DNA from: an uncultured Hormoscilla sp.
GTDB lineage: Bacteria; Cyanobacteriota; Cyanobacteriia; Cyanobacteriales; Desertifilaceae
NCBI GenBank assembly: GCA_963921275.4
Contig: OZ001293.3
Span: 5,152,001 to 5,216,000, forward strand
Length of the DNA stretch: 64,000 nt
Direction of reading: 5' to 3'
Made by a program: the position numbers and the translations under genes. The notes beneath the pieces are model-generated. The model made no database searches and had not been told where the DNA came from. It worked only from the letters and a program-made list of their open reading frames with translations. Of this stretch, positions 1 through 64,000 are shown piece after piece (positions within the stretch are counted from its first letter, which is position 1; every line of letters begins with the position of its first letter).

Positions 1-327
1 AGCAAGCACTGATACGCGGACTACATGCACATTTTGTACCAAGCGTGTCAGCCTCTTTCGCTTGTTTGGAGTTACGATGCTTACAGGGATTCGCTTGTTC
101 TAACCATGAACCTCTTTCCTAGCGGCGTCGGTCTCTAGGCTGAGACCTTATCCTTCATTTAAGTCCTCGCTCCACACCACGGCGATGTGGCTCCGCAGCA
201 CCTTCGACCGGTGTCACCCCCGCACCTGGGGAAGGGGAATTTAACCCCCATGATGACCAGAGTTATCTGGCTAATGGAACCAGACCCGACTTTCACCATT
301 ACTGGTTTATGCCGGAACGAATCGCAC
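1..327 (-). mobile_element. Group II intron 'A', 5' part (ORF-less family; runs off window start)
   Basis: Minus strand starts GTGCGATTCGTTCCGGC at 327; domain I closely resembles the copy at 41497-42422; inserted in sense into an IS701 fragment. Confidence 0.85.
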
Positions 328-589
328 TGCCAACTTCTCCAATATATTGTCGTCCCGGTGCCTACCCCTTTAGTTATTGTTCCGCTTTTTCCATGACCTG
401 TATCGTCCACTATTAAGCTAAATATATCCCTAGGTTTTGTTTGACGACAGATTGACATTATTTCTAATCGTCTTTCATTCAAATAATCAGCATCCCAAGT
501 CGGTTATAAAATGATGTAATTTATGCTCGTCAACACCCACAACATACGAGTGATATTTGGGTAACATTTTTTCCTTCACTAACTCCATA
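328..589 (-). pseudogene. IS701-family transposase fragment
   Basis: NERRLEIM...IVDDTGHGKSG...RQYIGEVG-like motifs; similar to 18300-18800. Confidence 0.75.
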
Positions 590-655
590 TATAGCGTTTC
601 TCAAATAGTTATCATGGAGCCAGACAGTATGAATTGAAAAGTGGGGTAGATTATG

Positions 656-2371
656 GTGCGATTCGTTTAGTGTAAACATACTTGACACAAGTCAAGTATG
701 GGGACCACTAGCTAGGTATCATTAGCCTAGACAACTTATGGATGATGGTGGTGAAAGTCCACCCCTCCAGGTGCAGGAGTGAAAGCATAACCCCTACGGT
801 AGCGATGGCATCAATCCGTAAAGCGGGGTCACTAACCCCAAAGCAGCGTCTGGAACTGGTAGGACAAATAGAAATCTCAGGCAAAGCCAAACCAGCTCGT
901 AGAGTGTGGATACCAAAGCCAGGGAGGAACGAAAAACGTCCACTAGGAATACCGACAATGTACGACCGCGCAACACAAGGGTTACTAAAAATTGCGTTAG
1001 AACCGGAGTGGGAAGCGTATATGGAAGGTAACTCATACGGGTTCAGACCGGGAAGAGGATGTCACGACGCAATCGAAGCAATATTCATCAGCATTAACAA
1101 AAAACCAAAGTGGGTATTAGATGCCGATATTGCCAAATGCTTCGATAAGATTGACCATAAAGCGCTGATGGAAAAATTGAATACGACATCACCAATCCGT
1201 AAACAAATACGGGCATGGTTAAAAGCCGGGGTGATAGACAGGAAAGAATGGTATGCAACCAATGAGGGGACACCCCAAGGTGGAGTCATATCACCGTTAC
1301 TGGCAAACATAGCTCTACATGGGCTAGAAGAAGTCGTAATGGAAATTGCAAAAACACGAAGCGATAAAAGCAAACTGACAGTAGTCAGATATGCCGACGA
1401 ATTTGTGGTAATGCATGATGATAGGAAAAAGATAGAAGAAGCGCAAGCGGTCATAGCAGAGTGGCTAAAAGGGGTTGGACTAGAACTCAAGCCTGAAAAG
1501 ACGAAGATAGCTCATACGCTACGCGGAGACAAACCAGGATTTGATTTCCTAGGATTCAACGTCAGGCAATATGAGGTAAGTAAAAACAGAAGCGGTAAGC
1601 GCAGAAATGGACAACCCCTAGGCTATAAAACCTTCATAAAACCCAGTAAAAAATCCATAGGTAAGCACAAAGAACGGTTACTAGAAATAGTAACCAGGCA
1701 TAAAGCGGCCTCACAAGCTGCCCTGATAATTAAACTCAACCCGGTAATACGTGGATGGGTCAACTACTTCAGGACTGGAGTAAGCAAGGAAATTTACTCA
1801 GAGATGGATAATTACCTATGGGAAATCCTGTGGAATTGGGCAAAAAGAAGACACCCCAACAAGTCAAGACATTGGATAGCCGAGAAATATTGGTCAGTTG
1901 ACCAGAACAAAAAATGGCAATTCCAAGATGGGACAGAAAAAGGGGAAGTCAAGCTATACCGACACAGAAGTGTAGAGATAGTAAGACACATAAAGGTCAA
2001 AGGAACAGCGAGCCCATACGACGGAAACCTCATATACTGGAGCACAAAGCTAGGTAGGAACCCCGAGTTAAATAACAAAGTAGCAAAGCTGCTCAAAAGG
2101 CAAAAGGGGAAATGCCAACATTGCGGATTAACGTTTAAGGATAGCGATAGTTGGGAACTGGACCACATTAAGCCACTTTCATTAGGTGGTAAGGACTGGT
2201 GGGATAACCTACAACTGTTGCACAAACACTGCCACGATACAAAGACTGCCAGCGATGGCAGTAGCCGTATCCATGACAAGGATGGCATTACTGAGGAGCC
2301 GGATGAGGTGAAAAGCAGATCGTCCGGTTTTGAAGACGAGTCAGGAAGGTGACTCCCTGGCTTAGTTTAAT
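656..2371 (+). mobile_element. Group II intron 'B' (IIB/CL-like) with internal deletion
   Basis: GTGCG start at 656; DV GAGCCGGATGAGGTGAAA...CGTCCGGTT and DVI ending TTTAAT at 2371; 5' RNA joined directly to RT coding sequence near 830. Confidence 0.9.
742..2352 (+). pseudogene. ltrA: Group II intron RT/maturase/HNH, N-terminally deleted, YADD changed to YADE
   Basis: RPLGIPT, SYGFRPGR, GTPQGGVISP, RYADE, PVIRGWVNY, HNH (CQHCG...ELDHI...NLQLLH); first ~30 aa are translated intron RNA. Confidence 0.85.
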
Positions 2372-4310
2372 AAAATTCAGTAGATTTACGGCAAAAAATT
2401 TTGGAGACTTATCAAAATGAAAAAATCACCCAGAAAGACCTAGCCAGGGTTTCTCTGGGCTTTATAATTAAACTATTCCGGCAATATCGAGAAACAGGAG
2501 ACATAGCTCCAAAACCTTTTAGGTGAGGTGTCAAACTGAAATTGAATCCCGAGCAACTGGTAATTTTAGCAGAATTGATAGAAAAAAAAAGATGCTACTT
2601 TAGAAGAACTGTGCGAATTACTGAAAGAAAAAACGGGAGTGTTGATTAGTAGATATACAATGGGAAGGATGACAAAAAAGCTAAATTTTACATGGAAGCA
2701 AAAAACTTTGCACCCTAATGAAAAAGAGAGCGACAGAGTGCTTTCTTTGAGAGTATAGTTCTGGGAAAAAATGCGCTCTATCCCAGTCAAGGACTTGGTT
2801 TTCATTGATGAGTATGGAGTGAATTTAGGTTTTGTCAGATTTTTGGCTCGGGCATTGTGCGGTCAAAGAGCTCGGGGAAATCGTCCTCATAAACGAGGTA
2901 AAAATGTCTCAATGGGGCTATTGCTAAAAAAATAATTGTCGCATCTACTAAGATTTTAGGAGCAGCCGATGGTTTAGTTTTTGAAGCTTTTATTATCAAT
3001 AAGCTAGTTCCTAAAGCCAAGTGCTCATGTAGTGCTAGATAATAGTAGCACTCATAAAGGAAAAGAGATTGAAAAAGCAATTGAAGAAGCCGGATCATCA
3101 TTAGTATTTTTACCTCCTTATTCTCCTGAATTTAATCCAATAGAAAAATTTTTGTTCTTCGTAAAATTAATTATTCGTTCCCTCAAACCGAGAACTTATC
3201 TTGAGTTACAATCAGCTATAAAAAAAACTTTTGATCTCGTCTCGCTAAAAGATATTGAGAACTGGTTTGTACATTGCTGTTATGGTACTACAGTAATTTG
3301 AGAAACGCTATATCATCTTCTAGAGTTATTAACTGTATCCTCTTTCCCCATATGGGTGGTTTCCCACGTCTGAGCTTGGTTGGTGTCTTTAGTTTTTCGC
3401 CACCTTTGAGCGGTTGTGTAAGGCATGATCTCGTTGGACGACAAGGAAAAATAACGTCAGACAGCTGCGCTCATTCGGGAAAGCTCCTATTTCATCAGAC
3501 TTCCTGGGAAACTCTTCTTTCCAAGCGTTCGAGTAAGTTAGAGGTTCTCATCCTACAATGTAACTCAGGCTACGGTGGCATAAGCTATATCAGTCAACTA
3601 ATGGGTTGCCATGCCCACACCATTCCCCTTGGGCTTAAAGAGTTGTCCGATGACCAAGCGATGAGCACTAGGGGCATTCGTCGCCCTGGGGGTGGAGGCA
3701 AAAAAGCATTGGAGCAGATAGAGAGATTATATGAGGCATTCCTTCGAGTTGTTGAGGCTCATACAGCGGGTTCGCCAATGGATGAATCGCTCAAATGGAC
3801 GCATCTGACTCGTCAGCAAATTGCCGACTTACTCGCCCAAGAAGAAGAGATTAACGTGAGTGTGACCGTGGTAGATAAATTGTTGAAACAGCATAATTTT
3901 CGTCGCCGTAAGGCATTCAAGACCAAGGCCACTGGAGACCACCCGGAGCGCAAGGAGCAATTTGAGAAGATTGCTGCCTTGGTGGAAGACTATCAAGGCG
4001 CAGGCAATCCGGTTATGAGTGTGGATACAAAAAAAAAAGAGTTAATCGGTAAGTTGTTTCGCGATGGCCATGCTTATACCCAGAAACCGATCGAGGTGTA
4101 TGACTACGACTGGCCATCTTTAGCAACGGGTGTGGTGATTCCCCACGGTCTCTATGACATGACTCATAATATTGGGTATGTGCGGCACGTCTCGATATAC
4201 AAGTGAATTTGCCTGCGATTCCATTCATTATTGGTGGCTCACCTACGGATGCGTACTTTATCCATTGGCTACCTCCATCTTGCTTTTGTGTGATGGTGGT
4301 GGTAGTAATA

Positions 4311-4466
4311 ACTCAAGTTGCGACCTACAGAACCTCAACCCCAAAATTAGGTCGGCAAAATTAGCTAAAATTACCTTGTGATTTACCCAAAAAAGGCATA
4401 GTTTTGAATTTTTTTAGCAAAAATGTTGTCTCAGATGTCAAAATTTTTATAGGTAGCAACTTAGGT
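4311..4466. mobile_element. MITE with IS982-type ends
   Basis: ACTCAAGTTGCGACCT ... ATAGGTAGCAACTTAGGT, the same ends as the IS at 5870-6881; flanked by TAATA. Confidence 0.85.
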
Positions 4467-4596
4467 TAATATAGGAAATTAAGAAGTAAAAATGGAAAAT
4501 AGAAAGTAGGGTATGCCGTGCCCACTGTCATCCGCTACAAAATAACTCGAAAGTAGGGCAAGAGCCACTGCAAAAATAGTAGAAGGAGGTGGAAAA

Positions 4597-5889
4597 ATGG
4601 CAACGATCGCAGGCACGCCGGGGAACGATTTCCTATTGGGAACCCTAGAGTCGGATATCATTCTGGCAGCACAAGGGAATGACAATATAGATGGGAGTTT
4701 GAGTAACGATACCATCTTCGGCGGCAAAGATAATGACTTTGTGCGCGGTGGGGAAGGCTTTGATGAGCTTTATGGAGACCTGGGCGATGACACTGTCTTG
4801 GGAGAGAATGGGTTAGACCTGATCTATGGTGGAGAGGGTAACGACTTCCTGGAAGGAAATGAGCAAAACGATGTTCTGTTTGGGAACCAAGGCAATGATA
4901 CGATCTCGGCTGGAGAAAGTAATGACCGGGTGCGTGCAGGCAAAAACAACGACCTGGTGCTTGGCGGTACTGGTAGAGATACTCTCTTCGGCGACCTGGG
5001 AGACGATATCATCCACGGCGGTAAAGACAATGACAGCATTAGAGGTGGCAAAGGGGATGACCAGTTGTGTGGCGACCTCGGTGATGATTCCATACTGGGG
5101 GATCTGGGTGACGATACCGTCTCTGGTGGGGATGGAGATGACTCGATCGGAGGAGGTAGCGACAGCACCAGAGAAGATGGTAACGATCGGCTGTTTGGCG
5201 AAGCGGGGGATGATACCATCTTTGGTCAGGCCGGAGATGACATCCTCTCCGGCGGTGATGACAATGACCTGTTGCTGGGAGGCAATGGCAGGGACGAAGT
5301 TTCTGGGGATGCCGGTAATGACACGCTCTTTGGTGGTAGCGGCGTAGATACTTTCACAGGAGGTGCTGGCTCTGACAGCTTCACAGTCACCGCAACATCT
5401 GAGGCGGATGTTGTGCTTGACTTCCAAGATGGTCAGGATTTAATTGGTCTAGCAGAGGGACTCGCCTTTGCGGATCTGGAGATTACTCAGGGTACAGGAG
5501 CAAATGCCAATGACGTAATTATTGAAGACACCCTCCAAGGCAATGTTTTATTAGTGATCGAGAATGTCAATTTTGACTCGATAGACGATACAGATTTCAT
5601 AGATGTTGCACTCCCCGAAGAACCGATACCACCAACACCAACACCAACACCAACACCAACACCGACCCCAACACCAACAGGTAATGGTCCCAGCATCGTC
5701 GGCGCAGAGGTACTGGTTGCCAATAGTTCAACGCCGATCGGGAATTTAGCCCAACTGACAGGGACTGGCGCTTCCAGTTTTACGATTAACAATGCTACTG
5801 GTAACACTGGTCAAGAGGTATCGGCAGCTTTTGAGATTCAGGGTAGTAACCTCAGACTGGTAAATAGTAACTCAAGTTGCGACCTATAA
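4597..5889 (+). CDS. RTX-type Ca2+-binding repeat protein, C-terminally truncated by IS982
   Basis: Many GGxGxD nonapeptides; GGAGG RBS upstream; PT linker; last codons come from the IS end. Confidence 0.85.
   Translation: MATIAGTPGNDFLLGTLESDIILAAQGNDNIDGSLSNDTIFGGKDNDFVRGGEGFDELYGDLGDDTVLGENGLDLIYGGEGNDFLEGNEQNDVLFGNQGNDTISAGESNDRVRAGKNNDLVLGGTGRDTLFGDLGDDIIHGGKDNDSIRGGKGDDQLCGDLGDDSILGDLGDDTVSGGDGDDSIGGGSDSTREDGNDRLFGEAGDDTIFGQAGDDILSGGDDNDLLLGGNGRDEVSGDAGNDTLFGGSGVDTFTGGAGSDSFTVTATSEADVVLDFQDGQDLIGLAEGLAFADLEITQGTGANANDVIIEDTLQGNVLLVIENVNFDSIDDTDFIDVALPEEPIPPTPTPTPTPTPTPTPTGNGPSIVGAEVLVANSSTPIGNLAQLTGTGASSFTINNATGNTGQEVSAAFEIQGSNLRLVNSNSSCDL
5629..5680 (+). repeat. (ACACCA)n hexamer repeat encoding a Pro-Thr linker
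   Basis: About 8 tandem ACACCA-like units. Confidence 0.9.
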
Positions 5890-6881
5890 AAATTGGATAC
5901 AAAAAGCTATGATAAAGAGAATTATTTTCAACTCTAATCCCTTAGATGTAACAGCATGAATTGACTTGGGAAACAAATTGGTGATTCGACTAAAACAGGT
6001 TTCAACTTGTTTTCTTGTTACTTTTTGTATATATTCAAAACAAGAATATTCTTTTCTTTTTGAGTTCTTTTTTCGCAAAGGTTTTAACATTATACTTGAC
6101 GACTCTTTTAGTAAATTCTCTAATTGATAATCATTATAAGCTTTATCTCCATAAACTATTGAATTTGATGGTAAGTCAAAGCCAAAAGATTGCAAAACTT
6201 TAACATCATTATAACTACCAGGATCTAGATAAAATTCTATTGGCTTTCCATTTTTGTTTACCAACATATGAACTCTTAATCCATAAAAATAACGTTTTTT
6301 ACTGGCAATATACCCTCGATATTCTTCCTTGTTATAAATTTGGCATCTATCAATCCTAATATTATCACATACTGGCACCGGGAAACTATCAAGAATATAT
6401 TCTTGACCCGGATTGAGCTCTTTAAATGTTTGAGCTATAACTTGGAAGAAAAACATCCAAATTGGTTCCTCAATATTGTGTAATCGACGATTGAACCTAC
6501 TTTTACTTAACAGATTTTTTATATACTTGTGTTGGACCATAAATTGACAAGAGCGATCGTGGTGTCCTCCGAAAAAATATGCAGCAACTAATCCGACTGT
6601 CATCACTTCGGCATTGTTCATTTTTACTTGTGGATCTTCTTTTATATTTAACGCTTTTAGTAGCTCGTCACAAAGAACAAAAATTGTTGTAATCATATCT
6701 TCCATCATCTACATCCCCCAGCAATTAACTATTATTTTAGTACATTATAACCTATAAACAGCCAACCCGCCGTCTAGCACAAAAAAAATATAATTTTGTA
6801 TCAAAAGCTACGAAATATCCCAAATATCTGTAAAGTCTAAGTGGGTAATTCATATTTTTTTTAATAGGTCGCAACTTAGGT
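5870..6881 (-). mobile_element. IS982-family element with intact transposase ORF 5884-6708
   Basis: 274 aa ORF with LDSFPVPVCDNIR, GYIASKKRYFYG, YGDKAY; imperfect TIRs. Confidence 0.9.
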
Positions 6882-7017
6882 TAATAGTTCTCGAGCCTAC
6901 CTGTTCAAGGAATGTCTTCAAGCCCTCAGCAATAAGTTGGGCATTGAGATTCGCATTGCCCATTATCCCCCCTATACCTCCAAGTACAATCCCATTGAGC
7001 ATCGGTTGTTTCCCCAT

Positions 7018-7313
7018 GTCGTGAAGGTGTGATTTTTGAAAGGGTGGAAACAGCCAAAGACTTGATGGCTACAGCTACAACCAAAAGGGGACTACAGGTG
7101 TTTACCAAGGTGATTCCCAGAGTTTACCAAACAGGTAAGAAAGTGGCAGTAAGCAAAATATGAAAGTCGTGAACGTGTCATTTTTGAAAGGGTGGAAACA
7201 GCCAAAGACTTGATGGCTACAGCTACAACCAAAAGGGGACTACAGGTGTTTACCAAGGTGATTCCCAGAGTTTACCAAACAGGTAAGAAAGTGGCAGTAA
7301 GCAAAATATGAAA
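7018..7313 (+). repeat. 148-bp tandem duplication in the ISAzo13 3' region
   Basis: 7018-7165 repeated at 7166-7313. Confidence 0.9.
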
Positions 7314-7402
7314 ATTGTCTTCCATGAGGTTCTGCCTCAATGGAACTACACCGCGAAGCCACAGCCAGGTTAACTTTGATAAGTTATTAAATCCTCATTC
7401 CT

Positions 7403-7710
7403 AAATGAGCTTCGGCTTCTCCATCAATACGCCGTAACTGAGATGAGGGTTGGGGACGGGGGGTTATCGCTTTTTCTAAACCCTCTTCTACAAAGCTTTG
7501 TCTTACTCTTTCAATGGTTCTAGTACTAATGTTCAAAGCTTGGCTAATTTCACTATCTGTCCACCCTCCATCGATTTGATTAATATCGGCTTTGAGTAAG
7601 ATGCGAGCATGATTAATTTTCCTCGCCGCAGCTTTTCCTGTTGTGGTTAGCTTTTCTAGACTTTGGCGTTCTTCTTCCGTTAGGGAGACTATATATCGTT
7701 TGGCTGGCAT
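7403..7710 (-). pseudogene. IS630-family transposase N-terminal HTH fragment
   Basis: MPAKRYIVSLTEEERQSLE...HARILLKAD...RTIERVRQSFVEEGLE. Confidence 0.8.
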
Positions 7711-8109
7711 GGTTTCTCTCTCTTTGTTCTCTTTCCTTCTCTTATCCGTCATCATTGCCTTGACATACCACTAGTGTAGCTAGAGCATCGGTCCAGTACA
7801 ACTTCTTTATGGCTGCGCCACGCTACGCGATGGGTAAAATCATGAGGGGGAGAGGGAGGACATGGGGGGGGAGGCGAGAAGATGTTGATTTTTCGTTGAT
7901 TCACAGATGTTTTAATTTGTCAAGTATTATTAATGGACCGACGCTCTAGGTGTTAATCAATGACCAGCATGCCGCAGGCGCTCCCGATGTCACTTGAGAC
8001 AGGTGATTTAATATGGTATCACCTGCGTCAAGTGACATCAGCGGGACATCTCCACCTGATGCAAAAACACTGGTAACCGATCGCCGATCACTAATCACTG
8101 ACACTAGCG

Positions 8110-9474
8110 ATGGCTCGCACCCCGACTTTATCATTCGATCGCGGCACGTTAATCCTGCATCCACCACCCAGGGGGAAAGCCTGGATAGATTATGCTACCT
8201 GGGATAACAGAATCGAGAAGTTTCGCATTTTGGGCCTTCACTATCGCCCGCTGGTGGAAGCCTTGCAAGCGGAAGGGGCGAATTTTATCGATGAGGCCAG
8301 GGATTTTCATCCAGTGGAACTGGTTCGGGCTGTGGAAATGGAACCTTACCCCCATCAGCAAGAAGCACTGGCAGCTTGGAAGCAGGCCAAGCGTCAAGGG
8401 GTGGTGGTATTACCCACGGCGGCGGGGAAGACTTATCTGGCCCAACTGGCCATGCAAGCGACTCCCCGCACTACCCTGATTGTCGTGCCTACCCTAGATT
8501 TGATGCATCAATGGTATGCTCACCTGAAGGCGGCTTTTCCAGATGCTGAAGTCGGGTTACTGGGCGGCGGTTCCCGAGACAGAACCCCCATTTTAGTGGC
8601 TACTTACGATAGTGCGGCTATTCATGTCGAGGCCCTGGGAGCTAAATATGCCCTGTTAATCTGTGATGAATGTCATCACTTGCCTACAGAGTTTAGCCGC
8701 GCGATCGCTGAATATGCTATTGCTCCCTATCGCCTGGGGTTGACTGCTACTCCCGATCGATCGGATGGACGCGATCGGGATCTGACAAGTCTGTTGGGAA
8801 AAATAGTATATCATAAAACTGTTGAAGACTTGGCTGGCATAGCCCTCGCCTCACATCAGGTGGTGCAGATGAAGGTGAAGTTGTCCAAACAAGAGCGCGA
8901 TCGCTATAATAGGGCTATCGCCCTACGCAACGACTTTCTCCAACAAGCAAACATTTCCCTAGGTAGCATCAAAGGTTGGCAGCTGTTCGTGCAAGCCAGT
9001 TGTCGTTCTGTAGAGGGACGTAGAGCCATGTTAGCGCATCGGGAAGCCAAGGAAATTGCCTTGGGTACTGATGCAAAACTGCGGTTGCTAACGGACTTAC
9101 TCGCCCAGCATTTTACAGAACGTATCCTAATTTTTACTGCTGATAACGCCGCTGTTTATCGCATTTCTCAGGAATTACTCATTCCCGCCATTACCCATCA
9201 CACTCCTGTCAAAGAACGCCACGAAATCTTAACTCGCTTTCGCCAGGGAGAATACAAAACCCTGGTAGCTTCCCATGTTTTGAATGAAGGTGTTAATGTT
9301 CCCGACGCCAGGATCGCCATTATTTTATCGGGTACGGGATCCCAGCGAGAATATATTCAGCGTTTGGGAAGGGTTTTGCGCAAAGGTTCTCACGACAATA
9401 AACAGGCGATTTTATATGAAGTTGTGGCCGAAAACACGGCGGAAGAACGCACCTCCCAGCGCCGACGCGGGTAA
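8110..9474 (+). CDS. Superfamily II DEAD/DEAH helicase (XPB/Rad25-like)
   Basis: LPTAAGKT, DECHH, LGLTATP, LNEGVNVP, QRLGRVLR. Confidence 0.9.
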   Translation: MARTPTLSFDRGTLILHPPPRGKAWIDYATWDNRIEKFRILGLHYRPLVEALQAEGANFIDEARDFHPVELVRAVEMEPYPHQQEALAAWKQAKRQGVVVLPTAAGKTYLAQLAMQATPRTTLIVVPTLDLMHQWYAHLKAAFPDAEVGLLGGGSRDRTPILVATYDSAAIHVEALGAKYALLICDECHHLPTEFSRAIAEYAIAPYRLGLTATPDRSDGRDRDLTSLLGKIVYHKTVEDLAGIALASHQVVQMKVKLSKQERDRYNRAIALRNDFLQQANISLGSIKGWQLFVQASCRSVEGRRAMLAHREAKEIALGTDAKLRLLTDLLAQHFTERILIFTADNAAVYRISQELLIPAITHHTPVKERHEILTRFRQGEYKTLVASHVLNEGVNVPDARIAIILSGTGSQREYIQRLGRVLRKGSHDNKQAILYEVVAENTAEERTSQRRRG

Positions 9475-10215
9475 CTGCTCACCGCAATAGAGACAGTTTA
9501 TTGAGAATGTATAGCGAGCCATGATCTATGGTATAAACATTGCTGGAGGGGAAATCGCACCAAACTATTGCAGGATAAGGATTTCAGCCCTCACAGACTT
9601 GGTACAACTTTCAGCAGGCTGACTTATTTGAGCTGCGCTTGGGGTATACTTGCTTATCGGGACTTTGAGATTTTCTCAGGCAAAAAACGGCTTCTTAGCT
9701 TACGGGGTGTGGGTTTTACGTCGAAGGGAATTCATAGGCAGCAAACCCGCTCGCCTGGGTCCCTCGAGACCAGCTCGACCCTTATGTGGCTCTGTGAAAG
9801 GGTTTGATGCCATTTTACGCCTATTTTTTCTCAAAGTCCCGTTATATGACCTTTACTACTGCACTACAGACCTCACAGATGACCTTCGCCATCTCTGCTG
9901 ACGAGATGACGACATCAGTGCTGCTGGTCGAGCGGTGGCTCGTGCAGCAGCAACTATTCAAACAACAGCAGGGCCTGATTGAGAAGCGGGAGAAAGAACT
10001 GGAGGCTCTCAAAAAAGAAAACTTACAACTCTCCGATGAGCTGGACAAACTGAAAAAACGGTCGTCTCAAAACAGTTCTGTCCCCCCCTCACAAGACCTT
10101 CTGAAGAAACCTTCAGACAAAAGCAAGCGCAAAAAAGGTAAAAAGCGCGGTCCCAAATATAATCACATTGGTAAGACACGCAATGGATTTGGAGAGCCCG
10201 ATCGCATAGAACAGC
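9471..10215 (+). mobile_element. IS66-family left end plus transposase N-terminal fragment
   Basis: GTAACTGCTCAC terminus; coiled coil followed by KKRSSQNSSVPPSQD; homologous to 27643-27814 and 31960-32425. Confidence 0.7.
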
Positions 10216-10227
10216 TATGGCGTATAT

Positions 10228-10695
10228 GTGCTGTCCGGGAAGACGGAGTCGGCCATGTTTAGCCTCAAGGATGCTGAAAACAATGATGTTTACCATACAA
10301 AGGTGGAAGTACCACAAAATGGCGGTATAGTAGAAATAAAAATTCCCTCGGACGCTCCACCATTGGCGGTGGGTCAGAAGTATGTTTGGTCCTTTGGGAT
10401 GATCTGCGCCACGCAAGGGCCAGAAGATTTCTCGCCAGCGGTGTTCGTCGCTGGCGAGGTGCAGCGTACGGAAGCTAGCTCAAGGATGAAAAGCCAGCTA
10501 GCGGAGGCAACACCGCTCGATCAGGCAGCTATATACGCGCAAAATGGCATATGGGTAGAGGCGATCGCCTCCCTGGCCCAGCTGCGACAGATGCAACCAG
10601 AGAACACCTTGATAACCGCTGGATGGGAACAACTGTTGAATTCAGTCGGGTTAGAGGAGATCGCATCCCAGCCCCTAGTGCCAAGGCCGCAGTGA
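10228..10695 (+). pseudogene. DUF928-like protein, 5'-truncated
   Basis: GQKYVWSF...IC, YAQNGIW.EA, WEQLLNSVGLEEIA. Confidence 0.75.
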
Positions 10696-11334
10696 TTGGC
10701 GACCAGAGCGATCGAGCTAAAAATCAAGGCGTTGCGCGGGGACGGGATGATCGGGTACCACGCCCAACAGGCATTATGACCTAACCAGGCTAGGGTTTCA
10801 GGCGATATATATTTATATCTGGTTATATAGATCCTTGAGCGCAATCAGCAAATCGCAATTGGCAATTTGCGGCCATCATCCCCAAAATGCGCAACTTGAA
10901 TTTTTTGCTTTTTAAAGAGCAGTTGCAATGAGTGTATTTGTCGCTGGGTATATTCATCTGAGATCATAAACCGGTTTGCGGTCAGCGGTTAGTTGTCAGT
11001 TGTTCGAGTCTCGCCTGGCAGTTGCTGCTGCTGTCGGGATGCAGAGGTGGGACTGGCGATCGCACCGCAATAGTCAGATTATCACCCCTACAAGGCATTG
11101 ACTGCTCTGGGAAAATATGCTATTTGGGGATGATGGTTGCAACGAAGCCGATTCTTTCCCCAAAAGGTGGTGATAAACATGTGGTGATGACACAACTAAC
11201 CCGACAAAGATTTATTATATTCATGCGCAAAATACCAAATAGCGCCTATATTATTTTCCAGGTTTTTTGAAAATGATAATGTTTGACGAACCAATCGCCC
11301 TTACATCGCCCTTACCTTTGCCTCAAAGTGTTAT

Positions 11335-13300
11335 TTAACCTTTCAATATGATTAGTTTTTCCACATGATTAGTTTTTCCACTTTCTTTGACTACGGCTTT
11401 GTGACGTTTACTAGGGATTACTGTTTTGTATGCTTCCTGTGGATCTTGACAGGGGTGATAATATATTAAATCACCCCTGTCAAGATCCACAGCCCAAAAT
11501 CTGTGTAACAAACTGCGTCTATAAACAGGAGGCAAAGATTTCCATAATTCTCCTGCCGATTCACGACTGCTTCGATGTCTCCGGAGAGCTGGATGTCTCC
11601 TGACAGGGCGAGCGGTCTCTCGGGAGCGCTAATCGCACTAGACATCTCCAAAAACTAAACCATTGTCAGCTATGGGTTTCAAGCTCAGCCTCACTTTCTC
11701 ACATATGTTACTCAAACAGCAGCATCGGGGTTTGATAGATTTCCTGTTAATAACGCGCTCCAAAAATGATATTGATTAATCTCAATTTTTTCAGTCACCA
11801 GATTCTAATACTTCTAAAATTAATGCACCAATGCGCAATCTAACTAACCCACAAATTGTCTAAATTACCGACTCGTATTTATCTATATTTAAGCGAAATC
11901 GATCGCTGGCAACTCGAAAATTTTCCACTAATCTTATGACGTGTTCAACGAAAACTCTCAGAGAAGAAAAATATTGATTTTCTTCTTTTTGTTTGGCAGT
12001 TAATTCCTGTTTTTTCTGCTTTTTATGATGTGTTTTGTTGTTCTCCAATATAGGCTTTATCTCCTGCAAATTTTTGCTCTGGATGAAAAAAATATTGATG
12101 ATCGCGCCAAATATTTATGTCGCTTTTTGGACCTCTTTCTCCAGAAATTATATCGACAATATCTGCACACGCTATCGCTACTAGGTAACACATTGATTTT
12201 TTCTCCTATGATATTTCTTCTTGCCTGAGTAAAAATTTTTCTGTCCTTCATAGTCTTTAGATCTTGGTATCCCTTGCTCTGCGCTATCTACAATCAATTC
12301 ATATTCCCTTAAAATTTTTGATAAAACTTCTTCGTTTTCTCCATTAATTTTCACCTGTTCAAGCAAGCTTGACCGCAAAGAGTCTCGAAATATTTTTTGC
12401 CAATAATTAAAAACATCATTTGCTTTAGATTCACTGACTTCAAACATCAAACCTAATATTTGAAATGTTACTCCTTGACGGAGATAAATCAAGGTTAAAA
12501 CTATTTAATCTTCCACCGATAATTTAGGCTTAGCACCTCCACCAGCACCTATCAATCTAGTTTTCTGCTTTTCAACTTTTTCTTGATAATCTGCATCTAA
12601 CTTTTTGGCTAAGCTTATAAGTTGTATTAGGTTTTCATAACTGATACCGACAAGCCGCTTTACTTCTTGATGATTTTTTTGCTGTCCAAGTATAACTCAT
12701 GGCTTTCAGTCCCAAAATTAAAGTTGTCAAATCTTATTATAGCATAAATTTCTATTTTGGAGAGGTCTACTACCCGGGAAACACCTCGCGCTAATCGCAC
12801 TACCCAGGAGACATCGTATTCGCACTACTCCGGAGACATTGATCCCCAACATAAATTCCAACGATTTCTCAGTTTTTCGTATCGATCGCTAACCTTATCC
12901 ATTGTTGATTCTCCTTGTTTTTTACGAAAGATCACATTTCGTCACATTCAATTGTTAATTTCCTCTTCGGCTTGCCTGAAACCTTTATTTCACGGGGGGT
13001 TTCGGCATATTTCTTATTGACATATTTTCGATCGCGCAGCGTAGCGCAGCCATAACCGGGCCTGGAAACTCCTGTTATTCTGGCAATACCTACCAAAGGA
13101 ATTTTTTCGAGTAAGAGAATATCTATATTATTTTTCGTTTCTTCTGGTATCTGCTTTTTGGTAGGGTTTTCAACAAATTGCTGCCACATTCAAAACACTT
13201 ATATTTTTGCTTCTTGTTGTGAATACTGCCATTTTTAAAAATTCGCTTACTTTTACAGTTAGGGCAATCTGGTCGCCAACATAAATCTGATGGTGCGTTC
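11335..13300 (-). pseudogene. IS1-family transposase (InsA/InsB) remnants, interrupted by repeats and an IS5-like element
   Basis: CPNCKS...KNG...KQKYKCFECG; LTIECDEM; AVCYTDF; YKTVIPSKRHKAV.KESGKTNHVE. Confidence 0.75.
11639..12769 (-). mobile_element. IS5/ISL2-like (DDE_Tnp_4) element, frameshifted
   Basis: TIRs TAGACATCTCCAAAA / TTTTGGAGAGGTCTA; LIVDSAEQ, RVFVEHVIRLV; inserted inside a ~44-bp dispersed repeat. Confidence 0.8.
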
Positions 13301-13878
13301 ATAACTTTATAAATTGTTTTTCCCAATAACAATATAGCATTTTGAAAATCACTTATTATAAGAATATTTTATGGTTTCAATAGATAAGCTGCCGCGCATT
13401 TAAATTGCATAGGTCGAAAAGCTGAGATCCTTATTTCATAAGGGTTTCCGAATTTTGAATGAGAAAGAAAGAATTTTGAATGGCTTATTGCTTATGCATG
13501 GTAAAATTGTTATATTATCCCTTTGAAAAAGGCTAATAAATAGAGGGATGTAATGTTGTATCACTACATATTTATCACTACCAGCACATTGTCTATCCTT
13601 TTGCTAATGGTCTTGCTACTCATCGTCTTAAGAGTATATTTGCTTATTGCATTAGTGGGATGCTCTCATTGGCAACGGATGCGATCGCGGCTTAGAAGTA
13701 GTCCAGGGCAAAAAAAACCGAGGGCGACCTAGATTGTCGGTCTATTAATAAAACGCATTTTAACAACTCAAAGATAGACTATAATCGATCTGATATCCTC
13801 TGGTCCCTCTCTAGGCGCTGAGCGCCTGGGAAGCCGTAAAGTGTGTCGTCACGTAGAACCGATCCCAGCTTAACCCTC

Positions 13879-15756
13879 ATGAGTGATATAGTATTAGAAG
13901 TACGCAATCTGCGAGTCCAATTCCAAACTGACGAAAAACTGATTAAAGCAGTTGACGATATCTCCCTGAAAGTAGCACGAGGACAAACCTTGGGAATTGT
14001 GGGAGAATCAGGATCGGGCAAATCCGTTACCTCCCTAGCAGTGATGGATCTGGTGCCTAGGCCGGAGGGTACGATCGCCGAGGGCGAAATTTGGTTTCGC
14101 GAGACAGGGGACGCCGAACCGGTCAACCTTCGGCAACTTTCACCCCAACAAATGCAGCAACTTCGGGGTGGCAAGATGGGGATGATCTTCCAGGAACCGA
14201 TGAGTTCCATCAATCCAGTTTATAGCATCGGCTTCCAACTGACCGAAGCAATTATACAGCATCAAAATGTTTCCTCCCCAGAGGCCAGACGCCGGGCGAT
14301 CGGGCTTTTGCAAGAAGTGAAACTCCTGCCATCAGACGAAGCATTGAAGGAACAACTGCTAGCAGAATGGCCCCAGCAGAGGGAAGAACCAAGGGACAAA
14401 GAACTCCAGCGTCTAGTAAATAGCCAAAAACAGGAGATCCTCAAACGCTATCCCCACCAACTCTCCGGGGGGCAAATTCAGCGCGTGATGATCGCCATGG
14501 CAATTTCAAGCGATCCGGTGCTATTGATTGCCGACGAACCCACCACAGCCCTGGATGTTACAGTCCAAGCTACCATTCTCGACCTGTTGCGGCAACTAAC
14601 GCGACAGGGCATATCGATGATTTTCATTAGTCACGATCTGTGCGTGATTGGCGAAATTGCCGATACCGTAGCAGTCATGTATCAGGGTAAAATTGTCGAG
14701 GTCGGGTCAGTCTTGGACATCTTCTCCAACCCGCAGCATCCTTACACCAAAGGTTTGCTCGCCTGCCGTCCCCAACCAACAGTACGCCTGGAATATCTGC
14801 CCACCATCTGTGAGTTTATGGAAGTGGTGACTACTGCTACGGGAATCCAGGAGATGCCAGAGAAAGCTGACACGGCCGCTATCAAGGAAGTGAGTCCAAC
14901 TCAGCTAGAAGAACGCTTAACAGCACTCCAGCAGAAAGCGGCGCTTTTATCTGTACAAAACCTAAAAGTTGGCTTTCCAGTCAAGGGCATGTTTAGCCAA
15001 ACCAATCGTTATTTTATGGCCGTGAATAATGTCTCCTTTGAAGTCTATCCCGGGGAAACCCTGGGATTGGTAGGAGAATCGGGCTGTGGTAAAACTACAT
15101 TGGCACGCAGTTTGCTGCAATTGGTGCCACCTCTGAGTGGCAAGCTGCTATTTGCAGGTGAAGATATCACTCATCTTAACAAAAGGAGCCTGCGACAGTT
15201 GCGGCGGGAAATGCAAATGGTGTTTCAAGACCCTTTTAGTTCCCTGGATCCGCGCATGTCCATTGGCACAACTATCATGGAACCCCTGGAAATTCATAGC
15301 CGGGGTAATGCTAAAGAACGACACACGCGCTGTGCCTATCTGTTAGAAAGGGTAGGACTCTCACCTGACTGGATGAGTCGCAGGCCCCACGAATTTTCCG
15401 GCGGACAGCGCCAACGGGTATGTATTGCCCGTGCTTTGGCACTCAATCCTCAGTTTATTATCTGTGATGAGTCGGTTTCAGCTTTAGATGTCTCGGTACA
15501 GGCCCAAGTTTTGAACCTCCTCAAGGAATTACAGTCCGAGTTTGAACTGACTTATATCTTTATTTCTCACGACTTGAGTGTGGTTAAGTTTATGAGCGAT
15601 CGGATCGCGGTGATGAACAAAGGTAAAATTGTCGAAATTGCCAGCGCGGAGAATATTTACAACCAACCACAACAGGAGTACACTCGCCAACTCATTGCTG
15701 CTATTCCTACCGCCAGCATCGAACGCATTCAAAAGCGGGTTCTGGCGATCGCCTGA
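13879..15756 (+). CDS. Peptide/nickel ABC transporter ATP-binding protein (two ATPase domains)
   Basis: GESGSGKS and GESGCGKT, LSGGQ/FSGGQ, DEPT/DESV, HPYT; start taken at MSDIVLEV. Confidence 0.92.
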   Translation: MSDIVLEVRNLRVQFQTDEKLIKAVDDISLKVARGQTLGIVGESGSGKSVTSLAVMDLVPRPEGTIAEGEIWFRETGDAEPVNLRQLSPQQMQQLRGGKMGMIFQEPMSSINPVYSIGFQLTEAIIQHQNVSSPEARRRAIGLLQEVKLLPSDEALKEQLLAEWPQQREEPRDKELQRLVNSQKQEILKRYPHQLSGGQIQRVMIAMAISSDPVLLIADEPTTALDVTVQATILDLLRQLTRQGISMIFISHDLCVIGEIADTVAVMYQGKIVEVGSVLDIFSNPQHPYTKGLLACRPQPTVRLEYLPTICEFMEVVTTATGIQEMPEKADTAAIKEVSPTQLEERLTALQQKAALLSVQNLKVGFPVKGMFSQTNRYFMAVNNVSFEVYPGETLGLVGESGCGKTTLARSLLQLVPPLSGKLLFAGEDITHLNKRSLRQLRREMQMVFQDPFSSLDPRMSIGTTIMEPLEIHSRGNAKERHTRCAYLLERVGLSPDWMSRRPHEFSGGQRQRVCIARALALNPQFIICDESVSALDVSVQAQVLNLLKELQSEFELTYIFISHDLSVVKFMSDRIAVMNKGKIVEIASAENIYNQPQQEYTRQLIAAIPTASIERIQKRVLAIA

Positions 15757-15761
15757 GCGAT

Positions 15762-15828
15762 CGTAGGGCGGGTCGCCTGCCCACCTGCCCGGGGACCGTA
15801 GGGCGGGCGGATCGCCTGCCCGCCCGGG
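15762..15828. repeat. Two GTAG-headed REP-like palindromes downstream of the ABC gene
   Basis: CGTAGGGCGGG...CCTGCCC(A/G)CC twice. Confidence 0.55.
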
Positions 15829-16065
15829 TAATTGCTGCTCATCGCCAGTATGAATGCACTATATCTGACTAGACTTAAGCTGACGCCGCTGCCAACCGTT
15901 ACCATACGTAATCAATATTTATTTTTGATAAAAAATATCCAAATTTAAACAGTATTGATTTTAATAAAAGCTATACATGACTAGACACAAGGAGAACAAA
16001 GTCTTTAGACAAAGTAAAAATTATAACTTTTTGTAAAAAACAGAGAAACTTTCCGGAATTGGGTC

Positions 16066-17051
16066 TTGGAGCATCGGATGGAAAAGGCGGGCTACAGCTT
16101 TACTGGCAGCTGGACTTGGGGCGAGAACATTGCATGGAACGGTACAACGGGAACACCAGATGTGACTCAGTCGGTTGCCACCCAACACGAGAATCTGTTT
16201 GTCGATCTCAACATCCCTGGTAGAGGTCATCGGATCAATCTGATGAACGAGAACTTCCGAGAGATTGGCCTTGGTACAGTAACTGGCTTATTTACTAGCA
16301 ACGGCACTGACTTTAATGCTGTGATGACCACCCAGGACTTTGCCAAGTCTGGATCGGGGTCGTTTTTGACTGGTGTTGCCTACGATGACCAGGACAACGA
16401 TGAAGGACTTGGTGGAGTAACAGTGCAAGCGGTGCGTCAGTCCGACGGTCAAACCTTCACCACTAACACGATGGATGCTGGTGGGTATCAGATTCAGTTA
16501 GAGTCTGGCAATTACACCGTGACTTTCTCTGGCGGCGGACTCGACGAGACTATCCGCCAGACGATCGCGATCGGCGACTATAATGTCAAGCTTGATGCTA
16601 TCCTGGATGATGACTCCGATGGTAACTCCGACGGGAACGGACCACTCCCACTCCCATTCCGGGAACCCGAGGCAATCACGATCTGACTGGCACAGCTGGC
16701 AACGATAGCATTATTGGTGGTACAGGTAATGACACTCTCTCTGGTGGCGAAGGTAATGACTTTCTCACTGGTGGTGAGGGTCGAGATCTTCCCCTTGGTG
16801 GGGGTGGTCGAGATACCTTCGTGCTGGAAATTGATACAGCAAGCACCAGATCAGGGTCAACCGATCGAATCTCGGACTTCCAGCCCGGGACGGATCGCAT
16901 AGGACTAACAACAACGGGAGGATCAATCTCCTTGAGCTTGATTGTGAGCGGCAGTCAGATTTCCATCAAGGATGTTAGCTCAGATAAACTCTTGGCCACC
17001 GTTGCAAATGTCACCCCCGTTCAGCTGATTAGTAGTCTTGTCCTACTGTAG
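16066..17051 (+). pseudogene. CAP/SCP-domain plus RTX-repeat protein remnant (5'-truncated, frameshifted)
   Basis: WGENIAW, GHRINLMNENFREIG; GGTGND repeats and ISDFQPGTDRI in other frames. Confidence 0.75.
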
Positions 17052-17224
17052 ATTCCAAGTTTAGATATCGCTTCATCCCGTTTGGTGTTCTCCTTTCCAG
17101 TCTGAGACTGGAAAGGATTTTCTTATCGATAATCACTCACTAAGCAATTCCAAATTAAAAATTAAAAATTATTGCATTGGGAAACCCATTGAGAACTTGG
17201 CTCTCAGCTTTTGCCCTTATGCGA

Positions 17225-18800
17225 TTTAATAGCGCGACAGCTTATAGCGTCGGTCGATAAACCGGATTTCTTTTTGGAAAAATACTGATATTTCGTTGAG
17301 TTAAGGTAAATAGAAAAAATCGTTTAGGATGAAAGGGGCGTCACGGTGGAAGGTCCCATAGCGGGACTTAAACAAAATCTAAGCCCACACATCGCGCCCG
17401 ACTCGCGCAAGTGAACGGCAAATACATCAACATTGTTACCTAGCCAACGCACAAACCGCGCTTGAGACGGCTGTACGAAAAGCTAAGAACGCGCCCAACT
17501 TATGTTTTTAATGGTCGATTAGCCCATTGTCGTGCTAGACCACCGGTTAACCAATGCCAGAGAATAAAAGTATACGTACAAAATACCAAGATCCAATGAC
17601 GTTCAATGCTTTTTTTCCCTCGAATTTGGGATTCTCAAAAAACCAACCAACCTTTGATTGTTCGGTAAAAAACTTCAATCCAATTGCGTTGTCAATAGGT
17701 AGTAACTATCCATTGTGCTGTTGCTTTTCCAGCGGGATCATTAGTGATTAAATAATCAATTTCCGCTGTGTCCCCCGGTGCTGCGTCTCCTGGGAGCGCT
17801 ACTCGTACTACCCAGGAGACGCAGCGCGCTACTCGCACTACCCGGGGGACACAGATCGCCGATTCAAGGTTTTTGGCATTCATGACGATAGCCACTGTAC
17901 GTTGACCTGACGGAAATTTCTACTTTTATTGTTGCCACCCAAACTGTCCGAGTTTTTTGTAATTCGAGATTAATAGAACGATTCTTCTGGTAATATTGCT
18001 GCCAGTTCATCTAATCTCCGGAACTTTTTTTTGACCCGCTTCTATTTTTCCCTCTACATTTCGATTTTTCGCCGACAATATAAATTAACCATCTTTTTTC
18101 TAGTTCTGTTAAAAAAGGACCATTATTTCCATAACCTCCATCAAAAACACGTTACTCCCGGACGATACCCTCTACTTAAACATTTATCAATTAGTTATCA
18201 AGCTAATTCTGGTTTTTTCTTGAATTCTGGAGCTTATGCATCCTTTCTCTAAAGAATCAGCGTGTACACGCCTTCGGCTATTGAGCTACATCTAATGGTA
18301 AACTTCTTAATCCAACGCATGTGATGAGTTGTTACCATAACAATCCCGTTATCAACTTGGCCAATTTACCCAATAGATTGTCGCCCCGGTGTCACTTGAC
18401 AGGCATGAGAAGATAGTATCTCATGCCTGTCAAGTGACACCGCCAATTCCTTCAGTTAATGTTCCACTTCTTCCATGACCCGTGTCGTAAACTATTAAAT
18501 TAAAATCCTTATTAGATGGCTTGGTTTGACCACAATAATTCATTATCTCTAATCGCCTTTCATTTACATAATCAGCATCCCAAGGAGAGTCAGTTATAAA
18601 GTGATGCAATTTATGATCTTGAACCCCGACAGTATTTCTAGCTATTTGAGAAAGATTTTTGCGCTCGATTTCTCCTAATAGTCCCGTAAAATAATGACGG
18701 AACTCTCTTTCTTGGGCTTTATGGATAAATAAATCGTCTTTCGCGACGGCACCATCTGTAAAAACAAGGTGGCATGGCCTGAGCAGTTGTTTCTTTCATT
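17225..18800 (-). pseudogene. IS701-family transposase, heavily frameshifted
   Basis: MKETTAQAMPPCF, GRQ.IG..GQVDNGI, AIVMNA...IDYLITN...WIVTTY. Confidence 0.8.
18387..18442. repeat. Perfect hairpin (24-bp stem, 8-nt loop) inserted in IS701
   Basis: CGGTGTCACTTGACAGGCATGAGA-N8-reverse complement; relatives at 7985 and 11438. Confidence 0.9.
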
Positions 18801-19052
18801 TTTTTGTCCATTAAGTAAGAGTCCAACAACAGGTAGCAAATAAAATATTACTATCAGTAGTTTACCAGAGAAACGAGAGCCAACAAACTCCATACATTTG
18901 TATGATATCATAAAACCGTGCGCGTTGACGTATAATGCCCATTATACATGGATTTGAGCTGCTTTAGTCAGAAATTTTTGTTCCAAAGGTGGCAATCTGA
19001 ACTTAAAAGTGCCAACCTCGACCACGTAAAACTCACGGCATTGTATTTCTGA

Positions 19053-19913
<861 letters not shown>

Positions 19914-20166
19914 TTAGCCGTCATCTCCGAGTCGTGGTCGGGCGAATTGAACCGCCCTAAACTGTCAATTAATCTAGGGGTCGGAACGAAGAGAAACGTT
20001 GTCGGGGTCTGTGGACAGGTCGAAACCACAGTAGGCTGGACGAGCAGCGGAAATCTCAGCAGCGGGTAGGACTTTTGTGTCTTCTGGGAGCGCTAGTCGC
20101 ACAAAAGAGAAGACACAGGAGCGTAACTGCTCCGAGGTAATCAGAACATTCTTGACAGAGTAGAGT

Positions 20167-21584
20167 ATGGTTAGGCGCGTGAGGAAAACTCATAGTGAAT
20201 CTTGGAAGAATTTGCCCTGGAAGAAATTCCGGCGCAATCTTTTTCGCCTGCAATGTCGAGTGTGGAAAGCTATTAGAGCGGGAGACAAGGCCCGAGGGAA
20301 GATCCTGCAAAAGCTAATTCTGAAGTCCCGGAGTGCAAGATACATAGCCATCCGTCAGGTAACGCAGCTCAACGCCGGGAAGAAAACGGCGGGGGTAGAT
20401 GGCAAAACATGCCTCACTTTCCCAGAAAGACAAGAGCTAGAGAAACTGCTAAAAGAACAAGCCAAAACTTGGTCACATAGCCGTTTACGGTCCCTCCCAA
20501 TTCCCAAAAAGGACGGGACGACCCAAATGCTCAAAATCCCAACGATTAAAGATAGGGCATGGCAATGTCTTGTCAAATATGTCATCGAACCTGCCCATGA
20601 AGCACTTTTCTACGCTAGAAGCTACGGGTTCAGACCCGGACGCTCAACGCACGACTGCCAGAAAAACCTATATCTATGTCTGAGGTCATTCGCCCACGGA
20701 CTGGATAAAAGAGTTCTGGAATTGGATATCGAGAAGTGTTTTGATCGTATAGACCATAACTTCCTGATGAAACACACTATAGCCCCTCAATGCGTGAAGC
20801 TAGGGCTATGGAAATGTCTCAAGGCAGGAGTTAATCCGGAGTTCCCCTCGCAGGGAACTCCACAGGGAGGCGTGGTAAGTCCGGTACTGGCGAACATTGT
20901 CTTAGATGGCATCGAAAACATCCACCTCAAGCCAGAAGATGATGCTGATGTTATCCGGCAACAGGTCAAGGAATTCTTAGCGCTAAGAGGGTTGAATATA
21001 AAAGCACTTCATACGAGGCTCGTGGCCGCGACAGATGGGTTTTATTTTCTCGGCTGGCATTTCAAAGTGCAACAGAACTGGAAGTTCAGATGCGTCCCTT
21101 CAGAGGACAATTATGAGGCTTTCCGCCAAAAGGTCAAGCACATTGTCAACAACTCTAATTATGGTGATCTCACCAAAGCGCAAAAGCTATCTCGCCTAGT
21201 AAGAGGATGGAGGAACTACCACCGCTACTGTAAGTTAAGTGGCGCCAGGTTCTCACTGTACTTCATTGCACACAGGGCGCAGATGCCTTAATCAAAAAGG
21301 CATTCCCAAGCGTACCCTATCACGAACACAAGCACGTCAAGGTCATAGGTGATAAATCGCCTTTCGACGGGGACATAACTTACTGGTGTCAAAGAAACTC
21401 CAAATATTACGAAGGTCTCACGGCAACAGCGCTAAAGAGACAGGACTATACATGTGGACACTGCGGAATGAAACTACTAGATGGAGAGAAGGTACAGCTC
21501 CATCACATCGATGGAAACCACGACAATTGGAAGCTGACAAACTTGATGGCAGTACATAAGTCGTGTCATGATTATATCCACATG
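20167..21584 (+). pseudogene. ltrA: Group II intron RT/maturase/HNH lacking the YADD segment, frameshifted near 21280
   Basis: NAGKKTAGVDG, SYGFRPGRS, GTPQGGVVSP, then GIENIHLKPEDD with no YADD; HNH (CGHCG...HHIDGNHDNW) in another frame. Confidence 0.85.
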
Positions 21585-23391
21585 GTGCGATTCGTTCAGG
21601 CGTAAACTGGCGACGGTGAAGTCTGGTCTGGTTTCATTTGCCGGATAACTCTGGTTATCATGGGGGTTAAATTCCCTCTCCCCAGGTGTGGGGGGTCGAG
21701 GGTACTACCGGTCCTTAGTGCTGCGGGGTCACATCGCCGTGGTGCTCCGCTAGGACTTAAATGTAGGATAGCTGGCAGCCTAACCCAGTGACGCCGCTAG
21801 GAAAGATGCTCATGGTTAGAACAAGCGAACCTGTTAAAGCCTCGTTACATAGAACCAGCGGAATAAGGCTTATACGCTGGCCCAAAAGGGAAAATGGTAG
21901 TTAGTGTTGGTAGTCATCTATTGCCAGCATCGCACCCAAAGAACTCCCGGGGTATAGCAGGGGCCTACAAGCATCGAGAAATGATACCAGGGAACGAAGT
22001 AACCTCACGTGAGCTGTCCCCATTTGGACCAGTTAGATGTAAAGCGCAAGCCGCGAAGAGGAAGGATGTTCTAAGAAGCCAACGCCTGGGGTAATGCCTG
22101 GGATATGCAGACGTAGGACGGATATGGTAAGAAGCCTTTGGTGAAAGTAGCCCTAACACGTCGCAAAACTTAGGAGAAATCCAAAAGTATGAATATGGAC
22201 TAGGGCGTGTCATCAATTAAGCCATATTACAGCTGCCGCGAGGTAGATGGCACCCAAGAAATTGCGAGCCGTTTTATCGTAGCGTGTCGCCAGAGCCCTG
22301 TATTGCTTGAGTTTTTGGAATAGATTTTCAATTAGATGCCGCCACTTGTACATTTCTTCATCGTATTCTCTGTGTTCTGTGCGGTTACTTTTTGGAGGAA
22401 TGACAGCCATCCAATCCGCCTCTTTCAGGCGCTCGAGCACACGTTGTTCCGCATCATAGGCTTTATCTGCAAGCAGCGCGCCAATCTCACCGATTTTATC
22501 CAATAGCACGTCAGCGCCTTTCCCGTCGTGGGCTTGGCCAGGGGTAAGATGAAATCCTGTGGGATTGCCTTGGGCAATCGCAAGTGGCATGAATCTTTGT
22601 CGATAGTCCCCCTTTACTACGGCCTATGGCTTGGGTTTCGCACGTATCTGAGGGTGTTTTTTTTTGCACCCGCACGCTCGTTGATGGGCACGCAGGATGG
22701 TGGCATCAATCGCGGCGTATTCGTTATCGGCGTCTGAGGCCAAGACATCGAATACCTGCTTCCAAACTCCCTTTTCAGACCAACGGGATGGCGGGTATGA
22801 ACAACCCGAAAATCCCCAAAACACTCCGGTAAATCCCGCCAGGGAATGCCAGCACGATATCGATATAACACGGCAGAACACGAATAATCTATTGTTCTTG
22901 GCTGTAGCGCCTGGGTCACCCTCTTTACCAGGTAAAAGGTGTTCGATCCGTTCCCACTGGTCGTCTCGCAAGCCATAGCGTCTCATATCATGCCCTCTTG
23001 ATTGTTATTGCTGGATAAGGACTCCATACCGTATCCATCTACTTCTGTCAAGCAATTTGATTGATGACACACCCTAGAGTCTCAGCCGGGTAAAGTTCAG
23101 AGCCCCGATAAATTGCCAGAATGGGGAAATGTTAGAGAAGAGCGGCTAGAATGGTTTGCTGAACTACCCTCCGCGATCGCGCAGCGTGCGCGCAGCGCAT
23201 ACCTTCCGGAGCTGAAATCATTAACGGTCCAATAGGATTGACCATAAGGGGTAAAATTACAGAGGGTAAGGGGAAACGGGGTGACCTAATTATTGATGAT
23301 GATATGCCTAAGGACAAGCCCCAGCGGTGAAAGTCGCAAGTCCGGTTCCGCTCTTGGAGGGTTGGGGAGTGATTCCCAGCTCGACCCCGAC
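21585..23391 (+). mobile_element. ORF-less group II intron 'E' inserted at the end of the intron D ORF; itself carries an IS5
   Basis: GTGCGATTCGTTCAGG start; degenerate DV; ends CTCGACCCCGAC at 23391. Confidence 0.85.
22203..23074 (-). mobile_element. IS5-family element (two-ORF type), frameshifted
   Basis: TIRs GGGCGTGTCATCAA / TTGATGACACACCC in a CTAG target; LRDDQWERIEHLLP, LLADKAYD, KQYRALATRYDK. Confidence 0.9.
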
Positions 23392-23494
23392 CAGCAAGTC
23401 AATTGACTAGGTTATCGGGAGCCGGATGCGGGGAAACTCGCACGTCCGAATCTAAGAGGGAGGTGCGGGGTATAACAGCCCCATCGACCCTACC

Positions 23495-23830
23495 AAGGCG
23501 ATCGCCTGGGAAAACTCCGCTCCCAGATGCTGGTACTGGTCCGTGACTTGCTCAAAAGCTTTCAAGTCCTGAAAATCCAGCTGCGGTGTCCCCCGGGTAG
23601 TGCGAATACGATGTTTCCCCTTTTGTGCGATTAGCGCTCTGTATCTCCTGGGTAGTGCGATTAGCGCTCCCAGGAGATACCTCGTCCCAGGAAACATTGA
23701 GCTCTCGGGGGACACCGAAGGAGAGAGGGGATGGTTTGTGCTTGGGTTAGCTTGGGGTTATGGCCCTCACGGGCCTGTTCAGAAGATAACCAGTGATAAA
23801 ATCCAGTTTCTGACGACAATGACATAACTA
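23495..23830 (-). pseudogene. Hypothetical protein 5' fragment, disrupted by intron D and dispersed repeats
   Basis: LDFQDLKAFEQVTDQYQHLGAEFSQAIAL ends at the intron D boundary. Confidence 0.45.
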
Positions 23831-24090
23831 CTCCAGATGCACCAATTCAGCTCTAATTGCAGCATCGGGAAAATTTCCCCTTAAGATTAGGGTGGTTGTG
23901 TCAGTTCCTCGACTGTAGCGACATCTTCGGCAACTGAAGCCCCTTCAGTCCGGGAAACGCCGTGACAATTTTCTAACTGTCCTCGCCTGTCCGTGGTGGG
24001 CTTCCTGCCGGACCGATCCCGGTTCGGATACAATAGCTTGGTAGCTATCAAGCTCACAGTTCGCTGCTCACACCAAGGGTCATAAATAAG

Positions 24091-25182
24091 TTGCACAGTG
24101 GTTTTACTGTATTTCTCAGTTTGCTCGTAGAGGCCATACCCTTCCTGCTGCTAGGGGTGTTGCTTTCAGGCTTACTGCTATTTTTTGTCGATGAGCGCAA
24201 ACTGGCCGCACTCATCCCCAAAAACCCCCTACTGGGTGCCTTAGCAGGAAGTTTGATTGGTTTTTTGTTCCCCGTCTGCGAGTGCGGCAATGTACCGGTA
24301 GCTCGTCGCCTGCTGATGCAGGGGTTGCCTGCGTCGGTGGCCGTGGGTTTTTTACTGGCGGCCCCGACAATTAATCCGATCGTAATTTGGTCCACCTGGA
24401 CTGCGTTCCGAGACCAGCCCGAAATTGTCGTCCTGCGAGTCCTATTTTCTCTGGCGAGCGCGACCATCGTGGCCTGGGTCTTCAGTTTTCAAACTGACTT
24501 GCGAGATTTACTGCAACCGAGTATGGTGCGTTCTCTGCCTGAACGCTACAGTGCGGTGTCTCCTGGGATCTTTCGGTGTCCCCCGGGAGCGCTAAAAGCA
24601 CAAAAGGGGGAACACCGAACTCGCACTGCCCAGGAGACACCGAAAGCTACTTTTATATCTCCGGCAACAGCACGGTCGCCCTTGTTACAGTCCGGCACAT
24701 TTATCCTCGATCGACCTGGTAAACCTCTGGGCGTCAATCAGTTACAAATGGAAGCTGGAGTGAAGAGCAAACCTTTACCAGAACGCTGGCGTTTGTTCCT
24801 GGACAATACTATAGAGGAAACCCGGGAGTTGGGAGGCATGTTGGTGATCGGAAGTGCGATCGCCGCCGGCCTTCAAGTCGCCGTGCCCCGGGAGGTCATA
24901 CTCTCGATCGGCAATAGTCCCGTCACCTCGATTCTGGCTATGATGATCTTAGCAGCCCTGGTATCCATTTGCTCTACTGTAGATGCCTTTTTTGCCCTAT
25001 CTTTCGCCTCCACCTTTACCAGTGGTTCTCTGCTCGCTTTCCTCGTCTTTGGCCCGATGATTGACCTGAAAGGCATTGGTCTGATGTTGTCAATCTTCAA
25101 GCAAAGAGCTATATTTTACTTATTTGCCTTGGCGGCGCAGTTAACCTTTGTGTTCGCGTTGATTTATCAAATGCTATATTAG
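24091..25182 (+). CDS. Permease, DUF318/ArsP-like
   Basis: FPVCECGNVPVARR, LAAPTINP, SICSTVDAFFA; carries an in-frame repeat insert. Confidence 0.88.
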   Translation: MHSGFTVFLSLLVEAIPFLLLGVLLSGLLLFFVDERKLAALIPKNPLLGALAGSLIGFLFPVCECGNVPVARRLLMQGLPASVAVGFLLAAPTINPIVIWSTWTAFRDQPEIVVLRVLFSLASATIVAWVFSFQTDLRDLLQPSMVRSLPERYSAVSPGIFRCPPGALKAQKGEHRTRTAQETPKATFISPATARSPLLQSGTFILDRPGKPLGVNQLQMEAGVKSKPLPERWRLFLDNTIEETRELGGMLVIGSAIAAGLQVAVPREVILSIGNSPVTSILAMMILAALVSICSTVDAFFALSFASTFTSGSLLAFLVFGPMIDLKGIGLMLSIFKQRAIFYLFALAAQLTFVFALIYQMLY

Positions 25183-25189
25183 CACAGGA

Positions 25190-25945
25190 GTGATTATGGT
25201 CAAAAGGTCAAAATCCCTGAGGCCGTGGCTAGATATTTTCAGTATCGCAGCTTGGGGTGTTTTGCTGCTGAAATTATGGTTGACTAACAAGTTAAATCTG
25301 CTGATTCACCCAGCTTATCATTGGCTGACGCTCGTGGCGGGATTGGGTCTGCTGCTAGTAAGTGGGTTGCAGGGCAGGGAACTGCTGCGCAAACGGCGTT
25401 ATCGGTTCGCAAACTCTCAACATTTGAGCGCATTTCCTCCGGGCTGGAGTAGCACAATATTATTAGCAACCGCCATTGCGGGTTTCTCGATCAAACCGAC
25501 AGTGTTTTCCAGTCAAACAGCCCTACAGCGAGGCGTAAACGATTTCTTGCCCGTGACAGAATCTCAACCTCAAGCATTTATAAATGCGACTCCACCAGAA
25601 GGGCGATCGCTGATCGATTGGGTCCGGACTCTCAATGTCTATCCCGAACCTGACGCCTATGCTGGCCAAAAGGTGAAAGTGAATGGTTTTGTCATCCATC
25701 TTCCGACCTTGCCAGCAGAATATCTGTTGATTTCTCGCTTTGTGATTACTTGCTGTGCTGCGGATGCTTACCCAGTAGGATTACCTGTTAAGCTGAATTC
25801 CGATCGCAATGATTACCCCCCAGATACCTGGTGGGAAATAGAAGGTAAAATGATTGCTGAAACTTTAGATGGGAAACGCCAACTGACGATCGCCGCTGAC
25901 TCTCTGAAACCAATTTCCGAACCAGAAAATCCTTATAATTATTAG
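25190..25945 (+). CDS. TIGR03943/DUF1980-family membrane protein
   Basis: LLIHP, WVRTLNVYPEPD, RFVITCCAADA. Confidence 0.88.
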   Translation: MIMVKRSKSLRPWLDIFSIAAWGVLLLKLWLTNKLNLLIHPAYHWLTLVAGLGLLLVSGLQGRELLRKRRYRFANSQHLSAFPPGWSSTILLATAIAGFSIKPTVFSSQTALQRGVNDFLPVTESQPQAFINATPPEGRSLIDWVRTLNVYPEPDAYAGQKVKVNGFVIHLPTLPAEYLLISRFVITCCAADAYPVGLPVKLNSDRNDYPPDTWWEIEGKMIAETLDGKRQLTIAADSLKPISEPENPYNY

Positions 25946-25964
25946 GAAGGATGGAAAAGGGAAA

Positions 25965-27491
25965 ATGGACATATCGGAAATTGACAACTTTCAATTCGCA
26001 ATAAAAAAATTAGCAATGATCGATCAAAAATCACTTCAACCGCTAGACAGGGTGGCGATCGCCATAATGACAACTCTGAGTATTGTAATAGTAATTCTGT
26101 TAATGAATGGGGTGTATACAGCACCGCGAGTGCGGAATTTCAGCTGGCAGGATAAAACAGTGAGTGCTGAGGATACTGCTTTTATCTTGACATTCAATCG
26201 GCCTATGGATCGTGAAAGCGTAGAGAATAACATGAAAATCGAGCCGCTGCTGCCGGGAAAAATTAGTTGGGCGGGACGGAAAATGGCTTATACTTTAACT
26301 AATCCCGTTCCCTATGGTACAAGTTTTAATTTGCAGCTGTTGGGGGCTAAAGATAGGCTGATAGGCCAGGAAAAAACTGTAGCAAACCAGCCATTTCTGG
26401 GAAAATTTAAGAGCCGAGATCGGGCTTTGGCCTACATCGGGGTTGATGGGGAAGAAGCAGGACGGTTAGTATTATATAATCTGACTAAGCAGTCAAAAGA
26501 AATTATGACTCCAGAAAAGCTGGTAGTGATGGATTTTCAGCCCTACCCAAGTCGAGATCGGATCCTGTTTGCAGCCAGCGATCGCCCCTTAGCAGACCAA
26601 GGGTTCCTGGAACAAAAATTATATACCGCGACCACAGGTATAACTCCAACATCGAGTCGGCAGAAAGATAAACAAAGGCAGGCAGAAGCTGGGATAATCG
26701 AAACAGTATTAGATAATCAGGATTACCGCAACCTCAAGTTTGACCTGTCTCCAGACGGACAGACAATTGTGGTGCAACGCATTAACCGGCGAGATTCAGG
26801 AGATATGAGTTTGTGGGTAGTTCGTCCAGGGACAAAACCCCAACCTCTCAACAGCAAACCCGGAGGAGAGTTTACCATCACTCCCGATAGTCGGGCGATC
26901 GCCATGACCCAAGGACAAGGTATCGCTATTCTGCCACTTGACCCTGACTTGGAAGAGGTACAACCGATCGATTTTCTACCCAAATTTGGCATGGTACTGG
27001 ACTTCGCCCCAGATGGCTCTGCAGCAATGGTAAAATTTAATCCAGATTACACCAGATCGCTCTTTTTACTGACTAACTCCGAGCAGAAAAAACTCTTAGA
27101 TACTACAGGGTCCATTACTAGCTGCCAGTTTGACCCGAGTAAAACCACCCTCTATTGTCTGCTATCTCAACTGTTCCAGTCTGATGAAATCTACCAGGAG
27201 TTGCCTTATATCGCCGCCATTGACCTGAAAACTGGCAATCAGATACCCCTACTAGCACTACCGACCGATCGGCGAGATATGCAAATCTCTCTGTCGCCAG
27301 ATGGTCTGGCATTGCTATTCGATCAAACTATTACTAACCCTAATGCTGCTCAGGCCATCGGTCAGAATCAAGGCCCGAATAGCAGTCGTCTCTGGCTGCT
27401 ACCTCTGGTAAACATCGCACCACAACAGGGTCAGCAACTGCAACCCCAACAACTGCCCTGGAGAGGCTTTCGCCCCCGCTGGCTGCCCTAA
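25965..27491 (+). CDS. Ig-like-domain plus beta-propeller-like membrane-anchored protein (start possibly 26017)
   Basis: N-terminal TM helix, FILTFNRPMD, repeated SPDG motifs; co-oriented with the two permease genes. Confidence 0.75.
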   Translation: MDISEIDNFQFAIKKLAMIDQKSLQPLDRVAIAIMTTLSIVIVILLMNGVYTAPRVRNFSWQDKTVSAEDTAFILTFNRPMDRESVENNMKIEPLLPGKISWAGRKMAYTLTNPVPYGTSFNLQLLGAKDRLIGQEKTVANQPFLGKFKSRDRALAYIGVDGEEAGRLVLYNLTKQSKEIMTPEKLVVMDFQPYPSRDRILFAASDRPLADQGFLEQKLYTATTGITPTSSRQKDKQRQAEAGIIETVLDNQDYRNLKFDLSPDGQTIVVQRINRRDSGDMSLWVVRPGTKPQPLNSKPGGEFTITPDSRAIAMTQGQGIAILPLDPDLEEVQPIDFLPKFGMVLDFAPDGSAAMVKFNPDYTRSLFLLTNSEQKKLLDTTGSITSCQFDPSKTTLYCLLSQLFQSDEIYQELPYIAAIDLKTGNQIPLLALPTDRRDMQISLSPDGLALLFDQTITNPNAAQAIGQNQGPNSSRLWLLPLVNIAPQQGQQLQPQQLPWRGFRPRWLP

Positions 27492-28204
27492 GAGGTTAAT
27501 GGATAGGACAGGGCAGGGGCGGTTCTACTTCCCTCACCGCAAGCAGATATCGATAGACTGGTAGTGTGTCAAGATTTAATTGATAGGTAAAGACTCTTGA
27601 GCTTTATCCGAGCATCAGTTGTCGTAAATGGCCAGGATATCTGTAACTGCTCACAGCAATAAATAAAGCTTATTGAGAATGGATAACTGGCGATGCTCAT
27701 TGCTATAAACATCCACTGTGTAAAATCGCTCCTTACCATTGCCATATAAGAATTTCAGCTCTCAGGACTACTGTACAACTTCCCCTCGGCTGACAGAGAT
27801 AGGCTTTCCTTGGGATTAAACTAAGCCAACGGGTCACCCCGCCGACTCGTCTTCAGAACCGGACGTGAGACTTTCACCTCATCCGGCTCCTCAGTTTCGC
27901 CATCCTTGTCATGGATACGGCCTTTGTCACCATCTCTGGCAGACTTTACATCATGGCAATAATCATGCAGCAACTGTAGGTTGGTATACCAGTCTTTACC
28001 TCCTTTAGAAACTGGTAGAATATGGTCAACCTCCCATTTGTCGCCATCTTTGAATTTCAGTCCGCAGTGCACACACTTACCATCCTGCTCTTTTAGCAGT
28101 CTGATAACTCTAGCGCTCACATCCGGGCTTTTTCTCAGTCTTTTGCTCCAATAAACCAGATTACCGTCAAACGGGCTAGCTGTCCCCTTAACCTTTACGT
28201 GTCT

Positions 28205-29946
28205 GTGCGATTCGTTCTAGCCTAACGTGGTCAAACACGGAACGCTAGCCCGGTTTCATTAGCCAGGAACTCTGACCGCATGGGGGTTAAATTCCCCTCC
28301 CCCCAGGTACGGGGGTGACACCGGTCCTCGGTGCTACGAAGCGACATCATCGTGGTGCTAAGCGAGGACTCAAATGTAGGATAACTGGCAGCCTAAGCCG
28401 GTGACGCCGCTAGGAAAGATATCCAAGGTTAGAGCAGGCAAACATGTGCAAGCCTCGTTATAAGGAACCAGCGAAATAAGGCTATATGCGCTGGCCTAAA
28501 AAGGAAATGGTAGCTAGTATTAGTTTTAGACTCTGGCTAATATAGTACTCAAATAGCTCCCGGGGTATAGTGTGGACCTAAAGGTATCGCGAAATGTTGT
28601 TAGGGAACGAAGTAACCTCTCGTGTGCTGTCCATCAGGACAAGTTAGATGTTAAGCGCAAGCCACGGGGGGAGGGATGGCCCAAGAAGCGAATGCCCGGG
28701 GTAATTCCTGGGATAACATCTACAGTAATGTAGATGATGCTGGGTAGCCAGCGCTGACGTGGGTCGGTGATACTAGGAAGCTGCTGGAATGAGTAATCCT
28801 AAAAAGCCACGGAACTAATCCGAAACGCAAGTGGAGGATAAGGTATGGATAACTGGTAAAACTGACTTGAAAATGGTGATACTAACGGTTATCAGAACAA
28901 CCACTCGCTAAACCAGGAAAGGGAAGAAAAGACAGGCGGCAAGGGCTAACGGAAGTAATTCCTATTAAGTCTGTGCGATTCGTTCTAGCCTAACGTGGTC
29001 AAACACGGAACGCTAGCCCGGTTTCATTAGCCGGGAACTCTGACCGCATGGGGGTTAAATTCCCCTCCCCCCAGGTACGGGGGTGACACCGGTCCTCGGT
29101 GCTACGAAGCGACATCATCGTGGTGCTAAGCGAGGACTCAAATGTAGGATAACTGGCAGCCTAAGCCGGTGACGCCGCTAGGAAAGATATCCAAGGTTAG
29201 AGCAGGCAAACATGTGCAAGCCTCGTTATAAGGAACCAGCGAAATAAGGCTATATGCGCTGGCCTAAAAAGGAAATGGTAGCTAGTATTAGTTTTAGACT
29301 CTGGCTAATATAGTACTCAAATAGCTCCCGGGGTATAGTGTGGACCTAAAGGTATCGCGAAATGTTGTTAGGGAACGAAGTAACCTCTCGTGTGCTGTCC
29401 ATCAGGACAAGTTAGATGTTAAGCGCAAGCCACGGGGGGAGGGATGGCCCAAGAAGCGAATGCCCGGGGTAATTCCTGGGATAACATCTACAGTAATGTA
29501 GATGATGCTGGGTAGCCAGCGCTGACGTGGGTCGGTGATACTAGGAAGCTGCTGGAATGAGTAATCCTAAAAAGCCACGGAACTAATCCGAAACGCAAGT
29601 GGAGGATAAGGTATGGATAACTGGTAAAACTGACTTGAAAATGGTGATACTAACGGTTATCAGAACAACCACTCGCTAAACCAGGAAAGGGAAGAAAAGA
29701 CAGGCGGCAAGGGCTAACGGAAGTAATTCCTATTAAGTCTACCTATGAAAAGGGCCTAGTACCCAGTAGCCGGATGCGGTGAAAATCGCAAGTCCGGTTC
29801 CTCAAGGGAGGGTCGGGAAGCGATTCCCGGCTCGACCCCATCCACCTATGAAAAGGGCCTAGTACCCAGTAGCCGGATGCGGTGAAAATCGCAAGTCCGG
29901 TTCCTCAAGGGAGGGTCGGGAAGCGATTCCCGGCTCGACCCCATCC
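28205..29946 (+). mobile_element. ORF-less intron 'G' outer copy (28205-28972 plus 29844-29946)
   Basis: GTGCG start; DV/DVI at ~29870-29946. Confidence 0.9.
28973..29843 (+). mobile_element. ORF-less intron 'G' inner copy
   Basis: Complete near-identical copy lying after AAGTCT in domain IV of the outer copy. Confidence 0.88.
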
Positions 29947-31359
29947 GATTATTTCAGTTTCAGAGTATCGGTTTAGCTTCATTCCTCCATCTTCTTTAGA
30001 CTTGCCAGCGAACCTCCACCGGTCTTTCCCGGTCATACCCCAGTACTTACTAGCAATCCATTTGCCCGTTTTGTTAGGATGTCTTCTCTTTGCCCATCGC
30101 CATAACAACTTCCATAAGTAGTTATCCATAGAGCTGTAAGTTTCTTTACTTACCACCGTCCTATAATAGTTGCTCCATCCCCTTATCATCGGGTTTAGTC
30201 TTGCTATTAAGGCCGTTTGCGGTGCCCCTTTATGGCGGCGAACTATCTCTGATAGCTGCTCTTTATGATTCCTTATGGATTTATCGCTAGGCTTGATTAG
30301 GGTCTTGAATCCTAGGGGGGTTCCGTTACAGAGTTTGCCGCTTCTGTGTTTCCCTACTTTATATTGTCGGATATTGAACCCTAAGAAGTCAAATCCAGGG
30401 CTCTCTCCTTCCAATGTGTGGGATATCTTCGTTTTCTCGGCTTTTTGCTCCAGCCCTATTCCCTTCAACCACTCCTCAATCACTCCTTGAGCTTCCTCAA
30501 TCATCGACCGGTCATTATGTATTACCACAAAGTCATCCGCATATCTTACTACGGTTAACTTCTCCTTCTCTCTTTTTGTGTGAGCGAGACCCATTACTAC
30601 CCCTTCCAGCCCATGTAAAGCTATATTGGCTAGTAATGGAGATATAACCCCACCTTGGGGAGTTCCGGCTTCTGTGGATTCCATCCTTCCCCGGTCCATC
30701 ACCCCAGCTTTTAGCCATGCTCGTATTTGTTTACGGATTGGTGACGTAGTATTCAATTTCTTTAGGAGCGCGGAATGGTCAATTTCGTCGAAACACTTCG
30801 CAATATCCGCATCTAACACCCATTTCGATTTTTGACTGATGCTAGCGAATATCGCTGCAACTGCATCATGACATCCCCTACCTGGTCTAAACCCGTAGGA
30901 ATTGGCTTCCATATACGCTTCCCATTCAGGCTCTAGCGCTTCTTTAACCAATCCCTGAAGTGCGCGGTCGTGCATCGTTGGTATTCCTAATGGCCGCTTC
31001 TCCTCCCTTCGTGGCTTCGGTATCCACACTCTTCGTGTGGCTTTTGCCTTCGCCTTTCGAGTAACTTTAATTTGACCTACCAGTTCGATACGTTCTTTTG
31101 GGGTCAGTGCTTTCACACCATCCACACCAGCCGTCTTCTTTCCCTGGTTTTGTTGTGTTACCTGCCGTACCGCTATCATCTTCGCGGACCATGACCTATT
31201 TAGTAATCCTTGGAGCTTACGAACCTTCTGCTTATTACCTTCCAGTGCCGCTCTGTAAATTCGCTTTTGCAGCTTAAAAACTATCCTTTCCAGCTTTCGC
31301 CAGGCGACAGTCTTCCATTCATACTCTTGTCTTTCGACTAAGTTCCGTGACATATTCAC
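29905..31359 (-). CDS. ltrA: Group II intron RT/maturase (RT plus thumb, intact YADD); C-terminal HNH part detached at 27821-28204
   Basis: NQGKKTAGVDG, RPLGIPT, PQGGVISP, RYADD, PMIRGWSNY; frame YSETEII|RHVKVKG is restored when 28205-29946 is removed. Confidence 0.9.
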   Translation of the reverse strand: MNMSRNLVERQEYEWKTVAWRKLERIVFKLQKRIYRAALEGNKQKVRKLQGLLNRSWSAKMIAVRQVTQQNQGKKTAGVDGVKALTPKERIELVGQIKVTRKAKAKATRRVWIPKPRREEKRPLGIPTMHDRALQGLVKEALEPEWEAYMEANSYGFRPGRGCHDAVAAIFASISQKSKWVLDADIAKCFDEIDHSALLKKLNTTSPIRKQIRAWLKAGVMDRGRMESTEAGTPQGGVISPLLANIALHGLEGVVMGLAHTKREKEKLTVVRYADDFVVIHNDRSMIEEAQGVIEEWLKGIGLEQKAEKTKISHTLEGESPGFDFLGFNIRQYKVGKHRSGKLCNGTPLGFKTLIKPSDKSIRNHKEQLSEIVRRHKGAPQTALIARLNPMIRGWSNYYRTVVSKETYSSMDNYLWKLLWRWAKRRHPNKTGKWIASKYWGMTGKDRWRFAGKSKEDGGMKLNRYSETEIIGWGRAGNRFPTLP

Positions 31360-32425
31360 TACTACTTACAACTTCACAATTGACGAGACCGTGAGGGCGT
31401 CAGCTTATCCTATCCATTACAGACAGGCATTTGCTTCTCCACTCAATCTCCCCCAGTTGCGTCCTGCCTTCCGGAGAGCAGATGTTACGCCTGTGGTGGC
31501 TACTCCATCTATCGACCGGTGATGGAGAGTGCTACAACCGGGTTACTTCGTTCCTACAGATGATTGGTCGTAACCTTAGACGGGTTCTCTACGCCGGGTT
31601 TATTGTCAGTGCTTATTGGTCGGGTATACATCCGCCAATGACCAGTATCCTTTCCCTTTTTGGGCCAGTGTATCAGCCTTATTACACTGGATAGGCTTTA
31701 CGACGTTGCAAACCTTCGCTTTACGCTCATCATAGTTACTTGCTCGACGATGACCGGTCTAGGCTCCCAGCCATAGCGCCTTTCCTTCCCGCTTCACGGA
31801 TTGATGCCATCGCTACCGTGGGGAGGGTGCTGTCACTCCTGCACCTGGAGGGGCGGGCTTTCACCACCATCACCTGTAAGTTCTCGGGACTTACGAAATC
31901 CCGGTAGCGGTCCCCCTCCTTGACTTGTGTCAAGTTAGTTTACGCTAAACGAATCGCACGTATACTAGCTTATATGACCTTTACTGCTGCACTACAGACC
32001 TCACAGATGACCTCCGCCATCCCTGCTGACGAGATGGCGAACTATCTGCTGGTGATGGAGTGGATGGTCAAGCAGCAGCAACTGCTCAAACAACAGCAGG
32101 CTAGAATTGAGAAGCAACAGAAAGAACTAGAGGCTCTCGGAAAATTTACAACTCTCCTCCGAGCTGAAGAAACTGAAAAACCGGTCGTCTCAAAACAGTT
32201 CTGTCCCCCCCTCACAAGACCTTCTCAAAAAACCTTCAGCCCCTAGCAAGGGTAAAAAAGGTAAAAAAGGCGGTCCTAAAGATAATCACTTTGGTAAGAC
32301 AGGCTCCGGGATTTGGAGAACCCGATCGCACAGAACAGCTATTGCCTGTAGCTTGTCCCACTTGTGGAGCCCAGGTAGAGCCGGCGACAGGTGCTCCCAA
32401 GAAAGTTCAACAAATCGCAGAACTG

Positions 32426-33347
32426 CATTTGAAACAATTTACAATGGAGTTAGTTTGTTCATTTGTTCAGGTGATGGAGATATTCCATTTTCCATTATGG
32501 ATGAAAATGGGAGATGGAAATCAATCAGACTAAAAACAGTTTGCGAAAACGATAAAAGAGTTCAAAAATAGTTTTAATTTTTCAGGTCTGATGGTAGCAG
32601 ATGCAGCATTATATACACAAGAAAATTTGCAATACTTAGGTAATGTTGAATGGTTGACTCGAGTACCACTAACAATAAAATCAGCTCAAAAGCTAGTCAG
32701 GGAGATGGATAAAGATAATTTAACTCCTAGGGAGCAGGCAGAATATAGTTATGCGGAAGTTAAGCAAAATTATGGAGGTATAGAACAAAGATGGTTAGTG
32801 TTGAAAGTCAAAAATGTCGAGAAGCGGACTTAAAAAGTTTAGAGGAGAAAATTAAAAAAGATTGTTGCTGAAAAAAAATTAAAAGATTTAAGCGAACAAA
32901 AGTTGGCCTGCAAACCGGATGCTATTAAAGCAGCTAATAAGCTATTAAAAAAGTCAAAATTTCATCAATTGACAGAAATCAAGACTCAGTCTATTTTCAT
33001 AAAAGATGATAATGGTTCCTCAGACTGCCACTATCAAATTCAAGCAACTGTTAGCCTTTGTTCAGAAAAAATAGAACAGCTAAAAGACCAGGCCGGTAGG
33101 TTTATTTTAGCAACAAACCGGCTCGATGTTGAGGCGTTAACTCCGTCAAAAATGCTCTCATCATATAAAAATAAACAACAGTCAGTAGAAAGATGCTTTG
33201 CTTTTCTGAAATCCCCGATGTTTTTTGCGGATAGTGTATTTCTCAAATCCCTAAAGCGGATAGAGGTTTTAGGTTTGATTATGGTGTTATCCTTGTTAGT
33301 TTATAAGCTGGTCCAGAGGCAGATAAGGAAGACGCTTAAACAGACAA
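32426..33347 (+). pseudogene. IS1634-family transposase fragments
   Basis: GDGDIP...DGNQSD, VADAALYT, NYGGIEQRWLV, GRFILATN, QQSVERCFAFLKSP. Confidence 0.8.
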
Positions 33348-34336
<989 letters not shown>

Positions 34337-34340
<4 letters not shown>

Positions 34341-35740
34341 GTGTAAAATGAGTTGGAAAAAGTGCGGCGTAGAAAATCGAAGCCCGTGCGGAAGAGACTC
34401 TTCTCGCGTCGTCCATGAGAGCGCAGACGAATCGGCGAACACTCGTGAGTCCAAAAACCTGCCTTCATTGCCCAGGTAAAAGCCAGGCTCAGCAAGGTCA
34501 GCAAGCGGCTTAAACGCTCCGAGTTGTCAAAGTGAAGACAGAAGCCACGGCTCTTCAAGGCTCCAAACATATTTTCAATGCCCCAAGGCTGGGCATAATC
34601 CCGCAGAGCAGTTTCAGGTCGAGCGTCGGTGATGAGGATAAGCAGCTCCCCCGACTCAGGCAGACGAGAGCCAATTACGTAGACCTTTCGTCCCCAAACC
34701 CAGCGGCGACCGGACAGAACACGAGATCCCCCGGCCGCAGAGAGTGAAACATCCGTTCTCCACGACGACGAGTCTTGCCGGACTTGGGGCTGCTCGCTAT
34801 GGCGGATGCGCAGACGGAAGGGAATCTTCGGGTCGAGCAGAAGATAGGAAAGCCATTCCTGGCCGACGAACTCCCGGTCAGCGGTTAGGCAGGCCACCTT
34901 CACTTCCGGAAACAGGGCCTCGAAGCGGTCGAACAAGTCCATGCGCTCGTTACTATTACTGTTGCCTTTCTTATCGAGCATCGTCCACAGCAAAGGGAAA
35001 GCGATGCCCTCGTGGACGACTCCCAGCATCAAAATGTTGAAGTGCGTTTGACCGAAAGACCAACAGGTGCGATCAAGGCTCAACGTCCAGGGGAATGTTG
35101 ATGAGGCTCACCACGAAACGGGCGATTTCTACCAGGTTGAATTCAAATTCACCGAAAAAACGTTGCCATTGCTTGTAATTCGAGGAGATTTGTACAGAGG
35201 TGGCTCCGACAGTGGCTAGTTCGGCTAGATTTACTGTCTTGGCTTGAAACAGCGCCATCAGGAACAGGCAAACAAAGTTTAATCGCGCTCCGTGCCAGTG
35301 AAGGTTCCGACGCAAGGTGTCCCGTAATCGGTTAAGCTCGTTCATGAGAGGAGAGATGGTGTTGTGGTGATTCCTATCTAACCCCTGAGGGGGCGACATG
35401 AGCCCTCAAAAGCTTACTAGATAAGGCTTTGAGGCCAATAGATTCGTCCAAGATACAGTCGCATCAGTACCATCCTTTCATTTTCATGAAGCTCAAACCC
35501 TTATAACTACGTCGTCTGTCTGCCCAAAACAGCATGTATCTTGTTGAAGCTTATGGGCTGAAATTCTTACGCTCGTATGGATTTCAGCAGGCATGTCGCC
35601 CCTCCAGATCTAACCCTCTCACCTCCACTTCGCGCTACTCCCACTCTGCTCGGTTTCCACCTCACCTCTGAGCCCTCTCTCCCGCACTCGGCGCTCTATT
35701 CCCGTATCGGTAAGGCTTTCAGCATTTTTGTCCTGTACTT
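34337..35740 (-). pseudogene. IS4-family transposase, frameshifted, with left end
   Basis: WHGARLNF, LDRTCWSFG, LTADREFVG, WGIENMFGALKSRGF. Confidence 0.8.
35388..35604. mobile_element. Putative MITE
   Basis: Inverted ends GAGGGGGCGACATG / CATGTCGCCCCTC around ~190 bp of non-coding DNA. Confidence 0.55.
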
Positions 35741-35860
35741 AGAGGTCGTTTGACTGATAGACCAACTTTGCGTTGGATATTTCAATGTTTTCAGTCAATT
35801 CATATCTATATCGATCGCGGCATTAAACAGATTTCAAATATTAATGAAGAGCGTTTACAT

Positions 35861-36363
35861 TAGATATCTCCAAAAATAAAACCATTGCCAGTTCTGGGTT
35901 TCAACCTCCGCTTCGCATTCTCACATATATTACTCAGACGATAGCATCGGGGTTTGATAGAGTTCCTGTCAATAAAGCGCTCCAAATATGGTATTGATTA
36001 ATCTCAATTTTACCAGAGCCATCACCAGATTCTGATACTTCTAAAATCAACGCGCGCAATCTAACCAATCCACATCACAGCAAATACAACCAGATTGAGC
36101 GGTGTTGGGCGGCACTGGAAAACTATTGGAACGGAGCTATCTTAGATTAAGTTGAAGCTGCTATTCAATGGGCTAGCAATATGACCTGGAAAGGCATTAA
36201 ACCGATTGTTCATTTGGTCACAACTACCTAGGAAACTGGGGTTAAGGTCTTGGCAGATGCATTAGAACCCTACAAAGTCTTTTGGCAATGCTCTGAAAAC
36301 TTGCCCAAATGGGATATCACCATTGTCCCCTCCTGACTGGTATCTTATTTTCCCGCAAGTCCC
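35861..36363. pseudogene. ISL2-like end followed by an ISAzo13 3' fragment
   Basis: TAGATATCTCCAAAAA homologous to 11639; HSKYNQIERCWAALENYWNG with internal stops. Confidence 0.65.
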
Positions 36364-36369
36364 TAACCA

Positions 36370-37563
36370 CTAAGAAAGAATTTTTCTCCACAGAGACTGG
36401 TATTGGGCAACGGTAGCTGCTGGCAGAGGCAAGAGAAATTCACTTGCCTCCAGAATGGCGCGATCGGGCAGTAGAATAGGATTATCTCGTAAAGCTTGAG
36501 GCAAATCAGCAGGGTTGAGCTCAGAGAGCAAGGGTGATGATGCCTTAGCGAGCAAGGAAAATTGACCAGCTTTATCTTTTTGCAAACAAAAATCAATCCA
36601 TTGGTTTGCTAGAGTGTTGTCACCGTTGGTAACAGAGGCAGGTCGTACCCACAAATCTGCCCAGAGAGCAGTGCCAGACTGGGGCACCACGCTAGCAAGA
36701 AGCTTGTAGCGCCCCATCGCAGGTCCGACATCCGTTGACCACCCAACTGCCACCCAGGTATCCCCTTCGATCAAGGGTTGCAGGTAAGCCTCATCGCTGT
36801 AAAACCTAGTCTGTTGGTGCAGTTTATGCAATTCCTCTGCCAAAGCAGGAATATCGTCCAGATTCTCACTATTATAAGAGTGGCCCAGCTTTTTCAAGGT
36901 TAAGCCGATCGCTTCTCTAGGCTGGTCGAGAAGAGAGATGCGACCCTTCAATTCCTCGCGCCAGAGGTCACTCCAATCAGTAGGTTGCCATCCCAAAGAC
37001 TTAAACTTGTCTCGGCGGTAGACAATCACAGTACTACCCCAGCGGTAGGGAGCACCCCAAACCTTTCCATCCGGGTCTGCTTCACCTCGGTCATTCCGCT
37101 TGACCAATGCTTGCCAGATTTCTGGCAACTCCTGCCACCTATGCAGTTGTTCTGGGTTCAGAGGTTGAATTAGATTCTTGTCAATAGCTGATTGTAGCCA
37201 GTAATCTCCCAAAGTGACCAAGTCAGGAGTGGGTTCAGGTTTAGAGTTCCAGAAACGAAGTCGTGTCAGTAAACCAGGCTTTTTGGGCGCTTCAGCACCA
37301 GAAAGCTGCAACAGCAATTTAAACAACTCCTCAAGCTGAGCTACAGGAGTAAAATCCATGACTGCGGGTTGTTTCAATTCCTTGCGAAATTGACCTAACA
37401 TCTGGGCAGGAATCGAGTTTTTCAACAGTTTGACTCTCAGGCGGTCCTGCTGTCGGGCCCTGCATCCGGCTACTGTTGCCAATAGTGAGGCTCCCGCCAT
37501 CAGACCCAGAGCATCTGTACAAGTACCTAGGATAAAACTCCGACGATTCATACTCACATTCAA
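36370..37563 (-). CDS. ABC transporter substrate-binding protein (PotD/PotF-like)
   Basis: RR-containing leader and AGC lipobox; WGAPYRWG, DWSDLW, WVAVGWSTD, GTALWADLW. Confidence 0.85.
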   Translation of the reverse strand: MNVSMNRRSFILGTCTDALGLMAGASLLATVAGCRARQQDRLRVKLLKNSIPAQMLGQFRKELKQPAVMDFTPVAQLEELFKLLLQLSGAEAPKKPGLLTRLRFWNSKPEPTPDLVTLGDYWLQSAIDKNLIQPLNPEQLHRWQELPEIWQALVKRNDRGEADPDGKVWGAPYRWGSTVIVYRRDKFKSLGWQPTDWSDLWREELKGRISLLDQPREAIGLTLKKLGHSYNSENLDDIPALAEELHKLHQQTRFYSDEAYLQPLIEGDTWVAVGWSTDVGPAMGRYKLLASVVPQSGTALWADLWVRPASVTNGDNTLANQWIDFCLQKDKAGQFSLLAKASSPLLSELNPADLPQALRDNPILLPDRAILEASEFLLPLPAATVAQYQSLWRKILS

Positions 37564-37837
37564 TACTTTTACTTTTCACTTTTACCTTAGCTTGCCAGTT
37601 GCCGGTGTTATCCCCATTTTGCCAGAAACCTGGTTTTTTGGAAAAACCGGGTTTCTCAGCTACCGGTGAATATCCACGCCGCTTTCATCGACCCATCTGT
37701 AGCAACCATTTTCATAAATGTAAGTATTTATTGCTGAATTATTACTAAAAGTTAAATAATTCAAAAAGTTATCAAGTTTATTATCAAAAATTTTTTAGGA
37801 TAATAAACACTCATCAGCAGAACTACTGGAGAACACC

Positions 37838-38209
37838 ATGGAACGAGTTAGACAGCAAATTGCCGCTTTGACGATCAAAGTCGATCTTATGTCTCAAAGT
37901 CTCGAGCAGTTAAAGTATAAAATTGCCCAGCTTTTGTCCGAGCAGAGTTTAAATACCGTTAAACCAGATAGACCCAGTCCAAGTGTAATTCGATACAAGT
38001 ATCAAGACAGTAGCCTAGGTCATGCAATGATGGATCACAAGGATGTGCTTGTGGATGATAATTATCCACAAAATAACGATATCAGCGTCGATATAGAGGT
38101 ATCACCCGAAATCCAGATCCAAAGACTGACAGCTCAACTTACTGCTGCTTACAATCGAATTGCAGCGTTAGAAGAACAACTCCTATCTCAGAGAACCCAC
38201 GTTCAGTAG
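37838..38209 (+). CDS. Hypothetical coiled-coil protein (start probably ATG at 37838)
   Basis: GGAG RBS; HKDVLVD and PEIQIQRLTAQLTAAYNRIAALEEQLL. Confidence 0.75.
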   Translation: MERVRQQIAALTIKVDLMSQSLEQLKYKIAQLLSEQSLNTVKPDRPSPSVIRYKYQDSSLGHAMMDHKDVLVDDNYPQNNDISVDIEVSPEIQIQRLTAQLTAAYNRIAALEEQLLSQRTHVQ

Positions 38210-38519
38210 GTAACAGGTCAGCAGCGGGTGCGCAATATACCCACGCAACAAATTCAACCTGAAAGGGTTCGCGCTCGCTCGCCGGGTTGGCGATCGCAGC
38301 AAGGAGGAGGCAGGGTAAGCAATCAAGCCCGCTTAATAATCATCCAATGGCAGGGGTAATTTATTCAATGGCAGAAAAAAATCATTCAATGACACAGATT
38401 ATTCATCCAATGGCAATGAAAAATTATCGAATGGCAGATTAAAAAACATTCATAGGAGTTTGTTGTTAGTTTTCATGTCTATTACCGTGGCCTCACTAGG
38501 AAGTCTGTGCTACTGATAA

Positions 38520-39680
38520 CTAACAATTTACATATTTTTCCCTGGCGACGATCTCGATTAAGTCTTCAATTTCTTGGAGGAGTTGCATCTGCTTCCAACC
38601 TTGGTACAGAGAAGCCGCGATCGCACATCCGCCGCATCCCACGCCTTCCTTGACAAAACCCCGCTCATATGCCACAAGCTGCGGAAAGCGAGATCTCGCA
38701 AAACTCAGCAGGGTGGCAATCAGGGGTACAGAACCGATGGAGTTAGCTAGACCGACAGTGTCGCCGGTGGGGTCTTCGGCAACCCAGCGGGTGGTGCCCA
38801 CCACGACCTGTTCCGGTTGCCATGCTAAAGCATACTCGCAGGCGATCGCCTGCATCAGGCCATAGACCGCTAACATTTGGGTCCCGCCTGCTAGCAAAAC
38901 ACCGGCGGTGCGGCTAGCGGCGATCGCCATGGCAGCAGCCACAACTTGCATCGGATCGCCCACTGCGGCTACCAGTTGTAGCGGGTCAAGAGGGTAGGTT
39001 CCTAGAGCTTTCCCACCGGCAGCTTGTAACCCTGCTTGTACCACATCCCACTTCTGGGCATGATTGCAGGCAGGATGGCTGCTATTGACCTTACCGGCGG
39101 CAGGGATACCTAAGCCAGTTAATAGGGACAATGCCGTAGTAGTTCCCCCGACCACGCACTCGCTGATAATCAGATACTCGGCCTCGCGACCCAGTTTCTC
39201 TCCCCAACTGAGTCCCTGATGCCAAAGCTGTTTCACCATTCCTAGTTCTAGGGCTTTGCCGGTAGTCACGCAGCGTGCAGGTGCCCCATTTAAATCAATT
39301 GTCGGTACTGATGGTGTCGCAGGCAAACCCCCATTGAACAGATAAACCGGGATGTCCAGTGTGGCCACCACAGCCCGGGAAATTAACACAGGTGAAACCC
39401 CAGCATCCAACGGCGGCAAAGGATATTGAGGTTGTCTGGTCGGGCCATTGTACAAAAACTCCGCATCGGCCAGGCAAGTATATCGCCGATCGGCTGGGGT
39501 TGCACCAGCCGCTGAAATGCCAGGGATCAGACCCGTGTCAGTAAAACCCAAAATACAAGCAAAAACTGGGCGTCGCCCCCGATAGCTATCTAGCCACTGC
39601 TGACCCAGTTGATGCTGGGTATAAACGCGATACAGGTAGGGTGATTTGGCCATAGGGAGAGGAAAAAAATCAATCCTCAT
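38520..39680 (-). CDS. cobT: Nicotinate-mononucleotide-dependent phosphoribosyltransferase CobT (cyanobacterial/archaeal type)
   Basis: IPGISAAG, ECVVGGTTTA, VGDPMQ, LAGGTQM, YERGFVKEGVG. Confidence 0.88.
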   Translation of the reverse strand: MRIDFFPLPMAKSPYLYRVYTQHQLGQQWLDSYRGRRPVFACILGFTDTGLIPGISAAGATPADRRYTCLADAEFLYNGPTRQPQYPLPPLDAGVSPVLISRAVVATLDIPVYLFNGGLPATPSVPTIDLNGAPARCVTTGKALELGMVKQLWHQGLSWGEKLGREAEYLIISECVVGGTTTALSLLTGLGIPAAGKVNSSHPACNHAQKWDVVQAGLQAAGGKALGTYPLDPLQLVAAVGDPMQVVAAAMAIAASRTAGVLLAGGTQMLAVYGLMQAIACEYALAWQPEQVVVGTTRWVAEDPTGDTVGLANSIGSVPLIATLLSFARSRFPQLVAYERGFVKEGVGCGGCAIAASLYQGWKQMQLLQEIEDLIEIVAREKYVNC

Positions 39681-40350
39681 AGTCGAGAATAACTTGCACC
39701 CATTCTGGGGGCGGGGGAATAGGAGTTCCCAGACGTTCTAGCAGCAGGGATGACACCAGATGGACCACGAACATGTAAATGGCATTGTTCGCCAGTACCA
39801 AAATTACGGCGATCGCCTGAATCAAGGATAGACTAGGCACGACTAGCAACCCCAGCTTCAGGAATGCCCAGTCTATCAAGCCTGTCACTTGCACCGTCAC
39901 GTAAACCCACAAATCATCTCCCAACAGGATTGATACCAGCCAAATCCTAAAGAAAAATCCTAAAGAGCCCAGCAGCGTACCCAAGGCAATCGACATCATC
40001 CAACCAGCCCCCCGTCGCCACAGGGCTCCCAGTTGCACTCCCAAGAGACCAAAAGGAATCACAAACAAAATGCTGCGAGTCGGTCCCATCAGCACCGTCA
40101 GCAGCAAACCAGATACCGTCGCCGTCATCCAGGCCGTGCGATTTTCCCGCCGCAGGTACGCCAGAGCGATCGGCACCGGGAAAAACACTCGCAACACTGG
40201 TCCCATCGGAAAGTAGTAATTCACTAGCCAGATCATGCTGGATGTACTGGCTAAAAATGCCGCCTCCACCAGAGGCAATGGTGCCATTTTATTTGGTTTT
40301 TCCCCTGCTGCCTGACTTTCGGTGTCTGCTGCGGATTTTTCCGGTGCCAT
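39670..40350 (-). CDS. DUF2232-family membrane protein
   Basis: LVEAAFLAST, PVPIALAYLR, LMGPTRS, PPPPEW; multiple TM segments. Confidence 0.85.
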   Translation of the reverse strand: MAPEKSAADTESQAAGEKPNKMAPLPLVEAAFLASTSSMIWLVNYYFPMGPVLRVFFPVPIALAYLRRENRTAWMTATVSGLLLTVLMGPTRSILFVIPFGLLGVQLGALWRRGAGWMMSIALGTLLGSLGFFFRIWLVSILLGDDLWVYVTVQVTGLIDWAFLKLGLLVVPSLSLIQAIAVILVLANNAIYMFVVHLVSSLLLERLGTPIPPPPEWVQVILDYED

Positions 40351-40378
40351 TTTTATCTCATGCCCCTGGGTAATAGGG

Positions 40379-41077
40379 TTATACCATCATCCGCTCCAGA
40401 GCATGAAGATCTGGGATGCAAAGGATATCCCGATCGCGCACTATCAGATTTTTCTTCTCCAGCTTACTCAACACCCTGGTCACCGTTTCCCGTGCCAGTC
40501 CACTCAGACTACTCAGTTCCCGGTGAGGTAAATTAGGAATTTCCACTCCTTCGGTAGTGCGTTTGCCCTGTCCATCGGCCAGAAACAGCAGAATATCTGC
40601 CACCCGCGAGGTACTATCCGACTCCCGCAACCGCAGACGCCGGTTTACCTGACGCAAACGTTGTGCCATCAACTGAGCTAATCTAATTCCCGCCTTCGGT
40701 TCCGTATTAATCAGATGGACAAAATCCGAGGCTGGCATATTACCTATCCTAGTCGGAACCAGGGTGATCACATCTGTCGAGCGAGGCACCTCCTCCAGAG
40801 GGGCCATTTCACCAAACAACTCTCCTTTGCCGATGATATTCAGCGTCACCTCCTTGCCATCCAGATTGTAGGTGCGAATTTTCACCCAACCATCTAGAAT
40901 GAAGTACACCGAACTTCCCCAGTCATTTTCCAGCAAAATCACCTGATTAGATGGATGGGTGCGCACCACAACCTGAGCTGTCGCCCGCTCGATCGAACTT
41001 TCGGGTAATCCTTCAAACAACGGTGCCGAGCGAATTTCTTCTGCACTTGATTCGCGGGTGTTCAGTCTGTCTACCAT
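40379..41077 (-). CDS. Crp/Fnr-family transcriptional regulator
   Basis: cNMP domain (FGEMA...PRSTDV) and HTH (SGLARETVTRVL). Confidence 0.92.
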   Translation of the reverse strand: MVDRLNTRESSAEEIRSAPLFEGLPESSIERATAQVVVRTHPSNQVILLENDWGSSVYFILDGWVKIRTYNLDGKEVTLNIIGKGELFGEMAPLEEVPRSTDVITLVPTRIGNMPASDFVHLINTEPKAGIRLAQLMAQRLRQVNRRLRLRESDSTSRVADILLFLADGQGKRTTEGVEIPNLPHRELSSLSGLARETVTRVLSKLEKKNLIVRDRDILCIPDLHALERMMV

Positions 41078-41397
41078 AGGGCATTATGCCAATGTGAACG
41101 CTGGAGGTATAATTATAGCGGCCCGGTTGGAGCTTTTTAAACTTGCCGGTGACTATTTGGACCTTTCCATCGGTGCAAGCAGGATTTATATCAACTATCA
41201 TTCCACCTCCTAGATAATATAATACATTTCCAGGTCGCGCAAGTATCTCTCCTAATCTTTTACCCTTTGCAAATTGTTAAAATGCTAGATATTGGTAATT
41301 TATAGGTGCGATTCCTTCTGGCGTAACTGGGCACCACGTTCAGGATAGTCAGGTGGGGTAAAACCCACAACTCAGGCGTTATGAGGGTTAGATTCCC

Positions 41398-43331
41398 GTG
41401 CGATGAGTTCCAGCCTAACGTAGTCATATACGGAACGCTGGCCTAGGAAACTAGGAACTCTGGTAATCATGGGGGTTTAATGGTCGGGGTTTAATGGTCG
41501 GGGTCGAGCTGGGAATCACTCCCCAACCCTCCAAGAGCGAAACCTGAAGAGCGACTGGAACCGCACACGGCTACTGGTTGGTAAGCTGTTGTCATCAGTA
41601 GGATTACTGGGGGTTACCCCCGTTGTCCCTTACCCTTTGAAATTTTACCCCTTATGGTCAATCCTATTGGACCGTTTAAGTACTGAGCTGCGGAAGGTTC
41701 GCGGAGGATAGTTCAGCAAACCATACTCGCCGCTCTTTACTAACATCTTCCCCATTCTGCTTTCCGCTTTTCGTAAGGGCTCTGAACTTTACCTGGCTAA
41801 GATTTGAATCCAAAATTCGTACTTTCGGAATTTCTCCCTAGTTCTGTGACATTAAGGTTACTTTTCCCAAGGGTGTCTTACCATATCCGTCCTACGTCTG
41901 CATATCCACAGGCATTACCCTGGGCGTTAGCTTCTTAGGACATCCTTCTTCTTCGTGGCTTGCGCTTTACATCTAACTTGTCCAAATGGGGACAGCTCAC
42001 GAGAGGTTACTTCGTTCCCTAGTATCATTTCACGATGCTTTTAGGTTCCTACTATACCCCGGGAGTTCTTTGAGTACGTTATTAGCCAGAGGCAAGAGCT
42101 AATACTAACTACCATTTCCCTTTTTGGGCAAGCGCATAAGCCTTCTTCCGCTGGTTCTGGTTAACGAGGTTTACATAGGTTCGCTTGTTCTAACCATTAG
42201 CATCTTTCCTAGCGGCGTCACCGGCTTAGGCTGCCAGTTATCCTACATTTAAGTCCTCGGGAGGCACCACGGCGATGTGGCTCCGTAGCACCTCCGACCG
42301 GTAGTACCCTCGACCCCCGTACCTGGGGAAAGGGAATTTAACCCCCATGATAACCAGAGTTATCTGGCTGATAGAGCCAGACCCGACTTTCACCTACTGG
42401 CTTATGCCGGAACGAATCGCACTCCCCCTCCCCAGGTACAGGGGTAACCGCGTGAGGTGCTGCGAAGTAACATCATCGTGGTGCCAAGCGAGGACTCAAA
42501 TGTAGGATAACTGGCAGCCCAAGCCGGTGACTCTGCTAGGAAAGATGTCCATGGCTAGAACAAGCGAACCTATGTAAACCTCGTTAAACCCAACCAGCGA
42601 AATAAGGCTTAATGCGCTGGAACAAAAGTTAATGCAGTTAGTGTTAATTAGGGAATTGGCTAACATTGTACCCAAATAACTGCCGGGGAAAAGTAGGGGC
42701 CTAAAGGCATCGTGAAATGATACCAGGGAACGAAGTAACCTCAGCGAGAGGAACGAAGTAACCCCCGTGGTGCTGTCCTCATTTGGACAAGTCAGATGTG
42801 CGTCCGCGTAGCGTGCGCGCAGCGCATAGCGCATGCCCATGAGGGGAGAGATGGCCCGAGAAGCTAATGCCTAGGCGGTGTCTGGAGCATGCCTTGGTGT
42901 CTGGAGCACACCGAGTCCTTCAGGACAAGAGTGTGCGGAAGACGCCAAAGTCCTTCAGGACAAGAGCATGCGGAAGACGCCGGTAATGCCTATGGATACG
43001 CAGACGCGGGTCGGTGATACTAGTAAACTATTGGTACAAGTAGCTCTAAAATGTCATAAGCCCATTTACAGCGTTAGCGAAAGCGAGTTGAGGATTGAGG
43101 AATGTTTAACTGGTAAAACGGAGTGTTAAATGGTGATACTAAAGGTTATCCGGCAGCTCCACTCACCAACCAGGAAAGGGGCGGACGTGCAAGTAGTAAG
43201 GGACAATGGGAGTAATCCCTAGTAATCCTACCCGTGAAAGGGGCCTAGTACCCAGTAGCCGTGTGCGGTGAAAGTCGCATGCACGGTTCCGAAAGGGAGG
43301 GTTGTCCCGCGAGGGACAGCTCGACCCCGAC
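41398..43331 (+). mobile_element. ORF-less intron 'K' (middle)
   Basis: GTGCGATGAG start; DV AGCCGTGTGCGGTGAAAGTCGCATGCACGGTT; ends CTCGACCCCGAC. Confidence 0.88.
41497..42422 (-). mobile_element. ORF-less intron 'L' (inner, antisense)
   Basis: Minus-strand GTGCGATTCGTTCCGGC at 42422; DV degenerate; ends CTCGACCCCGAC at 41497. Confidence 0.88.
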
Positions 43332-43974
43332 TCATGTACAGGGGTGACACTGGCCCACCGTTCCGGAAAAATCGGTGCTGTGGAGCAACATCATCACGGT
43401 GCTGAGCGAGGGCAAATGTAGGATAGCTTCCAGCCCTGAGGAGGCAACGCCGCTAGGAAAGATGTTCACGGTTAGAACAGGCAAACCCATGTAAGGGTCG
43501 TCATGTCAAATCGGTGAAATAAGGCTGAAACACCGGGCACAAAAGTGCATGCAGTTAGGACTAATGCTCTATAATCATTAGTTTTGTACACAAACAACTG
43601 CCAGCCTATAATGGGAACCTAAAGGCATCGTGAAATGACGTTTGGGAACGAAGTAACCCCTGTGGTTCTGTCTCTAGGGACCAGCCAGATGTGAAGCGCA
43701 TGACCACAGTCTTAAGGATGGCCTAAGAAGCAAATGCCTGGGATAATGCCTAGGATATGCAGACGTAGGTCGGTGATAGTAGGAAGTCTTGGGTGAAAGT
43801 AGTCCTAAAAATGCTATGAACCGGTAGGTGACTGCCAGGTATGTATGAAGACGTAAGTCTTGAAGGGACCAAATCTCATGAGGCAAGGGACAACGGGAGT
43901 AATCCCGAAGTTACCTACTTATGACAAGGGCCTACTACCCAGTAGCCGTATGCGAGGAAAGTCGCTCTTTAGGT

Positions 43975-44666
43975 TCCGAATGGGAGGGTTCCGAAGCGAT
44001 TCCCAGCTCGACCCCTAAAATATTTATTTCAGAAACTATAGTAACTCGGTATTTGATGAGTGGCACTCGCACCAAAAAGTTGCTGGCATCAGGGGTTAGG
44101 GAATAAACTGGAAAATAATACCAGGCGCACGAGGAGTAGCGAAGTGGCGCAAAACGAAGGGCTACGTCATAAACAAGATGCGCTCGCGCACTACTAATAA
44201 TTGCGCATTTTTGCTTGCTATAAAGCAGCGTTATCAGCTAAAATAGAAAAAGCAGACCGATGGCTAGCCCTGGCTGCTAACTTAAGCAAGCCGTTCATGA
44301 GTTGTGTAACTGGATTTTTATCCGAATGGGAGGGTTCCGAAGCGATTCCCAGCTCGACCCCTAACATATTTATTTCAGAAACTATAGTAACTCGGTATTT
44401 GATGAGTGGCACTCGCACCAAAAAGTTGCTGGCATCAGGGGTTAGGGAATAAACTGGAAAATAATACCAGGCGCACGAGGAGTAGCGAAGTGGCGCAAAA
44501 CGAAGGGCTACGTCATAAACAAGATGCGCTCGCGCACTACTAATAATTGCGCATTTTTGCTTGCTATAAAGCAGCGTTATCAGCTAAAATAGAAAAAGCA
44601 GACCGATGGCTAGCCCTGGCTGCTAACTTAAGCAAGCCGTTCATGAGTTGTGCAACTGGATTTTTA
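43975..44666 (+). repeat. 346-bp tandem duplication spanning intron J DVI and the 3' flank
   Basis: 43975-44320 repeated at 44321-44666; the ORF track shows the same 346 offset. Confidence 0.9.
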
Positions 44667-44823
44667 GCTGAAAGCCTTACCCTGCAATTGTTTCAGCCAT
44701 TATTTTCACTCCAGAAAATTTGCACAAATGTATAGGACGCACTATATACGCGCTCGCGGCGTTACGCCAAGAGCTTTGCTGGCTGTGGCCTGAGCGCATC
44801 GAAAGATGTGCTCTGTTATACTA

Positions 44824-45657
<834 letters not shown>

Positions 45658-45780
45658 TGCACAGATCTACTTGGAACGATTTGTGAGGGTTAAACGCAGC
45701 ACATGGAATAAGTGAGTTATTCTCACGCACTAGCGGTGGTAAGATGCAAGTAGAAAGTGATAGGCACCTTTAGAGAAGCT

Positions 45781-48700
45781 GTGACATCTGGCAATGACCA
45801 ACTCCAAACAATGATTGCGGAAATAGACGCAGTCCTCCACAAAGCAAGCCCTCGCCTACCTTGGGTGATGTCTGGAGATGTTGAAAGACAACGGCGGGTA
45901 CTAGAGCTAGTGCGCAGCTATCTGGTATCCCTGCAATCATCGGGGTCTCCTGGTGCTGCATATCCTGGGAGCGCTAGAAGCACAAAAGAGCAGACACCGC
46001 ACCACCATCGGCAAGCAGATGGCGATTATACTCAGACTCAAATTGGGCAAAGACCAGAAGCATCAGGCCCTCGGAGAAGTATGCTAGGTGCGGAGCTATC
46101 ATTACCAGCGACTGTTAAAAGCGCTACCCCAGAGACATCGCCTTCTCCTTATCGGGGCGGGGTAACACCTGGAGCCCTGAATCAGCAAATCTTGCAAGCC
46201 GTGGTGCAAGACCTGCGCAATAGTCTGATGGAACCAATACAAGGGGATCTCGAAGCGTTGCAACGGCAGCGAAGCGATCTGCTCGGGGAAATCAGGCAGC
46301 TGGAAAATCAGCGACAGCAATATTATATGGATCGGCAGGCAGCTGGACAACAACAGCTGATGCGGGAATTTTTGCAGGTGCTAACGGAACGCTTGCAGGA
46401 AAGCATGACCCAGCAGGTAGCCCAGATCCTGAAGAGTCTGGAAGCTGAGGCAGTTAGCTATATAGGGGAACTGGAGCCATCATCGGACTCTAATTACCCC
46501 TCTCACTCCCTACTCACTCCCTCAGACCGTCTGGCTCAAATGCGCATGCTGCAAGCTGAGTCGGACCAGCTATTGATGAAGTTAGACTCAAGCATCGCTG
46601 TGGTATTCGAGACGATACAGAAAAATATTGACAGCTATCAAGAGTCTCTGTCCCAAGGACTAGACAAAATGTATAATTTGGGACACCAGGGGGAGGTGAT
46701 GTTTAGCGCCTTGATCAATACTCTGGCAGAACAGCTGGGACGGGAGGCTTCGAGTTTTGTGCAATCTCGACCAGAAAGGTCGGGTAAAAAGGTCACTGAA
46801 TCAGGGTTGCAACTGCCAAAGGCTAATGATCCAGAGGAAAAACCGGAAATCGCTCAACCGGAACCAGAACTCAGTTAGTCGGCGACTCAGGAGTTACAAT
46901 CTAAGGAAATAGAGGGCTTCGAGGATTTGGCTCCAGATGCGTCAGAACCTACTATAGCAAGAAAAAGGCCGCCAGGAGCAGGGGCTCGAAATTCGTCAAG
47001 CCAGTCTCAGCAGTTGACAGAAGTGCTAGAGTTGCTGGAGAAGCTGAATATAAACCAGATCGCTCTTCGGCAAGATAGTTCGGGGAAAAAGCCGAGTAAA
47101 GGCGATGTCCCATCAGAGTCGGAACAGACCCCGACAAAAGAGCAAGATGCTGATGATGATGGTTTATTCGATGCGATGTTTGGTCCAGAGTCTTTGGCGA
47201 CGGGTAGCGAATCTCTCACCCAGTCAAATCAAGAAACAGCCAGTGAAAGTAGCAGCTCGAATGACGAAACCTCGATAAATCAAACTGCAACATTGGCGGA
47301 AGATTTGTTTGCGGAAGAGGAAGAACCAGCTCCGGAAGAAAGCCCGGAAACAGCAAGGTCGTTGGAGGACTGGTTGTTTGCTTCCGAGGGGGGGTCTGGC
47401 GCTGAAACGGCGGCGGCAGATAGGCCAACGGCGGCAGCAACAGAGGCGATCGATAATTTGGCGGAGCTATTCCCAGAGGAAGAAGACCTAGAGGAACCGA
47501 CTGAGACTCCAAAGGATTCCGCACAGGCACCATCGAAGTGGGTAGACTCATCGGATGTCTATATTCCAGCATCACCGGAGGAGGATTTGCTGCCCATAGA
47601 CGATCCGGAAGAGGATCCAGACCCCACTTGGATCTCGTTAAATCCTATCGCTATAAAACAGTTGAATGAAGATCTGGGCAATCTGGAAAAAGATCCACGG
47701 TCGGCGGCAAAAACACCAGAAAGCGCAGAGAGGGAAGTCAGGATTACGTTACAATCTCCAGAAGGGAAGCCTCATCAGACGGATGCTGCTGTCGATGACT
47801 ATGAGAGTGATGCGGTAGCAGCAGCCACCACCATTCCAGTTGAGGAGGAGAACCTAAACAGGGGGACTCTGTCGAATGTGACCTATCCTGAGTTGGCCTC
47901 GGAGGTAAGCTCAGCAGGGATAGAGTCGGAGTCAGAGTTTGATTCTAGCGAATCTTATACAGGGATAGAGTCAGAGGCTTTGAGTGCAGATTCACGTGCA
48001 GAGTCTTCGATGTCTCCGGAGAGCGCTAGAAGCACTACTCCGGAGACATCGAAGAATGATTGGGGATTTGAAGAACCAGAAGAGGATCCAGACCCAACTT
48101 GGATATCGCTAGAGCCGATCACCCAACAGCAGTTAAATGAAGCTCTGGGTCGGGACAAATCACAAAAGTCGGCGGCAAAAACCCCGGAAAGCGCGTCCAG
48201 AGAAAAAGAGGATGGCCCGGGTGAGGTGCGATCGCAAGAACAGACTCCGGCATTGGACGATCGGGGTTTGTCAGAAACAGAGGCAACAGAGTCTGGACCA
48301 GAAAATCAAACTTCAGAGATACAAAGTAGTGGAGAGGTCCAAACAGGGAGTGAGTCGGTGGATGCTGCGTTTGATGAGAGTGAATCTTCGGCAGCGATAG
48401 AGTCAGAGGTAGGGAGTACAGATTCGCGTACAGAGTCTTCGATGTCTCTGGAGAGCGCTAGAAGCACTACTCTGGAGACATCGGATTCAGATTGGGGATT
48501 TGACGATTGGGTTTGCCAGACATAGATGATACTTCTGCGCAGTCACGGCGCGATCGGGCCTCTGGCCCAGAGCAGAAAACCCCTAGGACTTATATACTCT
48601 CGGTGGAGACAGATGATGAGATGGGCCGCCTGTGTCCCCCCCCTCGTTCCCACGGCTCTGCCTGGGAACGTGCTCTTAGCGCTCCCGAGGGGCACAGGGA

Positions 48701-49273
48701 AGTAATGAATCACTCCCATCCTTGGGGAATGATTGGGGATTTGACGATTGGGGTTTGCCAGAGGTAGAGTCAGTGAAGACCAGATCGCCTGATTCCCAGG
48801 ACGATAATGAGGCGATTCGGGACTTCGATATCTCTGGGGAGCGATATTCGCACTACCCCAGAGATATCGAAGATTCGTCAGATGTGAGTCTGGATGGGTT
48901 TTTAGATGATATAAGCTCAGCAGCTCCAGGGCCAGAAACGAAAAGGGATGAATCACTCCCCTCCTCTTCGATATCTTCTGGGAGCGCTACCCGCACTACC
49001 CAGAAGATATCGGGGAATGATTGGGGATTTGACGATTGGGGTTTGTCAGATATAGATGAGGGAACCTCGGCACCAGAGCAGAAGCTCTCCGACTCGGTTT
49101 CGGGAACGGGAGAATCCCTTTCAGAGGAAAATCAGGCGCTGGCGGTGGATGAGTTTGATGATTTCTTTGCTGATGTGCCATCAACGGACTCAGAACGGTC
49201 GGCTCCCAGGGATCCTAAGGCTGGGGTGAAGACGGGCAGCCCTTCAACGTGTATTAATACCTACTTTACGTAA
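45781..49273 (+). pseudogene. Large coiled-coil / acidic low-complexity protein, broken into three ORFs
   Basis: 45757-46878 and 46927-48525 are in the same frame, separated by one TAG; repeated DWGFDDW and EEDPDPTWISL units continue in 48722-49273. Confidence 0.65.
48008..48051. repeat. Representative ~44-bp palindromic dispersed repeat (about 17 loci in the window)
   Basis: CGATGTCTCCGGAGAGCGCTAGAAGCACTACTCCGGAGACATCG. Confidence 0.85.
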
Positions 49274-49376
49274 TCCGCTTTGTAATAGGTGAGGATTATC
49301 ACTGTACTTGTAGCGGCTGCGAACATTGACATACCCACCAAGGTTTGTGTATTATGTGCATAATGATTTCATATTA

Positions 49377-49519
49377 ACTCAAGTTGCTACCTATTAAAAT
49401 TGCTACGTCCCAGACAGCCATTTTTTGCAAATATATCCGAAAAAATGCCATTCTGGGATAAGTCACAAGGCATTTTTTGCTGATTTTGGTGTTGAGGTTC
49501 TATAGGTAGCAACTTAGGT
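49377..49519. mobile_element. MITE with IS982-type ends (second copy)
   Basis: ACTCAAGTTGCTACCTAT...ATAGGTAGCAACTTAGGT flanked by a TATTA direct repeat. Confidence 0.85.
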
Positions 49520-49843
49520 TATTACCAAGTGACGTGCGGAATGTGGATAATAAGCTATCGGATTTGCTCTTATAACTAAAATAGGGAACTCAAGCGTAAA
49601 TAATTGGACAAATTATCCAGTCGTCTGGATTCACCAGTTGGTACAGCCATAGAAATTGGGGAATTGATTTTTACCGAACTCCCATACAGAAAATATTGAG
49701 CGCAAAAACAAAGATTCGCCTTGCCGCAGGTGTATTATACTTATAATGAGAACAGCCATATAGTGTTTTTCAATCTGGTGAGGTATAGCATAATGATGCT
49801 ACCACGCTTTTGTGCCAATAACACTGCCCATGGCTGCGCCACG

Positions 49844-50585
49844 CTACGGGATGGGGGCGCAGCCATAGAATGTCAACACGACTGTACGGGCGCATCTAAA
49901 GGTTGGGGGTTGACATTGGGGCTGAGGAGAAAAGGGTATCTCCCGCGTTTTGACCCAAGCCAAGCGAAGATAGAGGAGATGCTCAAAGCCCGTGGAACTC
50001 CAACCCATACCCACCCCCTTAAAGCGTTGCTGAATTAACCATTTACAAGCACTCTCCACAAGGCCAGAACCCAAAGACAACTGCTCCTGTTCAAAGGCCG
50101 AATAAGCCACATGCTGGAGGTGATTTTAGAAATCTGCTTGGACTTGTGCCAGTACTTTCATGGATTCGGCGTTCAAAGTCACTCGATTCACCAGCCGAGT
50201 CAACTCCATGAGCACTTGGGTATGTTTGCCATGGCGCAGGAGATGTCGCCAGCGCTCAAAACAAATCTCAGCCGCTTCGGGGTCATGACCCAACCAAGCA
50301 GTCACCGCTCGCCATAGATGGCCTGCTGCATGGTCAAAGTCTAGAATACCGACCGCACAGTCGCCAAAAGCCTACTCCACCATCACGCTCGCCATACCAC
50401 CTTCGGTGCTTGATGTAGTCCTTGGTGCAATGATTCCCAAAGCCATCGGGGCTTTAAGATATCAATCTCTCCCAAAACTGCGACCAAGCGCCGTTGACAC
50501 AGACGGGTATAAAGCTTGCCTGTAGCGGTTTTGAGCAATTGTAAACGAGCTATTACCGCGACATGGAATAAAGCTCACCCGCAGA
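49844..50585 (-). pseudogene. ISKra4/ISLre2-like transposase remnants
   Basis: LGSGLVESACKWLIQQRFKGVGM.WS; ILDFDHAAGH-like segment. Confidence 0.65.
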
Positions 50586-50587
50586 AG

Positions 50588-51259
50588 CTAATCCCGATCT
50601 GCAAAAATATAGCGAGCATAAGCTAAACACAAGCGGGCCTGTTCAATCTCAGATAAATCAGTCCAATTAGCCTTCGCCACCAAGCCCTGAATAGCCTCAA
50701 TGGCAGCATCAGTATCAGTTCCCCGCATAGCGTAAGCAAAAGGACGGGCTAAAACCTGCAAGTCTTCTACTGCCCACTGAGGCATTACCTCATAGGTACA
50801 TTGTACTAATTGCTCTGCCAGAGTAAGAGAGGAATTTTTTAGCTGCTTCACCTGGTGGCCGATCGCCTGTAGTAAAGCTGCGGGTATCTTGTTCGCAAAC
50901 TGGTCTTCCAGAACATTGGCCATTGTCTCGGGTGTCGCAGCATCCCAGAGTCGATCGAGATGGGCGAAAAATATTTGCGCACCCGCCGCCACTTCTGGCT
51001 CTGGTCTGTCTGTCAAGCTTGCGGTAGATGCTTCGAGTTCAGTAAAATAGGTTTGGGACTCTCTGGTCAGCGAACTCCAGGGATAAGTATATTCGGTAAA
51101 GCAAAGGGCTTGGAATAATTCAATCTCAGCTTCAGATCGAGAAGATAAAAAATACTGTGGCTGTATTTCTTGAGAAGGATTATTTAATCTTCTTTCGCCC
51201 CCTTCAAGGGAGTTGGTTGAGGGGAGATATTTGTCGTTCATAACACTATGTGAGGGCAC
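50588..51259 (-). CDS. Hypothetical protein
   Basis: 223 aa ORF with YPW, LVQC...PQWAVEDLQVLARPFAYAMRG, WTDLSEIEQARL. Confidence 0.7.
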   Translation of the reverse strand: MPSHSVMNDKYLPSTNSLEGGERRLNNPSQEIQPQYFLSSRSEAEIELFQALCFTEYTYPWSSLTRESQTYFTELEASTASLTDRPEPEVAAGAQIFFAHLDRLWDAATPETMANVLEDQFANKIPAALLQAIGHQVKQLKNSSLTLAEQLVQCTYEVMPQWAVEDLQVLARPFAYAMRGTDTDAAIEAIQGLVAKANWTDLSEIEQARLCLAYARYIFADRD

Positions 51260-51729
51260 TGCTCTATTAACTGGCTATAGGTAGCTACATCTTAATTGCG
51301 GCTGTTTCCGTAACCGATTCCGAAATATATTTTTAATTAGGAAGATAGATGCAACAGTCAACTCGCGCCGCCACAGCAGCTATCTGCTTCACCTGCGGCG
51401 ATCGCCTGTGGTTTATGAAGATATCAGAACTAATCGCCCCAGCATGGCAGACGCGGGCGGGTGCTTAAGCATGTACCAGGCCAAGTAACCACTAACAACT
51501 GACTCGGACAGGCGAGCGATGTCTCCTGGGTAGTGCGTAAGGCGCGAGGTATGTCCCCTTTTGTGCGATTAGCGCTCTGTATCTCCCCTTTTGTGCGATT
51601 ACGATGTCTCCGGAGTAGTGCTTCTAGTGCTCTGATGGAGACATCGAGCTCCCAGGAGATACCTCGCCCCGGGACATACCTCGCCCCAGGAGACATCGAG
51701 CCGGTCCTACAAACTGACCGTCGAGCTGG

Positions 51730-53496
51730 TTACTGGCCACTGGTCGCTGAAATCGCGAACTCCAACATTTGACCTTGGGAACTGCCAAACTTCAGCTTGA
51801 CTCCAGATTTCAGTTCATATTCTTGATGATGGATTTTTCTCCAGCCATCCGACTCACAAATCAAGGTGCCATAGCGAGAAAAATCTCGCAGCCAGTAAGT
51901 CACCTCCCCGTCACCATTGCCCACAGGTTCGCGGCAGATAATTTCCGCATGCCTTTGAGAAACCCACTTCTCGCCAATGACGATGTCATTCTCTGGTCGC
52001 CTGCCTACTCGCATGAGTCCCCCCGTAACTTGCCATACCTGGGGGGCCGTATCTTCTAAAGACCGGATGCTAGCGTGAGGCTGATTTTTTTGCCGACTCG
52101 ACAAATAATTTTCTGGTAGTTCAGTCACCCCTTCCTCTAGAGGCATAATTAGTTCCCCATCAAACTCTGGATGCATATACAGAACTGGCAAAGTCCAAGC
52201 AGGTTGATTGAACTTATAAAGGGTGACCAACTGCTGCCGCGCTGCTGCCACCGCCCCATCGATCGGCAGGCGATTCGCCAAGGCCCCAGCAAAAGCCTGA
52301 ATAAAACTGAGGGCCTCTCGATCGGCAATTTCCTCACGCATTCCCAAAACTGCTGGCACCCCATGATGTAACAGTAGCTCCGCCAAGCTGCTACGGGGAA
52401 TCACCCGATCTCCGTCAGTATCCGGTTGAGCGCCCCAGCAGGCATTAAACACGGCCAATATCACCCGAGAGCGAGTCAATACTTGAGCCAGTTCCGTGCC
52501 AGACATGGTAACATCCGGTTGTAAAAACAGCAACCCACCATCTGGATCTGGGACACCGTGACCTCCATAGAAAAACACGTTGTAGACTTTTGTTTCCAGA
52601 CGTGCTATTAATTTAGCTGGGGTGGGCTGAATTAGGGTATCCACATTACAGGGCACTGGCATTTCGCCAACTCCCGCCTGTTGATATTGTCCTGGCGGTG
52701 TCTCCTGGGTAGTGCGATTAGTGATCCCAGGAGACGCAGATTTTTGCAGAATTTCAGCCACTACAGCTGCTTCCTGCTCCAGCTGCAAGAGCAGTCGATC
52801 TGATTTTTGCTGCCGAGGCAAGTCTGGTAATATTTTTCTCTGTCCATCCCCCTGCTGCCAGGATTGAGTGCTTGTCGGTGTTGACTGGCCAAAAACCAGT
52901 AGAATATTTAATGCTTGGTCGCTGCGTCTGGGTGGCAGGGGGTCAACATCACTGGTCGTGCGACTAAATAACAATTGCTCAGATAGGGAAATCACCTGTT
53001 TTCCCGCCTGACGTTGCATAATTTCCCAAGGTAGGGTGATTATATTTGGATCTCTGATTTCCAGCCGCAGCCGCAGGGGTTTATTTTGGCCAATGGCAAT
53101 GCCCAGACTTTGAGAGAAACTACTCTGAATCTGGCCATTATTATACACCCACTGCCATAGTCCCATCCCCAGCTTTTGCATCAGCTGGCTACTATAGCTT
53201 GATTTCTCACTCCCAGAGTCCGAAATTGCCTCTAGCATTGATTCCATTTCTGGCACATTCACTGGTGGCAAGTGGAGCTGGCGAGGCAACCCTTGCATCT
53301 GAAACATCTCCTGCCATGCTTGCCAGGTTCTGCTCAGCTGCTCTGGCCATATACAGTCATGGTGAACGTGGCCCCCTGGATAAGGAGCCTTGAGCACCCA
53401 TATGGCAAAATGTGCCGATTTCCTGTGGAAACTCTCCGCCGTCGCCATCATCCGGGCGATCGCAATACTGAGCGTCGGATACTCAAACTGAGACAT
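51730..53496 (-). CDS. CHAT (caspase-like) domain plus C-terminal FHA domain protein
   Basis: LPWEIM, FFYGGHG, AVFNACWG (His/Cys dyad), AWTLPVLY; FHA GRR...VSQRHA...SRYGT. Confidence 0.88.
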   Translation of the reverse strand: MSQFEYPTLSIAIARMMATAESFHRKSAHFAIWVLKAPYPGGHVHHDCIWPEQLSRTWQAWQEMFQMQGLPRQLHLPPVNVPEMESMLEAISDSGSEKSSYSSQLMQKLGMGLWQWVYNNGQIQSSFSQSLGIAIGQNKPLRLRLEIRDPNIITLPWEIMQRQAGKQVISLSEQLLFSRTTSDVDPLPPRRSDQALNILLVFGQSTPTSTQSWQQGDGQRKILPDLPRQQKSDRLLLQLEQEAAVVAEILQKSASPGITNRTTQETPPGQYQQAGVGEMPVPCNVDTLIQPTPAKLIARLETKVYNVFFYGGHGVPDPDGGLLFLQPDVTMSGTELAQVLTRSRVILAVFNACWGAQPDTDGDRVIPRSSLAELLLHHGVPAVLGMREEIADREALSFIQAFAGALANRLPIDGAVAAARQQLVTLYKFNQPAWTLPVLYMHPEFDGELIMPLEEGVTELPENYLSSRQKNQPHASIRSLEDTAPQVWQVTGGLMRVGRRPENDIVIGEKWVSQRHAEIICREPVGNGDGEVTYWLRDFSRYGTLICESDGWRKIHHQEYELKSGVKLKFGSSQGQMLEFAISATSGQ

Positions 53497-53851
53497 TTAA
53501 TACCATTTATCTCAAATTAAAGGTGTAGTAGTTTTTTACCAGTCTACCAAAGAGTTGGATGGTGATCCATCTCTATTTGGGAAAGCTACAGTTTACATAG
53601 AGAGCTACAGTTGTCAGAGATGGTATATAAATATTATCATATCAAGTGACCACGTGGCAGGCCGTGTCACCCCTAGGAGCACTACCCAGGGGACGCCGAT
53701 CGCCACTCGCACTACCCGAGGGACACGGCGCCGAAGCACCAGCCCGACGTACCAGGACGGCTTACCGGACCGATGGTACGATCTAGTTAATCTCCGACAT
53801 TTGTTGCATATATAAAGAGCAAAAATAGAACATAAAATTAGGATCCTTGAG

Positions 53852-55180
53852 TTGCGCAGCAATATCAAATATAAAATTAGTATGACGAACTATCCAGTTG
53901 ATAAAGGATTTATAAGATTTGTGACTAGCCTTGGCGAGCAGTCACAGACGGTTGAGCTGAACATCCGTCAGGAGGTTGCGATCGGACGAGACCCTAGCTG
54001 CCAGATTATTCTTGATTCACTTATTTATAGTGGTGTTTCTAGGCGTCATGCTGCCGTCTGTCCCCTGGCAGAGGCAGGCAGTTGGGAAATTTGTGACCTG
54101 AAGAGCGCTAATGGTACTTATGTAAATAACCAACGGATCTCAGGATGCCAAATTTTGCAGCCAGGCGATCGGATCGTGCTAGGTCAGAACATCGCAGAGT
54201 TAGTCTTTGAGGTGCAAGGGACATCCCCTCCTACTCAAGCATCAGCCCCGAGAACGACAGGTTCCGTGTCTCTCACCCAGCTTCTGCCCATTCTCTCAAC
54301 TGGAGCTTCCCTGATCGACAAAGCTTATCTAGTACCTGGTATCGTTACAGTTATATTTGTGGTGTCGATGTTTGCCACGATCGGCAACTTCGTCACTTTC
54401 GCCCTACTATTAGCAGCTTACTTATCCGGAGCGGCGTTCTACTTTGTCTACCAACTCTGCGGCAAACCTAAGCCTTGGTGGTTACTACTGGCTTTTGCCC
54501 TGCTCACTATCCTGATGATAGCGAGTCCCGTTCTGCATGGTTTTATAATCGTTTTTCGTGATTTCTTACCTGGCGATGTCGCTAGCTTGCCCTCAAATGC
54601 TAATTTTTTCTCTAACTTAATCGCTCACTTTTTTGGGGCGGGTTTGCTAGAGGAGTTACTCAAGGCATTGCCAGTGTTTGCTGCCTATTTCCTCGGACTG
54701 CTGTTAAGTTCCCCCTGGCGACAACGGATTGGCGTTTGCGAACCCCTGGATGGCATCTTGTTGGGCAGTGCTTCTGCGGTGGGCTTTACCTTGATAGAAA
54801 CTTTAGGGCAGTATGTTCCGGGGATTGTTATTGAGGTGACACGACAGTCAGGGAAAGGATTCGGACAATTAGCAGGTTTGCAACTTCTAATTCCCAGAGT
54901 TTTAGGTTCCGTTGTCGGACATATGGCCTACAGCGGCTATTTCGGGTATTTTATTGGGCTGAGCGTTTTGAGACCTAAGAAGCGTTGGCGCATTCTTTTA
55001 ATTGGCTATCTAAGTGCCTCAATGCTGCATGCTCTCTGGAACTCTTCGAGAGTTTTGGGTTCTTGGGTTTTGGCCTTAGTCGGAGCTTTGTCCTATGCCT
55101 TCTTAGCAGCAGCTATTCTTAAGGCTAGGGAACTTTCTCCTACCCGATCGCAGAATTTTGCCACTCACATTAAACCTTAA
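53852..55180 (+). CDS. FHA domain plus PrsW-family intramembrane protease (start likely 53882)
   Basis: IGRDP...SRRHA...SANGTYVN; GLLEELLKALP, GFTLIET, GHMAYSG, LHALWN. Confidence 0.9.
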   Translation: MRSNIKYKISMTNYPVDKGFIRFVTSLGEQSQTVELNIRQEVAIGRDPSCQIILDSLIYSGVSRRHAAVCPLAEAGSWEICDLKSANGTYVNNQRISGCQILQPGDRIVLGQNIAELVFEVQGTSPPTQASAPRTTGSVSLTQLLPILSTGASLIDKAYLVPGIVTVIFVVSMFATIGNFVTFALLLAAYLSGAAFYFVYQLCGKPKPWWLLLAFALLTILMIASPVLHGFIIVFRDFLPGDVASLPSNANFFSNLIAHFFGAGLLEELLKALPVFAAYFLGLLLSSPWRQRIGVCEPLDGILLGSASAVGFTLIETLGQYVPGIVIEVTRQSGKGFGQLAGLQLLIPRVLGSVVGHMAYSGYFGYFIGLSVLRPKKRWRILLIGYLSASMLHALWNSSRVLGSWVLALVGALSYAFLAAAILKARELSPTRSQNFATHIKP

Positions 55181-55454
55181 TCTGGTTAATTACTAATTGA
55201 CTTGCAGTCATAGCTAAATGTAGGGTCAGCAACGAAGCGCCCACCAGACGCTACAACGGGTGCATCTCAGATTTGCTTGCTTGAGCAATTCAAAATTCAA
55301 AATTCTTTCTTCAAAATTCAAAATTCAGAAGTAAAAATTGAGAATTGCTCCATTTTCCATAGCGCTACGCGCACTGTGTATACGCCATTTGCAATTAGCA
55401 CGATTACATTCGCAAATACAAATGCTTGCATTGAGATGCTCCCCGCTACAACTA

Positions 55455-57467
55455 TTAGTTTGATATGGGTGGTGGTAGATTGTCTGGTGGCTCTTCTGGT
55501 GGTGGCTCTTCTGGTGGTGGAGTTTCATCAGGTCGATCCACTGCTGGTAATAATCTATCTTGAAGTTTCTTTTTGAGCCGATCAAACTTTGATATAATTT
55601 CAGCTGACCGCTCGTCAACCAATTTCCTGAATGATGGATACTTTAAGTAAGTCCAGATGCTCCCTCCACTTATTATCGCTATCAAGATTAAAATACCTGC
55701 TAATCTAGCAGCCCATCTACCATATCGGGGCCCATGAATTCTGTCCTTTACTGCTATAGAAGTCGTCGCACCAGTAGTATCCGAGTTTCTATATAGAGAA
55801 GCTTGCCAAATTTCTGCTTTATCCTCGAAGGGAGAGAGTTGATATGGCTCTCCCAGCTTGGTTAAAGGCTGTACTTTTCGATCTGTTTGCTGCACTTGAC
55901 AATGGACTAACCCCACCGTAACATTATCATGACCATTTTCAGTGTTAGCAATATTTACCAGACTCTTGGCTACTCTCGCCAGATCGACATTTTCCTGTAT
56001 AATTCGCAGAATCTCTGACCTCCAATGTTCCTCTACCCGATCGTTATCACTCAACCCATCTGAGCACAGCAGAAAAACACAGTCTGAGTCCAATATCAAC
56101 CGCCCTACCGTCGGGTGCAGCGTCATTGAGGCACTCATACCTAATGCTTGGATCAGGTAACCGGATGTAATCTGTTGCAAGGCATCCCGATAGAAAGCAT
56201 AGCCCAAGCGTACCTCTCTAGATGCTACATCATCATCTAGGGTTACTTGATCGCAACCATCTTCTGTAATCCAATAGACCCGAGAATCTCCCACATGCGC
56301 GATGTAGGTTTCATAATCCTGCACAACTGTCATCACCACAGTTGTGCCCATGCGTTGCCGATACTGCCGGTCTTCATTATCATTGCGATCGCTAATCCGA
56401 TCGTTGGCATCTCGGATTGCCTGGTCTAGTGTTTGATATAGGTTTGACCGGTTCCCACCCGATCTGGCAAGCTGATTGACTCGATCCCCGATGGTGTCGA
56501 TCGCCAGATTTGAGGCCACATTGCCTCCTTTATGTCCGCCAATGCCATCACAGACGATCGTCAAAGCACAGTTCCTGTCTGCTGGCTTTAGTACCTTACC
56601 ACTGGATGGATAACAGGCATCTTCGTTGCGTCCGCGAGTAGGGCCCTTATCGCTGAGGGTAGCAATCTGGCATTGGACAGATTGGGCCGCTGAGCAATGA
56701 GCTAATGCATAATCTAACTGATCTATCAGTTCCTGCCATTCCAGTTGTTCTTTGCTCAGTTGACTAGATAGTTTTTTCAGAAATTCGGCAATTTCTGGTT
56801 GGGCATCGGGGGCCCATTTCGACCATAGCTTACCTAAATTTTTCAGACTGCTAAGAGATTTCTGGTCTGATTTCAACTCCAACAGACACAGTAAGTGACC
56901 TCGGCACCGCAGCAGATTTTCCTCTAGCAATGTCGAAGCTACATTCTGATTGCTGAGGGCCTTCCACAGCTGGGCTATCTGCCACAGCCAATTCAACTGG
57001 CGCATGACACTTGCCTGCTTCCAGACGTTAGTTAATTCTGGCAATAATGGGTTATCAGTTTCGGCCGACTCTAATTTCGAGATGTCGATCGGTCCTTTTT
57101 CCAGCAGCAGGATCGATTTTCCGGAGCCAGAACCTGCTGATACCAGTGCATAGGCTTGGGGGACATGCAGCCGATAGGGGAAAAGTCTCAGATAGGGTAC
57201 TGCCCGTGAGGGAATCTCATCTGGGGGTGCTTCCGGCGGTTCCCCGGGTTTGGCGTCCAGAAAAATCCGATCTGCTTTGCGTATATAACGTCCGTTACCC
57301 AAAGTCGATGGACAGCGTTCTTTGCTGACAGCCCACAGATAGCGTTTTGGTATCCTACTGCTGCATTGGGAGCAGAAATTATTTTTCTCGTCATTTGGAG
57401 TTTGACAATCTGGATTGGGGCAGTTTATGTTTGCCGCAGTTTTTTGCATGGAATTTCCTCGCGCCAA
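55455..57467 (-). CDS. PP2C-family Ser/Thr phosphatase with N-terminal Zn ribbon and C-terminal TM helix
   Basis: CPNPDC...CSQC; RGRNEDA, VCDGIGGH, HVGDSR, LCSDGL, GHDNVT. Confidence 0.9.
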   Translation of the reverse strand: MARGNSMQKTAANINCPNPDCQTPNDEKNNFCSQCSSRIPKRYLWAVSKERCPSTLGNGRYIRKADRIFLDAKPGEPPEAPPDEIPSRAVPYLRLFPYRLHVPQAYALVSAGSGSGKSILLLEKGPIDISKLESAETDNPLLPELTNVWKQASVMRQLNWLWQIAQLWKALSNQNVASTLLEENLLRCRGHLLCLLELKSDQKSLSSLKNLGKLWSKWAPDAQPEIAEFLKKLSSQLSKEQLEWQELIDQLDYALAHCSAAQSVQCQIATLSDKGPTRGRNEDACYPSSGKVLKPADRNCALTIVCDGIGGHKGGNVASNLAIDTIGDRVNQLARSGGNRSNLYQTLDQAIRDANDRISDRNDNEDRQYRQRMGTTVVMTVVQDYETYIAHVGDSRVYWITEDGCDQVTLDDDVASREVRLGYAFYRDALQQITSGYLIQALGMSASMTLHPTVGRLILDSDCVFLLCSDGLSDNDRVEEHWRSEILRIIQENVDLARVAKSLVNIANTENGHDNVTVGLVHCQVQQTDRKVQPLTKLGEPYQLSPFEDKAEIWQASLYRNSDTTGATTSIAVKDRIHGPRYGRWAARLAGILILIAIISGGSIWTYLKYPSFRKLVDERSAEIISKFDRLKKKLQDRLLPAVDRPDETPPPEEPPPEEPPDNLPPPISN

Positions 57468-57659
57468 TGAGCTAGGGGTTTGTGATTTTTCCGATTTTTC
57501 CGGAACGGTGGGCTAGCGACCAGTTATCAGCAATTTCAGCCCACGAGGTGACTCTTCGTCGGTCTGTACTCCCCGTTTTCTAGGTTATAATCTTTAGCGT
57601 TTGCCGTTTTTAGTAAACGCTTTAGCGTTTGCCTATTCAATCCATTATAGATCGCTATC

Positions 57660-58640
57660 ATGACCACTATATCTGCAGACACTACCAGTACTACTACTCA
57701 TACCTGGAGCTGGCGAGGTTTTCCCATCCGCTATCAAACTCAAGGAACTACCGGTCTGTGTCCCCCCTTTTGTGCGAGTAGCGCATGCGCTGCGCGCACG
57801 CTACGCGATCCCGGGGGATACAGACCTGCTGTGGTGATGGTGCATGGCTTTGGGGCTTCCTGCGCCCACTGGCGTAAAAACTTGCCAGTGCTGGGGACTG
57901 CTTGCCGTTGTTATGCGATCGACTTGATCGGTTTTGGCGGTTCCGCCAAACCTACTCCTGGGGTAGATATCGACTATACCTTTGCCATCTGGGGAGAGCA
58001 AATTGCTGATTTTTGTCAGGAAGTCGTGGGCGATCGGGTTTTTTTGGTAGGCAATTCCATTGGTTGTATTGCCCTGATGCAGGCAGCTGTAGATTATCCA
58101 GATCTGGCTTATGGAGTGGTGCTGATCGACTGTTCCCTGCGGCTATTACACGAGCGCAGACGACACCAGCTATCATGGCATCAACGATTTGGAGCCCCCA
58201 TCCTGCAAAATCTGCTAGCAGTCAAATGGATTGGGCAGCTATTCTTCAATCAAATTGCCCAGCCCCAAGTTGTGCGCAAGATTCTCCTGCAAGCCTACAA
58301 GCGTCCAGAAGCTGTCACCGACGAACTGGTAGACTTGCTGATCGCACCTGCCAGGGATACCGGTGCTGTCGATGTGTTTCTCGCCTTCACCCGCTATTCT
58401 ACTGGGCCACTTCCCGAAGCTCTCTTAGCCGAACTGAAATGTCCCGCTTTGATCCTCTGGGGAACGGAAGATCCGTGGGAACCGGTAGACCTGGGGCGTC
58501 AGTTAGCTGAATTTCCAGCAGTAGAGAAGTTTATTCCCCTGGCAGGTGTGGGACATTGCCCCCAAGATGAGGCACCGGAGCTAGTTAATCCGATTTTACT
58601 CGATTGGATCGAGGAGTTGCAAGGTAAAAATCAAAATTAA
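57660..58640 (+). CDS. Alpha/beta-fold hydrolase with an in-frame repeat insert
   Basis: HGFGAS, DLIGFGGS, GNSIG, WGTEDPW, GHCPQDE. Confidence 0.9.
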   Translation: MTTISADTTSTTTHTWSWRGFPIRYQTQGTTGLCPPFCASSACAARTLRDPGGYRPAVVMVHGFGASCAHWRKNLPVLGTACRCYAIDLIGFGGSAKPTPGVDIDYTFAIWGEQIADFCQEVVGDRVFLVGNSIGCIALMQAAVDYPDLAYGVVLIDCSLRLLHERRRHQLSWHQRFGAPILQNLLAVKWIGQLFFNQIAQPQVVRKILLQAYKRPEAVTDELVDLLIAPARDTGAVDVFLAFTRYSTGPLPEALLAELKCPALILWGTEDPWEPVDLGRQLAEFPAVEKFIPLAGVGHCPQDEAPELVNPILLDWIEELQGKNQN

Positions 58641-58777
58641 AATATTTTTTCTTGTTCGCTTGACTTTCAGTGAACTAAAACAGTTGACAGGTGTAGAGGC
58701 CGATCGATGTAAAAAAGCAAGAATTAAACTGCATACCACCGGCTCCATACTGTTTGGGTATGACTTAAGGAGTTGAT

Positions 58778-59272
58778 TTACTCTACTGGGATGTCCTTAC
58801 GCTTCTGTACCAAGAGTAGGAGCGCAAACATTGCTGCCATTAGAATGCCCAATATACCCCAATGTCTAACCACATTCACCTTGAACGCAGAGCCATAATC
58901 TTCATGGAATTTGCGAATTATACCTTCTGCTTCACCGATGGCACTTTCCCGTTTTTCCTTCCACTCGCTATACTGCACTTGCCAGCTATTTACATCTTTT
59001 TTGTACTGACTGAGCTTATTCTTGTATGTCTCAAATTCCCTTGGATCTGACTGAAACTCACCTGGAGCTTCTGGTTTATCCGGTTCCGGCTTGTCTACAG
59101 CCTGGTTGTATTTTGCCTTAAGGCCAGGAAACTCACATTGTTTGAACAGTTGGGATCCTAAGCATGTGCAGCGTTCCTTTTCAGCCTTAGTCAGGTCTTT
59201 AGGTTTATTCTCTGACTGCTCGGAGAAGCACTTATCATCGGCTAGATCAGAACCTATGCCTGTTATTGTCAC
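58778..59272 (-). pseudogene. C-terminal fragment, probably of an ABC transporter permease region
   Basis: No plausible start; ends with a TM helix then VQKRKD. Confidence 0.5.
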
Positions 59273-59473
59273 CAGGGAAAACGCATCTAAATTTTTTTGA
59301 CAAAAAACGGCTCTTATGCTACGAACAATTTTTTCTGACCATATTTGACAAGAAACGATATATATGGTACTATAAGGACTCGATCGGTTAATTGGCCTAA
59401 AAATGTGGTAAACTTTGTATCATGGCTACCAACAGCCGAGACAGCTCTAGATGGCTAGGCTTCCAGCTCACAG

Positions 59474-60129
59474 ATTAAACTAAGCCAACGGGTCACCCCG
59501 CCGACTCGTCTTCAGAACCGGACGTGAGACTTTCACCTCATCCGGCTCCTCAGTTTCGCCATCCTTGTCATGGATACGGCCTTTGTCACCATCTCTGGCA
59601 GACTTTACATCATGGCAATAATCATGCAGCAACTGTAGGTTGGTATACCAGTCTTTACCTCCTTTAGAAACTGGTAGAATATGGTCAACCTCCCATTTGT
59701 CGCCATCTTTGAATTTCAGTCCGCAGTGCACACACTTACCATCCTGCTCTTTTAGCAGTCTGATAACTCTAGCGCTCACATCCGGGCTTTTTCTCAGTCT
59801 TTTGCTCCAATAAACCAGATTACCGTCAAACGGGCTAGCTGTCCCCTTAACCTTTACGTGTCTGTGCGATTCGTTCTAGCCTAACGTGGTCAAACACGGA
59901 ACGCTAGCCCGGTTTCATTAGCCGGGAACTCTGACCGCATGGGGGTTAAATTCCCCTCCCCCCAGGTACGGGGGTGACACCGGTCCTCGGTGCTACGAAG
60001 CGACATCATCGTGGTGCTAAGCGAGGACTCAAATGTAGGATAACTGGCAGCCTAAGCCGGTGACGCCGCTAGGAAAGATATCCAAGGTTAGAGCAGGCAA
60101 ACATGTGCAAGCCTCGTTATAAGGAACCA
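59474..60129 (-). mobile_element. Second copy of the intron F 3' end with the same antisense intron G 5' end, truncated
   Basis: Matches 27815-28470 at an offset of 31659; identical 99-aa HNH ORF. Confidence 0.9.
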
Positions 60130-60486
60130 CAGGATTTCATCTTACCCCTGGCCAAGCCCACGACGGGAAAGGCGCTGACGTGCTATTGGATAAAATCGGT
60201 GAGATTGGCGCGCTGCTTGCAGATAAAGCCTATGATGCGGAACAACGTGTGCTCGAGCGCCTGAAAGAGGCGGATTGGATGGCTGTCATTCCTCCAAAAA
60301 GTAACCGCACAGAACACAGAGAATACGATGAAGAAATGTACAAGTGGCGGCATCTAATTGAAAATCTATTCCAAAAACTCAAGCAATACAGGGCTCTGGC
60401 GACACGCTACGATAAAACCGCTCGCAATTTCTTGGGTGCCATCTACCTCGCGGCAGCTGTAATATGGCTTAATTGATGACACGCCC
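60130..60486 (+). mobile_element. IS5-family 3' half
   Basis: Same protein as 22213-22590; TIR TTGATGACACGCCC. Confidence 0.9.
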
Positions 60487-60546
60487 TAGCAAATGAAACC
60501 AGACCAGACTTTCACCGTCACCGGTTTACGCCTGAACGAATCGCAC
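60487..60546 (-). mobile_element. 5' stub of an E-type ORF-less intron
   Basis: GTGCGATTCGTTCAGGCGTAAAC... similar to 21585. Confidence 0.8.
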
Positions 60547-60714
60547 CCGGACAACCTATATCCTTAACCGAGAAGTATTGCCAGCGCTCGTTAATCCGAT
60601 TTTACTCGATTGGATCTAAGCCGCAAATGTCTGACTAATACCATCGTCATGGGTGATCGGAAAGAATGAAACAGCCCTGGTTTCTGGATGCTCAGTTTAT
60701 TTATACCCGGCTAC

Positions 60715-62148
60715 TTACCAAGCATCGGATTGGCGGAGCAACTCGTTTTTGATCGCAAGCCAATCTCGACCCAATTGAATTGTCACATCCGAGTCCAAAT
60801 GACCAATGCTCTCAACTCGCACTTCTCCAAAACCCAGTCGGCGACGAATAGCTTTCGCACTATCGATGTCTCCGTATTGAGCGATAATCCGAGTCACCTC
60901 TAATGGCTCAGTCCAAGAACCACTGACATAGACGTTACTATAGCCCTCATCATACATGGTGTCGATAAAATCATCAACTGCTGCCCAATCTTCCGTGCTG
61001 TCTTGAACCGCCACCCGTAGGTAAGCTGGGTCAATTTCTTCTGATTCAGAAGCGCGATCACCAAAGTCAAAATGCTGGTGCATCATCTGGTCGATGCGGT
61101 GATAATCTGGCAACCAGTAGCTCACTTTGTATTCCTTGGGGTCGCTAAATCTGCCGGGAGTTAGCAACATCTGGATTTTCGATCTGTCTGTATCGCTAGC
61201 AAAATTTCCTAGCGCCAGTAACTCTTCGATGCTCAAGTTAGTATCGATGTCAGACTTGATCACTTCCAGAATTTTGGGTAATCGGGGGATGATTTGAGGG
61301 TTAATAGTTTGATCCATTAACGCCCGCATCAGTATTTGCTGCCGCTGAATGCGACCAATATCCCCTAAATAGTTGTTTCTAAAACGCAAAAATTGCAGCG
61401 TCCGCTCTCCATTTAGGTGTTGATCTCCGACTTTCAGATTAATGTACAAATGCTGGCTATCATCCTGGTACTTCATGTCGTAAGGCACGTAGACCGTCAC
61501 CCCACCTAAGGCATCAATTAGTTTTTCCACTGCCTTGATATTCACGCGGATGTAGCGATCTATCTCTACACCTCCTAGCAGGTCTTTCACAGAGGTTGCT
61601 GACATGGCAGGACCGCCAAATTCATTAGCTACATTGATTTTGCGCATACCATATCCTTCTACCCAGGAACGGGTATCCCGGGGGATTGAAAGCGCTACTA
61701 GCTTCTGACTCCTGGGGTCAAACCTGAGTAATAACATGGTATCGCTCAGACCCTCGAAGCTGTTAACTAGAGCATGGTATCCTAGGTCTACTTCTGATGG
61801 TTCGTCCAGGTCTGAAGTCAGGACTTTGATCCCTAACACCAAAATATTGACAGGACGATTCAGTTTTGGTAGCTGCAAATTATCGCCACTGGCAATGCGC
61901 TCTCCACTGTTAAAGACTTTCGCTTCTTGGGGACTCAGCTTGGCTTGCATCAGAGGCGTACTGACTAGAGACACTGCTAGCAATGCTCCTGCTGTTGCTG
62001 ACAGCATGGCGGTGCCTGCTAAGCCCAAGCCGATCGATATCCACTTGATTGTACTGGCTTGAGCCAATTTTATCCCAGCACGTTCTAAATAGGTAGATAC
62101 CAGATGATTGTGATTGATAATTTTTCTAGCGATCACTTGCTTCCTCAC
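60715..62148 (-). CDS. LCP (LytR-CpsA-Psr) family protein with LytR_C domain
   Basis: NILVLG, SDTMLL, LSIPRDT, LIDALGGV, GDIGRIQRQ, SDVTIQLGRDW. Confidence 0.92.
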   Translation of the reverse strand: MRKQVIARKIINHNHLVSTYLERAGIKLAQASTIKWISIGLGLAGTAMLSATAGALLAVSLVSTPLMQAKLSPQEAKVFNSGERIASGDNLQLPKLNRPVNILVLGIKVLTSDLDEPSEVDLGYHALVNSFEGLSDTMLLLRFDPRSQKLVALSIPRDTRSWVEGYGMRKINVANEFGGPAMSATSVKDLLGGVEIDRYIRVNIKAVEKLIDALGGVTVYVPYDMKYQDDSQHLYINLKVGDQHLNGERTLQFLRFRNNYLGDIGRIQRQQILMRALMDQTINPQIIPRLPKILEVIKSDIDTNLSIEELLALGNFASDTDRSKIQMLLTPGRFSDPKEYKVSYWLPDYHRIDQMMHQHFDFGDRASESEEIDPAYLRVAVQDSTEDWAAVDDFIDTMYDEGYSNVYVSGSWTEPLEVTRIIAQYGDIDSAKAIRRRLGFGEVRVESIGHLDSDVTIQLGRDWLAIKNELLRQSDAW

Positions 62149-62288
62149 AGGCTGTTTTTACTGTAATTAGCACCCTGATTTTCCTACTTTTTAACCCCAT
62201 TATTTTTCCCTTTGATGCCAAGGTAAGCCTTGCCACTTGCCGTATATAATTCGGACTAGGTATTTACATAATGCGGCAAGCTACGACC

Positions 62289-62651
62289 TTATGGAAGACG
62301 ATCGCCTAAGGGACTCACTCCAGGCAAGCGCGGGGACTGGCGTCGCCACAGACGTACCATCAGCCAAAATGATATCATAAAATAGCTCGAAGTCAGCAGG
62401 CTACTGGTTAATAACCAAGGTAGTCTCCATGACTCAAAAGTGCTAGCTCCAGTTTCCACCAACCCATGGCTGACTACCCACAGTAAACCCAGTACCACTG
62501 CTAAGCGACTCACCACTTGCTGCTGGCGATCACCTGTGCGCCGGTACTGGGTCCAGAGGGCGGGGAAGAAACCGATCACTGGAATCAGATAAATAAATAG
62601 TTGTAATCGCTTGAGGTCTTTATTCTCAAACGGGTCCCCATACCTGCTCAT
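62289..62651 (-). CDS. Hypothetical membrane protein
   Basis: 120 aa with three hydrophobic segments. Confidence 0.7.
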   Translation of the reverse strand: MSRYGDPFENKDLKRLQLFIYLIPVIGFFPALWTQYRRTGDRQQQVVSRLAVVLGLLWVVSHGLVETGASTFESWRLPWLLTSSLLTSSYFMISFWLMVRLWRRQSPRLPGVSPLGDRLP

Positions 62652-62662
62652 AAAATTTAATG

Positions 62663-62767
62663 TTGTCAGTTGTCAGTTGTCAGTTGTCAGTTGTCAGTTG
62701 TCAGTTGTCAGTTGTCAGTTGTCAGTTGTCAGTTGTCAGTTGTCAGTTGTCAGTTGTCAGTTGTCAG
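62663..62767. repeat. (TTGTCAG)15 heptamer tandem repeat (STRR-like)
   Basis: 15 perfect units. Confidence 0.95.
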
Positions 62768-63027
62768 CTGGTTGGGGAGACAAAAATATTCTGCCGATCG
62801 CCTTCCGTCTGGATAATTTCCTGAAACAGTTTGAAACCAAATATGGGATTTGCGTCTATCAGCTTCTGTTCTATCATCTCTGCTGCCTGTTTTTGTTTCC
62901 GGATGTTCTCCCAGTCCACTTTAGCATTTGAGCCATCAACACCTCCCATTTTTACACATCCCCATAAACTTAGCACCAATATCACACAGGCTATCGCTCT
63001 TCCTAATTTCACATTTTTTCTGTTCAT
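62764..63027 (-). pseudogene. Serpin N-terminal fragment with lipoprotein-like leader
   Basis: LWGC; AN..FGFKLFQ...NIFVSPTS, then a stop inside the heptamer array. Confidence 0.7.
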
Positions 63028-63111
63028 CTTCCCACTTGATATGTTATTTTATTCTAAGATAACTTTGATTACATATAGGGTTTCTCAAATTTATGTGGCA
63101 CGGAAAATGTA

Positions 63112-63274
63112 CTAGACAGTGCGAAGTTCTTTGAATAACTCTTGTATGCTAAGGTTTCAGCGATCTAAAGGCGAGAGGACTTTGGTCCTGAATTGAATTT
63201 ACTGTAAGCCAGTACCAGCAATCGTTTCAGCTTTGATAGTCAGTCATTTTTTATGAGAACTTCGCACTCTCCAG
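63112..63274. mobile_element. Putative MITE next to an IS630-type end at 63074
   Basis: AGTGCGAAGTTCT / AGAACTTCGCACT inverted ends. Confidence 0.6.
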
Positions 63275-63414
63275 AAATATAGACAGCATAATAATTTCAG
63301 CGTTTTCCATCATAACACACTAGGCAAGATAACTACTATAAGCATCAGATCGATAACTACGAAACTCTTGCTTAGGGATTAGACCGGTTCTGTTTCAGAA
63401 GGGATTGAAGCAAG

Positions 63415-63840
63415 CTAGATGATATCCAAAAATTGGTTTCCTGTAGCCGTGAGTGAGATTAACCCCAGAGTCGCCGACTGCTGCAACACTCCCAGTAAGC
63501 CTGTCACAATTAGCCCCCGTTCTACTGCAAGTCGCCTTGCTTTAATATCGTCGAGTAAAATCAAATCTGCCTCTAGTTCTTCGGCCAGCAAAATCGTCTC
63601 GCGTTCGCCAGCACCCAATCGTTGCAGTGAGACGTCAGGGGGCATAGCTACCGATTGAATCTATAGCCAGTCTGGCGGGCTTGCAATCCAATTTTTCACT
63701 ATTGTTGGGGCTTCTGATGCCTCTAGTTCATCGCGCACTGCTTGGGGAATGAACACACGATAGAATAATTCTGGTAATAGTTCAAAATGATCGATCAGTA
63801 TCAGATAAAGCCAAGGTTACCTATTAGAGATAACAGTCAT
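63415..63840 (-). pseudogene. DUF3368 (PIN-like) protein, with internal stop/frameshift
   Basis: LGAGERETILLA, LILLDDIKARRLA...VTGLLGVL. Confidence 0.75.
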
Positions 63841-64000
63841 TTTACCATCATTTTGTGAATATTATGGACATCTTGCTCTAGAGCGGCTAGGGGGTAGTTT
63901 AGATAAGCACCTTCTTTATTGAGAAACTCATCAACTTCATAGCGGCCTAAGCCAAGTATTTGTCCCACCTCAGCATGAGTAATTGCCTCATTGCGATAGG
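63837..64000 (-). CDS. UPF0175-family protein, 3' part
   Basis: YRNEAITHAEVGQILGLGRYEVDEFL, directly upstream of DUF3368. Confidence 0.65.
   Translation of the reverse strand, partial: YRNEAITHAEVGQILGLGRYEVDEFLNKEGAYLNYPLAALEQDVHNIHKMMVK

Follow-up and report, generated by a model that had tools for sequence, protein, structure and literature searches.

We have analyzed a window of 64,000 nucleotides (the whole stretch of DNA given above; all coordinates refer to it) in which a group II intron, here called G, appears to have been inserted into a copy of itself, the pair lying inside a third intron, F. The window has a G+C content of 47% and is crowded with group II intron copies and fragments, further nests and IS elements. 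Some of its mobile-element stretches share 95 to 98% nucleotide identity with loci of Hormoscilla GUM202. The nest and its host intron comprise the following features, where A1 and B2 denote the two parts of the outer G copy and A2 and B1 those of the inner copy.

27814-31959, minus strand: intron F, whole, with the nest inserted inside it
29947..31959, minus strand: 5' part of intron F, with the 5' end GUGCGAUUCG (GTGCGATTCG) at 31959, the ribozyme domains and the portion of the ORF that encodes the RT/maturase
27814..28204, minus strand: 3' part of intron F, with the last 127 ORF codons including HNH, then domains V/VI (27815-27891)
28205-28972, plus strand: A1, 5' part of the outer G, 768 nt; begins GUGCG and holds domains I-III and, of domain IV, the 5' side
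28973..29843, plus strand: inner G, the ORF-less group II intron in full (871 nt), GUGCG to CCCCAUCC
28973-29740, plus strand: A2, 5' part of the inner G, 768 nt
29741-29843, plus strand: B1, 3' part of the inner G, 103 nt
29844-29946, plus strand: B2, 3' part of the outer G, 103 nt; the last 23 nt of domain IV, then domains V and VI

Characterization of G

G is 871 nt long, is read on the plus strand and begins GTGCGATTCG. The sequence GTGCG, which agrees with the 5' consensus GUGYG, is found at 28205 and again at 28973. With at most 3 mismatches allowed, 12 occurrences of the motif GTGCGATTCGTTCTAG were counted in the window, as against 0.42 expected. Domains V/VI were identified by matches to Rfam family RF00029 at 29765-29841 and 29868-29944 on the plus strand, each scoring 44.4 bits (gathering score 40). 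For domains I-IV, G scored 22 bits (E = 0.089) against RF01999 (group-II-D1D4-2), below the gathering score of 36. The branch-point A of a group II intron is expected in domain VI, 7 to 8 nt before the 3' splice site. When G was folded together with six relatives, the consensus left position 863 of G, an A that lies 8 nt from the 3' end, unpaired. Domain V of the outer copy occupies 29871-29902, and the bulged A of its domain VI is found at 29938, likewise 8 nt from the 3' end. The GUGCG end, the two RF00029 matches and the bulged A uphold the assignment of G to the group II introns that had been made in a first-pass annotation.

No ORF of at least 60 aa was found on the plus strand within 28205-29843; G is therefore ORF-less and not an autonomous, ORF-carrying intron. 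By its sequence characters it belongs to the cyanobacterial GUGCGAUUC type of group II intron. Promoter and terminator predictions between 27300 and 32300 (3 promoter-like sites with 5.7 expected, 5 terminator-like sites with 4.7 expected) are uninformative about the transcription of G. Several relatives of G with 70 to 86% identity are present in the window, along with many G-related fragments other than the three relatives listed here.

19053-19913, plus strand: R1, full-length relative of G
45657-44824, minus strand: R2, full-length relative of G
34323-33642, minus strand: R3, deletion derivative of a G relative

Both copies of G carry a UCAA linker between domains V and VI, where the relatives have GAAA. 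Outside F sites, no free-standing copy of G with at least 99% identity is present in the window, where G of this type is confined to the nest and to a second, truncated junction with F described below. A 20-nt pattern from domain IV of G gave 0 hits among the matches listed for the genome contigs, which is no evidence of its absence elsewhere, and a search of the PLSDB plasmids with G (blastn, distant mode) returned no match.

Layout and boundaries of the nest

The block 28205-29946 consists, in this order, of a 5' part of 768 nt, a second 5' part of 768 nt, a 3' part of 103 nt and a second 3' part of 103 nt. A1 and A2 share 99.9% identity, with a single mismatch (A at 28265, G at 29033), and B1 and B2 are 100% identical over their 103 nt (0 mismatches); overall, 870 of the 871 positions of G agree between the copies. 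An independent repeat search recovered both of these families. Repeats of 768 and 103 nt at this level of identity are far beyond what chance would be expected to yield. The five junctions read ...ACGTGTCT/GTGCGA (host/A1), ...TTAAGTCT/GTGCGA (A1/A2), ...TTAAGTCT/ACCTATG (A2/B1), ...CCCCATCC/ACCTATG (B1/B2) and ...CCCCATCC/GATTATT (B2/host). Direct sequence comparison thus bears out both the 5'-5'-3'-3' layout and all five junctions as they were claimed in the first-pass annotation. Its description of the inner intron as an identical copy holds for the 3' parts but is one base short of exact in the 5' parts. The divergent base, 28265 A in the outer G, forms a C.A mismatch within a conserved hairpin of domain I.

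The boundaries of the inner G cannot be shifted, because the T that precedes it differs from its last C and its first G differs from the A that follows it. The insert is therefore exactly 28973-29843, with exact intron termini. There is no target-site duplication at the G block, and the two halves of the F protein abut directly. Head-to-tail duplication of G was rejected as an origin, since it would give the order 5'-3'-5'-3', unlike the order observed. A real case of the 5'-3'-5'-3' order is provided by a G-like intron at locus L027 of Hormoscilla GUM202, with a period of 927-957 nt and 80-110 nt of flank in each unit.

Insertion point within domain IV

Folding and comparison point to a long-range closing helix between G positions 565-573 and 783-791, which ends four bases before domain V. 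A hairpin with a GUAA loop (G 739-768) lies inside the domain closed by this helix. Covariation was counted over the 18 pairs of the closing helix and the hairpin in an alignment of six sequences, which is a small sample. Both partners are changed in 7 of the 18 pairs. Pairing is seen in 87.8% of the cells and falls to 25.6-50% if one partner is displaced by 1-3 columns; the covariation score was reached by none of 500 shuffles. Three clear variants of the helix are seen (UAC/GUA, UAA/UUA and AAG/CUU).

The 5' part of the outer G ends on the last base of the hairpin 739-768. The inner copy begins directly 3' of this base, 23 nt before the end of domain IV, and the 3' strand of the domain IV closing helix is carried by the 3' part of the outer G; closing helix and hairpin are both kept after the insertion. 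Because helices supported by covariation enclose the insertion point, it is correct to speak of the intron's own domain IV. The earlier proposal that one full copy of G had entered after AAGTCT in this domain is likewise sustained by the exact termini of the insert. To judge from its structure, G in G is a self-invaded intron, in which the inner element is a copy of the outer one and lies within its domain IV.

Pairing of G with its two insertion sites

The exon-binding stretches of G and the sites with which they may pair are listed below.

29296-29301 in the inner G and 28528-28533 in the outer G, plus strand: EBS1 loop AGACUC, assigned by homology to the loops of relatives
about 29229-29237 in the inner G and about 28461-28469 in the outer G, plus strand: EBS2 stretch UAUAAGGAA, variable, about 60 nt upstream of EBS1
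29727-29731 and 29735-29740, plus strand: self-target of the nest, IBS2 UUCCU and IBS1 AAGUCU respectively, cut at 29740/29741
28192-28195 and 28199-28204, plus strand (antisense to the F ORF): host target, IBS2-like CCUU and IBS1-like GUGUCU respectively

That AGACUC is the EBS1 loop, as first proposed from the sequence of G, is confirmed by the homologous loops of relatives, which pair with their own 5' exons. In R2 these pairings are UGCAC/GUGCA and AUCUA/UAGAU (5+5 bp), and in the Hormoscilla intron L027b they are GUUCAA/UUGAAC and CCACG/CGUGG (6+5 bp). In the EBS1-homologous loop of R1, UUAGA pairs with UCUGA. The self site offers G 5 contiguous EBS1 pairs and 5 EBS2 pairs (UUCCU/AGGAA), the host site 4 contiguous EBS1 pairs (5/6) and 4 EBS2 pairs. 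The self site is the better fit to EBS1, as had been suggested, though by a small margin (5+5 against 4(+1)+4). The +1 bases of the two used sites differ, being G at the host site (the first 3'-exon base, at 29947) and A at the self site. Within the nest, the only intact self-target is the one held by the inner G.

As a control, the pairing was scored at the 128,000 positions of the window (both strands). A looser EBS rule fitted 45 of these positions; the 5+5 rule fitted 9, two of which are the self sites. Since the position of the junction is set independently by the repeat geometry, the probability of such a fit by chance is about 1 in 10,000. Seven other positions in the window fit EBS1/EBS2 equally well or better than the used sites and are unoccupied, for example 47503 on the minus strand, with 6/6 EBS1 pairs and 5 EBS2 pairs. 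When the domain IV hairpins of the relatives were compared with their own EBS1, no match was found; the self-target is therefore an accident of G and not a trait of the family. In another nest of the window (41398-43331), the EBS1/EBS2 of the inner intron are unpaired at the junction, and this nest adds no support.

The host intron F

The closest relatives of F are found in Hormoscilla MAGs, with 79% amino-acid identity. Together with the high identity of some mobile-element stretches to GUM202 loci, this makes a filamentous cyanobacterium related to Hormoscilla the probable source of the DNA. Its RVT_N, RVT_1 and GIIM domains are encoded in 29905..31359 and its HNH endonuclease in 27821..28120. 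As it stands, the F ORF runs for 13 codons into antisense G and then reaches a stop (29905..31359, 484 aa). Translated separately, the flanks of the block read ...YSETEII and RHVKVKG..., and when the block is removed a 596-aa F ORF is obtained from its ATG with no base gained or lost. Such base-exact restoration of an ORF is a signature of intron insertion. The two halves of the F protein abut at 414/415 in the window ORF 742..2352 and at 471/1 in Hormoscilla loci (nt 7413/7414 in L001-L013). This junction is uninterrupted in all 23 of the Hormoscilla loci from which it was extracted, out of 27; the four left out (L017, L021, L025 and L027) have the junction region missing or poorly aligned. 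The site reads GTGTCT/G in 20 of the 23. The claim that excision of the block restores the F ORF exactly thus proves sound, the restored ORF being colinear with 23 uninterrupted relatives.

G is on the plus strand and F on the minus strand. Because G is antisense to F, it cannot be spliced from an F transcript, and the F protein is truncated with loss of its endonuclease domain. The whole nest does lie within F, as the first-pass annotation had it in placing the nest inside a third intron, but the consequence of the opposite strands was missed there. The F level is to be regarded as a disruption, and the arrangement is not a three-level twintron in the sense of splicing. An ORF-less intron may in this way inactivate the protein of an autonomous intron, by insertion on the opposite strand. 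For G in G, both copies are on the plus strand and one transcript could carry the two, as sequential splicing would require.

A second F::G junction and a putative sister locus

F and G are joined at one other place in the window.

59473..60129: second F::G junction, the 3' 391 nt of F (minus strand) joined to the first 266 nt of G (plus strand)

This segment is identical to 27814-28470 at 656 of 657 positions and has the same F/G joining site. The flank 3' of F is different and begins to differ exactly at the end of F, so that the copy is a separate insertion of F and not part of a segmental duplication. At G position 266 it is interrupted by part of a transposase gene of the IS4/5 family (60132-60473), and the depth of the nest at this second locus can therefore not be read. 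Abortive reverse transcription was considered as a cause of the truncation and rejected, since the break abuts the C-terminal part of the IS4/5-family transposase.

The truncated F protein of the window belongs to a cluster of six members whose representative, P0001, has 503 aa. P0001 equals the read-through translation of the window at 502 of 503 residues, the exception being a phenylalanine where the window has TGA; this residue corresponds to GAAA, the linker that the relatives have between domains V and VI, and not to the UCAA of G. P0001 ends ...GPFHR, exactly at the stop expected from an un-nested G, whereas the nest in the window would continue ...HRWMGSS at this point. This suggests the existence of a sister F::G' locus with one copy of G. 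When the last 54 residues of P0001 were compared with proteins of 276-881 aa, only its own cluster was found.

No intact helper protein for G is encoded within the window: the protein of F itself is cut by G, and ORF 20167..21291 is degenerate. Window ORF 742..2352 was rejected as an intact helper because the F-like copy in which it lies (656-2371) is without F positions 173-850. Intact F-like proteins of 588-596 aa are present in the protein collection (P0002, P0021 and P0053), on a contig of the same size as the one that carries P0001 (6,879,066 nt).

Origin of the nest

The nest very probably arose by two successive insertions of G through reverse splicing, the second of them into domain IV of the first. 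The sequence comparisons presented here give good support to self-insertion by reverse splicing. The mechanism that we envisage is drawn from established group II intron biology as described in a review (PMC4424553) and by Mohr et al. 2010 (PMC2882425). A spliced G RNA would pair with its target by EBS1/EBS2, reverse-splice into it and be copied into DNA, for which G would need a reverse transcriptase/maturase encoded elsewhere in the genome. The first copy would have reverse-spliced into the plus strand at ...CCUUUACGUGUCU/G, on the strand antisense to the conserved RHVKVKG codons in the F gene, where an insertion would remove the endonuclease domain. A second G of the same sub-variant would then have entered ...UUCCUAUUAAGUCU/A by reverse splicing, where the 3' strand of the domain IV hairpin ends. 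The EBS1 and EBS2 of G happen to pair with this site in its own domain IV, and the order 5'-5'-3'-3' would result. We infer that the copies were reverse-spliced and then made into cDNA with the help of a protein acting in trans; the target may have been DNA or RNA, and the events may have followed one another in place or elsewhere.

After self-insertion the outer G would carry the inner G as domain IV cargo. Introns with an ORF bear this cargo in domain IV, and the hairpin and closing helix are intact, so that the outer ribozyme could in principle still fold, perhaps whether or not the inner copy had first been removed. With identical halves, the 5' and 3' splice sites could conceivably be paired in four ways, two of which would yield dead-end products. 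Each insertion splits one self-site and brings another, so that a nest of any depth has one open site. The expectation expressed earlier, that every new copy brings a new target and lets the nest keep growing, is thus right in that one target is supplied, but one is also destroyed and the growth would be linear.

It is also possible, though rather unlikely, that the nest was formed elsewhere and that the 1742-nt composite homed into F as a unit, or that the whole of F::G::G was copied. Both G copies share the derived UCAA linker, where the relatives and the tail of P0001 have GAAA, which speaks for this origin. The F::G junction is present at two sites with F parts that are identical over 391 nt, and composites or repeated homing did therefore occur. 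Retromobility of composite twintrons is, moreover, discussed as a route by Mohr et al. 2010 (PMC2882425). Against this, the tail of P0001 points to a sister F::G locus that holds one G only, as would suit a nest grown step by step where it stands. Homing of a composite would alter the order of events and leaves the nature of the nest unchanged.

A broader reading, which we consider improbable, is that G is a non-autonomous 'hyperparasite' of the F lineage which, by way of its chance self-complementary site in domain IV, stacks into nests with one fresh target always on offer, and that F::G composites spread through the genome. If this were true, the normal home of G would be the antisense strand of the RHVKVKG codons in F-type RT genes, from which the endonuclease domain would be removed, and one intron family would control, or ride on, another.

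Returning to two successive insertions, we think it very unlikely that the nest is an artefact in which a single genomic G was doubled by the assembler. The region is highly repetitive, and a 657-nt repeat at 99.8% is present elsewhere in the window. Repeat mis-joining, however, would yield the head-to-tail order 5'-3'-5'-3' and not 5'-5'-3'-3'; the A/A and B/B junctions are novel sequences that the reads must contain; and A1 and A2 differ at one base. In addition, proteins of the family are located on a contig of 6,879,066 nt, which, if the window belongs to it, suggests a long-read assembly at chromosome scale. An artefact would be more likely to mis-state the depth of the nest (2 versus 3) than to invent it.

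A single insertion event in which the reverse transcriptase switched templates from one G RNA to another is more improbable still. Group II reverse transcriptases do switch templates end to end, an activity generally attributed to them, but here the enzyme would have to leave its template at the internal position 769 for the 3' end of another G RNA and, from the 5' end of that RNA, return exactly to 768, and the EBS1/EBS2 pairing at 768 would be left unexplained. The least credible origin is by two independent tandem duplications without mobility (of the 5' part, then of the 3' part, by slippage or unequal recombination): slippage could have been mediated by the GTCT that flanks the 5' part at 28201-28204 and 28969-28972, but the 3' part ends without microhomology, three breakpoints would need to match the intron 5' end, the intron 3' end and one another to the base, and the shared breakpoint also pairs with EBS1/EBS2, a fit found at only 9 of 128,000 positions.

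The nest has the look of a bacterial self-insertion that is still young, both copies appearing intact and being one base apart. It could serve as a natural substrate for studying how a ribozyme makes its choice where the 5' half and the 3' half are each present twice in identical form. It could also be used to ask whether an intron can still splice or move when its domain IV is loaded with a second, complete version of the same intron. The window as a whole documents a cyanobacterial lineage, with closest relatives among Hormoscilla MAGs, in which introns pile into introns.

Comparison with known nested introns

In the literature covered, chiefly that outside the subscription journals, no bacterial intron was found inside a near-identical copy of itself, the reports of introns 'inserted into itself' that were found being organellar only; within the same literature, no paper on group II introns in the genus Hormoscilla was found. 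A close precedent is the 'zombie' twintron cox1i1149g2 of Lycopodiaceae mitochondria. According to its description (Zumkeller, Gerke, Knoop 2020, PMC7049729), this intron lies in its own domain IV with highly similar copies, and has also invaded another intron and intergenic sites. The G nest resembles it in that G is inserted into its own domain IV and the inner copy is much like the outer. The lycophyte intron, as there described, is organellar and ancient, with a degenerate inner copy that no longer splices. In contrast to this old and degenerate case, the G nest is bacterial, matches at 870 of 871 positions, has two copies that look intact and lies antisense inside the ORF of a third intron.

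A parallel among cyanobacteria is Thermosynechococcus elongatus, where, in the account of Mohr, Ghanem, Lambowitz 2010 (PMC2882425), ORF-less F3 introns are inserted in the RT ORF of F1 introns, and TeI3i sits in the remnant ORF of the ORF-less TeI3h. The ORF-less introns of this species are described there as mobilised in trans. The likeness extends to ORF-less introns in domain IV of related introns and to good EBS/IBS pairing. In T. elongatus, as far as described, the inner and outer families have different EBS and the twintrons can be spliced, whereas in the G nest donor and target are of the same sub-variant. G in F is, moreover, unlike the T. elongatus cases in being on the opposite strand, where it cannot be spliced from the F transcript.

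The nests of Methanosarcina acetivorans arose by repeated site-specific homing of introns into introns, up to five deep and with host genes unaffected, and have been termed a 'perpetual homing site' (work of Dai and Zimmerly 2003, as related by Zimmerly and Semper 2015, PMC4424553). The G nest is similar as a nest that could keep growing, although the M. acetivorans nests are archaeal and are built of different introns that home into one another. The G nest has two levels of the same intron and not the three or more that mark nests of the Methanosarcina type; F adds a third element, but on the opposite strand. The Tery_4732 twintron of Trichodesmium erythraeum shares with G the cyanobacterial setting and the 5' consensus GUGCGAUUC, reported for its host intron, of subgroup B2, by Pfreundt and Hess 2015 (PMC4649490). 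It differs, by the same account, in being built of two unlike introns that each carry an ORF, the inner of which occupies domain I. This twintron lies within a conserved gene and has been shown experimentally to be spliced sequentially. Nested and self-invading group II introns have thus already been described, and the current understanding of group II intron mobility is unchanged by the G nest, which is a clean example of known behaviour.

Further nested introns

Group II introns also interrupt one another elsewhere in the window. The segment 41398-43331 is a further intron-in-intron arrangement in which both introns are ORF-less, and a second, apparent composite lies at 19053-23493. The components of the two regions are as follows.

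within 41398-43331, + strand: outer ORF-less intron, interrupted at position 87/88
41496-42422, - strand: inner ORF-less intron, 927 nt, inserted at position 87/88 of the outer intron
19053-19913: complete ORF-less relative, a short way upstream
20164-21572: RT/X/HNH remnants of the degenerate ORF-carrying intron
23417-23493: domains V/VI of the same intron
21585-23391: G-like ORF-less intron

At one junction of the 41398-43331 nest, 14 nt (41472-41485) are directly repeated at 41486-41499, and EBS1 and EBS2 of the inner intron have no pairing partner at the junction. Additional 5'-truncated copies occur downstream of this nest, at 43375-44017 and 44321-44361. In 19053-23493 the degenerate ORF-carrying intron, whose 5' end was not found, appears to carry the G-like intron at 21585-23391. 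The latter is itself split by an IS4/5-family element with ORFs at 22213..22590 and 22617..22976, both on the - strand.

Copies and relatives of F and G

The outer and inner copies of G, the ORF-less intron nested within itself, differ only at 28265, where a C-G pair becomes C.A in a domain I hairpin. Among the relatives this hairpin is conserved by covariation, reading CCAG/CUGG there as against CCCGG/CCGGG in G, and the G copy at the second F::G junction has the unmutated base, a G, at the equivalent position. That second junction between G and its ORF-carrying host intron F lies in the segment 59473-60546 and consists of 391 nt from the 3' end of F and the first 266 nt of G. It is interrupted by an IS4/5-family DDE transposase gene, represented by its C-terminal 114 codons (60132-60473), beyond which lies a 5'-terminal piece (~57 nt) of another, - strand intron whose 5' end is at 60546.

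An F-like copy at 656-2371 (+ strand) shares 70-83% identity with F and lacks F positions 173-850. Its ORF (742..2352, 536 aa) starts within the 5' end of the ribozyme and is without the N-terminal RT region. The G target (GTGTCT|T) is unoccupied in this copy.

Among the G relatives, the copy at 34323-33642 (-) corresponds to that at 45657-44824 (-) minus positions 465-614, with 100% and 99% identity in the parts outside the deletion; the former is a recent deletion derivative of the latter. It has neither domain III nor the 5' side of domain IV.

Other genes in the window

A signalling-type gene cluster at 51730-57467 bears no relation to the nested introns; an RTX-repeat protein is also encoded, at 4597..5889.

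51730..53496, - strand: CHAT+FHA protein
53852..55180, + strand: FHA+PrsW protease
55455..57467, - strand: PP2C phosphatase

G-like introns in Hormoscilla sp. GUM202

Two loci of Hormoscilla sp. GUM202 also hold G-like sequences. Positions 1-2700 of locus L027 (RFFC02000040.1) contain three or more identical G-like ORF-less introns arranged head to tail, and the array reaches past the edge of the examined locus. Each unit has 80-110 nt of flank, the period being 957 and 927 nt, and the repeated flank supplies perfect pairing partners for EBS1 (GUUCAA with UUGAAC) and EBS2 (CCACG with CGUGG). At positions 10370-12099 of locus L010, G-like pieces occur in the order + (48-279), - (867-708), - (500-1), + (433-867), a layout that looks like one G-like intron inside another in reverse orientation.

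Follow-up and report, generated by a model that had tools for sequence, protein, structure and literature searches.

A decaying nest of three ORF-less group II introns in non-coding cyanobacterial DNA

Group II introns are known to home into other group II introns in Thermosynechococcus (PMC2882425) and Methanosarcina (PMC4424553). According to the parts of these and related reports drawn on here, the ORF-less TeI3 (F3) introns of Thermosynechococcus elongatus sit within introns of the TeI4 (F1) type (Mohr, Ghanem and Lambowitz, 2010, PMC2882425), and the nests of Methanosarcina acetivorans reach up to five levels, contain no coding exons and provide a perpetual homing site (Zimmerly and Semper, 2015, PMC4424553; also cited in PMC2882425). 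In Trichodesmium erythraeum, the Tr.e.I7/I8 twintron has a IIB host, whose 5′ end reads GUGCGAUUC, and an inner intron in domain I (Pfreundt and Hess, 2015, PMC4649490). Plant mitochondria contain “zombie” twintrons and a self-invading intron (Zumkeller, Gerke and Knoop, 2020, PMC7049729).

The nest described here consists of three related group II introns without an enzyme gene of their own, one inside another, in non-coding cyanobacterial DNA (41306-44018 of the window, that is, of the whole 64,000-nucleotide stretch analysed). The evidence comes from the sequence of this one locus. A nhmmer profile built from five family copies was used to place the boundaries, and its matches follow one another along the nest as J, K, L (reverse strand), K, J. 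This order and the exact termini bear out the original prediction of an outer intron (J) that contains a middle one (K), which in turn contains an antisense innermost one (L), and the boundaries are confirmed as first placed.

The 5′ segment of J, domain I up to the 3′ arm of a hairpin, occupies 41306-41397 (+ strand; model positions 1-91) and ends in the IBS2 GGGTT (41385-41389) and IBS1 ATTCCC (41392-41397) that K uses. K enters directly after GGGTTAGATTCCC (41385-41397), as predicted, with the junction at 41397/41398. GTGCGAT forms the 5′ start of all three introns, for K at 41398, and the 5′ segment of K runs from GTGCGATGAG to GGGGGTTTAAT (41398-41481, +; model 1-87). L is inserted in K between GGGGGTTTAAT (41471-41481) and TCCCC (42423-42427); it is full length at 926 nt and antisense to J and K (41497-42422, −; model 1-836, 795 bits). 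The interval 41482-41496, to which no strand is assigned, is junction filler consisting of one ambiguous G and one extra copy of a 14-nt unit, as delimited by TRF and the sequence itself. The 3′ segment of K (42423-43331, +; model 86-836, matched over 42421-43331) carries EBS2 AACCC (42587-42591, +), EBS1 GGGAAT (42651-42656, +) and D5/D6 (43254-43331, +), and that of J (43332-44018, +; model 97-835, matched over 43332-44017) carries its EBS1 and a degenerate D5/D6. K and L end in CTCGACCCCGAC and J in CTCGACCCCTAA, the last bases of J being TAA.

Full-length intron termini are present at each junction, and the host resumes in register. J lacks five model positions (92-96) immediately past the exit of K, and the search for uninterrupted relatives of J or K for junction comparison found none, so that exact excision is not demonstrable. 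The three introns are ORF-less, as had been proposed: DIV holds no reverse transcriptase/maturase ORF, and none of the four ORFs of at least 60 aa in 41306-44018 has a Pfam match, the longest having no homologue.

What kind of site did K enter? The motif GGGGGTT..ATTCCC occurs in nine further copies in the window and in six of nine family 5′ ends among the six Hormoscilla loci listed. It forms a hairpin with five of five standard pairs in all 19 family and related introns, in which changes are two-sided in three sequences (T-A, A-T and T-A) and one-sided in one. When the two halves of J are joined across K, A41384 and T43332 come together again as an A-T pair, as read from the sequence. Of the 201 pairs predicted in the family fold, 83 are accompanied by a compensatory change in one or more sequences. 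The hairpin itself is a genuine element of the RNA. Its register was taken from an RNAalifold prediction for the first ~190 nt and fits all 19 sequences; a closing helix from the same prediction found no support in the full-length fold, which was used instead.

The EBS loops of K were defined through alignment columns common to sibling introns, EBS1 lying in the columns that hold the EBS1 loop there. Together they pair with the site in J at 11 of 11 positions (6/6 for EBS1 and 5/5 for EBS2), all Watson-Crick, in agreement with the proposal that GGGAAT is the exact complement of the family motif. The true site ranks first among 1,524 candidates in J, with a score of 11 against 9 for the next best. 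A score of 11/11 is reached by just 10 of the 127,966 sites in the window, and all ten are the same hairpin of 5 bp and a 7-nt loop in domain I of family introns. Since the exact complement of the guides exists in the window only there, the cognate homing site of K is clearly intron sequence, and entry of K into J by ordinary EBS/IBS-guided retrohoming is supported. One of the ten perfect sites is occupied, the one in J, and the other nine are empty. A cross-matrix of EBS pairings among 15 introns gave cognate scores of 8-11 and non-cognate scores of 6-10; it allows G.U pairs, discriminates poorly and serves in a supporting role only.

L had been placed at the equivalent position of the hairpin in K. 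The hairpin is indeed the same, but L lies 4 nt 5′ of the K-homologous site, in the loop instead of the 3′ arm, and occupies the other strand. Its EBS pairing (EBS1 being TGCCTC at 42094-42089) reaches 8.5 out of 11, position −2 being a G.G mismatch. With the alignment-defined EBS1 and EBS2 of L, 8 of 1,952 sites in K equal or beat the one used, as do 550 of 127,966 in the window, where 53 reach at least 9.5; the cognate score of L in the cross-matrix, 9, falls within the non-cognate range. Because the pairing is weak and the cognate score does not stand apart, guided entry of L is only suggested, and the description of the nest as converging on one hairpin was overstated as far as L is concerned. 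The 3′ junction of L bears a 14-nt tandem duplication (41472-41504, 2.4 copies, 100% match; TRF, period 14), the unit of which combines K loop sequence with the last 3 nt of L. It may be read as replication slippage between GGGG runs. One base at this junction, G41482, is of uncertain ownership.

Decay is most evident in domain V. The only Rfam D5/D6 match in 41200-44700, on both strands and at E<=1, is that of K (RF00029, 47.9 bits vs a cut-off of 40); for domain V of J or L, no RF00029 match was obtained in this interval at the same threshold. D5 and D6 of K adopt the canonical fold (−37.6 kcal/mol, z = −3.72), while J (z = +0.51) and L (z = −0.06) fold no better than shuffled sequences; an intact sibling scores −4.08. 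The 3′ arm of D5 is changed in both J and L, and L has lost the GAAA loop, so neither retains an intact catalytic domain V; outside this domain, the family profile still matches both elements from end to end. K has the 5′ GUGYG, the RF00029 match and the EBS/IBS pairing of a group II intron, but its six-domain fold is interrupted: 941 nt (antisense L and the junction filler) split domain I at the hairpin loop, and the D1/D2 border carries an internal duplication of 23 nt. As for a functional twintron, K lies in J in sense, but L lies in K in antisense and J has no recognisable D5/D6. Sequential splicing today seems implausible, since L is antisense and both J and L are without a recognisable D5. 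With domain V ruined in J and L, and domain I of K split by antisense L, the nest appears to be a fossil and not a working twintron.

J lies 228 nt from a divergent, uninterrupted gene for a Crp/Fnr-family regulator (40379-41077, −; Pfam cNMP_binding 1.4e-20, HTH_Crp_2 6.5e-16), which matches the ~230 bp of the original prediction. EBS1 of J, CTATAA (43569-43574), pairs at six of six positions with TTATAG in its own 5′ flank (41300-41305). Over its 3′ end runs a 346-bp tandem duplication (43975-44666, +; 2.0 copies, 99%, TRF), the unit of which comprises the last 44 nt of J and 302 nt of flank; BLAST equates 43975-44100 with 44321-44446, and nhmmer matches 44321-44363 to model positions 793-835. 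The duplication would be later than the insertion of J.

Elsewhere in the window, a second nest at 27815-31959 likewise has an antisense layer, and at 28973-29842 an intron has invaded one of its own copies. The nests other than J/K/L occupy different sites in the window, near D4/D5 and in an IEP ORF. An RT/X ORF at 29905-31359 (−) with RVT_N, RVT_1 and GIIM domains (Pfam) is a possible trans-acting protein; its closest solved relative is 6me0_C (1.5e-95), which we take to be the TeI4h protein. The sole full RT/X/En protein gene of this type found in the window is itself split by another intron, which weighs against the explanation preferred below.

The search for further copies of K and for relatives covered several collections. 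In the window no second copy was found, the best matches to the first 84 nt of K being only 78-80% identical. GTDB species genomes gave 0 matches to GGGAAT at EBS1 spacing combined with the family-conserved block, in a set that does not include the source genome and in which the K of the window is itself unmatched. A family-wide scan found at least six loci with family introns, all listed matches being in Hormoscilla MAGs; none of the six loci listed holds a K-like copy or an ATTCCC|GTGCG junction, in a sample too small for a nesting rate. At one of them (L001), two partial intron copies abut head to head. The 3′ segment of K matched seven PLSDB plasmid records, none over at least 80% of the query: six matched a short D5 stretch only, and a Nostoc record matched query bases 64-205. 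A protein search with the spurious 114-aa ORF of K, a proxy for K-like DNA, gave 0 matches, and a literature search on Hormoscilla group II introns found no paper.

The boundaries, orientations, pairings and marks of decay can be read directly from the DNA, and they are probably best explained by a fossil stack: members of one ORF-less family of retroelements, with a reverse transcriptase supplied in trans, inserted three times in succession at a “safe” site between genes. J, K and L would all belong to one family of group II introns, TeI4-like (IIB/chloroplast-like) and without ORFs, the enzyme presumably being provided by a protein encoded elsewhere. J would have reverse-spliced into the intergenic TTGGTA..TTATAG, which matches its own EBS2/EBS1. 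K would then have retrohomed in sense into the J copy of the first domain I junction hairpin (GGGGG-TTARATT-CCCYY), cutting between the third and fourth base of the 3′ arm and producing a classical twintron. L would have entered the bottom strand in the loop of K’s own copy of the hairpin, perhaps by ectopic retrotransposition, as its guide pairing is only partial; being antisense, it could not be spliced from a J/K transcript and would have disabled K. We infer this order from the argument that a K disrupted by L should be immobile, although K might tolerate an insertion placed in a terminal loop. Decay would have followed, with the 14-nt slippage duplication at the 3′ junction of L, the loss of D5 pairing in J and L and, in J, the loss of 5 nt beside the junction and the 346-bp tandem duplication over the 3′ end.

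The original prediction went further and described K as a parasite specialised on sibling introns. Such a lineage would have many genomic copies in domain I hairpins ending in ATTCCC, by analogy with F3 of Thermosynechococcus. Part of this stands: the guides of K perfectly complement a conserved site of other introns, that site is exclusively intronic in the window (10/10 perfect sites), and targets are plentiful both there and at the 5′ ends of the Hormoscilla introns. K’s own hairpin (GGGTTTA-ATTCCC if G41482 does not belong to K) would even pair with its EBS2 region one base better than that of J. On the other hand, introns of the F3 type have several near-identical copies in different hosts at the same site, whereas a single K was found here with nine of ten perfect targets in 64 kb empty, no other K-like 5′ end occurs in the window, and neither the GTDB search, made in genomes other than the source genome, nor the protein search yielded anything. 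A specialised lineage is thus possible but doubtful. Less likely still is its boldest form, in which K would be an “intron of introns” whose only natural homing site is the essential domain I hairpin of the whole family, K’s included, and in which the hairpin would also be a hotspot on both strands, the antisense entry of L 4 nt away being a second, independent use. If so, each sibling and each new copy of K would offer a fresh target, with potentially recursive nests; as both insertions lie in the ribozyme core and not in DIV, nesting would be fatal to the host intron if the guest did not splice out beforehand, and the result would be competition between intron lineages instead of harmless stacking.

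Could the nest have arrived ready-made? L in K, or K in J, might have formed elsewhere and then retrohomed here as a unit, mobility of composite twintrons being one possible route proposed by Mohr et al. (2010, PMC2882425), and an insertion as large as L might be tolerated in a terminal loop. However, the window holds no second J::K or K::L, a conserved hairpin of domain I is burdened with the 926 nt of antisense L and a recognisable D5 is missing from both J and L, which makes movement as a composite improbable. It is highly improbable that the nest works as a twintron, is spliced in sequence and affects how the adjacent crp is expressed: the gene is close, the nest lies upstream of it and D5/D6 of K are intact, but the nest lies between genes and diverges from crp, L cannot splice from a J/K transcript, and J, which ends in TAA, has a D5/D6 region that neither folds nor matches Rfam. 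Equally hard to credit are origins other than insertion, whether an error of assembly or an exchange between dispersed copies by homologous recombination or inversion. Copies of 70-90% similarity crowd the window and are hard for assemblers, and the head-to-head arrangement at L001 would fit such an origin; joins of this kind fall inside homology, though, whereas here each lies at an exact terminus (GTGCG... / ...CCCCGAC) with the host resuming at the same position, and identity among J, K and L is only about 70-77%.

The fossil stack thus remains the preferred reading, and the nest preserves, in decaying form, a record of earlier mobility of a kind described before in other microbes. It looks dead and reveals no new mechanism. 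It adds a clear case, at the level of sequence, of group II intron guides tuned to the ribozyme core of another intron, the known cases targeting DIV or an ORF, in a cyanobacterial lineage that lies near the Hormoscilla MAGs by intron similarity. Nesting is habitual in the window, where intron-in-intron insertion in both orientations is routine, and this bears on non-coding DNA and on the expansion of intron families in bacteria.

Among the described systems, as far as the portions of the reports used here extend, T. elongatus shares with this locus cyanobacterial ORF-less introns mobilised in trans and EBS/IBS-guided entry, mostly within intergenic DNA, into a conserved site of a related mobile intron. 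In T. elongatus the insertion falls in DIV, between the first and second ATG of the IEP ORF, and not in a domain I ribozyme hairpin of an ORF-less host; five or more identical inner copies there attest to recent, repeated homing, in contrast to the one copy and nine of ten empty sites found here, and an antisense third layer is not part of the nests as described. M. acetivorans has multi-level nests formed by repeated site-specific homing into group II introns. The targets in the primary study are reportedly intron ORF sequences. These nests differ in being archaeal, and the passages of PMC4424553 drawn on here do not mention an antisense layer. The Trichodesmium twintron resembles the present nest in its cyanobacterial IIB host and in having its inner intron within domain I; unlike here, each of the two introns has an IEP ORF, and both reside in a conserved protein gene and are spliced sequentially according to the published account. 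By the published coordinates, the inner intron there enters 154 nt into its host, next to theta; K enters J at nt 92. In plant mitochondria the described inner introns are likewise fossilised, one of them in domain I of its host, and the intron inside its own copy recalls the one at 28973-29842 in the window. Those introns are organellar and genic and the outer ones still splice, whereas in the nest described here the outer intron appears dead and lies between genes.

The window contains numerous copies of a single group II intron family, each about 780-990 nt long, with nine RF00029 D5/D6 matches (Rfam) and 22 matches, whole or partial, to a profile built from five intron copies. Between 41306 and 44018, these matches run in the order J 5' part (plus strand, model positions 1-91), K 5' part (plus, 1-87), L (minus, 1-836), K 3' part (plus, 86-836) and J 3' part (plus, 97-835), where J is the outer intron (41306-41397 and 43332-44018), K the middle one (41398-41481 and 42423-43331) and L the innermost (42422 to 41497), antisense to both. 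By profile search and sequence, all joins coincide with exact intron termini: J, K and L begin with GTGCGAT, K and L end with CTCGACCCCGAC and J ends with CCCCTAA. Pairwise identity is only ~70-77%, so each stands for a lineage of its own rather than all three being copies of a single element. No intron protein was found in them (0 of 4 ORFs of at least 60 aa matched Pfam), and a homologue search with the nest's longest ORF gave none. The profile order, exact termini and lack of a Pfam-matching ORF bear out the original prediction of a triple nest of ORF-less introns, and the divergent Crp-family gene it placed alongside lies at 40379-41077 (minus strand), 228 nt from J. Among the matches listed, the closest intron copies beyond the window are in Hormoscilla MAGs, at 91% identity or less.

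The hairpin that K and L entered has the motif GGGGG-TTARATT-CCCYY, located ~78-94 nt from the intron 5' end. In the full-length consensus fold, where 83 of 201 pairs have at least one sequence with a compensatory change, this motif forms the first hairpin at the multi-helix junction of domain I. All five pairs are standard in every one of 19 introns compared, family members and relatives together (among them two RT-encoding introns of the window and Hormoscilla MAG copies), and three of these sequences carry both-side changes; the motif is therefore a real hairpin, with a stem of 5 bp and a loop of 7 nt. Its exact form GGGGGTT..ATTCCC is found in nine other window copies and, among the matches listed, at six of nine family 5' ends from Hormoscilla loci.

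K interrupts the 3' arm of this hairpin in J, between its third and fourth base. How was this site chosen? The guide sequences EBS1 and EBS2, whose partners IBS1 and IBS2 lie in the 5' flank of the insertion site, were placed by alignment, which is possible because the same columns in sibling introns pair with the siblings' own flanks; for instance, IBS2 TAGAT is common to two copies of one intron that occupy different sites. EBS1 (GGGAAT, 42651-42656) and EBS2 (AACCC, 42587-42591) of K pair with ATTCCC and GGGTT of J at 11/11 positions, Watson-Crick throughout. The true site ranks first among 1,524 candidates in J, and its score is reached by 10 of 127,966 sites on both strands of the window, all ten being the domain I hairpin of family introns. 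Such a match is the hallmark of ordinary retrohoming to a cognate site, and for K the cognate site is itself intron sequence. The joined halves of J regain an A-T pair spanning the K gap (A41384 with T43332); five model positions are missing directly downstream of the K exit, as read against the profile rather than an uninterrupted J relative. The proposal that K specializes in sibling introns holds for its guides, which match the family hairpin, but nine of the ten sites are unoccupied, and the repeated independent insertions that define a proliferating intron-targeting lineage were not found for K within the 64-kb window.

The original prediction put L in the equivalent hairpin of K. L did strike that hairpin, but in the loop, on the opposite strand and 4 nt upstream of the position that corresponds to the K site in J. 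Against the bottom-strand flank CTGG..GGGGGA, its aligned guides (EBS1 TGCCTC, EBS2 CCAG) form 9/11 pairs (EBS2 4/5, EBS1 5/6), including one wobble, with a G.G mismatch at -2 (score 8.5/11). In K the site places among the top 8 of 1,952, but 550 of 127,966 window sites reach its score, and in a cross-comparison of introns this score falls inside the non-cognate background. The arrival of L is read as probable ectopic retrotransposition, weakly guided; the nearness of its site to that of K, a single event, is suggestive. At the 3' junction of L, a 14-nt unit spanning exon and intron bases is tandemly duplicated, for which slippage between GGGG runs is the best explanation, and ownership of G41482 is uncertain there.

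Intron-in-intron nesting is routine within the window. A second nest comprises an RT/X/HNH-encoding intron (31959 to ~27815, minus strand; profile and Pfam) with D1 (31959-31387), an RT/X ORF (31359-29946), an in-frame HNH tail (28204-27821) and D5/D6 (27815-27891, 57.6 bits), all on the minus strand. An ORF-less intron in antisense (28205-28972 and 29843-29945, plus) interrupts it and itself contains, just 5' of D5, a near-identical sense copy (28973-29842, plus). The D5/D6 of each plus-strand intron passes Rfam at 44.4 bits, so these two introns could make up a self-invaded twintron that is still live. The RT intron (its 3' portion) and the antisense intron (~270 nt from its start) recur in a segmental duplication (59474-60134 versus 27801-28470, 100% over 391 nt), with an identical 25-nt 5' flank at 59864 and 28205. 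At 21585-23391 lies another family intron, the one closest to L (84% over 613 nt). An IS with minus-strand DDE transposase ORFs (22213-22590 and 22617-22976) interrupts it at model position ~596, and after it, at 23417-23493, there is a further, separate D5/D6 match. The RT-encoding derivative at 656-2371 (ORF 742-2352, 536 aa) is ~72% identical to the RT intron of the second nest, with most of domain I deleted (model region ~172-851). A shortened RT/maturase ORF (20167-21291, 374 aa; RVT_N, partial RVT_1, partial GIIM) sits between two ORF-less introns; it has no nucleotide similarity to the other window RT introns, and no ribozyme belonging to it was located. In a Hormoscilla MAG locus (L001, 1748-2409), two incomplete family introns stand head to head (plus, model 1-507; minus, model 1-175), which looks like recombination or deletion and not clean insertion. 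As the other window nests occupy different sites, the family hairpin is the target of K rather than a general sink.

The J/K/L nest is decayed. Within 41200-44700, K alone has a D5/D6 match (Rfam, E<=1); its D5/D6 fold is canonical (z = -3.72; intact sibling -4.08) and those of J (+0.51) and L (-0.06) are non-canonical. The D5 3' arm is altered in J and L, and L has lost the GAAA loop. Antisense L splits domain I of K and cannot be removed by a J/K transcript. A 346-bp tandem duplication (43975-44666; 2.0 copies, 99%) covers the last 44 nt of J and 302 nt of downstream flank. Together, the D5 decay, the splitting of K and the duplication over the end of J mark the nest as a fossil, from which sequential splicing is not expected. 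The two duplication copies differ at the first base past J (A versus C). K contains a 23-nt internal duplication at the D1/D2 border, where the conserved GGAACGAAGTAACC block is repeated, and a 35-nt tandem repeat (1.9 copies); these repeats, at 42727-42763 and 42914-42981, are signs of ongoing damage to K as well.

The best solved relative of the window intron protein is 6me0_C (1.5e-95), the T. elongatus TeI4h protein. Published accounts describe T. elongatus F3 introns whose evolved homing target is a conserved site in DIV of F1 introns (PMC2882425), M. acetivorans introns homing into other introns in nests of up to five (PMC4424553), a twintron of the cyanobacterium Trichodesmium with the inner intron within domain I (PMC4649490), and fossil "zombie" twintrons and self-invasion in plant mitochondria (PMC7049729). 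The J/K/L locus works in the same way. It differs from the cases as described there in its antisense third layer and in what was targeted, a hairpin in the ribozyme core of ORF-less siblings.
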